DNA of 60,000 nucleotides from Amphiscolops sp. MND2022 (lineage: Eukaryota): NCBI GenBank assembly GCA_964187785.1, contig OZ076409.1, positions 67,458,001 to 67,518,000 of the forward strand, read 5' to 3'. The translations under genes and the position numbers were made by a program. Of this stretch, positions 1 through 60,000 are shown one piece after another. Numbering within the stretch: the stretch's first letter is position 1; the number at the start of each line of letters is the position of its first letter. The notes under the pieces were generated by a model that was given only the letters and a program-made list of their open reading frames with translations, was not told the DNA's origin and ran no database searches.

Positions 1-110
1 CATGGTGTATTGGTTAGAGCATTCGACCTGACCTTTAAAGGGGCGGTATCAGGTTCGAGTCTTTTCAACTCACCATTGTTAGGCCTTAAGCAAGCCCTTC
101 ATCCCTAGCT
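1..110 (+). mobile_element. tRNA-derived SINE 5' fragment
   Basis: A-box-like TGGTGTATTGGTTAGAGC and B-box GGTTCGAGTC at tRNA spacing, followed by a CORE-like GGCCTTAAGCAAGCCCTTCATCCC. No complete cloverleaf. Confidence 0.5.
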
Positions 111-3100
111 TAGTGGCATGGTCATGTCAAAAATGTCGCATTTCGTACAGAAAAGCGAAATACAAAAAGAGCGGCCTTTGTAACCTCGAGCAAGTCACGT
201 TGAAACCACAGCTTCAAACCGACCATTGCCTTAACACTTGGTTGAAAATATGGTACCGAAAAAATGCGGACTTTGAGAAGCAGAACTGTTTATTCGGAGT
301 TCTGCAGGATTGGGTACGTGAATTCTCGTTCTTTCGTTCTTTTTTCTTTCAAGTTTTCAAGAGGTGGTGTATGATTTTATACACAGATTCAGTGCAACGT
401 ATAAAATCCTATAAAAAATTAGAATATTGCTCTGACAAGTTTGGAGAGACCAAAACTCAAGTAATATTTTAAAAAGTTTATTTTTAAAGAAATGTTCAAT
501 ATTGGAAGTCGGAAACTAAAATTAAGGCAAGCTGTGCATCATATTACGTAGTTGCATTGGGCGAAAAAATTGAAAGGGGACTCATCAAAGTATATCTGGC
601 GAGTTGGATCAATGGTTTTGATCAACAATTTTCCACCATCAAGTTTTCACAAACTCTGACATCAATAATGACCTTGGTAGATAATTCAATTATTTGCACA
701 TAAAATCACGATGTTTCATTTTGCTCCAAATTTGAATAACAAAAGGAGTACATTTTTTCCTGTGGGAAATGTAAATGTTGTACAGAAAAATCAATGAAAA
801 GTCAACAGAACGTCCGTTGCGTGCCTCAAAATCCGTTCAATGCTATTTTTAGAATTATGCAGGTGTCCTCAAATGGTTGTCATGAAATTCTAGCTGAATT
901 CCAAGGTTATTGGTATAACTCTGTTTTATTTGGGGTATGTATATATATATTACGTGCTCTCGGTATTGTCAACTTCTGCGATCGATGGAAAAAAAGACCA
1001 CCCGTGGCTAATAATGGAATAACAGATCCGTCCCGAGTGATTGATGGGCTGATTTTCGGGTTTCTCACCATGGACATCGAGGGGACCCTTAAAGGCTTCC
1101 AGGGAAAATTAGAAATTCTTCGTATCATTTGAAACCTCATCCAGTCCCTAAGAAGTTCCTGATGACTTTTGTGAAATTGACTTGGTGAAAAAAGTATCCA
1201 GGCTCCGTTAATCTTGCTTTGGATCGATTATACAAACAGCTGCTTCAAGTTCAGAGGCACACTCTGCTGTGTTTATGCAATCCAATTTGCTTCTTTTCAA
1301 ATGAACGAAAACAGAAAAAGGAGGTATACTATACTTTGTGAGATAAAGCAGTGAAGAAGCTCCCTTCCGTCTTTTGCGAACATCCAAAGATTAATTGCAG
1401 TTGGTGAAGAGCATTAAACCAGTAGAACCTGTGTTTTGGTTTTCTGAATAGAAATTCGAGCTCACATTCTGCAGACAAAAATTCTGATGAAGAAGAATTG
1501 GTTCTTTGCTCCAATGAATTGCACTATTTCAATCAGTGCAGCGAGATCCCCTGACCCCTTGAAATTTGCACCGAAAAGATTCCTTTCTTCTTTGAGCACT
1601 TTGTTGGACGTTTTGTGCAGTTTTAGTTTCAATGAATATTGAAATTAATAGATTAATCATGGAAATGCTTGGACACAATTACGTATGGGGTTCTTCAAAA
1701 TTGGACGGCTTAAAGCTCTGTAACCTTGAGCAATGACCATCTAATAAAATTTTTTGACAATCTTCCAAATCTGGACCATTTTCATCCAAAATTTACGCTA
1801 ATCTAACCCAAAATCCATAACCCAATATTCATAACTCAAAATCCTACCTACGAGCGGCTTCACGAAACGCCGTGCCGAAAAGCGTCCTTAATGCTACCCG
1901 GGCCATTAAGGTAACCCTGTTTGAGATACAGACCTTTGAAACAGATGTCATTTAAAAAAACACAAAATTGAATGAATCTTACCGTCTTGAACGAATTTTT
2001 GGTCGAAATTACACATCGCATTTTTTGTAAGAATTTTTTACGCAAAAATGCAATTTTTGCAGAAATGTTACCAAAATCTTGTAAGAAATGTTCGACATTG
2101 TAGCATATTTGCAAAATTTGCGATTCTTGTACAAACTTGTAAGATTCTTGTAAGAAATGCAACGTTGGCAAGAATTTCGGAAGAATTTTGCAAGATTTGT
2201 GATTCCTGTAACCTAGGGTCTTAAATTCGTTGTTTGGTGGAAGCGATTTCGCCACATTTATTTCCTTTGAAGTCTGATGGTGATCTAGTCCTAACAAACC
2301 ATTTGCCCACAAATTTCTACGGACTTTTGTAATTTCCCATTGGATGCTTAGAGCTGACGTCATATCTTGCTGGACATTATTAAATGTAATCAAATTATTT
2401 CTGTCTCATGAAATAACAATCGGAATTTAGTCTGAATAATAAATATATTCGATTGTAAATTCTCGAAGTCAAAAATTTTAGGACTCTAGTCACACTCTGT
2501 TGCAAAAAGGAGAAAAAACAGTGATCGTTAGATTCTATTCAGACTGTTGGATTTTCTAGACAGTTCTTCAATTTGCCCAAAAATCCGTCAATCAAATTTT
2601 TGCTCCCAAATTGGAATTATAGATTTGCGCAAAGCTGATTCCAGTCTGTAATTCAGTTATAGGGTGACAACTCCGGCTAGTAGATGCATAGCGGGCATAA
2701 GCATGAATGAGAGGTCTCAGGAAAGCCGTCTTAATCTGGACTGTTTCTATCCTTGAAACGTCAAAGATAGAGTTTAATTGATTTTGCAGTGTTCAAAATA
2801 CAAATTGGTAAAAAGAGTGGCTTCTACAAAGATGACTGGTTCTCAAATTGCCATGGTCATATTGCGTGCATTTTGATGTCCTAACCTAATCCCCCTCGTG
2901 GTTTTCAAAGACTCGTTGCCCAACTTTAGTCTCTGGGCTGTCTGTAGCAGTCACATGGTTGCAATTTTCCCCTTATTTCCTCAAAAGCCCACCGATTCAA
3001 GGACTTATGCAAGTAAATGCATCATTTGTAAAATTCAGCCTTGCTCAAAAGCAAAATTGTCACAACTGACTGTAAATTTTCCCATAATTTACCCCCTGGC

Positions 3101-4746
3101 GACTTGCTACCCTGACAATAAAAGCACCATATAACAGAAAGATAACAAGTTGGCTTTCTAATTCAAGAAAAAGGGTACAAAAACCACTTCTGGTCTAAGA
3201 AAATAGGAAATTTTCTTCCTAATGTTGAACACACCGTGAATGTTACATCAAATTAAAGAGTAGGGTATAGTGTATTGAAAAAGCACTCAGGGTACTTGAA
3301 AGACAAGACTCGTGTGATGTAATAGTCTACATTATTTAATTATCACCCTCAGCGTTTGGCTCGGGTATCCAGCTGTGAACAATGGGTACGATCCCCTTTT
3401 ACCCTGACTCTTGCAGGGTATAAATTTAATTTCATATTATTCAAGGAAACTCAAATTTTCTCCTCTTTTTACCCAGGAGGCCCAGCATGAAAACAGAAGC
3501 AACTTTGATGCACTTTTGTGTCTCTAAAAGCCAAAATGATTTCATTATGCAAACAGATATTATGAAAAGATTCGTGAAATTTGAGGACTGTGATGTTGAG
3601 AACTAAACAAAGAGTTGAAAGCTGCATATGATTAACAACAAGTTTTTTATTTGAAAAAGTATCTGTAAAAGCCAAAATCAGCAATTAGTTTTCACCAGAG
3701 ATGATTTCTTTCAGTAGAAGCCCGCTGCTACTTTAAATAATGGTTAGCTAAATTCTTTCAATGCGCCTGAAATTGGATTTTGCTGAATTTATAGAGAAAA
3801 AAAACTGTTTCAACCAAACGTGCACAACGAATTCATCGTATTCATCAAAGCATAAGATGAGAATAGAATGATTCATAGAATAATGCCTTTTTTCCTCTTT
3901 CTCTTTCACACACACAAAAAACAAAGGAATTACTTGAGAAATCAAGCAGTAACTTGGAAGAAAATTAAATAATTGATTCCGCGAGGCGCCAAAATTATTT
4001 CCTATCTGCACAATAGATCAAACCCACGAAACGAGGTTTAGGAATAATTTCCGCGTGAGTATGAAAATTAGTGCAGCTTTTCTATCATCAAATATAAATT
4101 GGTAAATTTTTAATTAAGAGTAAAAAGTAGTTATAGAGAGCGATTGGTTAAGATCTTAGGTTACTGTATTCGCCGACTTTTTTTGTGAAACCTCAACCTT
4201 AAAACATCAATCAAACTGCATAATCATTTGATTCCTGTTCTACGTTTCCAACATGTTTCCCACAAAATAGTTTCTATATGACGAGTTTTTATGGATAAAA
4301 ATTTTTCACCATTTTTTACCATTTTCCATGTGATTTTTTCCATTTGTGGCTGAAACAGTGGAAGCTTCATTGTATCCCAGCAAGGTTTTTTCATGCAGAC
4401 TATTGAAAGTTTCTATGTTCATTGCGTATGTCTTCAATACAAAGCCTATGCTCGTTTAACAAACTGTAAACTACATGAGCCGGTACCCCATTTCAAGCTC
4501 AACAGTATAGAAAGGAGCACTGTGTTACTGCATTATGACAAATACAAAAAAATCTTCAAATTGTTAATATTCTCCCCAACCCCCTTTGAACTTCAGAAAA
4601 CATGGGGTCGTTTCAAAAATTCACAGGAAAAAGCAAAACTTGGCATCGGCCCAGGATCGAACTTGAAACTTTTTGTCCCCACGATAAACCCCCGCGATAA
4701 AAGAAACCCCCGCGATAAACCATCGACCAGTTGATTTGAATTTTAG

Positions 4747-5049
4747 GTGCCATCGATCATCAGAGGTGTTTCGTTCGACGGATACACCAATTCAGGTAGT
4801 AACAGCATCGGGGTCACTAACACACCTGGTGTGGACTGTGTAACCAGTAGCACTAATGGCCAGTCTAACTTAAATGACCAACTAACCTCTTCATTGGCTG
4901 ACATCAACTCCGCCTTTCCCAACAGCTACTTGGCTGCAAAGGTCAGGTCAGGTCAGATAGCCGCCTGTTCCTCCAACGCAGCATCCACCACCTCAATCTC
5001 CAACATACCATCCTCTACTGGAGCGGCTTCTATTTCATCAGCTTTACAG
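4747..5049 (+). CDS. SYTL-like exon (first visible; Ser/Thr/Asn-rich)
   Basis: ttttag|GTG acceptor, CAG|gtgcgc donor, phase 0/0. Confidence 0.75.
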
Positions 5050-8000
5050 GTGCGCGTTTGTCACTTCTTCAACAGCTCATTTTCCAACACTTATTTTTGA
5101 CCCTATCAAAAGATATCTGTTGCAGCGTTCACTCAGTTTTTGATGTGATTCCGAATTTAGGAACATTTTTGAATTTTGTTTCAGCGCAAATCTTCATAGT
5201 CGGATTTTTGTTTCCACACTTTCAGCGAACTTTTAAAGAAATTTTGGTTAGATAAGCAAGATCTTGGTTGATTGATTTATTTGTTTGTTCTTCAAAGTTC
5301 CTAACTACTCTTCAAATCCGTATTTCCTTTTATAGGCAAAAACCAACAACAACGACACCATGCTAAATTACAACAGTCCTCTTTTATCCAGCCCATCCAG
5401 GGCCTTGCAACAACAGCAGCAACAACTTTTGCAACAATCAGAACAATCTCTAACATCCGGCAACTTTCTGAGTCCTTCAAGGTTCCATGTAAATCAACAG
5501 TCGACACAAATGGAAAATAACAGCTACACGCTACATCATCATTACCCAAATTTTCCTACTGTTATGGACCAGCAACCAACTACACCCAAATCTAGTTTGA
5601 ACTCGGAGGGTAGTCAAATGAACAATAATAGTTATAGCAACAACAAACACCTGAACAGTAATCTGAAACGTAGCCAAGAGTCTTTGTCTTCCGAGAGTTC
5701 AACGGCAACCATAGGCTCAGGGGGTGCTAGACCTAAACAAACTCAACGTGGGGGAATTAATTCCAACACATCGGTGGCACGAAAAGCAGCCAACCAAACA
5801 CAACACTCACCCCAAATCACAGCTGCTCCATTTCATCATAATGAGGCTCCTTTCACGCCTTCATCAACTCTGCCTTTCAGTTCCACCCACGTCGCGACTG
5901 TTCCTTCTGATAAAAGTGAAACTGCTGATACGTCATCGCCTGAAGCTGCTGCCTTCAAAACCAACTCTCAAACCCTGCCCTTTCCTCAAAGTTCGAGGAG
6001 TGACCGAGGAGACGGGTCACCCAAAACTAGATCAGGTGTCACAGACGGTGGAACAGACGCTGCAGGGAAATACGCCACTTCACCCGGGAAAAGCAGTCTT
6101 CATGGAGGTGCTGCGAACCACAAGGATCCCAGATGTCGAACCATGCAGCCCATGGAGTACCAAGATCCTCAATCAATGCCTTATTACGCTCCGGTGCCTC
6201 ATCCAGGGGCCTCGTTCCCTGGGGCTCATCCAGGGGCTAGACCTTACTTTCATCAGTACTATGTAGACCACTGCGGCCCCATGCCCAGACCTCGAAGAAT
6301 GGGGGGTATGGGTATTTATCATAGACAAGGGTCCCGTTACCCGCCAGGGTTCTACCCCATAGACAACACCCACCAACTCATTCTACACAAGGTGGAAATG
6401 TTGAACAAAAACACTAGAAGGAAGTTTTTAATGGGTTCGACTCCTGGAGCAGCTGCAGCTGGGGCCAATGTAGAAGATAGCCAGTTCGGAGCGTTGCCAG
6501 TTCAAGAGTTTAGTCCAGACAACAGTGAACATGCGGCCACTCTGTCATCCGAGAGTGAGAGGTCACACAGGTCACACCACCTCGACGATGACCTTGACGA
6601 GGGCAACAGGAGGCGAAACAGTGGGCATGTACATAAACAAAACTCATCAGGTTGTTTGAGTTAACAAAAGTTAACTTCTCTTCTTTCGCACTAACTTACC
6701 AATAACCTAATCGGCGTGGATAACCATTCCAAAATAACCAATTTTGCTTGCTTCAAGCAACTTGATGAAGAACCCGGGTTTACCTGACATGCAATTCATA
6801 CAATTTTTCCATATATGGAAACTTGGCATGAATAACCTCGGCAGTACACCGAGAAGTCGACAAATTGACAAAATTTTGGCAAAATTTTTTCAAAGCTTCA
6901 ATTCTCCACAAATAATAGCCGCAGCTCCAATCCGTTTTCTGTTCCTGAAAGTCCTTTACCTAAGCTTTCAAATGCGCACTAGTTAGGTCGCGAGTTGGCG
7001 CTACTTGTTGGGGTGAGAGCGCCACCCCGGCGGCGCGGGCCCGGCTGCGACGGGCCTTTCAAATATCGGTTGAACTCATGACTGAAGCTTCATTGAAAAA
7101 ACTTCTATATGCGTTTTCAATGGTGGCAAACTGTGTTACTAGAGTGGGACAGTAACTTAACAAACAGTTGCTCAGTTATTGAGAAAAAATGAAACATTTC
7201 TGGAATGTACTTTTTTTGCAATTTTTCACTTTTTTCAGTTACTTTTTTGCCAGTGGCTCGGAAAAAAATCTATATTGACACAAATAACAATTCACACCAG
7301 ATAGTCCAATAGATTGTCGATAAGAAAGACAATTTTTCGTTTTCCTCTATGCTTTTTGCGTGTCGTAATTTATTATTGATTGCGAAAAAAATCGCTGTCC
7401 TCATTTCAGGACGAAATCACTGTCGAGGATAACAAAACATTCTATGACTCATGTTCTTCATATATGATCATTGTATGACGTCCATGTTTTGCACAAAATA
7501 TTTCAGTGAAACCGGAATTATTTCTCACAAAAAAGTTCGAATAATAGTAACCTTCTGCGATATAAGCTTGAGATGGAACCGGCGATCACGACATTTTAAC
7601 ATCCGCTATTAACGACAGATCCATTGAAGGTCTGTCAATACGCAAACTGTACAGCGCCGTTCGAATTCACGGCAGAACGTTTTTTTTACAGTCACTCATT
7701 GAAATGTACGTCTGGTCAATGTCGTAACTATAAAACATTAGTAGTTAAAAACAACGAATTTTTCAAAAATAGTAAAAAACAACTTTATTTATATCCAATT
7801 GTTTGTAATTTTTCATAATTTTTCAACAGATAACTACGAACACGAGCAGCCCCAGAGGCGTTCCTCTCCTCACGGTGACTCAACCAGCGGGGAGGGTCTG
7901 GGTAACAGCACCTCTAGCAATGCAGGAGACGGCGCTCTCCAGACAGCTGGCAGCAATTCGTCTTTGCTGCAGCACGACAACCTCGAACTAGGATCCAGAC

Positions 8001-11000
8001 CCTCCGGCTACAGCTGCTCAGTGCCAGCTACTCCGGAACACAAGAAGAACTCCGCTCATGGTGCCTGGATGCAGCACCCCCGCATGCAGTTTCCTCCTCA
8101 TATGACGTCATTGCATGAGTCATACGGACTGCCACACAGAAGGTAAGATGATGCTTAGTGAATTGTTGTTTTCCGCCCATATTGCTTCAAAAACGCCAAC
8201 GTTTTTTTTGCTTTCATTATCATCGTTTTTAAGCAACCTATGTCTAGATTTTGAAGCGTTTTGGATTCAGAAAGATGGCAAACGTTCAACAAAGATTGAA
8301 CGCTTATTTCAGTCGGCCCTTAGAGAAATATTTGCAGACTTCGGGTGAAAAATAGCTCAGAGCTGACCGCAAAAATTCGAAAAAGTCAGAGTTTTGCTGA
8401 TTTCTGACAGTTTTAGTGAATCTTGTTGAGATTGGAAAATTGTAAGATAAAAGCTTCGAATAGCTCTAGATGATAAAACTAGAACCACAGCACGTTTTTA
8501 AAGAGAAATTTACATTTTTTGTGCCGGATAGTTTCCTCAGAAAGACCCAAATGATGCAAAAAGAGAATTTTCTTGTTTTTACATTTTTAGGCAGTTTTTG
8601 TACAATTATTGAGCTGCAAAAAAAGTTTTAAGAATTCAAAAATGCCAACAAGGGTAACCTGGTATCCAGTAGGCTTTTTCAAAGATATAATTGCAATTTT
8701 TGGTTAGAATTGGTCTCAAAGCACCCCAAAATCCATTCAACAACAAAAACGCACGTTTTTTGACAAATTTTTCATAATTTTTGTTCAAACGTTTTTGTAG
8801 AATAGAACTTCCATTGACCCGAGCGTTGAAACAAAAGGGTATTCACAACGCACTTCGGAGAAAACGTAGGATAAAGTTAGTCGAGTTTAGAACAAAGGTG
8901 TCAAAAGTTCCGATTTCCTTCAATTTTCGACAACATTAAGCTATTTTGGACACCTTCCGAAAATTTACTTCAATCAGAAAACCCATAGGCTCAGGGTTGA
9001 AACGTGTAGCTACCGTTAGTGTTTCCAAAAGATATCAGACAAGGTTATTCGCTTAACTTCCAAAAATTTTAATTTAAAACGTAACTTTCGACCTTAATGT
9101 CAAATATTAAATATTCAAAAAAAGCTTCAAGCAAAATCACTAGATATGGAGTTCACCTTCCAAAGGAAAATGTTACAAACTATATCGTGGGTTAGAATGG
9201 TGTAAGCAATATACAACAAACAACTAAACTCGGTGTCCAGTAGGCTTATTTGGGAAGAGACATCTGTAGATTCATGTTAGAAGAGTTCCTCAAATTGATC
9301 CCAAAGTTGTCGGAAAAATTTCCAATTTTTAACACTTTTGATGGAACTATGTACCAAAATATACCAACCTGGGACCGCTCAAGTTCCTTACACTTGCAAA
9401 TGACCTAGTTTCAAGCTTATACCATTTTCTCAGTACCAAAAATAACCCCAATGAATACTCCTGAGTCTCGGAAACCACTTTTTTCCCAACAGGATTTTCA
9501 GAACGCCATATTTTTGATTTTTTTTTCGGTAAAATCCTTTGAAGGCGGAACAAGTTTCAGTTCACAAACTACTTTTTTATGTTGAAATCAACTATGAAAT
9601 CAAGGGGGTACGCTTTGACAAAATGAAAATTTCGGGAAGAGGCACAGAGCCGAAAAAAAATTTAAATGATGTATTTTCAACAGTCAATAAGAAACTTCAT
9701 CAGTTCCACATGATTAAAAGTAACAAAGAGGTCACCCGTAAGACTTGGGAAACTTATTTTTTTTTCACAGAAAACCTCAAAAACTAAAAATTGCAAAAAA
9801 AATCTTTTTCGAAAATTGTTTTCGAAAAAATTGAAAAATTTCAACCGGTAAGTCGCATAGTGCCGAAAATACGAAAAATGGCCACCTATCGGAGAAATAC
9901 TAAAAGAAAGATGTTTCCTTCAAAACTGGGCAAAGATGAATCGAAGCTTTCTTTTCTTCGAACTTCTTAGCGTTTTTATAGTGCATTAGTTATTCTTGAG
10001 CCTCAAATTTATGTAGTTGTTATGTTGAGCCTCAAATACGAAATATCTCGCTGCTCAGCGGGCGTCTTGTTTTTGTAATAAATTTATTTTTCCCTTATCA
10101 TGGAAAATGAACGACTGTTGCTGTGAAATAATACAACATGCTTACAAAAAAGTTGGGAATTTCGCAAAAAAATCTTAATTGCTTTCAACGGTGAACTCCT
10201 GAGCTTGAGCTGAAACTTTATTGTAACTAAATAAAAACAGTTTGAAGCATTGTGATTCTTAATTTCGCTCTGTCAGTCTAATGATAGAATGTTAATATCC
10301 CAATAATCACGAGGTAGATGCCGAATGAGTAGTTCTACTTTTCAAGTCGGCGCCCTTTTTCGGATACTATCTCCTCATGGTCAAGCAATGGTCGGCTTGA
10401 AGATGTGCTGCAAAGTGATTTGCTCAAGTCTCAAAGCCTGAAAGTTTTGATGTTGCGTTGCTGATTTTTCAGGTATCCATTCTGTTTATTTGTTCTTTGG
10501 AGGTTTAAGACCACTTGGTGCCATAGTTTTTCTGCTTCCTTTTTAAAAGAAATTCTGTGAACTGCTTGAAAATCTTTTTAAAGTGTATGAATATATATGC
10601 TTTAAGCATTTCAGAAACTGCTTGAAAGTTTTACAAAATTTTTCCAAGCAGGGTTTTGAATTTTTCGTGTTTTATAAAAAAAATTAGCCTGCATGCATGA
10701 ATTCAGCATGGAAAAGCTGCCGGCAGATTCGACTAGGAAATACATGTCTCCGTACAAATCTCCTTGAACTTCGATTTTTGCTTCTTCAGGAGAGGTGTGC
10801 CATATCCTTATCCAGGTGGGTACCGGAGCCTGAGACCTCACCATGCAGGGGGACCACACGCCTCAGGACCATATCGCCACCCCCACCCTGCACAGTACAG
10901 ATCACTACCTCCTCAGTCATTCGGATACTTCCCCCCTCGCTTCCGGGGAAGACCCGTGCCCCACGGTGCAGGGGGCGGCTTTCCTTCTTCCAGGTAACGA

Positions 11001-14000
11001 CATTTATGGTTTTAGGGTATCTAGTCCGACAAACCTTAGACTAACCTTCTTCCTGGAGTTTTTACTATCGTAGAGGATAATTTGTCACACCTTCTTTTTT
11101 GGCAAAAATCTGAACAGTTTCGAGAGGCATAGTCATTACAAAAGCCTTTAGTCTAGAAGTATCTAGCTCTTCTCAATTTAGCATATGTATCATATGTGTT
11201 ACTTGGAGTTATGTTTGATTTCTGAATTCCGATAGATTTTTCATCTCTTTAGAATCTCATCAAAGTAATCAAATACGGATGCAATTTTCGCTTAGGATAA
11301 GTTAGCTTTTAACTACTGTTTTCCCTGTATCTTAAATTTTAACGATTCACAGGAATGATTCCGATACACCTCACGAGTTAGTACAAGCACTAACAGTTGC
11401 TGAAAGAAGTTCACAAATCTTCTGTAATTTCTATTGGTTTCAGTTGGCTTATTCACCATAAACTGACATTCATCTATATACAATGACCCATAAGATCAAC
11501 GAAGTATGCCTGAAAGATACCCCAATTTATACCAACTCTAATGAATAAGTTTTTACGTATTTGGGTCTTTTGTAATGGTATTTCTAATTGGGTTCTAATT
11601 TTAATTAGGTCTTTCAGTTAATTTTCCTCAAAACAAAATCATCGAATCCTTCTTGAAAACGTTTCCCCAAAGATTTAGTTTTGATTAAATTGAGCTCTAA
11701 TTATATAAGCATTTAGAAAACACACGTACGAAGCATCAAACTATGGTGGCTTGAAATATGATCAAAAATGTCGTCTCTCCTAACTAGCTCCTTCTGGAAA
11801 AATCGGTTAGACAAAAACGTTTAGAATTGACAAAAATTGCCAGTATGCAAGTAAAAAATAGTTTTTTCTGACTTCATTTGAGGAAAATGCAATGACTGTT
11901 GTTATACTGCGCTTCCCTTGGTTTTAATTGAACCGAAACGTGGAACGACATAAGTAGACCCCCCGCTTAAGGCTCAAAAAGAGCAAAAGTGCTGCAAAGC
12001 GTCAAAGATTCTTTTTCGTACAAATTCTCAATTTCACAATACCGGAAAGACCTAAAGGCGGACCATTTCGAAGGGGCGCATTATTTTCGAAGCTCCGGCT
12101 CCTCCTTCGTAAAACGCAATTGACTTCGGATATAATGTCAAAAGTTCGGAAAGAGCATGCTGGAACAAATAAGATTAAGTAAATACAGTATCTGAATGGA
12201 ATAATAAACTGGAGATTTGGTAGAATTTGGAATGAAGTGGAGATTTGGCTGAATTTGATTTAAAATCGCTACATTGACCAAAGTGCTTCAATTTTTCACG
12301 TCTTTTTGAAGGGTGGCAACAATTTTTACAATGATTTTATAGAACTCAGAATCCTCAATGCAATGAATATCTCCTCTTCTATTCAACTTTTGTAACAAGC
12401 TGCTTCAGAAATTCCTCAAAAATGCGGCGGCACTTAGGAGTCGTGAAGATTTGTTCTTTTTATTATGCCTTAGTTCTTTTATTACTTGCAGCTGTGATGC
12501 CATCAACTTTACCGGCTTTTTGTTGAAAAGTAGTGTGAGTTACGCTATAAACTGCAAACTAGTGTCACCTTTAGCCTGCTTTTTGAGAAGTGGTGATTAA
12601 ATCAGATGAATAATTGAGAAATCAAAATATGAAAACAAGGTGATCATTTCGACAACACCAGTATTGGAAACTGCAATTTCTATTTCCAGTATTGGAAACT
12701 GCATTGTAATTCTATATAATTTGCCGTCGGAAGCTTATTGAAGTTTCTATGTTTCACACGAGATAACCCTCCATACAGACCTCATGTGAAAAGATCGCGA
12801 CTAGAGAAACCAAATCGTGATATTTTTTTATTCCGAGAAATGACTGTTTTTTAGTTCAAGTTTGGGCAATGTAGCTTATTTATTAGAGGCTTTACTTTTG
12901 GTTGCATAGCTTTCGCTCCAGACTGTATAGCACTGTAACTAATATCATACTCTTGAGAATCGACTTTCAGACTTTTTTGGCTTCCAGTTTCATTGAGGGT
13001 TTTCGAAAACAAAACTCCCACTTAGCACCAGGATATTTTCCACTACAAAAAATTTTTGAGACATACTTTGAGAACTCAAGAATAGCCAATACTCTACCCA
13101 ACTTACACAAACATAAAATTGAAAATTTTGACACTGTTAACCATGTGAATAACGTAATTTCCATATGACTAGCAAATAAGTTTGAGTCAGTGAAAACCAC
13201 AATCGCTCACTTAATACAAAAAAGATGAAAACCTCTAATGAATCTTTCGCTTCAATTTTTACTTCTCCCTTTCGATTGCTTCATCTCCCGGCAGTTCTAT
13301 TTTTTCTAGATATATTCTTCAAATTCTTTCTTTTTTTCTGTAGATACTCTTCTCAAGAGGATTTCCGTGGATCTTCCAAATCTTTGGCCATCTATCCTTC
13401 CGATCTTCATTCCTCCACGTTGGATATGCATGAAAGGTCGTCTCCGCATCAGCCCCACCCCCGATTTGCCCCCCGCAGTCGCATGGGGGGTAGTCGAGAG
13501 TCGCTGGACGTGCAAATGCAGAACAGAGAGTCACGTTCTCTTTCCAGGTCTTTTCCGGCGGGGGCTCCCGGTGTACAGGGGGGAGGGGCAGGGGTGAGAC
13601 AGCAAAGGGCTTCCAGTCTGCCCCCTCCCGAGGACCATCTGGGGGAGGACGAACAGGTATTGAGTCTCGTGCAGCCCCTCTCATCATCGATTGTGCCTTC
13701 ATTGGTCAACACTTTGGTTAGACACCAATTTAAACTTCATAAACCTGTACTTCCAATACATTATAAGGCGAGCAGCCATAACGTCTAGGGAATTAAGTCC
13801 AAATACAAAACGGAAATAACGACTAAGGCAAAGTCATGCTCATTTCCTATCTTAAAGCATTGATTGTTAGACGTTATTTCTTTAGACGTTATTTCCGAAA
13901 CAGTTTTAGAGGTTATTCGAGCCCTAAACATTAAAAATTTTGCAAAACTGATAATTCTAATAATACTTGAAGGTCAGCAATGATGACTCTTCATATCTTT

Positions 14001-17000
14001 ATAAATGTTTGTTATATATATTGCACATAGCAATAAATATAACGATTGGTCAACCTTCAAAAAACTCTACAGTATTAAAAGCTATAAATGTTAGTTAATA
14101 TTGCATGAATCTATCGTAAACGTTCACAACCAATACATATATCAAAGGCCCTATTTACATACATCAAAGGCCCAGAGTAGAATAAATATCTTATGTACGT
14201 CCTGGAATTCTAATAGGTAGGAAGCGTTTTTGATATATGCATTGTTTGTGATCTTTTTAAAATCATTTCATGCAAAAGGAACTGAAGTTTTTCCAATGCT
14301 ATTTTTTTGAGGTTGAATTTGGTCATTGACTATATTTATTATACCCGGTGTTGAAATGTAACATCTCGTACCTGGTCTTAGTCAGTTTTCAAATACAATC
14401 ACAAAAAAGAGGATTGGAAAAACTGTTATCTGCAAAAAACCGATTTTAGAGCCGCATAAAATATTGTTCGGCGGTGAATTTACCGAACTAATTAAGATTT
14501 ACGGTTCGCTGGATTTATGGAAGGGGCGAATCCAAGTCAAAATTTGGCAGGCGACTTTCGTTATTTTGTCAGACAAAAATAAGAGCCTGGAAATATCTCA
14601 TATTTTGTAGATGACACTTATTTTACATACTTTTTTCAATGCAGCGTGGTATGGATTTTTCATTCGGACACACTGACAAGTAAGTCAATGCATTTGCTCA
14701 AGCATGTTTTTTGTGTGTGTTTCAATGAGCATGTTGTGTTCTGTTAGCTATCGTTCCCTAAGAATTTCCCATTTTTGTTTGTATTTCAGTTGTTTATAAT
14801 TGCCGAATTCGAATCCCCATTGATTTCGGACCCCACCGAAGTTATCAAAACTTGATCTATGTGATCTTGAAAGTTTCAGCTGTTGTAAATGTCTTGCTTT
14901 TTTCTTCTCTCATACCAAAAGTTCGCGGACAGCAATTTCTTTTGAGAGTCCTAGTACGCATATTCTTATCGAAATTCTTGAGCGAAAGCTGGAAGCTCAA
15001 GCGCGTTGTTAATCCAAACTCCCGAACGACCCAATTTGTAATGTTGATTGTCAAGATTCTGCAGAACTTCGCAAAATTTCCAAAAATTTTGAACCCTTCC
15101 AGTGCATTCACGATTTTTTACACAATGATAACACATTTATTTCTTACAACTTTGAAATTGAGACGTGGGACAGAGTATCATTCTGTTTCTGGCTACTATA
15201 AGGAGAATAATCAAACCTCTTTCTCGTTTTAGTCAAATTCTATTGACACGAGAAAAGAATTCAGCATCCAGGTTGTTTGATTTTTATTCTGGTGTTATTT
15301 TTTGCAACGGTTGCGAAAAATTCCATTATTCAAGGATAATAACAGACTTTTTTGACGCTCGCTTTTGATTTCGCTTCGAAGATTTTCATTGACTTTGTTC
15401 GAGATGTTTTTGATGAACACATAAATTTGGATTCAATTCGCGCTGAGTGTTTGCTAAAAAAAATAACCGCAATCAAAAAATGCTTCCTTGTGCTCATTTT
15501 TATCACAGCTACTGCACCTGACCGTTACAATTGAATAAATCAATCATTAATGTAATTCAGAGGTTTGCTCCAAGATATACATGATCCACTGATACTTGCA
15601 GCCATTTCGTAAGCAAATTAAATCAAAACTTTCAATTAACGCAACTGAAAGATCAAGTGTCAAATCCCACGATATAAAGTTGAGAGTGTACCAAGTTTTC
15701 AAATCAAATTAAGTTTCTGTGCCGAATCGTTCGAACATCATTGGAAAAATGATTCAATTTCATGAAAATTCGGAATTTTCAGAGCGCTTCCGGTGAGATT
15801 TCGACGCGGAAAACACCACCTAAAATCTAATCAAATAACTTGAAGTTCTCCGAGGAGCAATCCTTCTAAAACATCGCGAAAACGTTTGTTAATCATTTGA
15901 AGTGTTAATTTTTTCACACGTCCGTTGTCAAAGTATGATTATCTTTTCTTGATTCGAGATGAATAGTTCAAATGAAATTTCATCAGAAATTCACGTCTTA
16001 TTAGTTTCGACAATTCTGTCAGTCCATTAATTTTGCATCTACGTGCACTGGGAAAATCCTTTGGCGTAATCAGCAATTCCTGAAAAGCCAAATGACATTA
16101 CTTAATGGCTTTTGTGTTGACAGGCAACGCATCTGACAAATATATGGAATTAATTTTGAACATAAACCTCATAATGTTGTGATTCTCGTTTGGTCTCTTT
16201 CTACCACCACTGATTCGTTATAGCTCAATGACTTTTGGGGCACACCTGATGACTTATGCTCTGCCAGAACTGAAAGGAAAACTTATCAAATGGGGGGGGG
16301 CTTTAACAATTGAATTCACAGAGGATAAATTGACAAAATTGGTAGATAGATATACCACCTGATATTTGAGTTGATTCCTCAAAATTTCGGGAATAAAGGA
16401 TGCTAATTTTCAAGTATGCTTGTCATTTTTTAATGCATGGTTTAATTGACTTTTTAATTAGCCCCAAAGCATTGATGCCATTGAATCGTATCTGGAGATA
16501 AAACGGAACTTTTGTCGAATTTCTGAAGTGAAATGTCTGAAATGTCTGAAAGTGAACTTCCTAAGCAAAAAGATGATTAAAATTTCCGTATGAAAAGCTG
16601 CAATGTTCAGTCGGACAGTAAATTATTCTTATTTTTGGAAAATACGTCGGAACGATTCATGCATGATAACAAGTCCTGTAATAAACTTTTGGTAAATGAA
16701 GTATTTCGAAATAATTTCAGACCTCTTCCCGACATTCCCACGACGGAAGGGAGCAACCCGAGCCAATAACACCCGATAGCAATCCTGTCGTTCGTAAGAA
16801 AGACACAAATCGGCGACGGGTCAACTCAGTGAATATAATAACCCCAGAAAATAATAATAATAACAACGGAAATAACGGCAACTTAACAACATCCAAACAA
16901 AAAACAGCCAATACAACTCCACCATCAAAGATGCACCATCTCAAGAAGATTGTGAGCAAACGCATGTCAGTGAAAGATCATGAGCGGTCATTCAAAGGCA

Positions 17001-20000
17001 AGGACAATCCAAACGACAACTTATTTCTGTCCCAAACTCAGGTGAGATGTTTATTTTAACACGAAGTGAAAATAATACACTGTCCGTCTTTGACCGTCCG
17101 AAAGACGTGCAGTGTATTATTTTAAACACGTGTTTCGCAAGTGGCGAAGGTATTGCCCTAGATGATATAAAACAAGACGGGAACGTCCCAAGTCGGCGCC
17201 ATATCTAAGGCTCAAAAATATTCAAAGAACAAGTATTGGAAACATTTGGAAATTTTTTTTTCAAAAAAAGTACTTGGTTAAAAAAGTCGCACAATGCCGA
17301 AAAACCCAAATAGAGGTCATTTAGGCTCATTAAACGTTTTTACAAACCTAAAACATCAAAAAATGCAAGGGGATACCCTTTGATAAAATTCGAAAATTTT
17401 CGAAAGAAGTCGCATAGTGCCGAAAAAAAACCCAAAGGGGGGACCTTTTGGTCTCACTTGTACTTTTGGAAGCATAAAAAAATTTATGGTTTAGTGCGAG
17501 AATCGAACCCACGCTCTCCGAGTTCAGAAAATTGGTCGAAGTTGAACAAATGAACAAATTGTAAAAAGTGGACCACTCAAAGTGAGATTGTCAACTGAAA
17601 AAAAACTACTCACTGTAATAGTCGGGCTTTTTTCCTTAAGGGAAAAGGCGCCGACTAAAAATAGATTGTATATAAATTTTTATTTAGATTTGCAAATTTC
17701 ATATAACTACTGACAAGAAGAACCTTCATATTCGTCCGCCTACCAAACGTCCGCTTAGCACCGGGATTATTTCCGCTGTAAATTGCTGCGATATGCATTT
17801 TTTAAAAAAAATTTGTGATACAGCCGCAATTTTTTTCAAGAAAAAACTTTTCATTTGGTGTACCGGATAAAACCTTGAAATATTTCATATTTTCAACATT
17901 AATAATTTAATTACATCTGCATTTTACTAAGCGTAAGAAGGAGAAACATTGATCACCCAATGTCAAAACACCTTATTTATTGATCCAAAACAATTCTCAC
18001 TGATTGTACAACATTCGGGTTCTCTTGAGGAGGAACTTTCTCTTATCAAGTATATCCTGGTACGTCAACTTGCATGCAGTGTTTTTAATACCCCAAGGAG
18101 GTGCTAGCAAGGGTGTACCTACATGGAAGAGTAAGAATGGGTACTGGGTGCTCCCTGTAGAGATCAGGTGTTGCATAGAGACAGGGATATTGAAAAGACC
18201 ACGCCCTGATAAGATAAGATTAATTGTTTGAGCAGCAACTGAAAAAGTGCTTAATGCATCTCACGTGATTGAAAGCTGAACACAATCGATTTTTTCTGAA
18301 GGGTTTCCCCGAGGATTTGTATCCAATTTCCAGCCACTGCTTTTCACTGTGATAGGGGAGAACATGCGAACGTTTGTGCCTGCAATTATTTTATTATACT
18401 CCACATTCATCCAAGATTAGGGCGGGTCTTTTTTACGGTTTTCCCGCTTTTCGACGAATTTGTGTAATTTTATGAAGTGAATATGAATAGTATCAATGTG
18501 AATTTCCGCCAATGCGAGATAGTTTGAAGGACAAGATATAAGTAAATCAGGACAGGGATTTGAAATTTTCATCATTGAAACTGTGCTTAAGTATGGAAAA
18601 GTGAATAATTTGCAGCGCTGTCGAAAGGTTGCGTCGCAATGCACAATGACTGTGACTGATTTTTAGGCATTGCAACTTACCATACAGTGGTAAGAACTGC
18701 AGTGGCTGAGCAGGAATTTTTGGGATCTGCAGTTTTATCATGCGTTCCTTTGGAAACTGTTGTCTTTTGGATTACTGTTTCTTTTGAAAACATGACTTTG
18801 TAGTTGAAAGTTATTTGAAATCGTTTTCATGGTTGAAAAAAATTAAAGTTTGGGGTGTTATGGAAAAGTTTGCACGCAGCAAAAAATTCTTTCAAATCTT
18901 TGAGGGGTAAATCATTCATTGTTTTGAGAAAATATAACTCCTAGCATTGGGCGTAACTGTTAAATTTTTCCTTTTGTCGAGATTCTGTCACCGCGAAAAT
19001 GCAACACAACGGCACACTCAATGCCAATAGAAGCTCCTCAAGCACACTAAAAACACGTGGTGAATTTCGAAAAGAGTTCACGACGTGGAACGTGCTTAGT
19101 TTAAAGAATAATAAAGAAATGTGGAAATTCTGCCTCCAAATACATATAGAGACAAACTTCGACAATTGAAAACGAATGAAATTTTCAATAGTTTTTTCTC
19201 AGCGGGGCCAAGATAACCGACAGCTTTTCAATTGAGAAAAAATAAATGTTTCATCGAAGCACGCATTTTGTCTTTGGTTCGAATCAATTTGCTTAAAGAA
19301 AATATTTTTAAAAAACAATTCTTTTGGTGGTAAATCACGCATAGTTGTCGAACTTATTTTCACTGTTTTCTGAAATGTTTTTGTTTTTACTTGCAAAAAG
19401 CCTCCTAGATACATAACTTCAAATAGAAACTGTAAATTTTAAGCCAGTTAGCTTGAATCGTAAGCATCTCATTTTCATGCTAAAAGCGCACTCGGGTATT
19501 TCCTATGGATTAAAATGTTGGTTCAACTTTCAAACAGTATTCAAGAAAGAATGCAGGCTGAAAGAACCAGCCCTGAATTCCAATAACTTTTTCTCGCTTT
19601 TTCCTTCTTATAGAATTCATCCTGGATCAGTTATACGGAAGAATCGCAAACAAGGCTCCTCCCTGATTTAAACTCATTCTGCCTGATTCACTGCTTACAT
19701 GACGTCACTAGTTATCCCTTGTGGATCGGTCGGTGCGTTCACTCTACCCAGAACACGGCCCACTTACTTAACTGTCGATGTTTTCACGCAGAGATAAAAA
19801 TTCAATTACTAAACTCCTGGCTGTTTCAATCGAACAGTAAAGGGTTGATATAGATTGACCTTTAATGAACGAGAGAAAATAATTCGGAAGTGGTCCAATT
19901 GGAATATCAATTTATCCAAATGGTCCAAATTTCTAACCATGTTCCTCGTTTAGGGCAAAAAATTAAATTCCAAATGTGTTTTTCAGTTCGTTCCTCTTTT

Positions 20001-23000
20001 ACGGCATTTCAATCTAACAATTTTTCATAGCTTTTCATTCTGTCAATCAATTTGAAATTCTTAGAAAAATAATGCCTTATGTAAAGATTAAACCATGTCC
20101 GTGCCATGCATATTATAGATTCCTCCTTTCACCGTTTATTTTTTGGAAACGCGAAAATAATATCCAGACAAATCTGCACCAGACAATATAAAACGTTTTC
20201 TGGCATTTTTTGAAAGATATTACCTCGCATTGTCGAGATTTCTTTTGTGAGCAACCTGACAGATTTCTCGATTGAAATCTAGTTGTAAAGAGACCGTGAA
20301 ACTTCTCTCTTAATACATGTATCATCATTGTCTGAATAATTCACTCACTTTTCAATCAATGAAACATCTGCTACTGGAATCGAGCGTCCGTCAACAATAT
20401 CTCGAATGCTGGGAAAAATTTTGAATGCAAAGACGTTTTTCCCACTTTCAGTAGAGGTATAACAGCTATCTTGAGAAATCGATAACTGTTTTGAATAAAA
20501 ACGTAATGAAGTTATTATGACAAAATGATGAAATTATCACGATCCTCCAATGCGTTTTTCATCGCATTAAAAGTTTTTCATTATACTTCGCAAAGTTTGT
20601 TAAGGGTCGAGTCAGGCGATATGCCCTATTGCAGCAATTTTTTTCTTTTGGTTATTTTCAATACTTTTTCTTCGCCGCATTTGTGACATCTGGCAGTTTT
20701 TGAATATTCTACGATTTGAATAGATAGTCACCGTAACGAACAGCTCTTACATGCATTAACTTTGAGACCTTGGTAGCAAGTGATCAAAATGAAAAATATC
20801 AGACAGGCGCAATTTTAATTATGCAGCACAAGTAAAATGGAGCTACCTAAATGGCCAGTCATTCAAGTCACCCAGGTCGAGAATGCTTGAAATTTTTACA
20901 TGTTGCATGGAAACAGGCAGGCTAATTTTTTTCAAAACCTGGACGATTTCAGGAGCCTGCATGGAAACATTTTGTAGGGTTATAATGCGGCCTCCACTAT
21001 TTGACTTAAAACTGAAAACATTTCCATTTCTCCAACGCTGCGATCATTTTGTTTTCACGCGTAAGTTTCTAAAGTAAGTACTTTATGTAATCATCGTTTG
21101 TCAAATAGCACGCTGAATATGGCACTACTTTGAAACTTATAATGTGACTGAAGTTTGTTTGCTTTAAAATTGCGGTAAAATTGAAGGTCTCAGCTGCTTT
21201 CAAAATTAGAACTACGTCTTAATGAAACCTGTAAATCATTGCAGCGCAGACTTGCCGCGAACTTTAGGATGCATCTTTTAGCAGCTTGAGAAAATTAAAT
21301 CTAATCAAAAAAGTTTTAATGCATGGACGTTTCTTCGAGAATTTTAAAAAATCATGGAAAATTAGCTTGGTAACATTCAAAAACATGTAAAAGTTCAAGC
21401 AGTTCCAACTAGGGCAACAGCACCGTGCCGTTCGTGTTTCATGTTACAGTGAACTATAATTGTCTAGTCTATGTACATCAAATTAATCACTCAAAATCAT
21501 AATACATTGTCGCATTATATTAAGTACGCAATAATTGTTCCACAAACAATTCACTCAAATGAAATAGTTGCAAAACGAGGGTTCTATAAATGTTTGCGTT
21601 TGATGAGATTGGGTGGACTGTAGGCCTTTTCACAAAGACAACACTCCTGGATGTAGGCTGTTGTTTCCATCTCCAAGAGTGACGTCATATATTTTGCCAT
21701 GGCAGGCGGCAGCCTGCGCCAGTCGTTATCTGCAAATTTGACAGTAATTGACAGCTACCGCTTTTGTTAGCATGTTTGTCAAAAATAAAAAAAATACAAG
21801 AAGGCGAATGGTTATTTTCAATCCAATATTGACAGCTTTTATCCCAGTCTTCTTATTAAGGTTTTATTAACTACTGGGAACAGGAACTCAAATATCAGCG
21901 GGACGTTTTTGACTGGGGTGCTTTTGCTTTTGTCTGGGGCGCTTGTGTCTGTTCTGTTTATGAATAGGAATTAATTGAATTCGGTGGCTCGGGTTTTCAA
22001 TCCCCTTAGGTTCGAAAAAATTACACGTAGAAAAGTTTTAAAATTGTGGGCGTTCTTGCGAAACAAATTTTGTAATAAACAGGATAATGATTTCGAAAAG
22101 CTGAGGAAAAATGTTTCATACAGAAAGCAAAAAAAGTTTTTGAAATTTCGCGTCAACCAAGCAATAAAAACTACTGGAACCGTTAATTGGTGCCATTCAA
22201 TGCCATAACTTGTCGAAAAGAGTTTCATTCAATGTCAATTGTTCTAGTAAATTCGGTGCTAAACGTTGTTTTTGCGTATAGCTGATGTCCATTCTAGCTG
22301 TCTGAACGTTCCAAGCTCTCGTAGAAAATAATTTTGAAATAAAATGGGTATCAAGTGTTTGGAAAAAGACCATTAAGACATAATCACAATAGAAACAATA
22401 GGTTTGCGCAGCAGAAACAATACAAGTTCATGAGCTTCGCGGACTTTTCCAACTTCAAATGTGATTTATTCATAATCAGAATCTGAAATGACTGCATTTC
22501 CGCTGAAACTTTTATTGGTACTTCTAAATATTCATTAAAAACATCCATTACGGTCATGCATTTCTTGCATGATTTTGCAACACTATTACATACCTTCCGT
22601 ATTTCCTACATGGAAATATTTTCCCAGGAATGTAATTCAAAATTAAAGTTATGAGTAAAAGAATTATGGTTACCATGCATGTAAATTAGGTGGTAAGTAT
22701 ATGGTTTAGGTGGTAAGTATATGGCAAAGTGTAGTTACAGGAGGGCGTAAGAGAGTTTAATAAAAGCAAATTGGGGAGGAGATTGGAAAGTTGGCTGGTT
22801 TAGTATTAGCTGAGGAAATTTATAACCATTATCCAATTATTGTCAGGAACAAATCTCATTTGTCTCTGGCTCATAGTCAAAGTCCTAAAAATTTAAGATG
22901 AATCCGGATACCTTCGTTATGAGGTACTTCAATGGCCCAGGTAGCATTTGAGGATGCTCACAGGCTCCTAGCATCTTGAAAATGCTATGTCAGCATTTTG

Positions 23001-26000
23001 AAAATGCAAATGTAGCTCTGTCAAAACAAGCATTTTAAATGTGCAGATTGTCGGGAGTTAACCTTAGTTGAGACTGCTGAAACGTTTTACATACTGCAGT
23101 CCTGCATGAAGGGTTACTTTTTATAAAACTTAAAAAGGCAATAGACATCCAGTGGTAAATCATGTGGAATTACACTGCAGTTTCCACTATAGCAAAGAAA
23201 ATTGAGATATTTTCCACTTTATCACCGACACGATAACGTTGTATCAACACTTTCATTTTTCAAGTACTCATCTTATATGATCACCGCTTCTCAAATAGCA
23301 CGCTGAATATGACGCTTGTATGCTGTTCATAATATGACTGAACTTAATTCCCATTAAAAAGGTGGTAAAACTGTTTGCGTCTCTTAAGCAGCTTCATAAA
23401 AGTCCAACACAACAGAGAAGCATTTTCGCCTGAACGTTTCTGTAAAAGTTTGCTGGCAACTCTGAAGAACACGTAAAAAGTTTAAACAAAACAAGTCATT
23501 GCCACGGTAGAAGAAACAAACCGGGAACGGACAAAGTCGCCGCTCTAGGATTCACAAAAATCAAGCTTTTAGTCAGCTCTTTTTGACCTATACCCGAACT
23601 TTCGACGTTATATCCTATCTATATTGCGTTTTATTAAGGAGGATGCGGAGGTTCGAAAACAGGAGTATTTCATGAAAACGTCCTACGCATATTTTAAGAA
23701 CTGCGCTTTTTGAGCCTTAGATATAGCGCCGACATTAGACGTTCCCGTCTTGTTTAAGTATGCAAAGAGATACTATGTGAGAACTGGAAACTGAGAACTG
23801 GAAAAAAACTGATTTGTTTTCACAATTAAAAAAACAACAAAACTCGCCAAACGTTTTTTAGGCCGAAGACATTTATGAAAGAGAAGGGGTACTGTTTGAC
23901 CAAGTTCAATTTTTCAGAAAAAGTCGCACAGTGCCGAAAGAAGTAGATATTTTTCAAAACTCTCAACAGTTTTTTCACAGGACCCAAAAATCATCAAAAA
24001 GGTCGCTTTTAGGACTCCGAAACAATTTTTCACAAAAAATCTCAAAAAAAATTCGTGTAGAAAAAATTTAATTTTTCTTCTGAATATATTTCAAAATTTT
24101 TGAAATTTCTTTGGTAAATAACATGTTGTTGCAAAAACTTGAGGTGGCTCTCTATGCTCGCAAAAATCAAAGTGGCACTTCGATAAAACCGGATAAAAAG
24201 TCGCATAGTGCAGAAAATCTCAAAAAGACACCCTTTGGTCTCACCACTACTTTGCTGGCACAAAAAATTTCGGTTTAGTGCAAGACTCGAACCTACGTAC
24301 ATCGGACCTCAAAGTCCCCAGCACTTTTGACCCTTTTCGTCGGCAGAAGTTAGTTGGTTTAGATGCTTCCTAAATCTCTATTGCTAAATACTTGAGGGTA
24401 TTGCAAAGTATTCCGGTCCTCAGCGGGCGTCTTGTTTTTATTCCGTCTCGAACACAAAAAAAGCAAAACGCCAGACCAGGCATGTTTACCTACGAAGAAA
24501 TTTGGCTTGCTAGCGTATTTACAATCAATAACTGTCATTCATAATCAGTTCATATCAATAGGTGTCAGTCAGACTACGGTTAAATCGAAAGAAAACACAG
24601 AAAAAATTCCAGCAGAGATTGACAACAAAAACAATTCTGTCATTCATTTGCCTGAGTCTGATGGCAATTGAAAATCAAGGAATTAACATTTAGATTACCT
24701 TTTTAATCTCCTGTTTGTAATTGAATTGATCTCTGAAGTAACCTTCTACGCATTCAGTTTGATGTATCAAGCAGTATAAAAAGAATTATTTACATGTAGC
24801 CTTTTGTCGGTTCACTCAGCGGCGTTTGACTTCAAATTGGTCAAAACATTGAATGAACTTCACGTTTGAATGACTTTGAACATCTCATAAAATATCAAAC
24901 ACTATCATTAAAAATCTGACGAAGTCGCATTCAAACGTATTCTTTGTTTTTTTTCTTAAAAGGCTCTTCTGTACTATTGTTTACTTTTTACCGTACTTGA
25001 ATCACTTTTGTATGCTTAAGTAAAAGCGGGGATTTTTTCATGTCAAGTTTTTGCAACTCTCTTGCTCGCCTAATGTACGCATGTACGCTCGGATATTGAT
25101 CGGATTCCATTACATGCTTAAAATTTTAGCATTCCAACATTTCATTGGTTTTTCGTGTTATTTCTAACACGCGCATTTGCACAAGAGCGTTCAACAGTTG
25201 CTTTTAACCTGATCAACTTCAATCAATTTTTGTTAGCACTCAGAAAATCGTGAAAGGGGTAAAAAAAATTATAAGCTACCGTTTTGATCTCTCTCAATTT
25301 AGTGTTTTTGCTTCATCTCAGAATTCACGATAATGGTGGCACAAATACTGGATGAACTAAAGAAACGGAACGCACAAAATATTCACTCTTCAAAATCTTG
25401 ATATTTGTAAAAAAAAGGTCCTGTAATCTTTCAGTTTTTGTCAATCATTTCGATTCAAGCCCTTGTTACGTAATCATTTTTCAAATATTTGCAATTTTGA
25501 GAGCTCGAAAGTTTTTTTCGTTCCATTTTTGGTTCACCTAGTATCTCGAAATTTGCTAAAATTTTCGCGTAAACTTAAGTTATGGACCTTGCTTGCTTTT
25601 TGATGCATTTGAAGAAAGAACGAAGGATGCCATGTTTCTAAAACAGCTGGTCTACAGGACATCAATGGAAAGATTTTAATTAGAATCGATTATTTTTTTT
25701 GCCGGCAGTTTGACTTTTTTGACTTTCCAGCTCGCTTTTCTCCTCTTTGCCTCCAAAAGTGTATTTGCTCCATGGTAAAATGGCGCCGAGCTACGAGCCG
25801 GGCAACGAGCTTACCATAAAACAAAGGCCTTGTCTTGAACCATTGCGCATATAAATAACATGTCATGGTTTGAAGGCAAATTTTGCGTTTATTTTGCCAA
25901 AATGGCCCGACACCTAAAAGATTTGTTGGAATTTGTGATCATTTTTTGAAGTTGGGCTGCAAACATCTCAAGATGAATTTGTGAAAATACATTTTTCCTT

Positions 26001-29000
26001 TTCATCACGTCATAAACACGTAATTGGAACCCGCGTAAGGAACAATGCCTTGAAGGAAAAGTCTACATTGCGTGTCTCTTCCCAATTCTGCCTCTCAGTC
26101 AAAGGTACGAGCGTGCTGAGGGGGATCGCATTAGCATCGACCGGGAAGAAAAATGTCTATAGGTGACAAAATTCCTGGCTCAAATCCACTGCAAAGTAAA
26201 CATGAAAGGCTTACGCGATAAGAAGCAAGCTTTTCCTTCCTTATCGATTTACCGTCAATTATACCTTCATCTGACGTCTCCGAGATACGGACGTCTTTTG
26301 CGGAAAATTCCAAAGCATGTTGAGTCTGCCGCAAAAGGCCACGATCATGAAAAGATAATTTGTCGAGACTTGCAGACGCCGTTGAAAACAAATGTTACAT
26401 TTGAAATCAACTTTCCAAAAAATCAATAAATTTGATCAAACCTTTTCTTCCAACTCAAGGATTTCATTTTCTTTTCTACAATAAAAGTGTTATTTTCTTT
26501 TAGAGCGAACAAGACGTGAGTGTGATTGGAACAGTTGCAATTTCAAGAGAAGCTTCCTCAAGCTATCAGACTATGAACCCTTCTAAAACTGCCAGTGCCA
26601 TGAGTCTAGCTGGAACCTCGGCGACCTCGAATCATTCTTCCGCCCAGAGCAGTCAAGCATCACTGACTCCAACAAATAACATCAAAAAACGCAGCTCCAG
26701 TCAATCGTCTTTAACCTCATTGGGATCTGCCAAAGAGAAATTGCGCAATAGTGGGAAAAAACTTAGTGCCAGCATCCAAAAACTAACCACCCATAAAAAA
26801 GCAAGCGTGTCCATCCGCGACCCTAAGGATTTCGAGGTTGGTTTGCAAAGGAAAAAAGGTGTCGCAAGGAAAACTTGCAATCTTTTTTAGGAAACATTCT
26901 CCGAAGAGATAGTATTAGAAAAAACTGGTTCCCGGACTAATGGTCGTCGTTGCTTCTTTAGTTGAAGCAGGAAACTGAAATCATCATGCCTTTGAATTTG
27001 ATTGCTGAAAAAAACAGGCTACAATGACATTCCTTACCAATAAAATGAGCTACTTACTGATTTTTTTGCTACATTTTATGTTCTGCGAATCAAAAAGGGA
27101 TCATCATAACAACAACACCCCATCAATTATGCTTGGGGCCTGTTTTCCATGATATGCAGCTTGGGGGACCTGTGCATCATAAGAATTTGGTTGTGGGGCA
27201 TGTCGTTCTTAAGATACTAAAGTTTTTTTAAAATGCCCGTTTGATGAAACTGGTGATTTTATGCCAGTTTCAGTGGACTTCGGATCATTTGGTTTTTGTT
27301 TCAGTTTTGCGAAGTGATGTCTGGCGAGAACAACAGTGGGGGATCTAACAAGAGTGTGTTTGGAACTGTAGAATATTCCCTCATCTTTGATGCCTCTTCT
27401 AAAAGTAAGCAGAGAATTATTCAAGAAGAAGCCCCTGAACAAAATTTCTCGATGATTGAGCACCCAATGATTATAAGCCAGTAGTTTAATGTCCAACCAT
27501 TTTGCGCAAAAAAGTACTTATTCCAAGTTTAAATGCCAAATAACTTCACTGATTTAAAAAAAATTCCTAGTTGAAAACATCAATTTTTCTCACAAATATG
27601 ATCAATGCTTCAAGTCTTACCGTAAAGTAGTAAAGCAACCGTAAGTTTTTATAACTGCCCAAAATGACAGCTATTGCGTTTGAGTAATTGTCGGGTCGCT
27701 ACCGCCGGACCTCAAGGTTTTTCGACTTTGAGTAAAAGACTTCGAAAGAAGTCCATCAAGCCCTACTTTGCTTGGCCCTTTTCTTTGAGGCATTCAAATG
27801 ATCTTGATGTGGGCGGTAGCTTCCAAAAACATAAAAGACCAAATTAGGAAAGCCCGGTTTTTCGTCGATCCTACGGAACCCGTGAATAGCTTCTTATACT
27901 GCAGGCTTTATTGATTAAAAAAAACATAATTCTCGGGGGTCTCAAAAAAACCAAAAAAATCTCGCAAAGCTTCAAAATCACATAACTTCCAAAATAAGCC
28001 ATCGTGGCCAGCCGCGGTCAAATATCTCACGGAGCAAAGCGAAAGTGGATCGACGTGCCATTGCTTGTTTTGGCGGATCATTTTGGAAGTGTGGTTGTTG
28101 GTTCGTGAAGAGCCTCCGAAAGAGAAAGGAAGAGTCATCAAACAAGTTATTTCATCATTTTTTCCATATAGTCCCAAAAATTATTTCCATCTCGCTTTGG
28201 ATGTTATTTCTTTCAATCTGTAAAATCAGCGGTGCAAGGTGAATGCTATGTTATTGCAGCAAAACGAGCATAAAAGGTATTAACTTATGAGTTCAACAAC
28301 AGGAGGGTACTAAAAAACTACCCGGATCTGAATTCATGAGGCTTCCGTGGTTTCCATACGTTTCCATGCTTGGAATCATAAGCAACCATACGATGTTTCG
28401 TATGGAATCATATGAACTTGATGCAATCGTTAGATAGCCGTTCTGATAGCGTAGTCAGAAGCTAAAAAAATTGCCAAAACTGATAACTTTCTTTGTTTTA
28501 ATTCGTGATTTTTATCAGGTTTTAGTCAGGTTATTTTCCAAAACAGAGTACGATCTATTTAGGTTCGTGAGGCCCAATTTGTAAGTCTTCATCGTGTATA
28601 TAATATGAATGGGTCATTTGTTATGCAGCTGTTTTTTAGTCGGCGCCTTTTCCCTTAAGGAAAAAAGCCCGACTCTTACAGTGAGTAGTTTTTTTTTGTT
28701 TTTTTCAGTTGACAATCTCACTCTGAGTGGTCCACTTTTCTTACAATTTTTGTTCATCTTTCATATTTGTTCATCTTCCATCTTCGACCCAGCCGGAGAG
28801 CGTGGGTTCGATTCTCGCACTAAACCATAAATTTTTTAATGCTTCCAAAAGTACAGGTGAGACCAAAGGGTCCCCCCTTTGGGTTTTTTTCGGCACTATG
28901 CGACTTTTTTCGAAAATTTTCGAAATTTATCAAAGGGTACCCCCTTGAATTTTTTTGAAGTTTTCGGTTTGTAGAAAACGTTGAATGAGCCTGAATGGCC

Positions 29001-32000
29001 TCTTTTTGAGTTTTTCGGCATTGTGCGATCTAAAAAATACTTTTTTTCGAGAAAAAAATCAAATTTTTTTTTGAAAAAAAAATTCCAAATTTTTCCAATA
29101 GTTGTTCCTTGAATATTTTTGAGCCTAAGATATGGCGCCGACTTGGGACGTTCCCGTCTTGTTAGTCGGTGCTTTTTCCTTTTAAGGAAAAATGCCCGAC
29201 TCTTACAGTGACCTTTTTAGTCGGCGCTTTATCCTTTTGAGGAAAAATACCCTATAGCAGTGACTTTTTTCTTCAGACTACAATTCTCACACTGATCGGT
29301 CCACTTTTTAGAAACAATCCTGAAACCACCTACACCTAAGGCCAAGTCCGGGGCCAAGGCAAACTTAGTCCAAACAAAGGTTCCCCCTTTCATTTTTTAC
29401 TTTTTCAAGGTAACCTACAAAACCGGACGGGACTAAAAGAGTCCCCCTTTCAATTTTTTTGGCACTGTGCGATTTTTTCGAAAATTTTTGAATGTCCCCA
29501 AAGGGACCCCCCTTCGAGTTTTTTGAAATTTTGCAACAGAATGTATGTTAATAAATCCAAAAGGGACCCCCTTTTGCCTTTTTTGGCACTATGTGACATT
29601 TTTCGAAAGAAAAAAAGTTTTTTTTTCAAAAGAAATGATTTGCGCTTTTTGAGCTTTAGATATAGCGCCGACTTTAGACGTTCTCGTCTTGTTTTTCTTC
29701 AGATGAGAATCCTCACACTAATCGATCCACTTTTGTGAAAAAACTACTAAAACTCAGACTACTAAAACTACTTGCCGGCCAAGACAAACCTAGTGCAAAG
29801 GTTCCCCCTTTCATTTTTACTTTTCTAACGTATCCTATAAAACCGGACGAGTCTATAGGGTCCCCCCCCTTTCGATTTTTTTTCCAAACTGTGCGACTTT
29901 TTCCGAAAATTTTTCCAAGTGTCAAAAGGGTCCCTCCTTCGAGTTTTTTTGGTATTTTGCAACTGAATGTATGTTTATAAAACCCAAATGGTCCCCCCTT
30001 TTGCCTTTTTTGACACTATGCGACATTTTCCGAAAGAAAAAGCGTTCCCAGGAAAAATGTTAGTTGTAAAAGTTGACGAACATTGCAATGGCTACAAATT
30101 TCTTTCAGGAAGATTTTTCTTTTCACTGACAGGTAGTTTTTGTCATTTTGCTTAATGAAGTTATGAAAACAGACAATCCTTTTTGCAATTTTTGTTCGGT
30201 TTCAAGACAAAAATCACCCTTCTAATTCAGATCAAATCCAGAAAAAATTTTGCTTTTAAACTCAGTTGTCAAATCCATATCCAGAGAAAAAATGCGATCC
30301 CAAATTTTCTCATGCATTATTAATTATCCTATATTTTTGCCATTTTAGTGAATAAATCATATATTGGTACGTTGTATTTTGTATGAAATTGAAGTTCACT
30401 GAAGCAAACCTGAATATGAGAACTGCGCGTAAAAACGGCAGAAGTTCATTTGAATGCTTGTTCCAATAAAAACTGTGCTTACCACGAAGTTCAATATCTA
30501 ATAAATTAATAGCATGAGAATTACTAATAATGTTGTATCAAGGCTTTATTGTCAATGTTATCAAAGGACCGCAAAATACCAAAATTGTCATGAAATGCCT
30601 TTTTGCCTTCAAAAATGTCAATTTTCATTTTCACAACGAATTCAATTTTTCAGCTCTCAAGATGGAAAATTTGACCTTCTGTGGGCCTCAAGAAATTGGA
30701 GACGGGCATGAAAAAACGAAACTGAAGCAGCAGTCTTCCATTTACTTGAAAGTGACCTGCACTTCATCAAATCAAACTTTGAAGCAAAAAACAGAAAAAC
30801 TCCAACTCGCGGTGGGAAAAATTACTTTTCCGGACAAGCTGAAAGTTAGTGCAAAACAAAAAATTTTTCTGAGGGGTTTGCTTCATTTATAAGTACCTTG
30901 TCGGTGTTTTTTCGCCGGGTGTCTTGTTTTAACGGTGATGAGTTATAGTTTTTGAGTTGCAGTGTTCAAAATTGAAATTTGATTTTAGTTCCAACTTGCG
31001 AAACCAAGACTGGCCAATATTTCTTTGCGCATAATGGTGATGAGCAAATCTCAGATTGGAAAAGATTCTCTGATCGGAGAAGTTCACGAACTGCTGAATG
31101 AGAGAACTGAGTACAACAGACCAGCCATAAAATGTCCTCTCACCCTATATGTTAGCAATCATCGCTTCTCTTGAACAGTTTCGCAACTCTTTTGCCCGCA
31201 TTTTTTGCATTCAGTTCAAATTTCAATTCAGTTCTGTTTTTCTTTAGGAAAAAGTCTTTACCAAAAATTGTGTTTATTCGATGAAAAACGATATCTTTAA
31301 AACTTCTATACAGTTTCAATCGAATGTCTTTGAAGACCCAAAGAATATGTATGACATTTTAGCGAATTTTGAGAAACATGGTCTTAGTTTTTGGTGCAAT
31401 TTGAGGTAATTTTTCGCGTAATTTATTGACTACACTCTAGCCCCAAAGGTATACTTTTAGTAAAATAATTCACGGCAAAAATACAGCAGTGAATTGAGCA
31501 GGAGCCTTGTATGATAAACAGCAAATCTCTTGATCTTATGATTAATTGTTACCACAAACATATTTTCATCAGGCAAACAATGAAGACAAAGACATCGGGA
31601 CTGTGAAATTAAGTGTGCGTTTCAACCCCACGGAGAGTGTCAATCTGAGGATATCGGCACAAGGACTCCCGAAGAGAGGCTCCTCTGAGCCCAGCACCTA
31701 CTGCAAGCTGTAAGTAGTTATCATTCCATCCAGGGTAGGTTATCCTTCATTTAAAAGCACCATACTACCAGAAAGTGATCACAGATCACAACACTGTACC
31801 AAAAACTACATATTAGTTATTACCACAAACTGTTGTTCATTTTAAATATTTGGTTTTTAGCCTTGATATTGCTCCAAAAAATGCCGAAACCAAAGTATGC
31901 TTTTCTTGAATAATATGTTCTTGAACTGAAGGGTACTAAAAGTGGGGCTCTGAAAATCGGCACTCTAGAATTGTAGCTGAAACTTTGCTGGAACCTGACA

Positions 32001-34344
32001 GAAACTGTTATCGTCATTGTAGAGATCTTCATTTTGAGAAGAAACCGCATTAGTATAGAATTAACCGCATCTTAATTATAATTAGGACCATTCGGAAGTC
32101 AAACGTGTTTTTTAAAAAAGTTGTTGTTTTGAAACTTTTTCGAGCTTTAACTTTGGATTTACTTATCATGTCAACATGTGATATACTCTTCATATTTTTA
32201 CTCTAACATTTTTGACAATGAAAATAAATTTCATCAAAATAATGAAAACTGTTTCTTATCTGCGAGTTCTACACGCCTTTCCATTGTGCTTTTTTATCGC
32301 ATATGTTTTTATTTGTAAATCAAATTCATTTCCCAAGCGATCAACGGGCAGGAAGTTACCAAAGTTATTTACTGTGACACACACCTTAATGGCGTCCGTG
32401 CTTTTATCCCATGACACTCTCATATTTGTTCAGACACCTGTTGCCCCTGCCGACAAAATTCAAATCTAAGGCTGTGGTGAAGCACAGCGCAGACCCCGTG
32501 TACCTGGAGACTATTGCGGTGCCCTTCAGAGGTGCCTCTCTCAGCGACTTCTGCTTGGAGCTGTGCATCGTGCTCTCAGGAAGCAACCTCAAAAGCGTCC
32601 TCGGAGGAGTCAGACTCAGCAATGGCACAGGTATTTGGGTTCTTTTCTCCCCCCCCCCCACCTGTAATATTTTCCCGAAACTTCATTGAAATTTTGAATT
32701 CGAAATTTTTGAAATTGAACGCACTTTTTAGTCAGCGCTTTTCTAGAGAAAAGAGCCGACTATAGTCATGGCTTTTCGTCAGTGTTTTTTTATTTTTTAA
32801 AACTTTTTTCGATACACCTGAAGTGACCAAAATAGTTCTACCCCAAAAGCTCTACAAAATTTTAAGAAGATGCCAAAATGTGCCCGTTGGCTCAAGGAAT
32901 TGAACCAAAAAGGTTTCCCGTGTAACATACAATACTGGACGAGACCAAAGGGTCCCCTTTTTCAGTTTTTTGGCATTGCGAGATTTTCATTCCGGGAAAA
33001 AATTTTCCCCAAAGAGTCCCCTTTAATTTTTTTTGGAGTTTTGCGACAGAACGGATGTTGAAAAATCCCAAAGGGTCCCCCCTTTCAGTTTTTATGTGAG
33101 ACTTCAACTGTTTTTCATAGAAGGGTCCCAAATTCACCAATACTTTGACATTTTGAAGTCCTTTTGCTGTTTTTGAGCCTTAGATATGGCGCCGACTTGG
33201 GCCGGTCCCGGCTTCTTATCTTTCTTATGAATACTTCAAGTATGAAAAAGTCAAAGACCGTATCTTTTGAGTCCACCAAAACGAACATTTAGGCCTGATT
33301 CATAGTCCAAAAGTGCGAAAAGTTTCTTACTAAAAAATCTTACTACACATGAAGTTAACTTGCGATACCAGAAAAAGATATTATAGAGAATATCGACAAA
33401 AAATATTTGGGAAAATTCTCGCAAAATTTTTCTAAGGTGGGCGAGAGGAGAAAAAAGCGCCGGTATTTTGACATCACAATGCTGATAGAGTACAATGGTG
33501 ATCGGAATGACCAAAAATGCTTAAAAACGCTTCGACAACCGGTACTACGATGAAAAAAATCATGATTTTATAAAGGTTAAATTCCCTGCATTGATTTTTC
33601 AGCATATTTCTACTTGAAGTTTCTTCTACTTTCAGGCAGGCTGTTTTAGAAGAAAGGTGGCACAAAAAAACATAATTTATCCAATGAAAAATGAAAAGAT
33701 TCACCAATTATGAGAAGGTTGGATAAACTCGCATACTTAAATAGCTCAAAAATGTCGAATTCAAAAACAAGAGAAGTAAGGACAATTTTTAAAACCTAGT
33801 TGCAAACGATAAAAATCTATTCTCAACAAATTATGTCAAAATTGAAACCAGGTCTTCTAGCACTTTGTTGTCTAGTTTAACACGGTAAAGATAAGCATTG
33901 CTTTGGAAATTGATTTAAAAATGTTTTTTTTTATTATCCCGGCATTATCAAGAGCCGTATTGACGTCCAAATTTTCACCACAACATCGACGCTTAGCTGA
34001 CAAAATTTTTTCGTTAAAATGAAAGTGTGAAAAGTGAAGTTCTCAAAACTGAAATCTTCAAATCTTTTCATGCATCAACTTTAATTCTTTGAAAAAATCC
34101 CCATGTGTGAAATTACTTTTTCGCAGAGCCATTTCGGGTCTTCAATTCATACTAAGGATGACGCTTTATAAAACGATTAAACAAAATTGTTTTCTTTTAT
34201 GTAGCGACATATCAAGGAGCAGTTGTGGAATGGATGCAGTCTACGCTGGAAGAAATTAATTTCTGGCAGAGGGTTCAGGCCAACACTGGCGAATGGGTTC
34301 AAGGTCACTTGCGTCTCAGATCCAACTTCAATCCCTTAAAATAA
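4747..34344 (+). CDS. SYTL: Synaptotagmin-like protein (Slp4/Slp5/bitesize family), 13 coding exons in window, 5' end missing; long low-complexity N-part plus C-terminal C2A-C2B
   Basis: Exons 4747-5049, 5336-6650, 7830-8142, 10790-10993, 13344-13656, 16721-17041, 26504-26836, 27305-27404, 30654-30844, 30989-31150, 31573-31709, 32434-32630 and 34205-34344 all have AG/GT boundaries and matching phases (4029 nt). C-terminus LGGVRLSNGTATYQGAVVEWMQSTLEEINFWQRVQANTGEWVQGHLRLRS matches the Slp4/5 C2B tail (LGGVRLG.GT...VDWMDSTGEE..LWQ.M...PG.W.EGTL.LRS). Confidence 0.85.
5336..6650 (+). CDS. SYTL-like exon (large, disordered Q/S/N/P-rich)
   Basis: tttatag|GCA acceptor in frame with the 434-aa ORF; CAG|gttgtt donor, phase 1. 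Confidence 0.85.
7830..8142 (+). CDS. SYTL-like exon
   Basis: tttcaacag|AT acceptor, AG|gtaaga donor, phase 1/2; DNYEHEQPQRRSS... Confidence 0.85.
9770..10071 (+). mobile_element. HINE-related fragment
   Basis: AAGTCGCATAGTGCCGAAA module and CTCAGCGGGCGTCTTGTT terminus, as at 24419-24436. Confidence 0.45.
10790..10993 (+). CDS. SYTL-like exon (Pro/Gly/Tyr/Arg-rich)
   Basis: ttcttcag|G acceptor, CAG|gtaacg donor, phase 2/2; RGVPYPYPGGYR... Confidence 0.85.
13344..13656 (+). CDS. SYTL-like exon
   Basis: tttctgtag|A acceptor, CAG|gtattg donor, phase 2/0. Confidence 0.85.
16721..17041 (+). CDS. SYTL-like exon
   Basis: atttcag|ACC acceptor, CAG|gtgaga donor, phase 0/0. Confidence 0.85.
17171..17660 (-). 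mobile_element. HINE/DINE-1-like non-autonomous Helentron-associated element, full copy
   Basis: On - strand: TTTT-AGTCGGCGCC subTIR with a nearby inverted partner (5' hairpin), then GGCGCCGACT subTIR, short stem-loop GGGACGTTCCC and end GTCTTGTT. No TSD, T-rich flanks. Closely similar to 28634-29163. Confidence 0.7.
23515..24436. mobile_element. Cluster of HINE-like fragments (3' end at 23754; related subfamily ending CTCAGCGGGCGTCTTGTT at 24436)
   Basis: GCGCCGACATTAGACGTTCCCGTCTTGTT at 23726-23754; AAGTCGCAYAGTGC modules; terminus shared with about 10071. Confidence 0.55.
26504..26836 (+). CDS. SYTL-like exon (Ser-rich, before C2A)
   Basis: tcttttag|AGC acceptor, GAG|gttggt donor, phase 0/0. 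Confidence 0.85.
27305..27404 (+). CDS. SYTL-like exon, start of C2A
   Basis: gtttcag|TTT, A|gtaagc; FGTVEYSLIFD fits the C2 beta-1 pattern. Confidence 0.8.
28634..30040 (+). mobile_element. Head-to-tail cluster of HINE-like copies (28634-29163, 5' fragment 29162-29212, 29214-29693, truncated to about 30040)
   Basis: Repeated TTAGTCGGCGC starts and GCGCCGACTT(G/A)GACGTTC(C/T)CGTCTTGTT ends; internal GGGTCCCCC and GGCACTATGCGAC modules. Confidence 0.7.
30654..30844 (+). CDS. SYTL-like exon, C2A
   Basis: tttttcag|CT, AAA|gttagt; SIYLKVT...KQKTEK...ITFPDKLK. Confidence 0.8.
30989..31150 (+). CDS. SYTL-like exon, end of C2A
   Basis: attttag|TTC, TAT|gttagc; SLRIMVMSKSQIGKDSLIGEV. Confidence 0.85.
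31573..31709 (+). CDS. SYTL-like exon, start of C2B
   Basis: ttcatcag|GCA, CT|gtaagt; IGTVKLSVRFNP...AQGLP...PSTYCKL. Confidence 0.85.
32434..32630 (+). CDS. SYTL-like exon, C2B
   Basis: ttgttcag|A, G|gtattt; KFKSKAVVKHSADPVY...LELCIV...LGGVRLSNGT. Confidence 0.9.
32726..33217 (+). mobile_element. HINE-like copy
   Basis: TTTTAGTCAGCGC...GCCGACT start; ends GAGCCTTAGATATGGCGCCGACTTGGGCCGGTCCCGGCTTCTT. Confidence 0.65.
34205..34344 (+). CDS. SYTL-like terminal coding exon
   Basis: tttatgtag|CG, ends TAA; VVEWMQSTLEEINFWQRV...W...LRS Slp C-terminal signature. Confidence 0.9.
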
Positions 34345-35023
34345 CCCTCCCATCCTTCGCCCCATTTACCTCCTGCTGAACGCTTTTGCACCGATATCCA
34401 ATTTGGAGACGCTTCTCGTAATTCTAAAAACACCCAACCTCAATGCTGCGAATTCAAATATCAGAAATCATAAATTTGCAATTACCACAAATTTCCATAT
34501 TTTCAAAAACTTTGAAAACAGCGTTATTTCGTGCTTATTGGTGCAGTTGTTATTTCCTCAAATTCATGGAATGTCAAACCATACCTGTGAATTTTTCATT
34601 TCGTGTCATATACCCCGATATTTTTTCTAATTTTGAACCTTCAAGTTTTGGAAACTTTTCTAGTATTCAGCCCTTTTCGTGATAGCTAATCGTTGGTTTG
34701 ATGGCTGAATCTGTTAGATAATTAATTGAATCATTAAATAGGTCGTTGTTGCAACTCTTATTGTGCTCATAGAAATACGGAAAAAAAACGTTTCTTCGAA
34801 GGCTGGCCCTTTGTGAATACATTGAATTACTTAATACAATTTTGCATTTATGGAATAATTGATTTTGTAAATGAAGTATTGATTTTATTGAAATTTGAAA
34901 GCTTGAGTGTTAATTTTATCACGAATGTTTTCGTTATTTTTTTTCCAAATTTACAAATTATTTCTACATGCGTGGTCATATTTGAATAATGCTTGCAAAT
35001 CATTTTCATTGTCGCCTTACCTC

Positions 35024-35029
35024 AATAAA
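35024..35029 (+). promoter_or_regulatory. candidate poly(A) signal of the SYTL-like gene
   Basis: AATAAA about 680 nt after the stop, followed by a GT/T-rich tract. Confidence 0.35.
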
Positions 35030-35457
35030 TTTCGAAATGAGAAATGTTTGTTTTTCTTTCAAATTTCCTATCTGCAAGTTCAACTCTTACCACTTTAGCA
35101 AACAAAAAAAACCGATCGGTAGCTCATTTTGAGTGACACCTGATTAAACAAGCTTTTTCATGAAACAATTCCAATAATCATATGGATTACAGCAAATGAA
35201 GAATCATGAAGCTATTTTCAATTGTTTTTTTTTCATAATTGCCTTTCGGGGGCAATTGCTTTCGCCAGTTGTCACTGTAATAGCCTCTTCATATGATTTA
35301 AAAAAAACTTTACTGCAATGACTTAGATGCAAGTATCAATAATCTACTTGTTAGAGCGCAGCGAAGCAAAAGGTTTGAATTCCAACTGTAGAGTTCGGAA
35401 TTCAGAAGTAGTTAATATCTACATATTATTTCCAAATTTCAAAATGTTTTTCTGGTA

Positions 35458-36097
35458 GCTACTCCGTCCTGAATCTTCATTTGATACTGACCAGCTCTTT
35501 TTCAATCAATGATTTTCTTTTTAGTTGAAGAGAAAATAATTTTTCTAGTATTAGTTTTCCTAAGGTAACGTAACCAACGCTTAAAAACGCATTTTTCGCA
35601 ATAGGGATGTTCTGTCAGAAACAAATTCGTCTTGGCACGAACTTGGCTTGGGTGCGAGTATAGCCAGTAAGTTCGTACTTTTGGGGCTTTTGAAAAGAAT
35701 CGTAAAAAACCCAATCGTTGAAAGATGAAAACTTTTCTTAACAGTACAACATTTTTTTCACGTTTGTTGCAGGGCCTAGGCCCTGCAACAAACGTGAAAA
35801 AAATGTTGTACTGTTAAGAAAAGTTTTCATCTTTCAACGATTGGGTTTTTTACGATTCTTTTCAAAAGCCCCAAAAGTACGAACTTACTGGCTATACTCG
35901 CACCCAAGCCAAGTTCGTGCCAAGACGAATTTGTTTCTGACAGAACATCCCTATTGCGAAAAATGCGTTTTTAAGCGTTGGTTACGTTACCTTAGGAAAA
36001 CTAATACTAGAAAAATTATTTTCTCTTCAACTAAAAAGAAAATCATTGATTGAAAAAGAGCTGGTCAGTATCAAATGAAGATTCAGGACGGAGTAGC
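35458..36097. repeat. Perfect 640-bp palindrome (320-bp arms, no spacer)
   Basis: Centre AGGGCCT|AGGCCCT at 35777/35778. Identical 70-aa ORFs at mirror positions on both strands. Symmetry breaks at 35457/36098. Confidence 0.95.
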
Positions 36098-36589
36098 CTT
36101 GTCAATTTTGTCGGAATGTTGTCAAATAGGACTTGAAAACATTTTGCATGCAGCTTTCTCTATGTAATAATACTAAGTCGGAAATTTCCATTTCGTAACT
36201 GAATCGAGTGATGTCTAAAAGTTATCGCATTTCAATTTCTCATCTGACGTACTCAATTTTTCCCTATATGCCGGAGTACTAATTGCATGGTGGTCTGTTA
36301 ATGATTTGGGGCAATACGCAGGTGGTCCTAATAAATTTGGGTCTATGTGCAAAAAAAATGCCACCAAACACAATTCCATGAAAAAAATATCATTCTTGAA
36401 CATAATCACGAATCAGTTTTATCTTTAAATTGTCGGTTCATTTTAATGATTTCACATTGAACATTGACAAAAAAAGTTTGATGCTTTTTCCTGGTTTGTG
36501 AGGTGCCTGTGGTGCAGTGCTAAAGCAAAAGACTGCAGAATCAAAGCTATTTATAGATTTCCTCATGACAAAGCAAAATTAAGAACTTA

Positions 36590-37989
36590 GATTTTTTTCG
36601 GCACTGTGATACCTTTTTTCGAAATATTTTAATGTCTCCAAAGGGACCCCCTTCGATTTATTTTTTTATTTGAAACAGAACGGGTGTTAAAAAATCTCAA
36701 AGGGCCCCCCTTTTACATTTTTCGATTCTATGAGATTCTATTTTTTTGCCTGATATTAGGTTCTCTCAATATATATCCACCAAATACTTTTTTTCAACAC
36801 TGTCCAAATTTTGGAGGTTGAGGTTCAAAAATATTGCGCATTATCCGAATTTTCACCAATATATTCAAACAATATTACAGTTACTAAGGAGGAAGCGGAG
36901 GTTCGAAAACAATCGGTCCCAGTTGTCCCAGCACGCTATACCCGAACTTTTGACGTTATATCCAAGATATTTGCGTTTTACTGAGGAGGAGACGTAGGAT
37001 CAAACAAGCGCTCGTATTTGTCTCAGCACGCTATATCCGAACTTCTGAAGCGTTTACCGAGCACGGAAGGCACCCTTTTGGTGTTTCGAAGTTTTTTGTT
37101 AGTATTTCATAATTGTCTGAAGCATATTTTCAAAACATTGCGCTTTTTTGAGCCTCAGGTTTAGCGCCGACAATAGACGTTCCCGTCTTGTTCTTCCTTA
37201 TCTTCAGGCGGCGCATTTTCCCTTGAAGAAAAAAGTCCGACTATTACAGTGACTAGTTTTGTCAGATAGCAGAATGTATGCGTAGTGGAAAATTTTTACA
37301 GAAACTAATAAAATTACTAAGCTAGTGGACCGGCCAACGAAAACGTCAGGACAAGTCAGGACAACGAAAACGCCGCTAATTTAGTGCAGAGGGTCCCCCT
37401 CTTATTTTTTCCCCTTTTTTACCGTAACATACAAAACTGAACGAGAATAAAGGGTCCCACCTTTTGTTTTTTATTCGGCACTGTGAGACTTTTTTCCAAA
37501 GTGTCAAAATGTCTCCAAAGGGTCCCCTTTCAATTTTTTGACATTTTGAGAAAAAAAGGATGTTAAGAAATTCCAAAAGGTCCCCCCTTTTAAATTTTTC
37601 GGCACTATGAGATTGTTCAAAACTCTCACTTTTCGACTGATATTATCTCAATATATAGTTTTCTCAATATATATCAACTAGAAAATTTTTTTCACTACTA
37701 TCCGAATTTTCAAGTTGGGGGTTCCAAAAAATTGCGCAATATCCGACTTTTTGACGTTATATCCAAACTATATTGCGTTTTACTGTATCAGAGGCGTAGG
37801 ATCGAAAAAAGTGCTCGTCAAATCGCTATTTCTCAACTTCTGAAGTCTTTTCAGAACACAGAAGGCACCCTTTGAGCGTTTCGAAACTGTCTTCTGTGTT
37901 TTTCATAAAACTTCTCTGGCATATTTTAAAAATTTTGCGCTTTATGAGCCTTAGGGAAAGCGCCGACTTTAGACGTTCCCGTCTTGTTT
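36590..37989 (+). mobile_element. Two tandem HINE-like copies (ending 37192 and 37989)
   Basis: Two GCGCCGAC..AGACGTTCCCGTCTTGTT ends, a degenerate 5' hairpin at about 37205, and internal ATATCCGAACTT repeats. Confidence 0.65.
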
Positions 37990-39729
37990 TCCAAAACTTT
38001 GCCATGTTCCAATGCCATATCAAAATGAAAGGATTCGCCCGAAGTATTTCAACTAACAAAAACTCAGCTTCGTGCTATTTGTTGTTGTAGAGATTTTTGT
38101 GAATTGGAAAACCCATAGAAGTTAAGAATCGATAAGAGGAGCCTTTTAGAAGGCATTTTTGAAAAACAAATCCGAAAAGAATTCCTTTAGGAAGTGCCTC
38201 AAAACTATCCCAAAATACTAAGAATCAAAAAACTAACTTCAAATTTTCTACTTTTTGTCAACTTTTGTCGTTCTCCAATGTTTTAATGTTTTCGTGGTTT
38301 AAAATATCTGAAAGTTTCACGTTGAAAGAACAAGCTGTCCTGACGCTTTTTAGAAGAGAAAAAAAGGAACGTTTTTCGTTAAAAAGTGTCAAAGTGTCTC
38401 AGAGTGACCCCAAAAAACTACAAATTTAACCTTTTCGTTTCAAGGCAACTATTGAATAAACTTTGAGCTTTTGCAAAAAATAGAAGCTGAAGAAATCTCA
38501 TCAACGAACGAGCTGGCTATCGGGTACGCTGTTAGGAACAGTGATATAGTTTTTTTTGTTCTAAAAAACTCAGAATCACACCCAAAAACGTAGAATGTCG
38601 ATGTTGTGAACAGTTTACGATGTTTACAACACTTTTGAACGATTTAAGCGAAGCAAACAAGAAACAAACAATCAGTTGGTACGATTTAAGTTAAGAGTTT
38701 ATGAGAACATTCTGACATGACACCAAAAAAGACAAAAATCTCCATTTTTTGTCCATTATGCCGCATTCGTAGTTCAGTATTTTATCATTTGCAGTGGTTA
38801 GAATATCAAGGGACTAAATATGTCTTTATCACAAAGTATGTACCGACACAAAATATGTACCAAAATGACTTTTAAAAGGCGAATTGGATGCCTCTTAAGA
38901 AGTCTACTGTTTCAAACAACTTCCGTAAGTTTTAATTCACCTACTTTTTTGAAAACAAACTGTTCAATTTTTGGATATTTTCAGGATAGCAGCATACTCT
39001 TTAGGACAAAAGGCAATGTCAAAAAACCGCGAGAAGAGCTGTAAAACATAAAACCCAAAAATTAAAAAATTTGACATTTTAGTGATTATTTTTGTATTCG
39101 TTAGCCGTTTTTGTAGTTTACGAAACGTAGCCAATTGAACAACGAACAATATATTCATCAAAGATGTTCTCAGTGTAGGGGGAACGTCAATTATTGTCAC
39201 AGCCCGCTCCCGGTCTGGGATGTTGCTGCAAACGCATTGGAATTGGTAGAGGAGACGGTTGCAGCCTGCGATTCCCCAGGTGGTACTTTAATTGTTATTT
39301 CCAAACATTAGTACCCGCTTCCGAAATAAATTCTGACTGAAAATTTAAAATGTACGTCTATGTTGTGCAACTGTTAAACGAAAATGACAAAAAGAAATTA
39401 GGTGAGCTAAAATGATTTCACGCATTTCCGGCGAAACGTTTTTTGTCACTTCAGAATGAAAACATTCGCCACCTGAAAACTAAACTTGAACGCGTCTTAG
39501 AATAAAGACCACAGGCCATTTTAAATGAAAACATATTCAAAATTCCTTCTACAAAAGAACATCATTCAAATCTAAAACAGAAATTACATTGAGATGGCTC
39601 ACCGAGAGAATTATGCCTCATCTAAGAAAAGCAGCTTAATTGCACTTTGAACAGCAATTAATGTAGAACTAGGACGACCTTTCGTCGCTTAGTAAACAAA
39701 TACTGGTGATGCATGCAAATATTACTATA

Positions 39730-39962
39730 CTTGTGACGTCAGCAACGCGTCACTAACTTGGCAGCTAGTCAAAATTCCATTCCAAAGTCGTGACGTCAGC
39801 ATCTCGTCCGACTTACTAGCTAGCTAGAATTTCATTCCAAATCTTGGTCAAAACTACGTCACGCTTGTGGCAGCTAGCTAATTCTCATTCCAAATCTTGG
39901 TCAACAGTACGTCACGCTTGCGGCAGCTAGCTAATTCTCACCCCAAATCCTGGTGTCAACAC
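39730..39962 (+). repeat. About 4.5 diverged 51-58-bp tandem repeats in the LTR (enhancer-like)
   Basis: Recurring ACGTCA...GGCAGCTAGCTAATTCTCATTCCAAATCTTGG units; TGACGTCA occurs twice. Confidence 0.75.
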
Positions 39963-41170
39963 TGCGTCCAAAATCCATAAAAATAGCTGTTTTAGTCCAT
40001 CCAATATAATGAATAGAATGTAGTTTTAAAAACTTTTGTACTAGGAAAGCGCCTGAGACACGTATAAGTTACCTAGCATAAGAGTAAAAGGGCTTTTAGG
40101 ATGCGTCTACCTGTCGTCAGATGAAATATAGTCAATTTAAATATTTGCGTTAGGAATTAATCTAAATGAAACATTTCCACATTCTTTGAAACGAAAGTCA
40201 CAGTTTATTCTAAGGAACGTAATACGAATACATACTTATACTGTCCACTGTAAAACGTTGATCTATTTTGTACGAACTGTCGCTGCTTCAACGTATTGGG
40301 GAATCGAACGTTGTAGATTTTGGAGAATAACTTTTTGATAATGGAGCTATATTTTTCCAAATATTACATTTGTATCGCGTTGCTATGTTCATGATTTAAT
40401 GTCGTTCCAACTATGCATTGTGAGTTTTATTCGATTTCATTTTATCACCCGGAGCTGATGTTAGTGTTTAGTGTTTTCAGGTTTGTTAGTCTAGTCTGAC
40501 GTCGTTGACACGTTGAGCTATAATTATTTTAATTGTGTTTCTTCAGATGTAAAGATTACGCATAATAATCTATCTTAAATTAAGTGCTTTCATCAGTTAA
40601 CCAGTCCTTCTCTTCTCCTAGCATCTCCGAATATTACAACCAAAACAGAATTAGTCATAATTTTCTTCAAGTCAAAATTCAAGTTCAAGCACTAGTTGTT
40701 CACGTCAGCGTCATCTCTGCGTCGATTTTCCTTCTAACCAAAGCAGTAAATCAGGGAAATATTTCCAGTTTGACAGACTGAAGTAATATCTACTTCCTGC
40801 TTGTAAGGAAATAAAGGGACACCGGAATGAAATGATATGATCATGTTTGGTGTCTAATATTAGATCAAAATTGCCGTGCCTTAAAATTTGACGAAATGCC
40901 GACGCAAATTTGAGATCTATCTGATTTTTTCATCGAAATATATAGGAAATCAATAATTGTTCGAGGGAAATTAGGGATTTGTTCGTGATCAAATGATGCT
41001 AGAAGTGTATAAATATGAAGTGCTTCGATTCCTAAGGGACCCAGTTTTTTCTCATCTGTGAAAATCTGTTGTGCTACAATTTCTCTGCTTTTCAATCTCG
41101 TTCTCAACTTTGTTGAACAATTATCTCGAAAACCATTAAAAAAATTTCAAATTGAATCTCTTCATCTAAA

Positions 41171-41570
41171 ATGTCGACAACAAGAAGCCAAAAGAGAAAA
41201 AACAATCATCAGGAGAGCACCGAATGTGTAAGTGAAGGTTTAATTTCACCGATACTAGTAGAAAATGTCTGTCATTTAAATCAGGACGTTAGCATTGCGG
41301 GACCTTCCAGGCCGAAATCTCACAGGATTGAAAATAGCTTCTTAGAAAATTTGAGAGCCTCTTTGAAAGAGGAAATACCTTCCGAAATCAAGAGCCTTCA
41401 TGTAGAATCCCAGAGAGAGATGTTGAAGATACTGAAACCCAAATCAGGGGAGAATGTGAGGGAAAATATTGAAGAAGAAACGGAAAAGGAAACTAGAAAC
41501 TTTTACACTCCTACAAAATCTGTTAGGATAAATTCAACCCAAAATGACGACCCGAGCACGAGTCGTAACA
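41171..41570 (+). CDS. LTR-encoded ORF, probable N-terminus of gag, truncated at the LTR end
   Basis: 133 open codons MSTTRSQKRK...LRASLKEEIPSEIKSL... (basic start, coiled-coil) running to the exact LTR end. Confidence 0.55.
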
Positions 41571-42475
41571 ATTATGTCGTCGAATATTCTAGATAATAGC
41601 ATCTCTCTATAAAACTGTATTCGTCTGTATCAGCCCATTTTGCTGTCTCTGAATGCTAACCTTTGGTTTTAGCAATCTCGCGTCGTTTTTGTCCCGGTTA
41701 TAACTAGCTGCAGATCGGTTGAGAAATTTTTCTGCGTCTCCCGGACCATTTCGGCTAAATTCATCTCCTTGCTTTTTTTTGGCGTCGATTATTGGCGCTT
41801 TGCCTAGTATGACGTACTGGACTTTTTCTATTCCACTTCTAAAGTGGATGGGTAACCTCCTTTGCTGTTATTCATTTTGTCTTCCTCTGGATTGTCAAGT
41901 GGACATGTTGTACATTAGCGGTGCGACTTGTAGACCAATGATCATCTAGTATGGCTTGTTTGACGTAACCATGCCTGATCGGCAACTGTAGCAGCTGGTT
42001 TTCTTCGACTTGACTTGTGGGATTCTTAATCTCTTTAAATTGTTACTCGGTTGTTTTCATCTCATATCTGAAGATTTTGGGCTGCATTTCTGCAGACTTA
42101 TATTGTTAGACATTAAAACTTCTGTTAGCAATGTATAAAATTTGATTGAAGAGATATTTATTTTGGTGACGCAGCTCTGCCAAAACAGCCAGACATTTGT
42201 CTTTCGATATCTTGGACCGTTCCTCCAGAGCTGCTTGGGTGTTAGCAGGAGCAGCATTCACTTTTTCCTCATCGCTATTTTTACCCTCACCCTCTTTTGA
42301 TTCGGCAACTCTAGCGGCTGGTTTTCTTCGATTTGACTTGTGGGATTGTTGATTTGTGATTGGACCCGGATACCAGGTATATCCACGCATTGACGGTGTC
42401 TTGCAACCGATCAATCAAATCCTGTGTGCCATTCTTCTTCCAGCTAGTCAACTGTTCGATAATCCATTATGGAAC

Positions 42476-42776
42476 CCCGGGTTCATCCTCCATGGATATC
42501 TTAGTGAGATCATGGCAAGATCTTGGAACAATCTTGGCTAAGATCTTGTCAAGATCTTGCCATGGTATTCATTTTGCCATGGTAAGATCTTATCAAGAGA
42601 GCCATGTTCCCAAGAAAAATTTTATCGTAAATAAGATACGATCTAGGAATAATGTATTATCTTAGTAAGATCTTAATGAGAATCTTGCCATAAGATCCAT
42701 GGTTGCCAAGATGAGCTAAGAATTTGGCAAGATCTTGCAAAGACAGCCAAGATGCTAATAAGAGGGTCAACCCGGG
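42476..42776. mobile_element. MITE with CCCGGG termini and internal AAGATCTT palindromic repeats
   Basis: TIR CCCGGGTTCATCCTC / GAGGGTCAACCCGGG; many AAGATCTTG units; TSD not evident. Confidence 0.65.
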
Positions 42777-44129
42777 AGTAGAGATTTGACTTTTCATTTG
42801 AAAAAGTGAATTTTATTGACTGTTTCAATAATGAGTGCCTGGAATGGCAAGTTGTTTGCTTTTGTCAAGGGATGGCCGATTAGTGTTTGCTTTAGCTTTA
42901 CTGCCGCGCTGCACTGTGATTGACCCTTTCGTTCTTCTTCTCGCCGATTTTGGTCGCTTATGCAACCATAACCGGAAGTGAATTTTTGTATCGGTGTGAG
43001 GTTCTTAATACTGTATTTATTCCTAAATTGCTCCCTCCGCAATCGGTGGCAGATTTGGGTGTCAACTTGTGTAATCGGTTCTCCGGCGATGTGATTTTGT
43101 TTATTAAAAGCAGAGCTAGCTGATCTAGACTACCTGTAAGCCTATCGCTGTAAATTTTGTTGGAGCGTTTCTTTTAGACAACAAATGGATTGCTCCCGAA
43201 AACCACTTTTTGTCGTTTGTCGGTTGTTTCAATTTTTTTTATCGCCTGAATTTATCTTGTAACGATCAAATACCGTTTTGATTAATTCTGAGACCAATCC
43301 ATTTGTTTTCAGTTTCGAAAACTTCGTATTTGCTTTTGCTAAATCTGAAGCCTGCATTTTCTAGTTTTATTGGATCTTTGGAACAATTAGTTCCTTTCAA
43401 CGTTTGTCTTTATTTCCTTTTGTAATTAGGATGATATCTTTTAGCCACGTGGGGTCTTCACTTTTTTGGGTACTGTTTACTTCGTCCTAGAAAATGGTGG
43501 GTACGACTGCCTAGCCCATAAACACCTTTCAAGAAATTATAGTTTGTCTCAATGTACAGTGATCTTGTTCAGTTTGTTTGCGCTAATTGACCAGTGAAGG
43601 TCCATCTTTGATATCCAAATTGCATCGCCGGGACTGCTTGCAATGTTTCTGGATATCCTAGTTATTTATACATAATACGTTGGTCTCTGAGCTTTTCTTT
43701 TCATCCTTACGTCAACAGGCAAGCGGCAAATGTGAAACCATACGTAGTCTAATTGTTTTCGGATCAATTTTTCTGGCCAACCATCATCACCGAAGAGAAA
43801 AAATAGCGTTGAAAGAAACCGCCGGGCTGAGAATTACGCCAATCAGCAATGGCAATTGCTTAAGAAGCTCAATCTGCAGCGTGCACCAGTTCCAGGTGCA
43901 ATGAACGTCAGAGGAAAAAGCCAAGAGGACACAACATAATGGTTATCCAAGTTTGAGAGCAGGCTGCAGACCCAGTGGAGGGTCGAAAATAAACTCCTCG
44001 AATAATAATTGGAGTGCAAATTCGTCGAGTAATTACAGATTACCCACGAAGACTAACCCACGAAAATTACCCAGTGCTAATTAGGGATTAATTTTTCCTA
44101 GTTGATGCGTGAAGTTATACGCATACTAT

Positions 44130-44825
44130 GGTTTAGTATCATTTCACCCCACGTTCATTTCACCCCATATCATTTCACCCCATGTTCATTTCACCCCAGG
44201 TTCATTTCACCCCAAATTAATTTCACCCCACGTTCATTTCACCCCACATTTAAATTATCAAATGCGTCTCAGATTAATTACTAAAGCCACCCAATTTCAA
44301 TCTTAGCGCTAATAGAAAAGCGTCTTGAATCTAATTACCAATTAGATAAGCAAACGATGCTTTCTATGTGAACCACAAATTGAAACCGAATAGTTTCATT
44401 TATCGGAATTGTAATACTTCTGAAAAAAGTGCTGAAAAAAAACATTTTTCTTCTGTCAATCAAAATTTACAATTATGAATGTTGCGAATTTTCAGCGAAA
44501 AATTTCTTATTCGGTGTTTCTACGGCAAAAAATCCTACAGGTCAAAAACTGACAATCAAATCAAAGCTGACTCAAAGACAGTAGGCATCTAAGGTTAATT
44601 GCTAATTGGTTAATTAAGGCGAGACGCTTTTGTATAATTACAATATGGTGTGAAGTGAAAATGAGGTGAAATGAACGTGGGGTGAAATGATTGTGGGGTG
44701 AAATGAATGTGGGGTGAAATGAATGTGGGGTGAAATGAACGTGGGGTGAAATGAATGTGGGGTGAAATAATATGGGGTGAAGTGATATGGGGTGAAATGA
44801 TTTTAGGGTGAAATGAACGCACACC
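44130..44825. mobile_element. Foldback/Mutator-like non-autonomous element with minisatellite TIRs
   Basis: 9-bp TSD GCATACTAT (44121-44129, 44826-44834); inverted arrays of a ~15-bp CATTTCACCCCACGTT unit at 44140-44248 and 44647-44820. Confidence 0.85.
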
Positions 44826-45391
44826 GCATACTATAGCTTTCTTAAGTTATATAATTGGTTGAAATGTTTAACACTGTTATACTTCATAATAATTTAGAAC
44901 TTCATAACATAGTATGATCAAAAAGCAAGCTTTATATTGGTCTGAGATGATTCTTTGTACTTGCGACGAGTTTGCCCCCGGAGAATTTTTGACCAGTTGT
45001 TTTCGGCAAGTTGTTTTCGACGTTGCTTTCCTAGATTGTACTTTTAAAGGAGGGGTTCGTGACAAAAGAAAAAGCTAACAAGTTTGTAAATGAAATACAC
45101 AATCAGAACATACCTTTTCTCGCCTTTCACTTATGTAAAAATCTCATAAAAAGGAAAGGAAAGCGAAAATTTAAATTTTACTATTCAGCACAAGACAAAA
45201 CATTTGCGTTAGTAGAAAAAGCATTTTAAACAACACAATTATTAGTAATTTCAATCATATTTGTACCGCATCGATTGAAAGTGTTGGTTGTTGGGCACTT
45301 CCGATGCTTCACTATCTCAATGAAACACAGATTTGTGATCTGATCGTACTGTGTATTTGTAGTTCGTTCTTAATCGGCTGTGACATCACGT

Positions 45392-45700
45392 CTAAGCTGA
45401 CGAGAGTTGAATCTGAAGTCTTTCGAGATCGATCGCGCACTGCTCGGCTTTTTGAGTAGCCTCAGCTAATTCGGCCTGGGCTGCCTCGAACTTCGTTGTC
45501 TGCGACTCGACTTCGGATTTCTTGGTCTCGATTCGGACCTGAAGACTATCCTTTTCGTCTTTGCATTTATTTACGTCCTCTTTCCATTGCTCCAGAAGCT
45601 CGTTCGTGTACTGATTGGCCAGGATTTCATTATCTTCTTCAGCCGAAACGGAAACGACCCAAACACTCAAAAGAGCTACGATTACGTAAGCAGAATACAT
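45392..45700 (-). CDS. Small secreted acidic coiled-coil protein, 102 aa, family unknown
   Basis: ATG start, hydrophobic signal peptide ending VSVSA, heptad-rich E/Q/K/A body, two Cys; acceptor-like tttaattcag 17 nt upstream. Confidence 0.65.
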   Translation of the reverse strand: MYSAYVIVALLSVWVVSVSAEEDNEILANQYTNELLEQWKEDVNKCKDEKDSLQVRIETKKSEVESQTTKFEAAQAELAEATQKAEQCAIDLERLQIQLSSA

Positions 45701-46346
45701 TCTCTGGTGTTTGGAATCTGAATTAAATCTTTAATATTGAGTTTTTAAATGCTAGGCTCTTCTCAGGTATGAAACTAGTTGAATGCTGCTGAAAAACTGG
45801 TGAAAACTAATTCCAAATATGCACGTTCTATTTAATTTCAACGATCAATTATGTTACGAAGCGAAAACTTATGCTTGCTGATTTTTCAGTGCGTGCCAAA
45901 AATTCTTGATATGCCTGGTTTAACTTTCACATGGTGTCTTTCAATGTAGTTTGAACAAAACGTGATTGGCAGTGAACTGAGCTAAACTTTTGGATGCATA
46001 GCAGCTAAATTAAAATATGGTTTTAATATGGTTTGAATGCAAACTTGAATAATTATAATTTCATAGCTTTGAATTTTCATGTCAAATTGAAGAACATGTT
46101 TTGGTTCAAGTTATTCTACAAATCCCGAAAATTATATGAGTCGTTTTTTGGATATTTGATGTCCAAGTTTTTTTTCCTAAGTAAATTTTGAGACTTAGGA
46201 TTACAGTCTCCAGCTATTACTATAGTTTTTAGCCATTTATGTTGAAAAACTTCTCCTGGGTTTGGTGTTTCGTCTGGTTGGTGGAGCAAAGTGAAAGCTG
46301 TTGACGCTGACATTTATTATTATCAAATGACACCCCGTACTGACAT

Positions 46347-46752
46347 CCCATGGTAACCGACCACTGGCCATCGGTTCAAAATTTCTAGCAACTGAATGAA
46401 TCACTATACGAATTACCTTTAGACGTTATTGGCGCCCCTAATGCATCAAAGCCAAACAAAAATGGGGAATTATCAGGAGCGGTTCTGAAGTATCTGTAGA
46501 GTCTGTTTGCAGTTTCAGATCGTGTCCGAAAAGCATATTTTAACTGGTTTTTCCAGTGAATTTAGATCTTAAACCAGTTGTTTTTTCAGTAATGACACAT
46601 TTTGTGGTGGCCACTGGTGGACCACCGGTGGTAGAAATTTTCTCCCACCGGTGGTCCACCTCTGACCACCACAAAATGTGCAATAGCCATCGCAGTGGTC
46701 ACTGGTGAGGTTGCGATGGGAAGTGCGGTGACCACTAGTGTGTTGCCCTAGG
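46347..46752. mobile_element. Degenerate CCC-terminal MITE with internal ACCAC/GTGGT hairpin
   Basis: CCCATGGTAAC start versus inverted CCTAGGGCAAC end; strong hairpin at 46595-46680. Confidence 0.45.
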
Positions 46753-48116
46753 TTGTCAGTACGGACTCTATTGGTCATGTGAGCTGTTAAAAAGTTGTGT
46801 GGTGGTTTCTTTTAGATGTTTTATTACTGACATAAGAAGTCTAAGATTTTAACAGCAGAGTCGTCTTGTCTTATATCTTGTAGCTAGCTAGTTCTGAGTA
46901 CAATCTATTTCTGAGATCTCAGTTCTGGAAGTGTCTGAGGGAAGACCGATCGTCAGGATGAATTCTCAATTTCTCCGAGTAGATATATTCTATTAACTAG
47001 GGTAGGTTTCATCAATTAACAATGTGACAGCAACAGGATGAATCGGGGAAGCTTGGTACAGGATATATTAAATGAAGTTTCTTCTAGAATATTTAGCTTC
47101 CAAATTAGATTACATTTACTAATTACTTTGGTTAAGAGTTCAGAGTATTTCAGATTTATTGAATCTTTGAGGACATGCATCATGGCATCACAATCAACCG
47201 GGAATTTAAAATAAAACTACATATATGCACTTTGGGTTTGAGGAGTTCTAAAAATTTTTTGTTTTAGATGTTACATGCATGGGTTTGTTTCATATGTGTT
47301 GCACTGGAATTGCATGAGTTTCGTTCTGTAGAGTACCAAACTTAAGGGGTGAGAACAACCTAAGACGATTTGACTTCTTACGTCATAGACGATTCAATTG
47401 GTGCAAAAAGGTTCAAGCAAGGTTAAAGTTCTTTCAGTTTTTTGACTGACAAGTTTTTATGAAGTTATTGTTGACAACTATTTATTATTTCATGTTTCTT
47501 TTTCGTATCAGCCATCGGCTTGTTTGAAAAAAATTTTTCATCAACATGAGTTAGTCAGCATTGAAAACTTTTCAAGTTGAAGAATCAAAGCGTGAAGTTG
47601 TCAATGAGTTGTGAACCAACATTGGCGGGTATGTGAACCAAAAGTGAAGAAGTTTCGAAAAGTCAAGGTTCTAGTGAGAGTTCATTTTCAACTAAAGTGA
47701 AGAGTAGAGCAGAAGCAAAAGTTGAAGAAAACTTTGGCAATTTCAAGTTTCAAACATTGGAAAACGAGAAATTACAGTTTTGAAGAGTTCAAAAGAAAAA
47801 TTTTCCAAATTTTTGGGAATGTTTTTGGGAAGTAAAATAAAGGTGGAGAACATGTTGTGTAAAAAAAATTTTGTCCAAAAATCTTAGAAAATTTCTTGTG
47901 CTGTAGGTAGGACTTGTGTTCTGTAAAAGATGGGGATTAGAGATATATTTTTAAAGTGTATTATAGATGTAACAATATAATTAGATAAGATTATGTCAAT
48001 GTACTATACACAAGACAATGGAAGCAGATAATATTGCGGTTACAAAGATAATTATAGGTTGAATTTTGTAGGGATTTTGCAACAGAGGGGTAATTATAAT
48101 ACGATTATTGAAGATT

Positions 48117-48170
48117 AAGATTAGATAAGAGTATATAGCACTAAAGATTAGATGAGAGTATATAGCACTA
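48117..48170. repeat. 27-bp tandem duplication
   Basis: AAGATTAGATRAGAGTATATAGCACTA, two copies. Confidence 0.85.
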
Positions 48171-48312
48171 TACTGTATTAAAGTTATAATTTGATTAAAA
48201 TAGGTTACAATAAGTTAAAAGTTATATTTGTTAAAATTGATTGTATAGTTCAGTTTGAAAATTGATTCAAGTTTGGATTACAATGTTTGAAATTTGGAGT
48301 ATAGTCCATGGG

Positions 48313-48407
48313 AGTGTGAAGACCAGTCAAGAAGTCAGCGGACATTGAAGTGTGAAGACCAGTCAAGAAGTCGGCGGACATTGAAGTGTGAAGACCAGTC
48401 AAGAAGT
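48313..48407. repeat. 36-bp tandem repeat, about 2.6 copies, in the element's 3' non-coding region
   Basis: GTGTGAAGACCAGTCAAGAAGT at 48314, 48350 and 48386. Confidence 0.9.
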
Positions 48408-48653
48408 AGGTTGAGAAGACCAGTGACGAGGACAAAGGTTGGCAACGTCGATGAACCCAAAGTGTGGATGGATGTTGTTGACCATCGTGTGTGGGTGGAG
48501 TGAAGAATGTCAGCATGTGTAGGAGAAGTTCTTTAGAGGAGTGATCAGCAACCACATTTCAATTAATCATCATCGAAGGAAGATGAAGAATTTGAAGAGG
48601 AAATGCAGTTGAAGAGTGAAATAGAAGTAAGTAGAAGTTTTTGTTTTGTAGAT

Positions 48654-49106
48654 TATTGAAACAGAGAATTTTGCGATGGAGGATGAGTTTGGTGTTGGAT
48701 CGGGTCATAGAGTTCTAATTTTTGAGTATACCCGAAATCTTTAAGCATATTATTAAAAGCGTCAGTGGCTTCTTGGAGAGCAGTACGGAAGTATTGATCC
48801 TTTGAAGTTAAGGGCGGAGTTTAGGACGAAAACAACATTAGATGCTGTTTCGCAAATTGCAATTTTGGGTGCTTCAAGGTGGATTCGCGAGTATTGCCCA
48901 AATGTAATTTTTTTCTTCTTTATTTGCGTGACATTGTAGAGGACCTTTAAGAAAGCAATGAGACATTTTGGCGTAATTTTGTTCTTGTTTATTTCGAGCG
49001 AGAGTTTAAATGCCATGGTGTGAAATATGGCGGCTTTGAGGCTATGCACTTTCGAGAAATCTGAGGTCATGGTAATAATGTCGTCTGTTTCAGCATTTGG
49101 AGCCAT
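48654..49106 (-). CDS. ORF-Z: unassigned 114-150-aa ORF
   Basis: ATG ORF 48762-49106; a frameshift near 48800 would extend it (..NFKDQYFRTALQEATDAFNNMLKDFGY..FQ*). Confidence 0.4.
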
Positions 49107-49522
49107 GATGTTGAGGGTTGGAAGATCGTGAAGAGAGAGAAGTGGAAATGTTCTGAAAGAATGTGGATGGAGGAGGGAGAAGAGAAGATGTTTCTAAAAC
49201 AGAGGAAGTGTAAGAAGAATGACAATATCAAGTCAAAAATGTACAACAAAATTGGGTGCTAGAATGTATCTTATGTAATGTTGTGCTATTTTGTTTTGTA
49301 TGTCTTGTATTGTAGTTGTTTGATAGAAGTAGTTATCTTTTTGACATGTACTGTAGGAAAGAATGTTGTACTTGAAAGATAGTCCTGAGATTTCATTCAA
49401 AAGCAAGATTTTACTTTAAATAAGTAGGTAAAAATTAAAATACCTTTTATAGTGTGCCAAAGATGTATCATAGAATGTACCAGAGAAGAAAAATTAAGAA
49501 CGTTTTATTACCTGTAGAAGAC

Positions 49523-50909
49523 TTAATGAAGATTAGTTGAGTTAAAAAGAGTAGTTATAGTTTCCAAAGCAGATTGAATTGCTTGGGATGATTGAGTGAT
49601 GTGTTGAGAGTCTAAATCGAGTGTCTGAAGGAGTTTGTGTGTTCTGTCGTAGCAGCGTAGGATATGTGTGAGTGTTGTGATAGGTGTTTCAGAGGAGTTT
49701 CGTTTATAGGGTTCAAGTAATGTTGTCATGTCGCGAAGTGTTCGGTTATTCAATACAGAAGAAAGTTTGTCAGGAGCGTTTTTTATAGGTGAAGCGTGTG
49801 ATTTATGTTCAGTTTTGTGTTCAGCTTGTACCATGAAAGAAATATTTTTAGCAGAAATAAAGAGAAGTTCATAGTAGGAACACGTTTGCTTGTAGAGTGC
49901 TGTATAGTAAGTTCTATCTTTATCGTCAAGTGGAGAAGATACTAGGTGTTTAATGACAGTGAGAGGTTTGGCAATTTGAGTAGGAATGTTGCAAGGCAAC
50001 AAAAAGTCATCGTAATGTATGACATATTCTTGAGGTACAATAAGTGGGCGTGAAGTATTGTTATATGGAAGCAAACAGAAGTATTGTTTTATAGGGTCAT
50101 AATTTCGAAGGTAGCCTGTTATACAGGAGTGGTCCAGAGTGTACATATTTGTCATTGTGAACGGTGATGTATATTTGTAATTGACAAAAATGTGATTTTG
50201 TGGTTTCGTGTATTGTAGGAATTTAGTATACGTTTGATGATGAGTAGCTTTTTGTGCTATAGAGAGAAAAGATGGATCAGATTCATCTGTTTTGAGATCG
50301 TAGATAGGTGGTCGAAGAAAATTGAATTGTAGAGAGAAAATTTTAATTCCATTATCGAGCCAATATTGGTATGGACCCATTATTTTGGAGGCAATGGATG
50401 TGAAGAAGTCTTGATTTTTGTCATATAAGCGAAATGAATAGTCGGTAGGATGCACATATAGAGAAGTTAGCTGTGCTTTAAAGACGAAATCGTCAGTAGA
50501 AAGGATTGGGATCAAATGATCATCGCGATTCGTGCAAAGTGAAAATTTTGAAGGGATTGAAGGAGGATATATTGGTGATGAAAGAAAGATTGGATCTTTC
50601 ATAATTTCATATCGTTTTTTTTGGAGGAGGTGCTGTCGGTTGTGTATGATCAGTATCATCTTGTGGAGGAGTAGGTTTTGAATTTTCGTGTTCAACTTTT
50701 TTGTGTTCCATTTGTTCAAGAAAAGTTGGAGGTGTTTGTTCAAAAGTCTCAATATAGAGAACAGGAGAATCATTTGAAAGAGGTCTAGTTATGAGATCTG
50801 CTGGGGTTGCTTGTTCAAGCTGTGTTTGTAGATCGATTTGTGCTTGTGTCATTGTGTTTTTGAAAATATCAACAGTCACAGTGTTATCTATTCCAAGAGG
50901 CCTTATCAC
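49523..50909 (-). CDS. ORF-Y: unassigned ~440-aa accessory ORF after env, frameshifted at an A8 run (50615-50622)
   Basis: ORF 50607-50909 (..TAPPPKK) joins ORF 49523-50773 (RYEIMKDPIF..) at the homopolymer; about 360 protein-like codons follow. Confidence 0.6.
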
Positions 50910-51118
50910 TTTAAAGTGAAAGTACTATAAATTACACTAACGAGTGGATTTATCAACTTTAGTTGAAAAGTTATTGAAGACGGTTATTATTAGAGATGTA
51001 TTATTGGGCTGAGGAAGATGAACTTCTGCAAGAGTTTCGAGGGGTGGAGGAGTAGCAATTGTGAAGAGATAGTAGGCAAGTGTGCTGGAAGAGAGTTACA
51101 AAAAAACTGAGAGAGTGT

Positions 51119-53833
51119 TCAAGAAGATGGAGGAGGAAAAGGATAGTTTATCCGCGAATAGATTTTAATTGGAGTATCCGTAGCAGAAGTGACAGGATTG
51201 TTAATTAAAGTGTCATGTTGAGTAGTTAGATTGTCATTCGGGTGAAAGTTTTTATGAGTATAATTAGGAAGTGGAGGATGTTGAACAGGGGAGAAAGGAA
51301 GTGGAGCTGTTTTTTGGTGAGAATTGTGGTGTCGTTTTGGAAGCAAGTTAAATTTAGGAAATTGAACTTTGTTAGGACGTTTAGTATAGAAAAGTGGAGA
51401 GAAGGTAACATCTGTAGAAGGATTAATTAGATTTGGAGAAGTGTCAATAAAATTATCTAAGGATTTGGATTTTAAAAGTGTACTTTTGGGTTTTTTGTTT
51501 TGAGTCTCATGGAGGTCACTGACCATTCGTGCTGTAAGAACATTAAAAAAACCATGTGCTGTAGAGCTAAAAAAGGTAATATTATTTTTGAGATTATATT
51601 TAATGGATATTGTTTTGTAAAGTTTGACAATGAGTGTAAGAGTAGCTTGTACAAAAAGAAATGTAGAAAAGTATATACCACATTGTGTGAGAATGTAACA
51701 AGGGTATCCAAAAAGTGCAATAAAAGCATCAGAAAACCATGTAGGTGTAAAAAGAGGAGTTAAATTCAAGAGTTTATCATGGAGTCCTACACGTAATGTA
51801 TTATAAGGATTACCAGAATCTTGAGGGGAATCTGCATCATAATTTGGAGTATTAGATGAAATGAAGGAATAACTAAGAGCTTTGTCTAACAATTGGAGTG
51901 TAGAGTCAGAATGTTTAGAAAATAAAATACGGTTCCAAAATTGATCAAGTTCTGCATTTGAATATATACCAGCATCTTGGGCTGTAAAAGTATTAGGACG
52001 TATCGTAGTTTTGATTTGTGAAGGTGAAAACATTAGTGGAGGTTTGCGTTTAATAGGTTCAGGTCCAAGAATGTAAAAGTCTTGATCACTTGAATCAGGA
52101 TCTAGTTCAATAATGTTACGTGTACGTGGATTATTGTCACAGGTAATTGGTGTAGCATAGTCATAGGTTTGTCTTGTAATTGGATCAACGTACATTAAGG
52201 TATCTTTAAAATGTAAAAATATACGGTCAAAGCATCTATCTGCTTTGTATAAAGGAGATAAAAAATGAGGACAGTCATAAAGCCAGGCGATTGAGCCTTC
52301 AACGTATATAAAATTACTTCTATTACCGGTTAAAAGGAAACCAGCAAGTTGAGGGTTTTGCACTGACATTGCGAGTATTGTAAGGAGTTGGTTTCGTTCT
52401 AATTCCCATATTGTATGAAGAGTATTTAGTTCTTGTACTGTCATTGATCTGAAGACATGATTAATAGTATAATCTATTTTGGTGTTTATATGTGCATCAT
52501 AATCAATGGTAGCAAAATTGTTTGAGACATTTAATGCAGGGAATACGAATTTGTTATTTGAAGTGTCCAATACTATTTTACCAGAAATATATTCATTAAT
52601 CATGGAATGAGGATTGGGTTGTCCTGTATGCATATTGAAACCATCAGTGTATGTAACAAAAAGGTCTGAATATTGTGTAGAATATAGAGGGTCTGGTTTA
52701 CCACAAAAGGTTTGTGCTGTAGGAAAAACTTAAAATCTTGAAAGACTTGGGTTGTTTGGATGTTGTGTATGGGGAGCATAAACATAGGGATATTCTGTAC
52801 TTTTGATACCAGAAGTTGTTTTAGTTTTTATTGGGTGTGGAGAATGTACAAAAGAGTCTGTTTCAATCCAATATCTATCTTCAATTTTAGTCATACGTCC
52901 AATAAAGTCTTTTAATGTAAAAATTAGACAATAATCATCATTGAACCAAACAAGAGTAAAAGGGGTTTTTGTTGTGGGTTTACAGAAACCATCTGCAAAA
53001 TAGCAGGGTAATGTATGTCCATCGATTATCATGTCATTAGATGTGTCATCATATGTAAGTTCTACTTCAGAAATTTCTAGTCGCCAACTAACTAAGTTGA
53101 CTTCGAATTGGTGATGAGCAGGACAGTTATGATAAGGGTTTTGAGTAGGGTCATATATGCAGTTTTTATCAGCAGGCATAAATGTAAATGTACCTGTATA
53201 CATTTTGTTCAGTTGATATACAGTGAAAGGAGTTTGATATTGCTCTAAACGTTATTGAAAATAATGGTCTTCTAAGAGTGTAAAAGTTTTATTGTAGTGA
53301 AGGTTATTCAGTATTTTATCATTTGTACCATTTAAATGTCCTATAATGTTTTTACTTTCTACTGGATCAAGAGTAACAGGGAGCGTTAATGTATTATGAT
53401 TCCACACGGTTCTATCAACACGACGGTATTTTACGGAACCTTGAAAGCATATTTTCCATTCTTTCTTTGCATAAGCAACACATTTGAAAGCTTTGATGCG
53501 TTTAGCTTTAGCTCGAACATATACACGGGCTTTAACACTTGCATGTTTAATGTCAGAAAGAGCTTCAGTGCATTGTTTTACATTAGGTAAATTAAATTGT
53601 CTAAAATTGTGTTGTTTTGCACAGTCATAATGAGAAACCATGAGATTCGTAATATTTGGGTCATCCGATAGAAGATAGTTTTCTGTGTCAGAGGGTGTTA
53701 TGGGTATGGAAAAGGTGAAGTTAAATAAATGTGAAAAAAGTATTAGATTTGTTATGTAAAAGGTTGTGTAGGGTTTAAAAAGATGTTGTATATTTGAGAC
53801 CGGAATATGGGTTACAGAAGACAATTTTGCCAT
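51119..53833 (-). CDS. env: env: envelope glycoprotein resembling chuvirus/class III fusion proteins, two in-frame TAA (53252-53254, 52730-52732)
   Basis: Three listed ORFs share one frame (~904 aa from ATG 53833). Signal-like FYITNLILFSHLFNFTFS, YDC..L..V..C, FCGKP..LFV, ELERNQLLTILAM..NP..AG, C...RCFDR...YVDPITR...PITC, and TM segment YILTQCGIYFSTFLFVQATLTLIV. Confidence 0.8.
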
Positions 53834-55013
53834 ATGTGATAGTGGGTATATTAAGATCGCGTTCAAATTCAATATGTACTACTTCAAAAGGAGCAGGAGA
53901 GGTTTTATGTTCTTTTTTAGAAACGTGAATGATTGGGTGTGGATTTAATCCTTGAAATTTGACTTTGACTTCAAATTTAAGTTCTAGATTTGGTGTCTGA
54001 AGGCGTTTTAGTTCTGTTTCTTTGCGTTTGTGAGATAAGAGGTCGTTGTTATTAATGAAACGTTCTGCAAGAATTGGAAATCGGGGGTCGTTTTGTGGGT
54101 CGTAGATGGTTATACCATCGACTCTAAGTGGATAGTCAGCAAAATTTGGAGTTGGGGGTCTAGAGTGTTCTGCAGTATAGTATTCGGGTAGTCTAATATG
54201 TGCAGGAACAGGAGTAGGGATTACTACTTGTGAAAAAAGGTCTCCTGATAAAAATGCAGTCTGAGAGTTAGATGAGAGTAATGAAGCGGTTTCAAAGCCA
54301 GAAGTAAAATAAGGAGATTGAAAGAGTTCTGAAGATTGTGTGTCGGAGGACAATGGTTGAGCGTGTTGTCGTACAAGTCGTAGTGCAGAATTGCTAGAAA
54401 GAGCGAAAAAATTGAGTGTTGAAGTGTCTGTACTGAGTCTACGTGAAGGGAGGTCGCGAAGATTATATCTATGTTTAGGTACAAAAAGTGAACTTGTGTC
54501 TTGTGATGGAGCGTAGTCTGAAGTATTGTCTAAGAGATTTGAGAGTAATGTAGAAGGTTTTCGAAGAGGTTTTAATGGTGGATAAAGTTTTGAAGAAGTA
54601 GTGCTAAGTTCTGATGGTAATTTCAGTGAAGGTAACTTTGTATTTTCAGTATCAGGGATTTGTACAAGATTAAGTTGATGTTGTAGTCTAAAAGTTTTGA
54701 TAGCTGTAGGATGTTTGTAAGTTACGTATTGTTCAACACTTTCAGGGTTTGGTATGTGTATAATATGAGTGTTAATAGGAGTTTGTTGAGTACGAGTGTT
54801 TATAGGGATTTCAGTTATAGGTGGTCTATGAAGAAGTGATGAAGAGGTGGTTTCAGAGACGTATGATCTTGGTCTTTTAGAAGGAGTAGTAGGAGTTACA
54901 TTACTAGAGTTTGTAGTGTTTGATACTGAAGATTCAGGTGTAGAAGGAATACTTGGAGCTGATGGAGATATATCAGAGGGAGAATCCAGGATTGTTGAAT
55001 TGTTCTCAACAGG
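53775..55013 (-). CDS. ORF-X: unassigned frame between pol and env (413 codons open; S/T/P-rich N-half, globular-looking C-end)
   Basis: The frame of ORF 53775-54353 stays open upstream to a TAA at 55014-55016; no intact ATG in this copy. Confidence 0.6.
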   Translation of the reverse strand, partial: PVENNSTILDSPSDISPSAPSIPSTPESSVSNTTNSSNVTPTTPSKRPRSYVSETTSSSLLHRPPITEIPINTRTQQTPINTHIIHIPNPESVEQYVTYKHPTAIKTFRLQHQLNLVQIPDTENTKLPSLKLPSELSTTSSKLYPPLKPLRKPSTLLSNLLDNTSDYAPSQDTSSLFVPKHRYNLRDLPSRRLSTDTSTLNFFALSSNSALRLVRQHAQPLSSDTQSSELFQSPYFTSGFETASLLSSNSQTAFLSGDLFSQVVIPTPVPAHIRLPEYYTAEHSRPPTPNFADYPLRVDGITIYDPQNDPRFPILAERFINNNDLLSHKRKETELKRLQTPNLELKFEVKVKFQGLNPHPIIHVSKKEHKTSPAPFEVVHIEFERDLNIPTITYGKIVFCNPYSGLKYTTSF

Positions 55014-55105
55014 TTATCTATGAGATAACTTGTTATTGGGTTTATTTCATTCATCTGGAGTGACTAGTTTGGAGTGAGCCAGCGGATAGAATGATGGGAT
55101 TACAA

Positions 55106-58100
55106 TTACAATTTTGAGGGTGTAATAAAAAGTCTATATTCTAATTTGGGTTGTTGTCGTAGTTTATAAGTAGTTTTTGTGGTTCTGTCAATTAGAGGAG
55201 GAAGTGAAGTTGTTTGGTTATTAGATGAGTGTCTTGATCTGTCACTAGAGACATTAGTGTGTGGGGTATTAATTATATGTCTATATAAGGAGTTGTCATT
55301 GGTTGAGGGAGTCAAAGATTTGTCATTGGATGTTATAGATGGTGTATTTTGATTGGACGTACTAAATGATGATGGTGTCACAAATGTTTGAGACGAATTA
55401 TTCATGGTGGATGATGTCATGGATGTTCGAGAATCTTCTTCTGATAAGGATTCGTCTGAGTTAAAAGGGGAAGAATAACTGTTTGCATATTTGGTAGGTT
55501 GTGGAATTTGGAATTGAGTTGTGTCTGAAAAGCGCATAAAACTACGCAAATGTGGATATAAGAGTGGTTCTTTTGGATAATATGGAATTAAATGATTTCT
55601 ATGATAGTGTACTGTAGAGCCATCTTGTGCAAGTAGTTCAAATGTAACATCTGATAATCTATCAATAATTTTGTATGGTCCAATCCGAAGGGCTTTTAGT
55701 TTGTCAGAAAAATGAACATGTGTAAAATTGCGTTTTAAAACAAAGGTACCAATAGGAAGGGGTTTACCTTCGTGGTAAGTTTTTGTAATGTATGCGTGTG
55801 AATTGATTTTTTGTAAAGTGTTTTCGTATATTGTGGAATAAATTTGTAACATAACAGTTTCTACAGCGAGAAACCAATAGGGGATGGGTTTTGAAAGTGT
55901 TTTATAAAAAAATGGGTTTAAATCTGATTTATCATAATGGGAGTGTTCTGGAAGTTGAGAGCAATAGCGTGAAATACATGTTTTAGAGGTGTCTCGGTTA
56001 AGGTTTAAATCAAACGTAAGGGGTATTCTGGATCGGGTGTGGAAAACAACTTCGTGATGTGAAATATTGAGTTCCGAAAGTGGTTGTGAATTATGTGCAT
56101 AAGCGTACCTATGGACTTGGAATGCCCAATCTTTAGGTGTGTCATGTAATAACATTCGTAGATGGGTACCAAGATTTCTGTTTTGTACTTCGACAAGGCC
56201 ATTTGTCCAAGGAGAGTAAGTTGTTCTAGGAGAATGACGAATTCCCATAAGTGTACAAAGGTGTGCCATTTCTTTATTTACATATTTTGATCCACGATCA
56301 GTGACAAGATATATAGGTGGTCCAAATTTAATAATCCAATGGTGTAGGAGAGTTTTGATAGCAGTCTTTGCGTTGTTTGATCTGATGGGTACTGTAACAA
56401 CAAAGTGACTAAAAGCATCAATTATGACATGTATGTAGGATTTGTTGTGAGAAGGAGGATTAATAGGTCCTTTAGTGTCCATTGAAATTCGATAGTTGAA
56501 AGATGGAGCATGTTCTGAAAATGATTGTGTAGGAGCAGTTTGAATTTTCGTATTGAAGTGTTTGTTACGTTGACATTCAATACAGTCATGTATGAAAATG
56601 GAAAGCCATTTTTCAAGGAATGGAATGTAGTAATACTGTTTAAATGTATTGTATGTAATTTTCATACCAGTGTGAGAGTGTTCATGGAGTTTGTTAAAGG
56701 CAGTTTTGAACATTCGAAAAGGAAGACATATACGAGTAGTGTCTTGTACAAAATTTGGAGTAAAGGATTGGTTTATAACAGTAGGGTTTGTAATATATAG
56801 GCTAATAAGGTTTGTGAACTCGTCAATGAAAAATTGTGAAAATCTTTTGTAATATACATGTAAAAATGGAGTACCAGTGATAATAGGTGTTACAAATTCG
56901 GGTTTTTCATTGTTTAATAACCAAGAATAAACAGTTCTAAGAACCGGATCTTGGGATTGTTGTTGTTGAAGAGTTTTTATGTCTAATGAGTAATCATCTG
57001 GAAGGAAGAAACCTTGAAAATAGTTTTTGTACTTCAAAAATGATGTATCATAGAAAGGTATAATTTGTTGACAGTGTGTGAGAGATGGTAAATTTGGTTG
57101 TACACTTATTGCAGAAACAGATTTTGGTGAGGTAGTGTGAGTTATTTGGTTAAGAGTAGAATAGTTTTCTGTTTGTAATGTTGTGTCTTGTAGGAAGGAA
57201 GAGTCAGATTTTGGAATTCTGGTGTATATATGATCTTCGTCATCGCTTGAAACGTCAGTTTCATTAAGTAAGAGAGATTGTTGATGAAGGGTTTTATTGT
57301 TCTTTTTTATAGGTGTCTTGAACTTAGTTTGAAAAGGAGTTATAGATTTGAATGAGAAAGATTGTAACGGTTCGACAACAATATCATTTCCTTTATCATT
57401 GATACGAATAGAGAATTGATCTGTACCATAATCAGCGAGAATTGGATGAGAGTCATGTTTTTGATGAGATAAAATTTCTCCATGTTTAATTAAGTAATGT
57501 ACAGGTTTAAGAGTGTTATCTTGTAGAAGTGCAAAATCGATTTGTGGTGGAAGGTGTTTATGTTTTAATTGGTTTAGTTGTAATTCAGCTTTTGTGAAAG
57601 AGCGACTCAACATATCGGCAACAGAGAGATTTTTTCCAGGAGTGTGAATTATTTTGAGTTTTGAAAATTTTGTCAATTGCATTTGAGCTCTGTAGAAACG
57701 AGGACTGAGATTACCTTTCTTCATAAAACAATGTAATAAAGGTTTGTGATCAGTAAAAATGTGTATTGGATGGGGAGAACCTATGATAAGAAATTCATAG
57801 ATTTGAAGTGTGTGTACTATACCAAGAAGTTCTCTATCGAGTGTAGAGAGTTTTTGTTCTTGTGGATTAAGTATACGAGAGTTGTACGATATGACTTTCA
57901 TTTTGTTTTGTTCATTTAACTGGAATAAGACAGCGCCTAATCCAATAAGGGAAGCGTCAACTGTAATGAAAAATGGATGTTTTGTATTTGGTATTGTTAG
58001 TTCTGTTTCAGAAGTGAGAGACATTTTAAGTTTTTGGAAAAGACTTTCGTGTTCGTCTGTCCATTTCCAAGGAGTGTTCTCATGTAAAAGATCGTAAAAT

Positions 58101-60000
58101 GGTTTGAGATTAATATGTAGTTTTTCAATAAATTTGGTGTAAAAATTGAGTGCGCCAATGAAACTCATTAGGGCAACTTTGCCAGTTGGAGAAGGGATTT
58201 TATGGATAGCTGCAATTTTCGAATGGATTGGTTTAATTGTATTGTAACCAATTTCATGTCCAAGGAATTTGACTTTAAGAAGCATGAAAAAGGATTTTTC
58301 AGGAGTTAGTTTAAGATTGTTTTTTGTACTAATAATGTCTAGTTGTTCTATGAGTTGGAACATGTGTTCTTTAAAATCTGATAAAAGTAATATATCGTCA
58401 ATGTAGACAAGAGCGAAACCTTGTTCTATAAGAGTTTTAAAGAAAGTAGACATTTGTTTTGTAAAGAAATTTGGGAGTCCTTTCAGACCATAAAAGCCTC
58501 GGATAAAAGCGAAAAGTTTATCTCCGGAAGAGAAACTAGTAAGTTTTAGAGTGTCTTCATCAAGAGGTGTATGTGCATAGGCATACATAAGGTCAATAGC
58601 AGATTTGTACTTTTTATTTGCGCGTGCTAATTGTGGAGCAAGAGGTTCAATAGGCCAAGATTCCTCAGAATGTTCTGTATTGGAATTAAGGTGTCGAGCG
58701 TCTAATACACATTTTATTGTATCTCCCTTGGGGATTATAATGAGAGGGTTTAAATAAGTTGTGCCATAAACGGGTTTGTCTTGAGGAGAGGAACCAATTT
58801 GTTTGATAATGTTATATTTTTCAAGTTCTTTGAGAAGTACGTTAAGTTTGTATCGGTAGTGAATAGGGACTTTGGAAGGACGTTGTGTCATAAGTTGAGC
58901 ATTTGGTTTAAGTCGTATACGAAAGGGTGTTGAAATTTTTCCAACATCGTTTTTATGAGTTGCATAACATGTTTTATACTTGAGTAACATATTGCAAAAA
59001 GTAATGTATTCTGTATCTGTATGGTCAGAAAATTGGAAGTTAAATTTATTGATAAAATTGAGATTTTTAGAAGTGTATGGTAGAGAAGGAAAAATGCGTT
59101 TTTCGGAAGTGTGAGAAGTAGGCTGAACGTTTTATAAAGGAGAAGTTTGATTTGGAATGTCGTCATTAGTCATATAAATTTGATGTAGAGAGAATTGAGG
59201 AGAAGGGGTTGTAGGATCATCATATTGTACAATATAGTTGGTTTGTGGAAGTGGTTCTGTAATTTCAGGATGATAAGTATGAGTAACATTATGTATTAAA
59301 GTATTGATGTCATTAACCTGGAAGAATTTAGGTTTTTCATTAGTAATTGGAACTTCAATGTATCCAATATGTCCTGTAGGTAGTGTTGCAACATGTTTTG
59401 AGGTGTTCTGAATAATAGTTGCACAAATATCTGGTTTGTCATCTGTAAATACTTCAATGAAATTGAAATTTGTACGAAATTTGGTAGCAAAATAGGTATG
59501 AGGTACTGAAGGAAAGAAGTGGTTTTGTGGTGTAGTTGTAAAATGAAGATTATGATAATTTTTTATTGGAAAGTGTGCAATTTTTGAAGACTTGGGTTTT
59601 AGACGTATTTGAGTTTTTGAATTAATTCTATAAATGTAAGAGAAGTATGGATAATCTTTGGATAGGAGTGTTGTGAACTTTGCATAATTTGGGTGTGTTT
59701 TTGATTGGTATTTAAATTCGAATGTAAAGTCTTGTATGTTTATGTTTTGTATATTGTCTTCAAAGAATGGTGTGCCAAGGATGTTGTATTTGATATCAGC
59801 TACTGCGAAAGCTACTGAAAAGTAACGAGAGTCTTCATCAATAGTGGTGTTCAAAATTATATTTGCATAATGTAAAATAGGAACTTCAGTTTGGTTTGCA
59901 ACGGTTAATGATTTGGAATTTCGAGTTGGTCCAACATCAGAGGTGTGATTTGATCTGATATCTAGAAGTTTTGTAAGAGTTATGTATGTTGGGTAATTGA
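55106..60000 (-). CDS. pol: pol polyprotein (protease C-part, RT, RNase H, integrase with GPY/F), one in-frame TAA at 59132-59134
   Basis: NILGTPF (PR), FYGLK and YIDD (RT), DAS...ELL...TDHKPL (RH), HEHSH...CIEC zinc finger, DTKG/TDRG/NGLVE catalytic DDE, IGPYKI. ORFs 59132-59854 and 55106-58990 share one frame. Confidence 0.95.

Follow-up and report, generated by a model that had tools for sequence, protein, structure and literature searches.

The minus strand of the window, a 60,000-nucleotide stretch of contig OZ076409.1 from Amphiscolops sp. MND2022, carries the 3′ half of an approximately 18-kb LTR element of the Ty3/gypsy type with a gB/chuvirus-type env. The genes are arranged in the order gag-pol, X, env, Y and a slot occupied by Z (Table 1), and the gag, leader and 5′ LTR lie outside the window, in the neighbouring stretch L021. 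The substitution patterns of X, Y and Z mark them as genuine genes under purifying selection, like env and pol. Taken as a whole, the locus is probably best described as a gypsy-type element that combines a gB-type env with three conserved accessory genes. The first of these, X, is likely to start at a CUG codon, on an mRNA that it would share with env.

Table 1 Features of the element within the window (positions counted from the first nucleotide of the window).
Feature	Position	Strand	Remarks
pol part of single gag-pol frame	55106..59131	-	Pfam RVT_1, RT_RNaseH, rve, Integrase_H2C2
Predicted CUG start codon of X	54987..54989	-	A at -3, G at +4
ORF X	53775..54989	-	404 aa from CUG, Met-free, unbroken in window copy
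env	51119..53833 (ATG 53833)	-	PF24664
ORF Y	49523..50852 (ATG 50852)	-	Orphan; purifying selection
ORF Z	48654..49106 (ATG 49106)	-	150 aa in unbroken family-A copies
3′ LTR	46780..47192	-	413 nt, TG...CA; 99% identical to 5′ LTR

The assignment to Ty3/gypsy rests on direct LTRs bounded by TG...CA, a target-site duplication (CATG, 4 nt, for the window element, with 4-nt duplications also in family B and D copies), a primer-site-like motif (TGGTGCG) adjoining the 5′ LTR, a PR-RT-RH-IN order and a gypsy-type gag (Retrotrans_gag, PF03732, found in L021). A single gag-pol frame comprises 2640–2700 codons, with RT at 170–294, RH at 357–489 and IN at 808–974 of pol (Pfam), and with an LDSGA protease-like motif upstream of the RT region in natural copies. 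The closest PDB match of pol is Ty3 Gag-Pol (E 1.3e-46), followed by caulimovirus (3e-27) and foamy virus (4e-17), a ranking by strength of match. A complex retrovirus would combine a retroviral-type RT with a class I SU/TM env; here the RT is nearest to Ty3 and the env is of the PF24664 type, and the resemblance is one of layout only. Two to three small leader ORFs, two of them hydrophobic, precede gag. The window copy is decayed, its env, Y, Z and gag-pol being broken.

Four families of the element (A–D) with the same gene order are present in the genome. RT is 72–94% identical between families and X and Y are down to 34–36%, their divergence going along with that of pol; the LTRs are 98–100% identical in the young families, and family B has at least 208 copies. 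The first-pass annotation had described three extra frames flanking env and taking up about 3 kb (X, Y and Z together come to about 3.0 kb) and had read them as accessory genes of an env-bearing gypsy-type element, naming beforehand frame conservation and dN/dS as the grounds on which this could fail. The frames are conserved and dN/dS is far below 1, and recurrence in four diverged families together with purifying selection bears out the reading as more than chance. Between families A and B, dN/dS is 0.16–0.18 for X, 0.11–0.12 for env, 0.13–0.16 for Y and 0.12 for gag-pol, and Z has a pN of 0.26 and a pS of 0.76–0.85. On variants common to family-A copies the values are 0.08 for X (33N/140S), 0.08 for env, 0.06 for Y, 0.03 for Z and 0.06 for pol, against 1.6 and 7.4 when X is read in the +1 and +2 frames as a control. 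The extra frames contain no shared stops, and all shared indels in X are multiples of three. Selection on the three orphan proteins is thus as strong as on pol, though X and Y are only ~35% identical between families. An 88-aa frame that follows Z does not qualify as a gene: its dN/dS is 1.09, and 24 of 28 copies carry frameshifts in it.

X is 404–450 aa long across families (its stop-to-stop frame in the window, 55013–53775, has 412 aa) and contains no Met in any of them: 0/1753 codons, against 180/14962 in env, Y and gag-pol with one copy per family. In-frame ATG is likewise absent from all 39 family-A copies, so X cannot be a normal AUG-started gene. At its start, RNN-CTG-G is conserved in 37 of 38 aligned family-A copies, and in 10/10 B, 10/10 C and 7/7 D copies examined. 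Among the 233 Leu codons of gag-pol, CTG occurs once, yet in all four families the conservation of X begins at a CTG; the open frame preceding it ranges in length from 18 to 132 nt. Out-of-frame AUGs are purged as well: of the NAY-G codon pairs, in which a T at the Y position makes such an AUG, 9/34 have T in X versus 461/602 elsewhere (Fisher p 3e-9, the families not being independent). The two AUGs left in family-A X open frames of one and two codons, and family C2 X has none in 1348 nt. When synonymous codons were shuffled with the protein fixed, however, the signal of AUG loss was weak for A and B (p 0.04–0.18, with the AUG of env included) and in one copy of family C, and strong only in another C copy (p 0.003–0.007). 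X ends at or overlaps the env AUG, the overlap being 59 nt in the window copy. Counting against a CUG start, a stable hairpin follows the CUG in none of five representatives (z -1.6 to +2.0), and in family D another near-cognate codon in strong context (ATT) lies 39 codons upstream of the CUG.

A conserved near-cognate codon, its strong context and an AUG-purged ORF upstream of env are the hallmarks of leaky scanning, and on these features of the sequence X is likely to be translated from the CUG, with leaky scanning to env on a common X–env mRNA. Some ribosomes would initiate at the CUG and the rest would scan through X to the env AUG, an arrangement that would fix the X:Env ratio. The spacer between the pol stop and the CUG holds one to several AUGs in A, C and D, so that either the 5′ end or acceptor of the mRNA must fall near the CUG or these AUGs must be bypassed. 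The mRNA would be subgenomic, spliced or made from an internal promoter; some such route presumably exists, given the 8 kb of AUG-rich gag-pol upstream. Scanning through env and Y is precluded by their many AUGs, and Y and Z would therefore be carried on separate mRNAs. The earlier proposal of spliced or subgenomic expression is probably right as regards some subgenomic route, but the CUG start and the AUG purge favour leaky scanning for env over one spliced mRNA per gene.

Two other routes to X have to be weighed. Splicing could join X, as a 3′ exon, to an upstream exon in the leader or gag that supplies the AUG, as for CERV of Cer1, with env on a spliced mRNA of its own; this would account for the missing Met, gypsy-type elements do have spliced accessory proteins (PMC10309623 describes CERV), and pyrimidine-AG acceptor-like runs occur in the pol–X spacer of B and C. 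However, in B, C1 and C2 AG is missing from the open frame leading up to the CTG and from the 57 nt that follow, so an in-frame acceptor cannot reach the conserved N terminus of X, and splicing leaves both the out-of-frame AUG loss and the fixed CTG with its Kozak context unexplained; we consider this route improbable. Alternatively, no subgenomic RNA would be needed if ribosomes on the full-length genomic RNA reinitiated, or entered internally, at the CUG after the pol stop. Only about 80–120 nt separate the pol stop from the CUG in A and B, and a search for spliced retro-copies with two family-B candidate acceptors matched only ordinary full copies, two for one acceptor and none for the other. 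Reinitiation after a frame of 2700 codons is normally poor, however, and the spacer of C and D is 300–350 nt long with several AUGs, which makes this route a poor candidate too.

A third alternative concerns only the origin of the genes and is compatible with leaky scanning from the CUG: X, env and Y may have been co-captured as a module from a negative-strand RNA virus, X deriving from its matrix or phosphoprotein gene, env from its glycoprotein gene and Y from a further gene, with the translation signals inherited. The env matches a Monjiviricetes fusion family; in many such viruses the gene immediately preceding G is M, and their P genes are rich in S, T and P. Capture of chuvirus-like glycoproteins by LTR elements has reportedly taken place (PMC7642597). 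Against this, viral contigs yielded no relative of X or Y (one 20-residue chance match), the C-domain of X has no fold match in BFVD/PDB, and X and Y diverge with pol; the co-captured viral module suggested in the first-pass annotation is unsupported, and we regard such an origin as rather unlikely. The extra frames might, finally, be neutral by-products of a strand that is strongly skewed, C/A-rich and stop-poor, on which long shadow frames occur, the Met and AUG gaps being compositional; the mononucleotide expectation for ATG in X is indeed only 11, against 4 seen. The S/T/P-rich part of gag nevertheless keeps 3 Met in 370 aa, and the selection tests (dN/dS 0.03–0.18, conservation in four families, shared X indels in frame only) refute this explanation, leaving it next to no probability.

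The X protein has a disordered, S/T/P-rich N-terminal part, in which PSAP, LYPxL and an invariant YNLR occur, and a C-domain predicted to be folded and β-rich (model pLDDT 78.6, residues 266–404). PSAP is present in 4/6 and LYPxL in 5/6 family representatives, being absent in C and D1, respectively, and each X motif arises in 1–8% of shuffles. Foldseek gave no match for the C-domain in BFVD/PDB at E<=0.001, with model residues 1–65 barely covered; the top VIA Z, 3.8, was to generic β-sandwiches, and the best ESM Atlas value was 0.80. PDB profile searches with X and Y returned nothing, Pfam searches with X, Y and Z of all families returned nothing above the cut-off, and the protein searches returned only close copies among the best 120 of 267 matches for X and the best 120 of 284 for Y. 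Long fused forms of X (815–2325 aa) were not found, which is weak evidence. The matrix-like role proposed earlier is thus echoed by motifs in X alone (PSAP, LYPxL), with no matrix fold match.

The env is about 905–925 aa long in unbroken copies, with 16–19 Cys and 8–14 sequons; in the window it has two in-frame stops, at 53252 and 52730. PF24664 is matched by the 3′ piece of the window env (E 3.5e-15) and, at 55–95 bits (cut-off 27), in families A, B, C and D, and env had no sequence match in the PDB. These profile matches identify env as a gB/chuvirus-type class III fusion glycoprotein, as in gB-type errantiviruses. Unbroken family-A copies of Y encode about 442 aa, and Y is found in all four families at 36–70% identity. 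In the window it is split by a frameshift near 50.6 kb, a minority allele in the genome (39 versus 194 exact 29–30-nt matches); a programmed frameshift was rejected because the split allele is a minority and absent from the B, C and D frames. The AlphaFold model of Y (pLDDT 34) was set aside, the ESM Atlas gave no usable match, and the best 150 of 559 matches in a 50% library were mostly fragments. Z is frameshifted near 48.8 kb in the window. Its slot is variable across families, with weak or no likeness to the slot ORFs of D and C (hhalign probability 6.6%, E 0.0055, against the D-slot ORF). Y and Z are orphans.

Least certain is the function of X, which might be a particle-associated adaptor whose PSAP and LYPxL motifs recruit ESCRT for budding and whose invariant YNLR tethers the incoming core to nucleosomes, as foamy virus Gag does. 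YNLR shares the Y-x-x-R spacing of foamy Gag, in which the middle letters are presumably N-L; it is a four-letter motif in an unrelated protein. In foamy virus Gag, the invariant Tyr537 and Arg540 bind the H2A–H2B acidic patch (PMC6042332, PMC12125541). A bolder and distinctly tentative reading is that a gypsy-type lineage turned into a true complex enveloped virus with at least five accessory genes, in which budding and nucleosome tethering passed from Gag to a separate protein, started at a CUG and kept in fixed proportion to Env by leaky scanning. Y or Z may, on this reading, be export or anti-silencing regulators. The young families make transcripts and translation directly testable.

Complex retroviruses, with their vpu/env and rev/env bicistronic mRNAs, and foamy-like fish ERVs also have accessory genes in the pol–env interval as well as beyond env; leaky scanning reaches env (PMC5902531), and genomes extend up to 17 kb (PMC6431247). 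The Amphiscolops element differs in its Ty3-like RT and class III (gB-type) env. Rice tungro bacilliform virus and the badnaviruses (Caulimoviridae), also reverse-transcribing, have a non-AUG start and a long AUG-free ORF through which ribosomes scan to the next gene (PMC5902531). They are, however, plant pararetroviruses without LTRs or env, and their start is an AUU reached on pregenomic RNA after shunting, whereas here it is a CUG, internal and upstream of env. Extra ORFs are also known from other LTR retrotransposons (bdelloid ORF3 types, planarian Burro, plant Ogre, Cer1 CERV, Drosophila MDG1-group sORF1/2), usually one or two per element and often enzymes or fused domains; they replace, follow or precede env or lie upstream of gag. 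A CUG-started, Met-free gene tied to env was seen in none of those compared, and the leader peptides here differ from sORF2 in having no MG myristoylation start.

Env-bearing gypsy elements have been treated as three-gene systems, and the present lineage represents a retrovirus-like complexity reached independently. The HSV/gB-type ‘ancient errantiviruses’ (Chary and Hayashi, PMC13524379) share LTRs, a tRNA primer site, the gag-pol-env order, a gB/chuvirus-like env and many near-identical copies with the Amphiscolops element. That survey describes them as three-ORF elements, the passages searched making no mention of accessory ORFs, whereas the element here has three large extra genes, two to three small leader ORFs, a single gag-pol frame of 2640–2700 codons and a length of 18 kb. 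A Met-free, CUG-started gene escapes AUG-based annotation. Moreover, X puts 1.3–1.7 kb between pol and env (1268–1694 nt), more than the 1000 nt allowed outside insects by the prefilter of that survey, the main one published, and similar elements may therefore have been missed elsewhere.

The extra frames flanking env in this Ty3/gypsy-type LTR element, which the first-pass annotation had read as accessory genes, are conserved genes: they keep the same order in four element families of this genome (A–D, the window copy belonging to A), with dN/dS well under 1. In each of the four families a single gag-pol frame is followed by X, env, Y and a fourth ORF, in that order. The layout is genuine and conserved, with more to it than the initial description gave. 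The window copy is decayed, with its 5′ half in the neighbouring stretch L021. It measures 21.6 kb, a 3.56-kb internal duplication included, and has a target duplication of 4 nt; its 5′ LTR is 99% identical to the LTR in the window over 413 nt. A similar internal duplication occurs in another family A copy (L077).

Features of the window copy, its 5′ half in L021, and related or nearby sequences
Feature	Position	Strand	Remarks
pol frame	window 59131-55106	minus	RT, RNase H, integrase
Integrase C-terminus (pol end)	window 55106-55200
X frame	window 55013-53775	minus	after pol; 412 aa, without Met
env-like frame, three pieces		minus	PF24664 Monjiviricetes fusion, E 3.5e-15 on last piece
env end	window 51119-51500
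Y in two pieces, then Z		minus	downstream of env
LTR	window 47192-46780	minus	after Z
gag	L021		PF03732 match
Leader, primer-site-like TGGTGCG, 5′ LTR	L021
Two small leader ORFs, 40 and 79 aa	L021 8199-8080, 8057-7821	minus	hydrophobic, AUG-started; ahead of gag
Leader tandem repeats	L021 8760-8660	minus	2-3 copies of a GGTTCTGAC...TAATTCCTGTCAG unit
gag-pol N-terminal domain	L021 7820-7065 + gag N-part		conserved, ~250 aa, no Pfam match
Tandem duplication, 3.56 kb	window 58063-60000 / L021 2628-4565		99% identical, inside window copy
Frame just downstream of element	window 45392-45730	minus
16-nt unit in inverted arrays	window 44137-44816		miniature-transposon-like
Inverted repeat, 320 nt	window 35458-36097		perfect, without spacer
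Last-slot ORF of family C (example)	L107 1823-2725	minus	S/T/P-rich, Cys/His-rich C-part

With Y as the query, 101 scored matches were obtained among 9213 candidates in the 1.07-Gb assembly. Family A was sampled as 39 further 3′ halves picked from the best Y matches (19 from the full-query group and 20 from the shorter-match group), together with 20 5′ halves; families B, C and D were reached through distant Y homologues in the same genome, with 10 copies of each fetched. Unbroken frames were found in the 40 A copies for X (17), env (3), Z (22) and Y (18, a figure biased by the picking of copies). Family B is young (17.8 kb, copies 97–99.7% alike, LTRs 98.4–100%), and its ten copies hold unbroken X in 9, env in 9, Y and Z in all, and gag-pol in 4. 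The corresponding counts are 10 for X, 7 for env, 10 for Y and 6 for gag-pol in C, and 5, 1 and 10 for X, env and Y in the more decayed D. Identity between families is 72–94% for RT-RH, 50–76% for env, 34–68% for X and 36–70% for Y. Z fills the last slot in A and B (61–63% alike), a 158-aa ORF with only faint likeness to Z fills it in D, and an unrelated ORF of ~300 aa in C. Family D has a possible extra 135-aa ORF ahead of the 3′ LTR, intact in one of three copies inspected. No sequence in this assembly matches the Y homologue P0254 at more than 50%, which suggests that the lineage extends to another genome.

When natural unbroken copies of A were compared with those of B, dN/dS was 0.16–0.18 for X (0.09–0.12 for its C-half), 0.11–0.12 for env, 0.13–0.16 for Y and 0.12 for gag-pol; for Z, pN was 0.26 and pS, at 0.76–0.85, was saturated. 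Within A, variants common to at least three copies included no stops and gave ratios of 0.08 for X, 0.08 for env, 0.06 for Y, 0.03 for Z and 0.06 for pol. Controls gave 1.6 and 7.4 for X read in +1 and +2, and 1.09 for an 88-aa frame downstream of Z. X, Y and Z are therefore protein genes kept up during replication. Singleton variants gave 0.47–0.75, as expected from decay after insertion.

X contains no Met in 1753 codons over all families, versus 180 in 14962 codons of comparison genes; the 39 A copies checked for one all lack an ATG in frame. ATG density falls from ~10 to 0–2 per 500 nt exactly across X in every family. At His, Asn, Asp and Tyr codons before G, the third base is T in 9 of 34 cases in X versus 461 of 602 in other genes; where no AUG would arise, X freely uses T. 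The families begin to resemble one another at Leu-Asp, encoded RNN-CTG-GAT, which is kept in 37 of 38 aligned A copies (of 40 given, 2 lacked the site and 1 was uncovered), 10 of 10 in B, 10 of 10 in C and all 7 D copies examined (3 rearranged ones excluded). The 23-nt start motif of B has 208 exact matches in the genome, and CTG is rare elsewhere, encoding 1 of 233 leucines in B gag-pol. X ends 59 nt inside env in A and B, and a few bases ahead of the env AUG in C and D. Residual AUGs in X open frames of 1–2 codons in A and of 1, 11 and 17 codons in B; C has none or one.

These sequence patterns make a CUG start of X, with env reached by leaky scanning on a shared mRNA, a well-supported reading that we nevertheless infer. 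Against this reading stand the AUGs in the pol-X spacer, the failure to find a hairpin downstream of the CUG, and protein-fixed shuffle tests of AUG loss that gave weak results for A, for B and for a single C copy. An in-frame splice acceptor as the source of the conserved X N-terminus is ruled out in B and in the family C representatives C1 and C2, where the frame offers no AG for it. The CUG-start pattern matches the strategy of rice tungro bacilliform virus, which combines a non-AUG start with an AUG-free ORF (PMC5902531).

Earlier reports describe gypsy elements with gB-type env (PMC13524379), extra ORFs near env in general (PMC6431247, PMC5408684) and small ORFs ahead of gag (PMC11952523). 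Three peptides of the present element had no match in a term search confined to seven supplements of PMC13524379, and literature coverage that leaves out most subscription papers and Repbase entries yielded no LTR retrotransposon in which a Met-free gene with a CUG start is coupled to env. The element is an env-bearing gypsy variant with a complex gene set and a well-supported, inferred non-AUG/leaky-scanning mechanism.

The N-part of X is 41–47% S/T/P and conserved in islands; YNLR is its sole invariant four-residue run (34 of 265 columns invariant). PSAP follows the X start by 9–11 residues in A, B and D, and LYPxL is present in A, B, C and D2, a family D representative. Each motif arises by chance in 1–8% of shuffles, and they may serve as functional leads. 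P(S/T)AP and YPx(1-3)L are described as binding Tsg101 and ALIX (PMC6874086), and foamy Gag Tyr537/Arg540 as binding the nucleosome acidic patch (PMC6042332, PMC12125541). The C-domain was modelled confidently (pLDDT 78.6), and structure searches with it gave no match. A role for X as an adaptor in the particle, serving budding and chromatin tethering, is a tentative, rather doubtful proposal. YxLR, like the YNLR of X, also ends the integrase C-terminus in the window copy, B and C.

Y, with no transmembrane segment, fold or family, is still an orphan, as is Z. If CERV is a guide (PMC10309623), one of the two would most likely regulate RNA export or silencing. The env end is long and cytoplasmic-tail-like, with PPxY in all four families.

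The leader peptides (39–40 and 78–79 aa in A and B) have shared-variant dN/dS of 0.24 and 0.12, from few sites. Their counterparts are three small hydrophobic peptides in C and one of 36–37 aa in D. They lack the MG myristoylation start that is a feature of sORF2/FAST-like proteins. The repeated leader unit, found in A and B, resembles a splice acceptor with its branch point; at this place C carries another repeat. An S/T/P/Q/N-rich linker of ~350 aa joins the gag N-terminal domain to the capsid domain, and the whole gag-pol frame runs 2640–2700 codons, frameshift-free.

Elsewhere in the window, the inverted repeat is either a hairpin insertion or an assembly artefact, and the frame that comes right after the element, which opens like a signal peptide and contains a coiled coil, is probably a host exon. 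Histone genes form tandem arrays of 3.63-kb period on contig G000:C67 and others (stretches L150-L163), with H2B, H3 and H2A in L151.

Follow-up and report, generated by a model that had tools for sequence, protein, structure and literature searches.

The window analysed here, a 60,000-nucleotide stretch of contig OZ076409.1 from Amphiscolops sp. MND2022, holds a decayed copy of an 18-kb LTR retrotransposon family with the gene order gag-pol, X, env, Y, Z (Table 1). We are almost certain that this copy is a Ty3/Gypsy LTR element carrying a class III envelope gene, and consider it very likely that gag-pol, X, env, Y and Z are five genuine genes. The copy reaches past the window, with its 5' LTR lying ~8 kb beyond the window end, and its two LTRs are 99.0% identical. 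The env frame of this copy is interrupted by two in-frame TAA codons (codons 194 and 368), and a 3,565-bp tandem duplication (58063-61625 and 61628-65190 in extended window coordinates) is peculiar to it.

Table 1. Features of the element in and beyond the window (window coordinates unless stated otherwise).
Feature	Position	Strand	Remarks
Target-site duplication CATG	46776..46779	.	4 bp; partner flanks the 5' LTR past the window
3' LTR	46780..47192	-	413 bp, TG...CA ends, 4 mismatches to the 5' LTR
ORF Z, accessory gene	48762..49193	-	150 aa from the first Met in siblings; window copy ends early
ORF Y, accessory gene	49523..50924	-	447 aa in siblings; window copy split by a frameshift
env, class III (Mono-Chu G/herpes gB-type) glycoprotein	51119..53833	-	904 codons; Pfam and predicted fold
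ORF X from likely CUG start	53775..54989	-	methionine-free; 3' end overlaps env start
RYNLR motif in ORF X	54456..54470	-	resembles nucleosome-binding YNLRPR of foamy-virus Gag; putative function
Candidate CUG start of ORF X	54987..54989	-	in-frame, A at -3, G at +4
Candidate 3' splice site	55017..55035	-	AG ending ~55018, between last upstream AUG and CUG; weak, putative
pol	55106..59131	-	RT (YIDD), RNase H, H2C2 zinc finger, integrase core, C-terminal SH3-like domain
gag-pol protease-region frame	59135..60000	-	split off the RT frame by a stop; continues past the window into the tandem duplication
5' LTR	67951-68363 (extended window coordinates; contig positions 67525951-67526363)		outside the window

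Ten siblings of the window copy, 17.4-18.2 kb in length, all showed the five-gene layout between matching LTRs; the LTRs were identical in seven of them, all five frames were unbroken in four, and an exact 4-bp target duplication was found for nine as well as for the window copy. The primer-binding site after the 5' LTR starts with TGG and is conserved across the clade, and the stretch preceding the 3' LTR is conserved in the window family and not purine-rich. Exact LTR-primer junctions occurred 1,768 times in the genome (reversed control: 0); the family numbers ~1,800 copies, among them many recent insertions. Purifying selection acts on all five genes, with dN/dS values of 0.06-0.13 in their core regions. 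Indeed, among 11 copies (55 pairs, which are not independent), dN/dS was 0.06 for RT-RNase H, 0.07 for integrase, 0.09 for X, 0.13 for Y, 0.08 for Z and 0.06 for the env ectodomain, the siblings having been picked for an open env, so that env, and not X, Y or Z, is biased towards low values. Between families, dN/dS was about 0.05 for env (0.02-0.06, with synonymous sites near saturation) and 0.16 for X.

The initial annotation had described env as a frame of ~900 codons with a signal-like N-terminus, a cysteine-rich ectodomain, a single transmembrane helix and a long cytoplasmic tail, and had likened a set of its motifs to chuviral G. Most of this description holds for the 904-codon frame: the window protein has 15 cysteines, one helix is predicted at residues 718-736, the tail comprises ~170 residues and is rich in P, S and T, and the motifs are present, among columns conserved down to relatives of 26-28% identity. 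A signal-like N-terminus was found in an unbroken sibling (residues 27-45), whereas in the window copy the signal peptide is weak, no N-terminal stretch passing the hydropathy threshold. There are also 10 N-glycosylation sequons in the window protein, which matched Pfam PF24664 (Monjiviricetes_fusion) with 63 bits (cut-off 27, E 1.8e-17); a sibling protein reached 82 bits against the same cut-off, and 43 of the 51 aligned env relatives matched this family. A genome search gave 7,591 candidates, and among the 150 best-scoring matches 111 lay in open frames of 913-927 codons. Within this one genome the env family spans 26-61% identity and relatives are also present in elements from other samples; judged by these sequences, the family is old and clade-wide. 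A cluster look-up of 10 env relatives returned no names, sequence comparison with solved structures gave six chance rows for the single protein and none for the 51-row profile, and a scan of viral contigs for env relatives produced 98 pattern matches, none of which was confirmed.

The ectodomain of a sibling env was modelled as a monomer (pLDDT 74.5, pTM 0.53), and its predicted fold agrees with that of class III fusogens, which have a nested beta fusion domain, a PH domain and a long central helix. Foldseek against the PDB placed herpes gB in the top rows (E 1e-12), with low whole-model TM-scores of 0.25-0.29, while against viral models the G proteins of xinmoviruses, chuviruses and qinviruses came out on top (E 2e-26 to 5e-25) at 11-16% identity. 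In a fold search of 48,161 chains, all eight matches with a Z of at least 5 were class III fusogens or domains thereof, the best being gB (Z 8.6, rmsd 13.9, 399 aligned); the model also matched rabies G, Chandipura G, thogotovirus GP and PH domains. The profile match to PF24664 and the predicted fold thus both point to a class III (Mono-Chu/gB-type) fusogen, as initially proposed, and given this positive assignment an F-type envelope (baculovirus F/paramyxovirus F) was rejected. A furin site of the form R-x-[KR]-R was absent from all four env proteins scanned. F-type fusogens were missing from the fold matches listed, which by itself excludes nothing.

The initial annotation had placed env downstream of a PR-RT-RNase H-integrase pol, which stands for the RT, RNase H and integrase identified by Pfam, but ORF X intervenes. 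This open frame of 412 codons (55013-53775) has a P/S/T-rich N-terminal part, the RYNLR motif and a conserved C-terminal domain, and neither a Pfam match nor a solved relative was found for it. All 23 copies, drawn from four families, had a methionine-free X with an in-frame A-nn-CUG-G (strong Kozak context); as the families are related, these copies count as four partly independent observations at best. In the other genes of these families CUG makes up 1.2-2.8% of the leucine codons, and from the methionine frequency of those genes the chance of a methionine-free X is 0.002-0.007 per family. The open frame starts just 6-45 codons ahead of the CUG, and the sequence upstream is not conserved. 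Judging from these features, X translation quite likely starts at the CUG. Base composition predicts about 10-12 AUGs over all frames of the X region (1.2-1.4 kb), and three families held 2, 1 and 2; with codon usage controlled, the depletion of out-of-frame AUGs was modest (p 0.017-0.044, 0.26-0.43 and 0.08), and a strong avoidance of AUGs in the other frames is weakly supported. Translation of env through leaky scanning past X appears fairly probable. The YNLR match in X extends over 4-5 residues, and Pol proteins of the same clade end in similar motifs as well.

Our best explanation of the whole, which we hold to be reasonably probable, is an enveloped five-gene Gypsy element with a CUG-started X and a leaky-scanned env. 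Genomic RNA would yield Gag-Pol as one frame, and reverse transcription and integration would follow the usual Gypsy route. X and env would be carried by a subgenomic RNA, probably spliced, that starts just upstream of the CUG, with a minority of ribosomes initiating X at the CUG and the others scanning ~1.2 kb, nearly free of AUGs, to env. The candidate splice acceptors for this RNA are weak; no RNA run was listed for the env region, and the single run listed, made up of contigs, shows its presence and no informative joint. Env trimers on budding particles would then mediate fusion with a germ-line or adjacent cell, where X, through its YNLR motif, might tether the incoming complex to nucleosomes, and Y and Z might counter host defences, by analogy with a TRAF-domain gene at the same slot in sister families. 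The latter two are weak steps of the scheme: we regard the anti-host role of Y and Z as conceivable and speculative, and the chromatin tether as doubtful.

X could also be a second exon with an upstream AUG, or be frameshifted from a short AUG frame, in which case env would be separately spliced and the CUG would be coincidental or would act as an RNA signal. Splicing is usual for the env and accessory genes of retroviruses; in all four families, AG dinucleotides are found between the CUG and the last AUG before it, the window family has an AUG frame that opens 61 nt upstream and overlaps X in another reading frame, and the depletion of out-of-frame AUGs is weak. However, a spliced exon gives no reason for fixing a rare CUG, flanked by A at -3 and G at +4, at the same place in four families, or for excluding every methionine at the chance given above. 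The unconserved sequence upstream of the CUG and the late opening of the frame likewise argue against this account, which we consider unlikely.

Under the preferred reading, with X started at the CUG and env reached by scanning, selection on env suggests infectivity, and spread from cell to cell as enveloped particles is likely. An element that is purely intracellular, and that keeps env for cell-cell fusion or for vesicle traffic reaching new nuclei, seems improbable to us. In its favour, the element is known here from sequence alone, and entry by gB-type elements is unexplained according to the authors who described them, herpes gB needing partner proteins (PMC13524379). Against it, env retains its full ectodomain and transmembrane anchor as well as a dN/dS of 0.02-0.06 across families, which is the pattern to be expected if env serves the element as a functional entry protein.

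Pol matched the Pfam families RVT_1, RT_RNaseH, RT_RNaseH_2, Integrase_H2C2 and rve, with Retrotrans_gag upstream of it in a sibling. No Pfam protease family matched a sibling Gag-Pol, in which the position and the D-T-G motif of sister families suggest a protease. The best solved relative of the RT is Ty3 RT (E 3e-36, versus 2e-17 for foamy virus). In an RT tree from a quick search (49 rows with SH-aLRT support only, retrovirus and caulimovirus rows left out), six env-bearing RTs grouped within Gypsy as a single clade (SH-aLRT 99) with its own long branch, and two BEL/Pao RTs from the same genome sat on a long separate branch. The RT phylogeny and the Gypsy-type Pfam families thus agree with the initial assignment to Gypsy and not BEL/Pao, and Peptidase_A17, which is of BEL/Pao type, had no match in pol. 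None of the outcomes that the initial annotation had named as contradicting it (absence of a class III match, baculovirus F as best match, RT grouping with BEL/Pao) occurred.

The initial annotation had further proposed that a Gypsy lineage took its G from a chuvirus in a capture separate from the others; to be traced, this event would have to be recent enough. Among predicted viral structures, Mono-Chu proteins indeed matched better than herpes gB (E 2e-26 versus 1e-11), the RT clade has its own long branch, and the primer site matched none of the elements tabulated by Chary and Hayashi (eLife 2026, PMC13524379), so that the lineage may fall outside their set. Those authors described 114 gypsy elements carrying chuvirus-like glycoproteins, and gB-type env across most animal phyla, which they argued to be pre-Cambrian. 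The pairing is therefore not novel and, being published as ancient, speaks against an independent capture; what had been flagged merely confirms the 2026 result. Because G proteins of xinmoviruses, chuviruses and qinviruses are intermingled among the top matches, at such low identity, a chuvirus donor is not singled out, and the diversity of env within one genome and its presence in elements of other samples weigh against this origin as well, which we judge quite improbable. The env motif gave no match in the alignment of PMC13524379, of which the rows viewed cover a different part of the ectodomain. That the locus is an Anakin-like BEL/Pao element, or that a Gypsy and a piece of an endogenous chuvirus became joined by chance, has a negligible probability: the genome holds 6,212 BEL/Pao candidates and that group provided the first description of chuvirus G capture (accessible portions of PMC7642597 and PMC12440569), but pol has Gypsy-type families without Peptidase_A17, its RT is far from the BEL RTs of the same genome, and the same layout recurs inside matching LTRs in 10 of 10 siblings.

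Little can be matched to the two genes downstream of env. ORF Z had no Pfam match, and ORF Y had none above cut-off, no usable Atlas match and no named relative among the 120 listed of its 1,633 relatives. The model of Y was poor (pLDDT 39.6), and its fold matches, generic helical bundles alone (best Z 7.4), were disregarded. In four sister families a TRAF/MATH gene lies downstream of env; the profile-profile probability between Y and the downstream genes of sister families was 0.4%, and a small beta-barrel shared between them was rejected, as shuffled controls outscored the real Y proteins. X, Y and Z showed no homology to accessory proteins of retroviruses, and our literature searches found no LTR retrotransposon with a TRAF/MATH gene.

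The element resembles the HSV/gB-type errantiviruses of PMC13524379 in its Gypsy pol, the position of gag-pol before env, its class III env, its LTRs, its many near-identical copies and the strong conservation of env, and the operational term used there fits it (Ty3/gypsy pol with gB-type env, intact, multicopy). It differs from them in its 18-kb length and three further selected genes, in a methionine-free X with a conserved CUG, in its ~1,800 copies versus 'one to hundreds', and in the 1.27-kb gene between pol and env, which is above the search filter of that work (pol-env gap of at most 1,000 nt, region of at most 10 kb). The main text of PMC13524379 makes no mention of accessory, splic-, leaky or extra. 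Anakin, a mosquito BEL/Pao element (Dezordi et al. 2020, PMC7642597, in its accessible text), is likewise an LTR retroelement with a chuvirus-like glycoprotein, whereas the RT of the window element is Gypsy.

Drosophila gypsy/ZAM (Errantivirus) also combine Gypsy with env, and the soma-to-germline infection model is borrowed from them; their env is of the baculovirus-F type, whereas env here is class III, without R-x-[KR]-R, and is accompanied by accessory genes. The element described here is about twice the size of gypsy/ZAM. Complex retroviruses (foamy viruses, lentiviruses) similarly have accessory genes around env, but differ in that the RT here is Ty3-like, by the E-values given above, and env is class III. 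In the available part of PMC12125541, the chromatin-binding peptide of foamy Gag is comparable to the YNLR motif in X, and HIV vpu-env offers a parallel to the bicistronic accessory-env RNA proposed here.

A non-AUG first ORF followed by scanning to the next ORF is found in rice tungro bacilliform virus (RTBV)/badnavirus, where, according to the accessible portion of PMC5902531, the first ORF is kept AUG-free and ribosomes scan ~900 nt onward; RTBV, however, is a plant pararetrovirus that uses AUU after a ribosome shunt, whereas here a CUG is proposed in an animal LTR element with env downstream. The LTR elements of bdelloid rotifers (PMC5408684, available text) are Gypsy-like with extra captured genes as well, but have a single ORF3 slot for env, an esterase or an exonuclease, whereas here env stands beside two to three more genes and the sister families hold a TRAF/MATH gene. 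Our literature searches found no LTR element with a non-AUG start and leaky scanning to env (titles and abstract openings of the papers listed), no acoel LTR retrotransposon with additional ORFs and an envelope, and no class III-env metavirus with accessory genes in invertebrates.

The combination of Gypsy with a chuvirus-like env is thus already known, and the five-gene architecture was not found in print. The published env-bearing Gypsy elements are presented as having three-gene genomes, to which the thriving clade described here adds up to three selected genes, and the apparent non-AUG start would set the ratio of accessory protein to envelope. We tentatively propose, at somewhat less than even likelihood, that the clade represents 'complex' invertebrate metaviruses of 12-19.5 kb, with a class III env, a CUG-started X bicistronic with env and more accessory genes, among them a TRAF decoy against innate signalling, under strong selection, in the sister families, and that these are still multiplying in more than one host. 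If true, Metaviridae would have gained accessory complexity and captured an immune adaptor in parallel with large DNA viruses and complex retroviruses. The presence of a TRAF decoy would further point to contact between these elements and the immune signalling of the host, which bears on whether env-bearing Gypsy elements outside insects travel between cells. Given ~1,800 copies and many recent insertions, expression, the translation start and particles should be readily detectable in the host. The 18-kb size, the three accessory genes and ORF X with its likely CUG start had been overlooked in the initial annotation.

The minus-strand frame that the initial annotation had taken for the envelope gene (env) of a Ty3/Gypsy element proved to comprise 904 codons and, with the TAA stops that interrupt it at codons 194 and 368 read as X, scored 63 bits with the Pfam family PF24664 (Monjiviricetes_fusion), whose cut-off is 27. 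The protein carried 15 cysteines, 10 sequons and a single predicted transmembrane helix at 718–736 followed by a long P/S/T-rich tail. The helix, the tail and an upstream pol (1,341 codons; RT, RNase H, zinc finger and integrase) agreed with the layout first described, but the signal peptide was weak, being clearer in an unbroken sibling, and an extra 412-codon frame (ORF X) separated pol from env. Downstream of env lay two more frames, ORFs Y and Z, both broken. The element region showed a strong strand skew (GC skew ~0.3–0.5 from ~47 kb onward), and a CATG target-site duplication flanked the LTR pair. A tandem duplication of 3,565 bp inside gag-pol, unique to this copy among the 11 examined, had swollen it to 21.6 kb. 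The copy is dead: gag-pol and env contain stops, Y is frameshifted and Z ends early.

Unlike this copy, its family is not dead. It has five genes under selection, has spread recently and keeps a conserved CUG in X. Searching the 1.07-Gb assembly with a fragment of env yielded 7,591 candidates, 111 of the best 150 lying in open frames of 913–927 codons, and the exact 22-base LTR-primer junction occurred 1,768 times (reversed control, 0). From these best 150 env matches we drew 10 siblings, selected for open env frames. They measured 17.4–18.2 kb; seven had identical LTRs and nine an exact 4-bp duplication. Their gag-pol formed one frame of ~2,730 codons, unbroken in 5/10, while X was unbroken in 10/10, Y (~447 aa) in 8/10, Z (~150 aa) in 9/10 and env (~900 aa), the trait on which they were picked, in 10/10; all five frames were unbroken together in four. 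Pairwise dN/dS over the siblings and the window copy was 0.06 for RT-RNase H, 0.07 for integrase, 0.06 for the env ectodomain, 0.23 for the env tail and 0.26 for the N-terminal part of Gag, with 0.09, 0.13 and 0.08 for X, Y and Z, respectively. Because these three ORFs were not used in choosing the copies, their low ratios indicate that they are genuine genes of the element. On one contig, three env copies stood at an exact spacing of 18,204 bp, which suggests either that whole elements are arrayed head to tail or that the assembly contains an artefact.

The best solved relative of the RT was that of Ty3 (E 3e-36), followed by caulimovirus (2e-26) and foamy virus (2e-17). A quick RT-core tree of 49 rows grouped six env-bearing elements of the genome in one clade of 21 rows (SH-aLRT 99), which sat inside Gypsy on a long branch. 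Two BEL/Pao RTs from this genome fell far outside, so that the proposed Gypsy affiliation was borne out and no clustering with BEL/Pao occurred. Rows removed from this tree by a motif filter were two of seven env families, four BEL loci out of six, three of the seven named Gypsy references, and five unnamed proteins. Outside the clade RT identity was ~33% or less; some members came from other genomes, including one high-copy RT group at most 45% identical to anything in the host assembly. An env tree (27 rows) placed the four families with X, Y and Z together (100), apart from the others, in agreement with the RT tree, a pattern that fits long co-inheritance of pol and env. Another member of the RT clade from outside this genome was a metagenome contig of 13,166 bp (L084), on which gag, pol and env were followed by two paralogous ORFs; a short repeat stood at each contig end.

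We modeled the env ectodomain of one sibling with AlphaFold2 from an alignment of 51 rows (pLDDT 74.5, pTM 0.53). Foldseek against the PDB returned herpesvirus gB in all top rows (E 1e-12, TM-score 0.25–0.29), and against predicted viral structures it returned xinmovirus, chuvirus and qinvirus glycoproteins (E 2e-26 to 5e-25, TM ~0.4, identity 11–16%), with gB behind at E 1e-11. A second, independent aligner, run on 48,161 chains, gave eight matches with Z of at least 5, every one to gB, to rhabdovirus G or to domains of these; the best had a Z of 8.6 and an rmsd of 13.9 (399 aligned). A furin motif was absent from all four env proteins scanned. Given the profile and fold matches and the absent furin motif, env is by prediction a class III fusogen nearest to Mono-Chu G. 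The class III character put forward initially was upheld at the level of prediction, by PF24664 and both sets of fold matches, but nothing in these results points to chuviruses in particular as the donor; the observation is confirmed and its interpretation partly supported.

The pairing of such an env with Gypsy, the main point of the initial annotation, is known. An earlier study (PMC10084718) reportedly saw no clear capture by Gypsy. In PMC13524379 (eLife 2026), Chary and Hayashi have since described, across animals, 1,512 Gypsy elements that carry env, 114 of them found with chuvirus-like glycoprotein baits, and argue for an ancient origin of gB-type env. Their filter, as described, capped the pol-env gap at 1,000 nt and the full region at 10 kb, and would have missed the window family because 1.27 kb separates its pol from env; the family's primer site matched 0 elements in their element table. 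Their main text is silent on accessory genes, on splicing and on leaky scanning; "accessory" occurs twice in a longer version, which may bear on novelty. In open-access text we did not find the five-gene 18-kb layout, a putatively CUG-started gene before env or the TRAF gene of the sister families described below.

ORF X was open over 412–477 codons without methionine in 23/23 copies, which came from four families with env proteins 52–80% alike. In all 23, a CUG flanked by A at −3 and G at +4 stood in frame close to the 5′ end, at a homologous L-D position upstream of which conservation was absent. This candidate start was the sole CUG or one of two among the 40–62 leucines of X, and CUG made up 1.2–2.8% of leucine codons in other genes of the three families checked. 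AUGs in any frame numbered 2, 1 and 2 over 1.2–1.4 kb, versus ~10–12 expected from base composition, and opened frames of only 1–16 codons. With codon usage controlled, out-of-frame depletion was modest (p 0.017–0.044, 0.26–0.43 and 0.08 in three families), so most of the signal lies in the lack of methionine and the invariance of the CUG. Most simply, this would be read as a bicistronic RNA with CUG-initiated X and scanning to env; RTBV provides a demonstrated precedent for inefficient first-ORF initiation with the remaining ribosomes scanning on (PMC5902531). Each of the four families had weak candidate acceptors in the interval separating the CUG from the nearest AUG upstream of it. X also kept an RH-x-YNLR motif resembling a foamy Gag peptide that contacts the acidic patch of the nucleosome through its Tyr and Arg (PMC12125541), and a tethering role for X would be a guess that we regard as rather unlikely.

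The element would replicate like any Gypsy, via its single Gag-Pol frame. One subgenomic RNA would likely serve X and env, inefficient CUG initiation yielding X and leftover ribosomes scanning to env, with Y and Z likely coming from additional RNAs. Through env, particles would likely fuse with neighbouring or germ-line cells, a mode of entry demonstrated for gypsy in Drosophila (cited in PMC13524379), and the accessory genes may well aid integration or blunt host defence.

Y was conserved across three families (31–45% identity), and searches for a protein family, named relative or usable fold gave none. More distant env-bearing families (env ~27% identical) measured 12.3–19.5 kb and had their own extra genes. 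In four of these sister families (19.1–19.5 kb, 2-kb LTRs) the last gene was TRAF-like. Pfam TRAF-mep_MATH matched it at E 1e-21 in the two scanned, between which a dN/dS of 0.05 pointed to strong purifying selection; in the two further families it filled the same slot at only 27–30% identity. Among solved structures it matched TRAF1 best (E 3e-12); it has a coiled coil, lacks RING and exists in dozens of near-identical copies. A RING-less TRAF has the expected look of a dominant-negative decoy, the role that we infer here. The genome held 490 candidates for a coiled-coil plus TRAF/MATH gene. A separate downstream motif was common to eight frames from sister families and three metagenome contigs; of the other relatives from outside samples (L085, L086 and L087), L085 and L087 share this motif. 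In the 19-kb families (loci L068, L071 and L099), ~4–4.7 kb between pol and env held one to two small related ORFs (~150–200 codons, dN/dS 0.11), apparently duplicated, for which a Pfam match was not found. One 7.7-kb internally deleted sister-family copy with near-identical LTRs was without gag and RT, its env and downstream gene still open, and is possibly a non-autonomous env carrier.

Coordinates of the features (window positions unless a locus is named; window, G000:C1:67458001-67518000; G000, host assembly; C, its contigs; L, fetched loci)
Feature	Position	Strand	Remark
env frame, window copy	53833 to 51119	-	
LTRs, window copy	46780-47192 and extended 67951-68363		413 bp each, 4 mismatches between them
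Tandem duplication	58063-60000 and beyond (extended 58063-65190)		99.4% identical
env triplet	G000:C9:7862217, 7880421, 7898625		
TRAF/MATH gene	L067:6554-7324	-	sister family, G000:C5
TRAF/MATH gene	L072:2635-3453	+	sister family, G000:C11
TRAF/MATH gene	L099		further sister family, G000:C4
TRAF/MATH gene	L101		further sister family, G000:C7
Deleted sister-family copy	L064-L065 (G000:C7:21875581-21883297)		
Inverted arrays	44137-44819		
Imperfect palindrome	46596-46680		85 bp
Frame with signal-peptide-like start	45392-45730	-	112 codons
Frame of dispersed repeat	41156-41596	+	146 codons
Low-complexity frames	4700-26900	+	
Short dispersed repeats	23580-38000		50-150 bp, 60-90% alike

Two inverted arrays of a 16-bp unit, ~400 bp apart, resembled a foldback or MITE-type DNA element. 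The imperfect palindrome lay 100 bp from the insertion site, and similar ones were also present in the flank on the element's other side. The frame with a signal-peptide-like start also showed a coiled-coil pattern and possibly encodes a small secreted host protein; a frame similar to that of the dispersed repeat flanked another element. Several low-complexity frames look like exons of one host gene, and the clustered short repeats are probably decayed non-autonomous elements.
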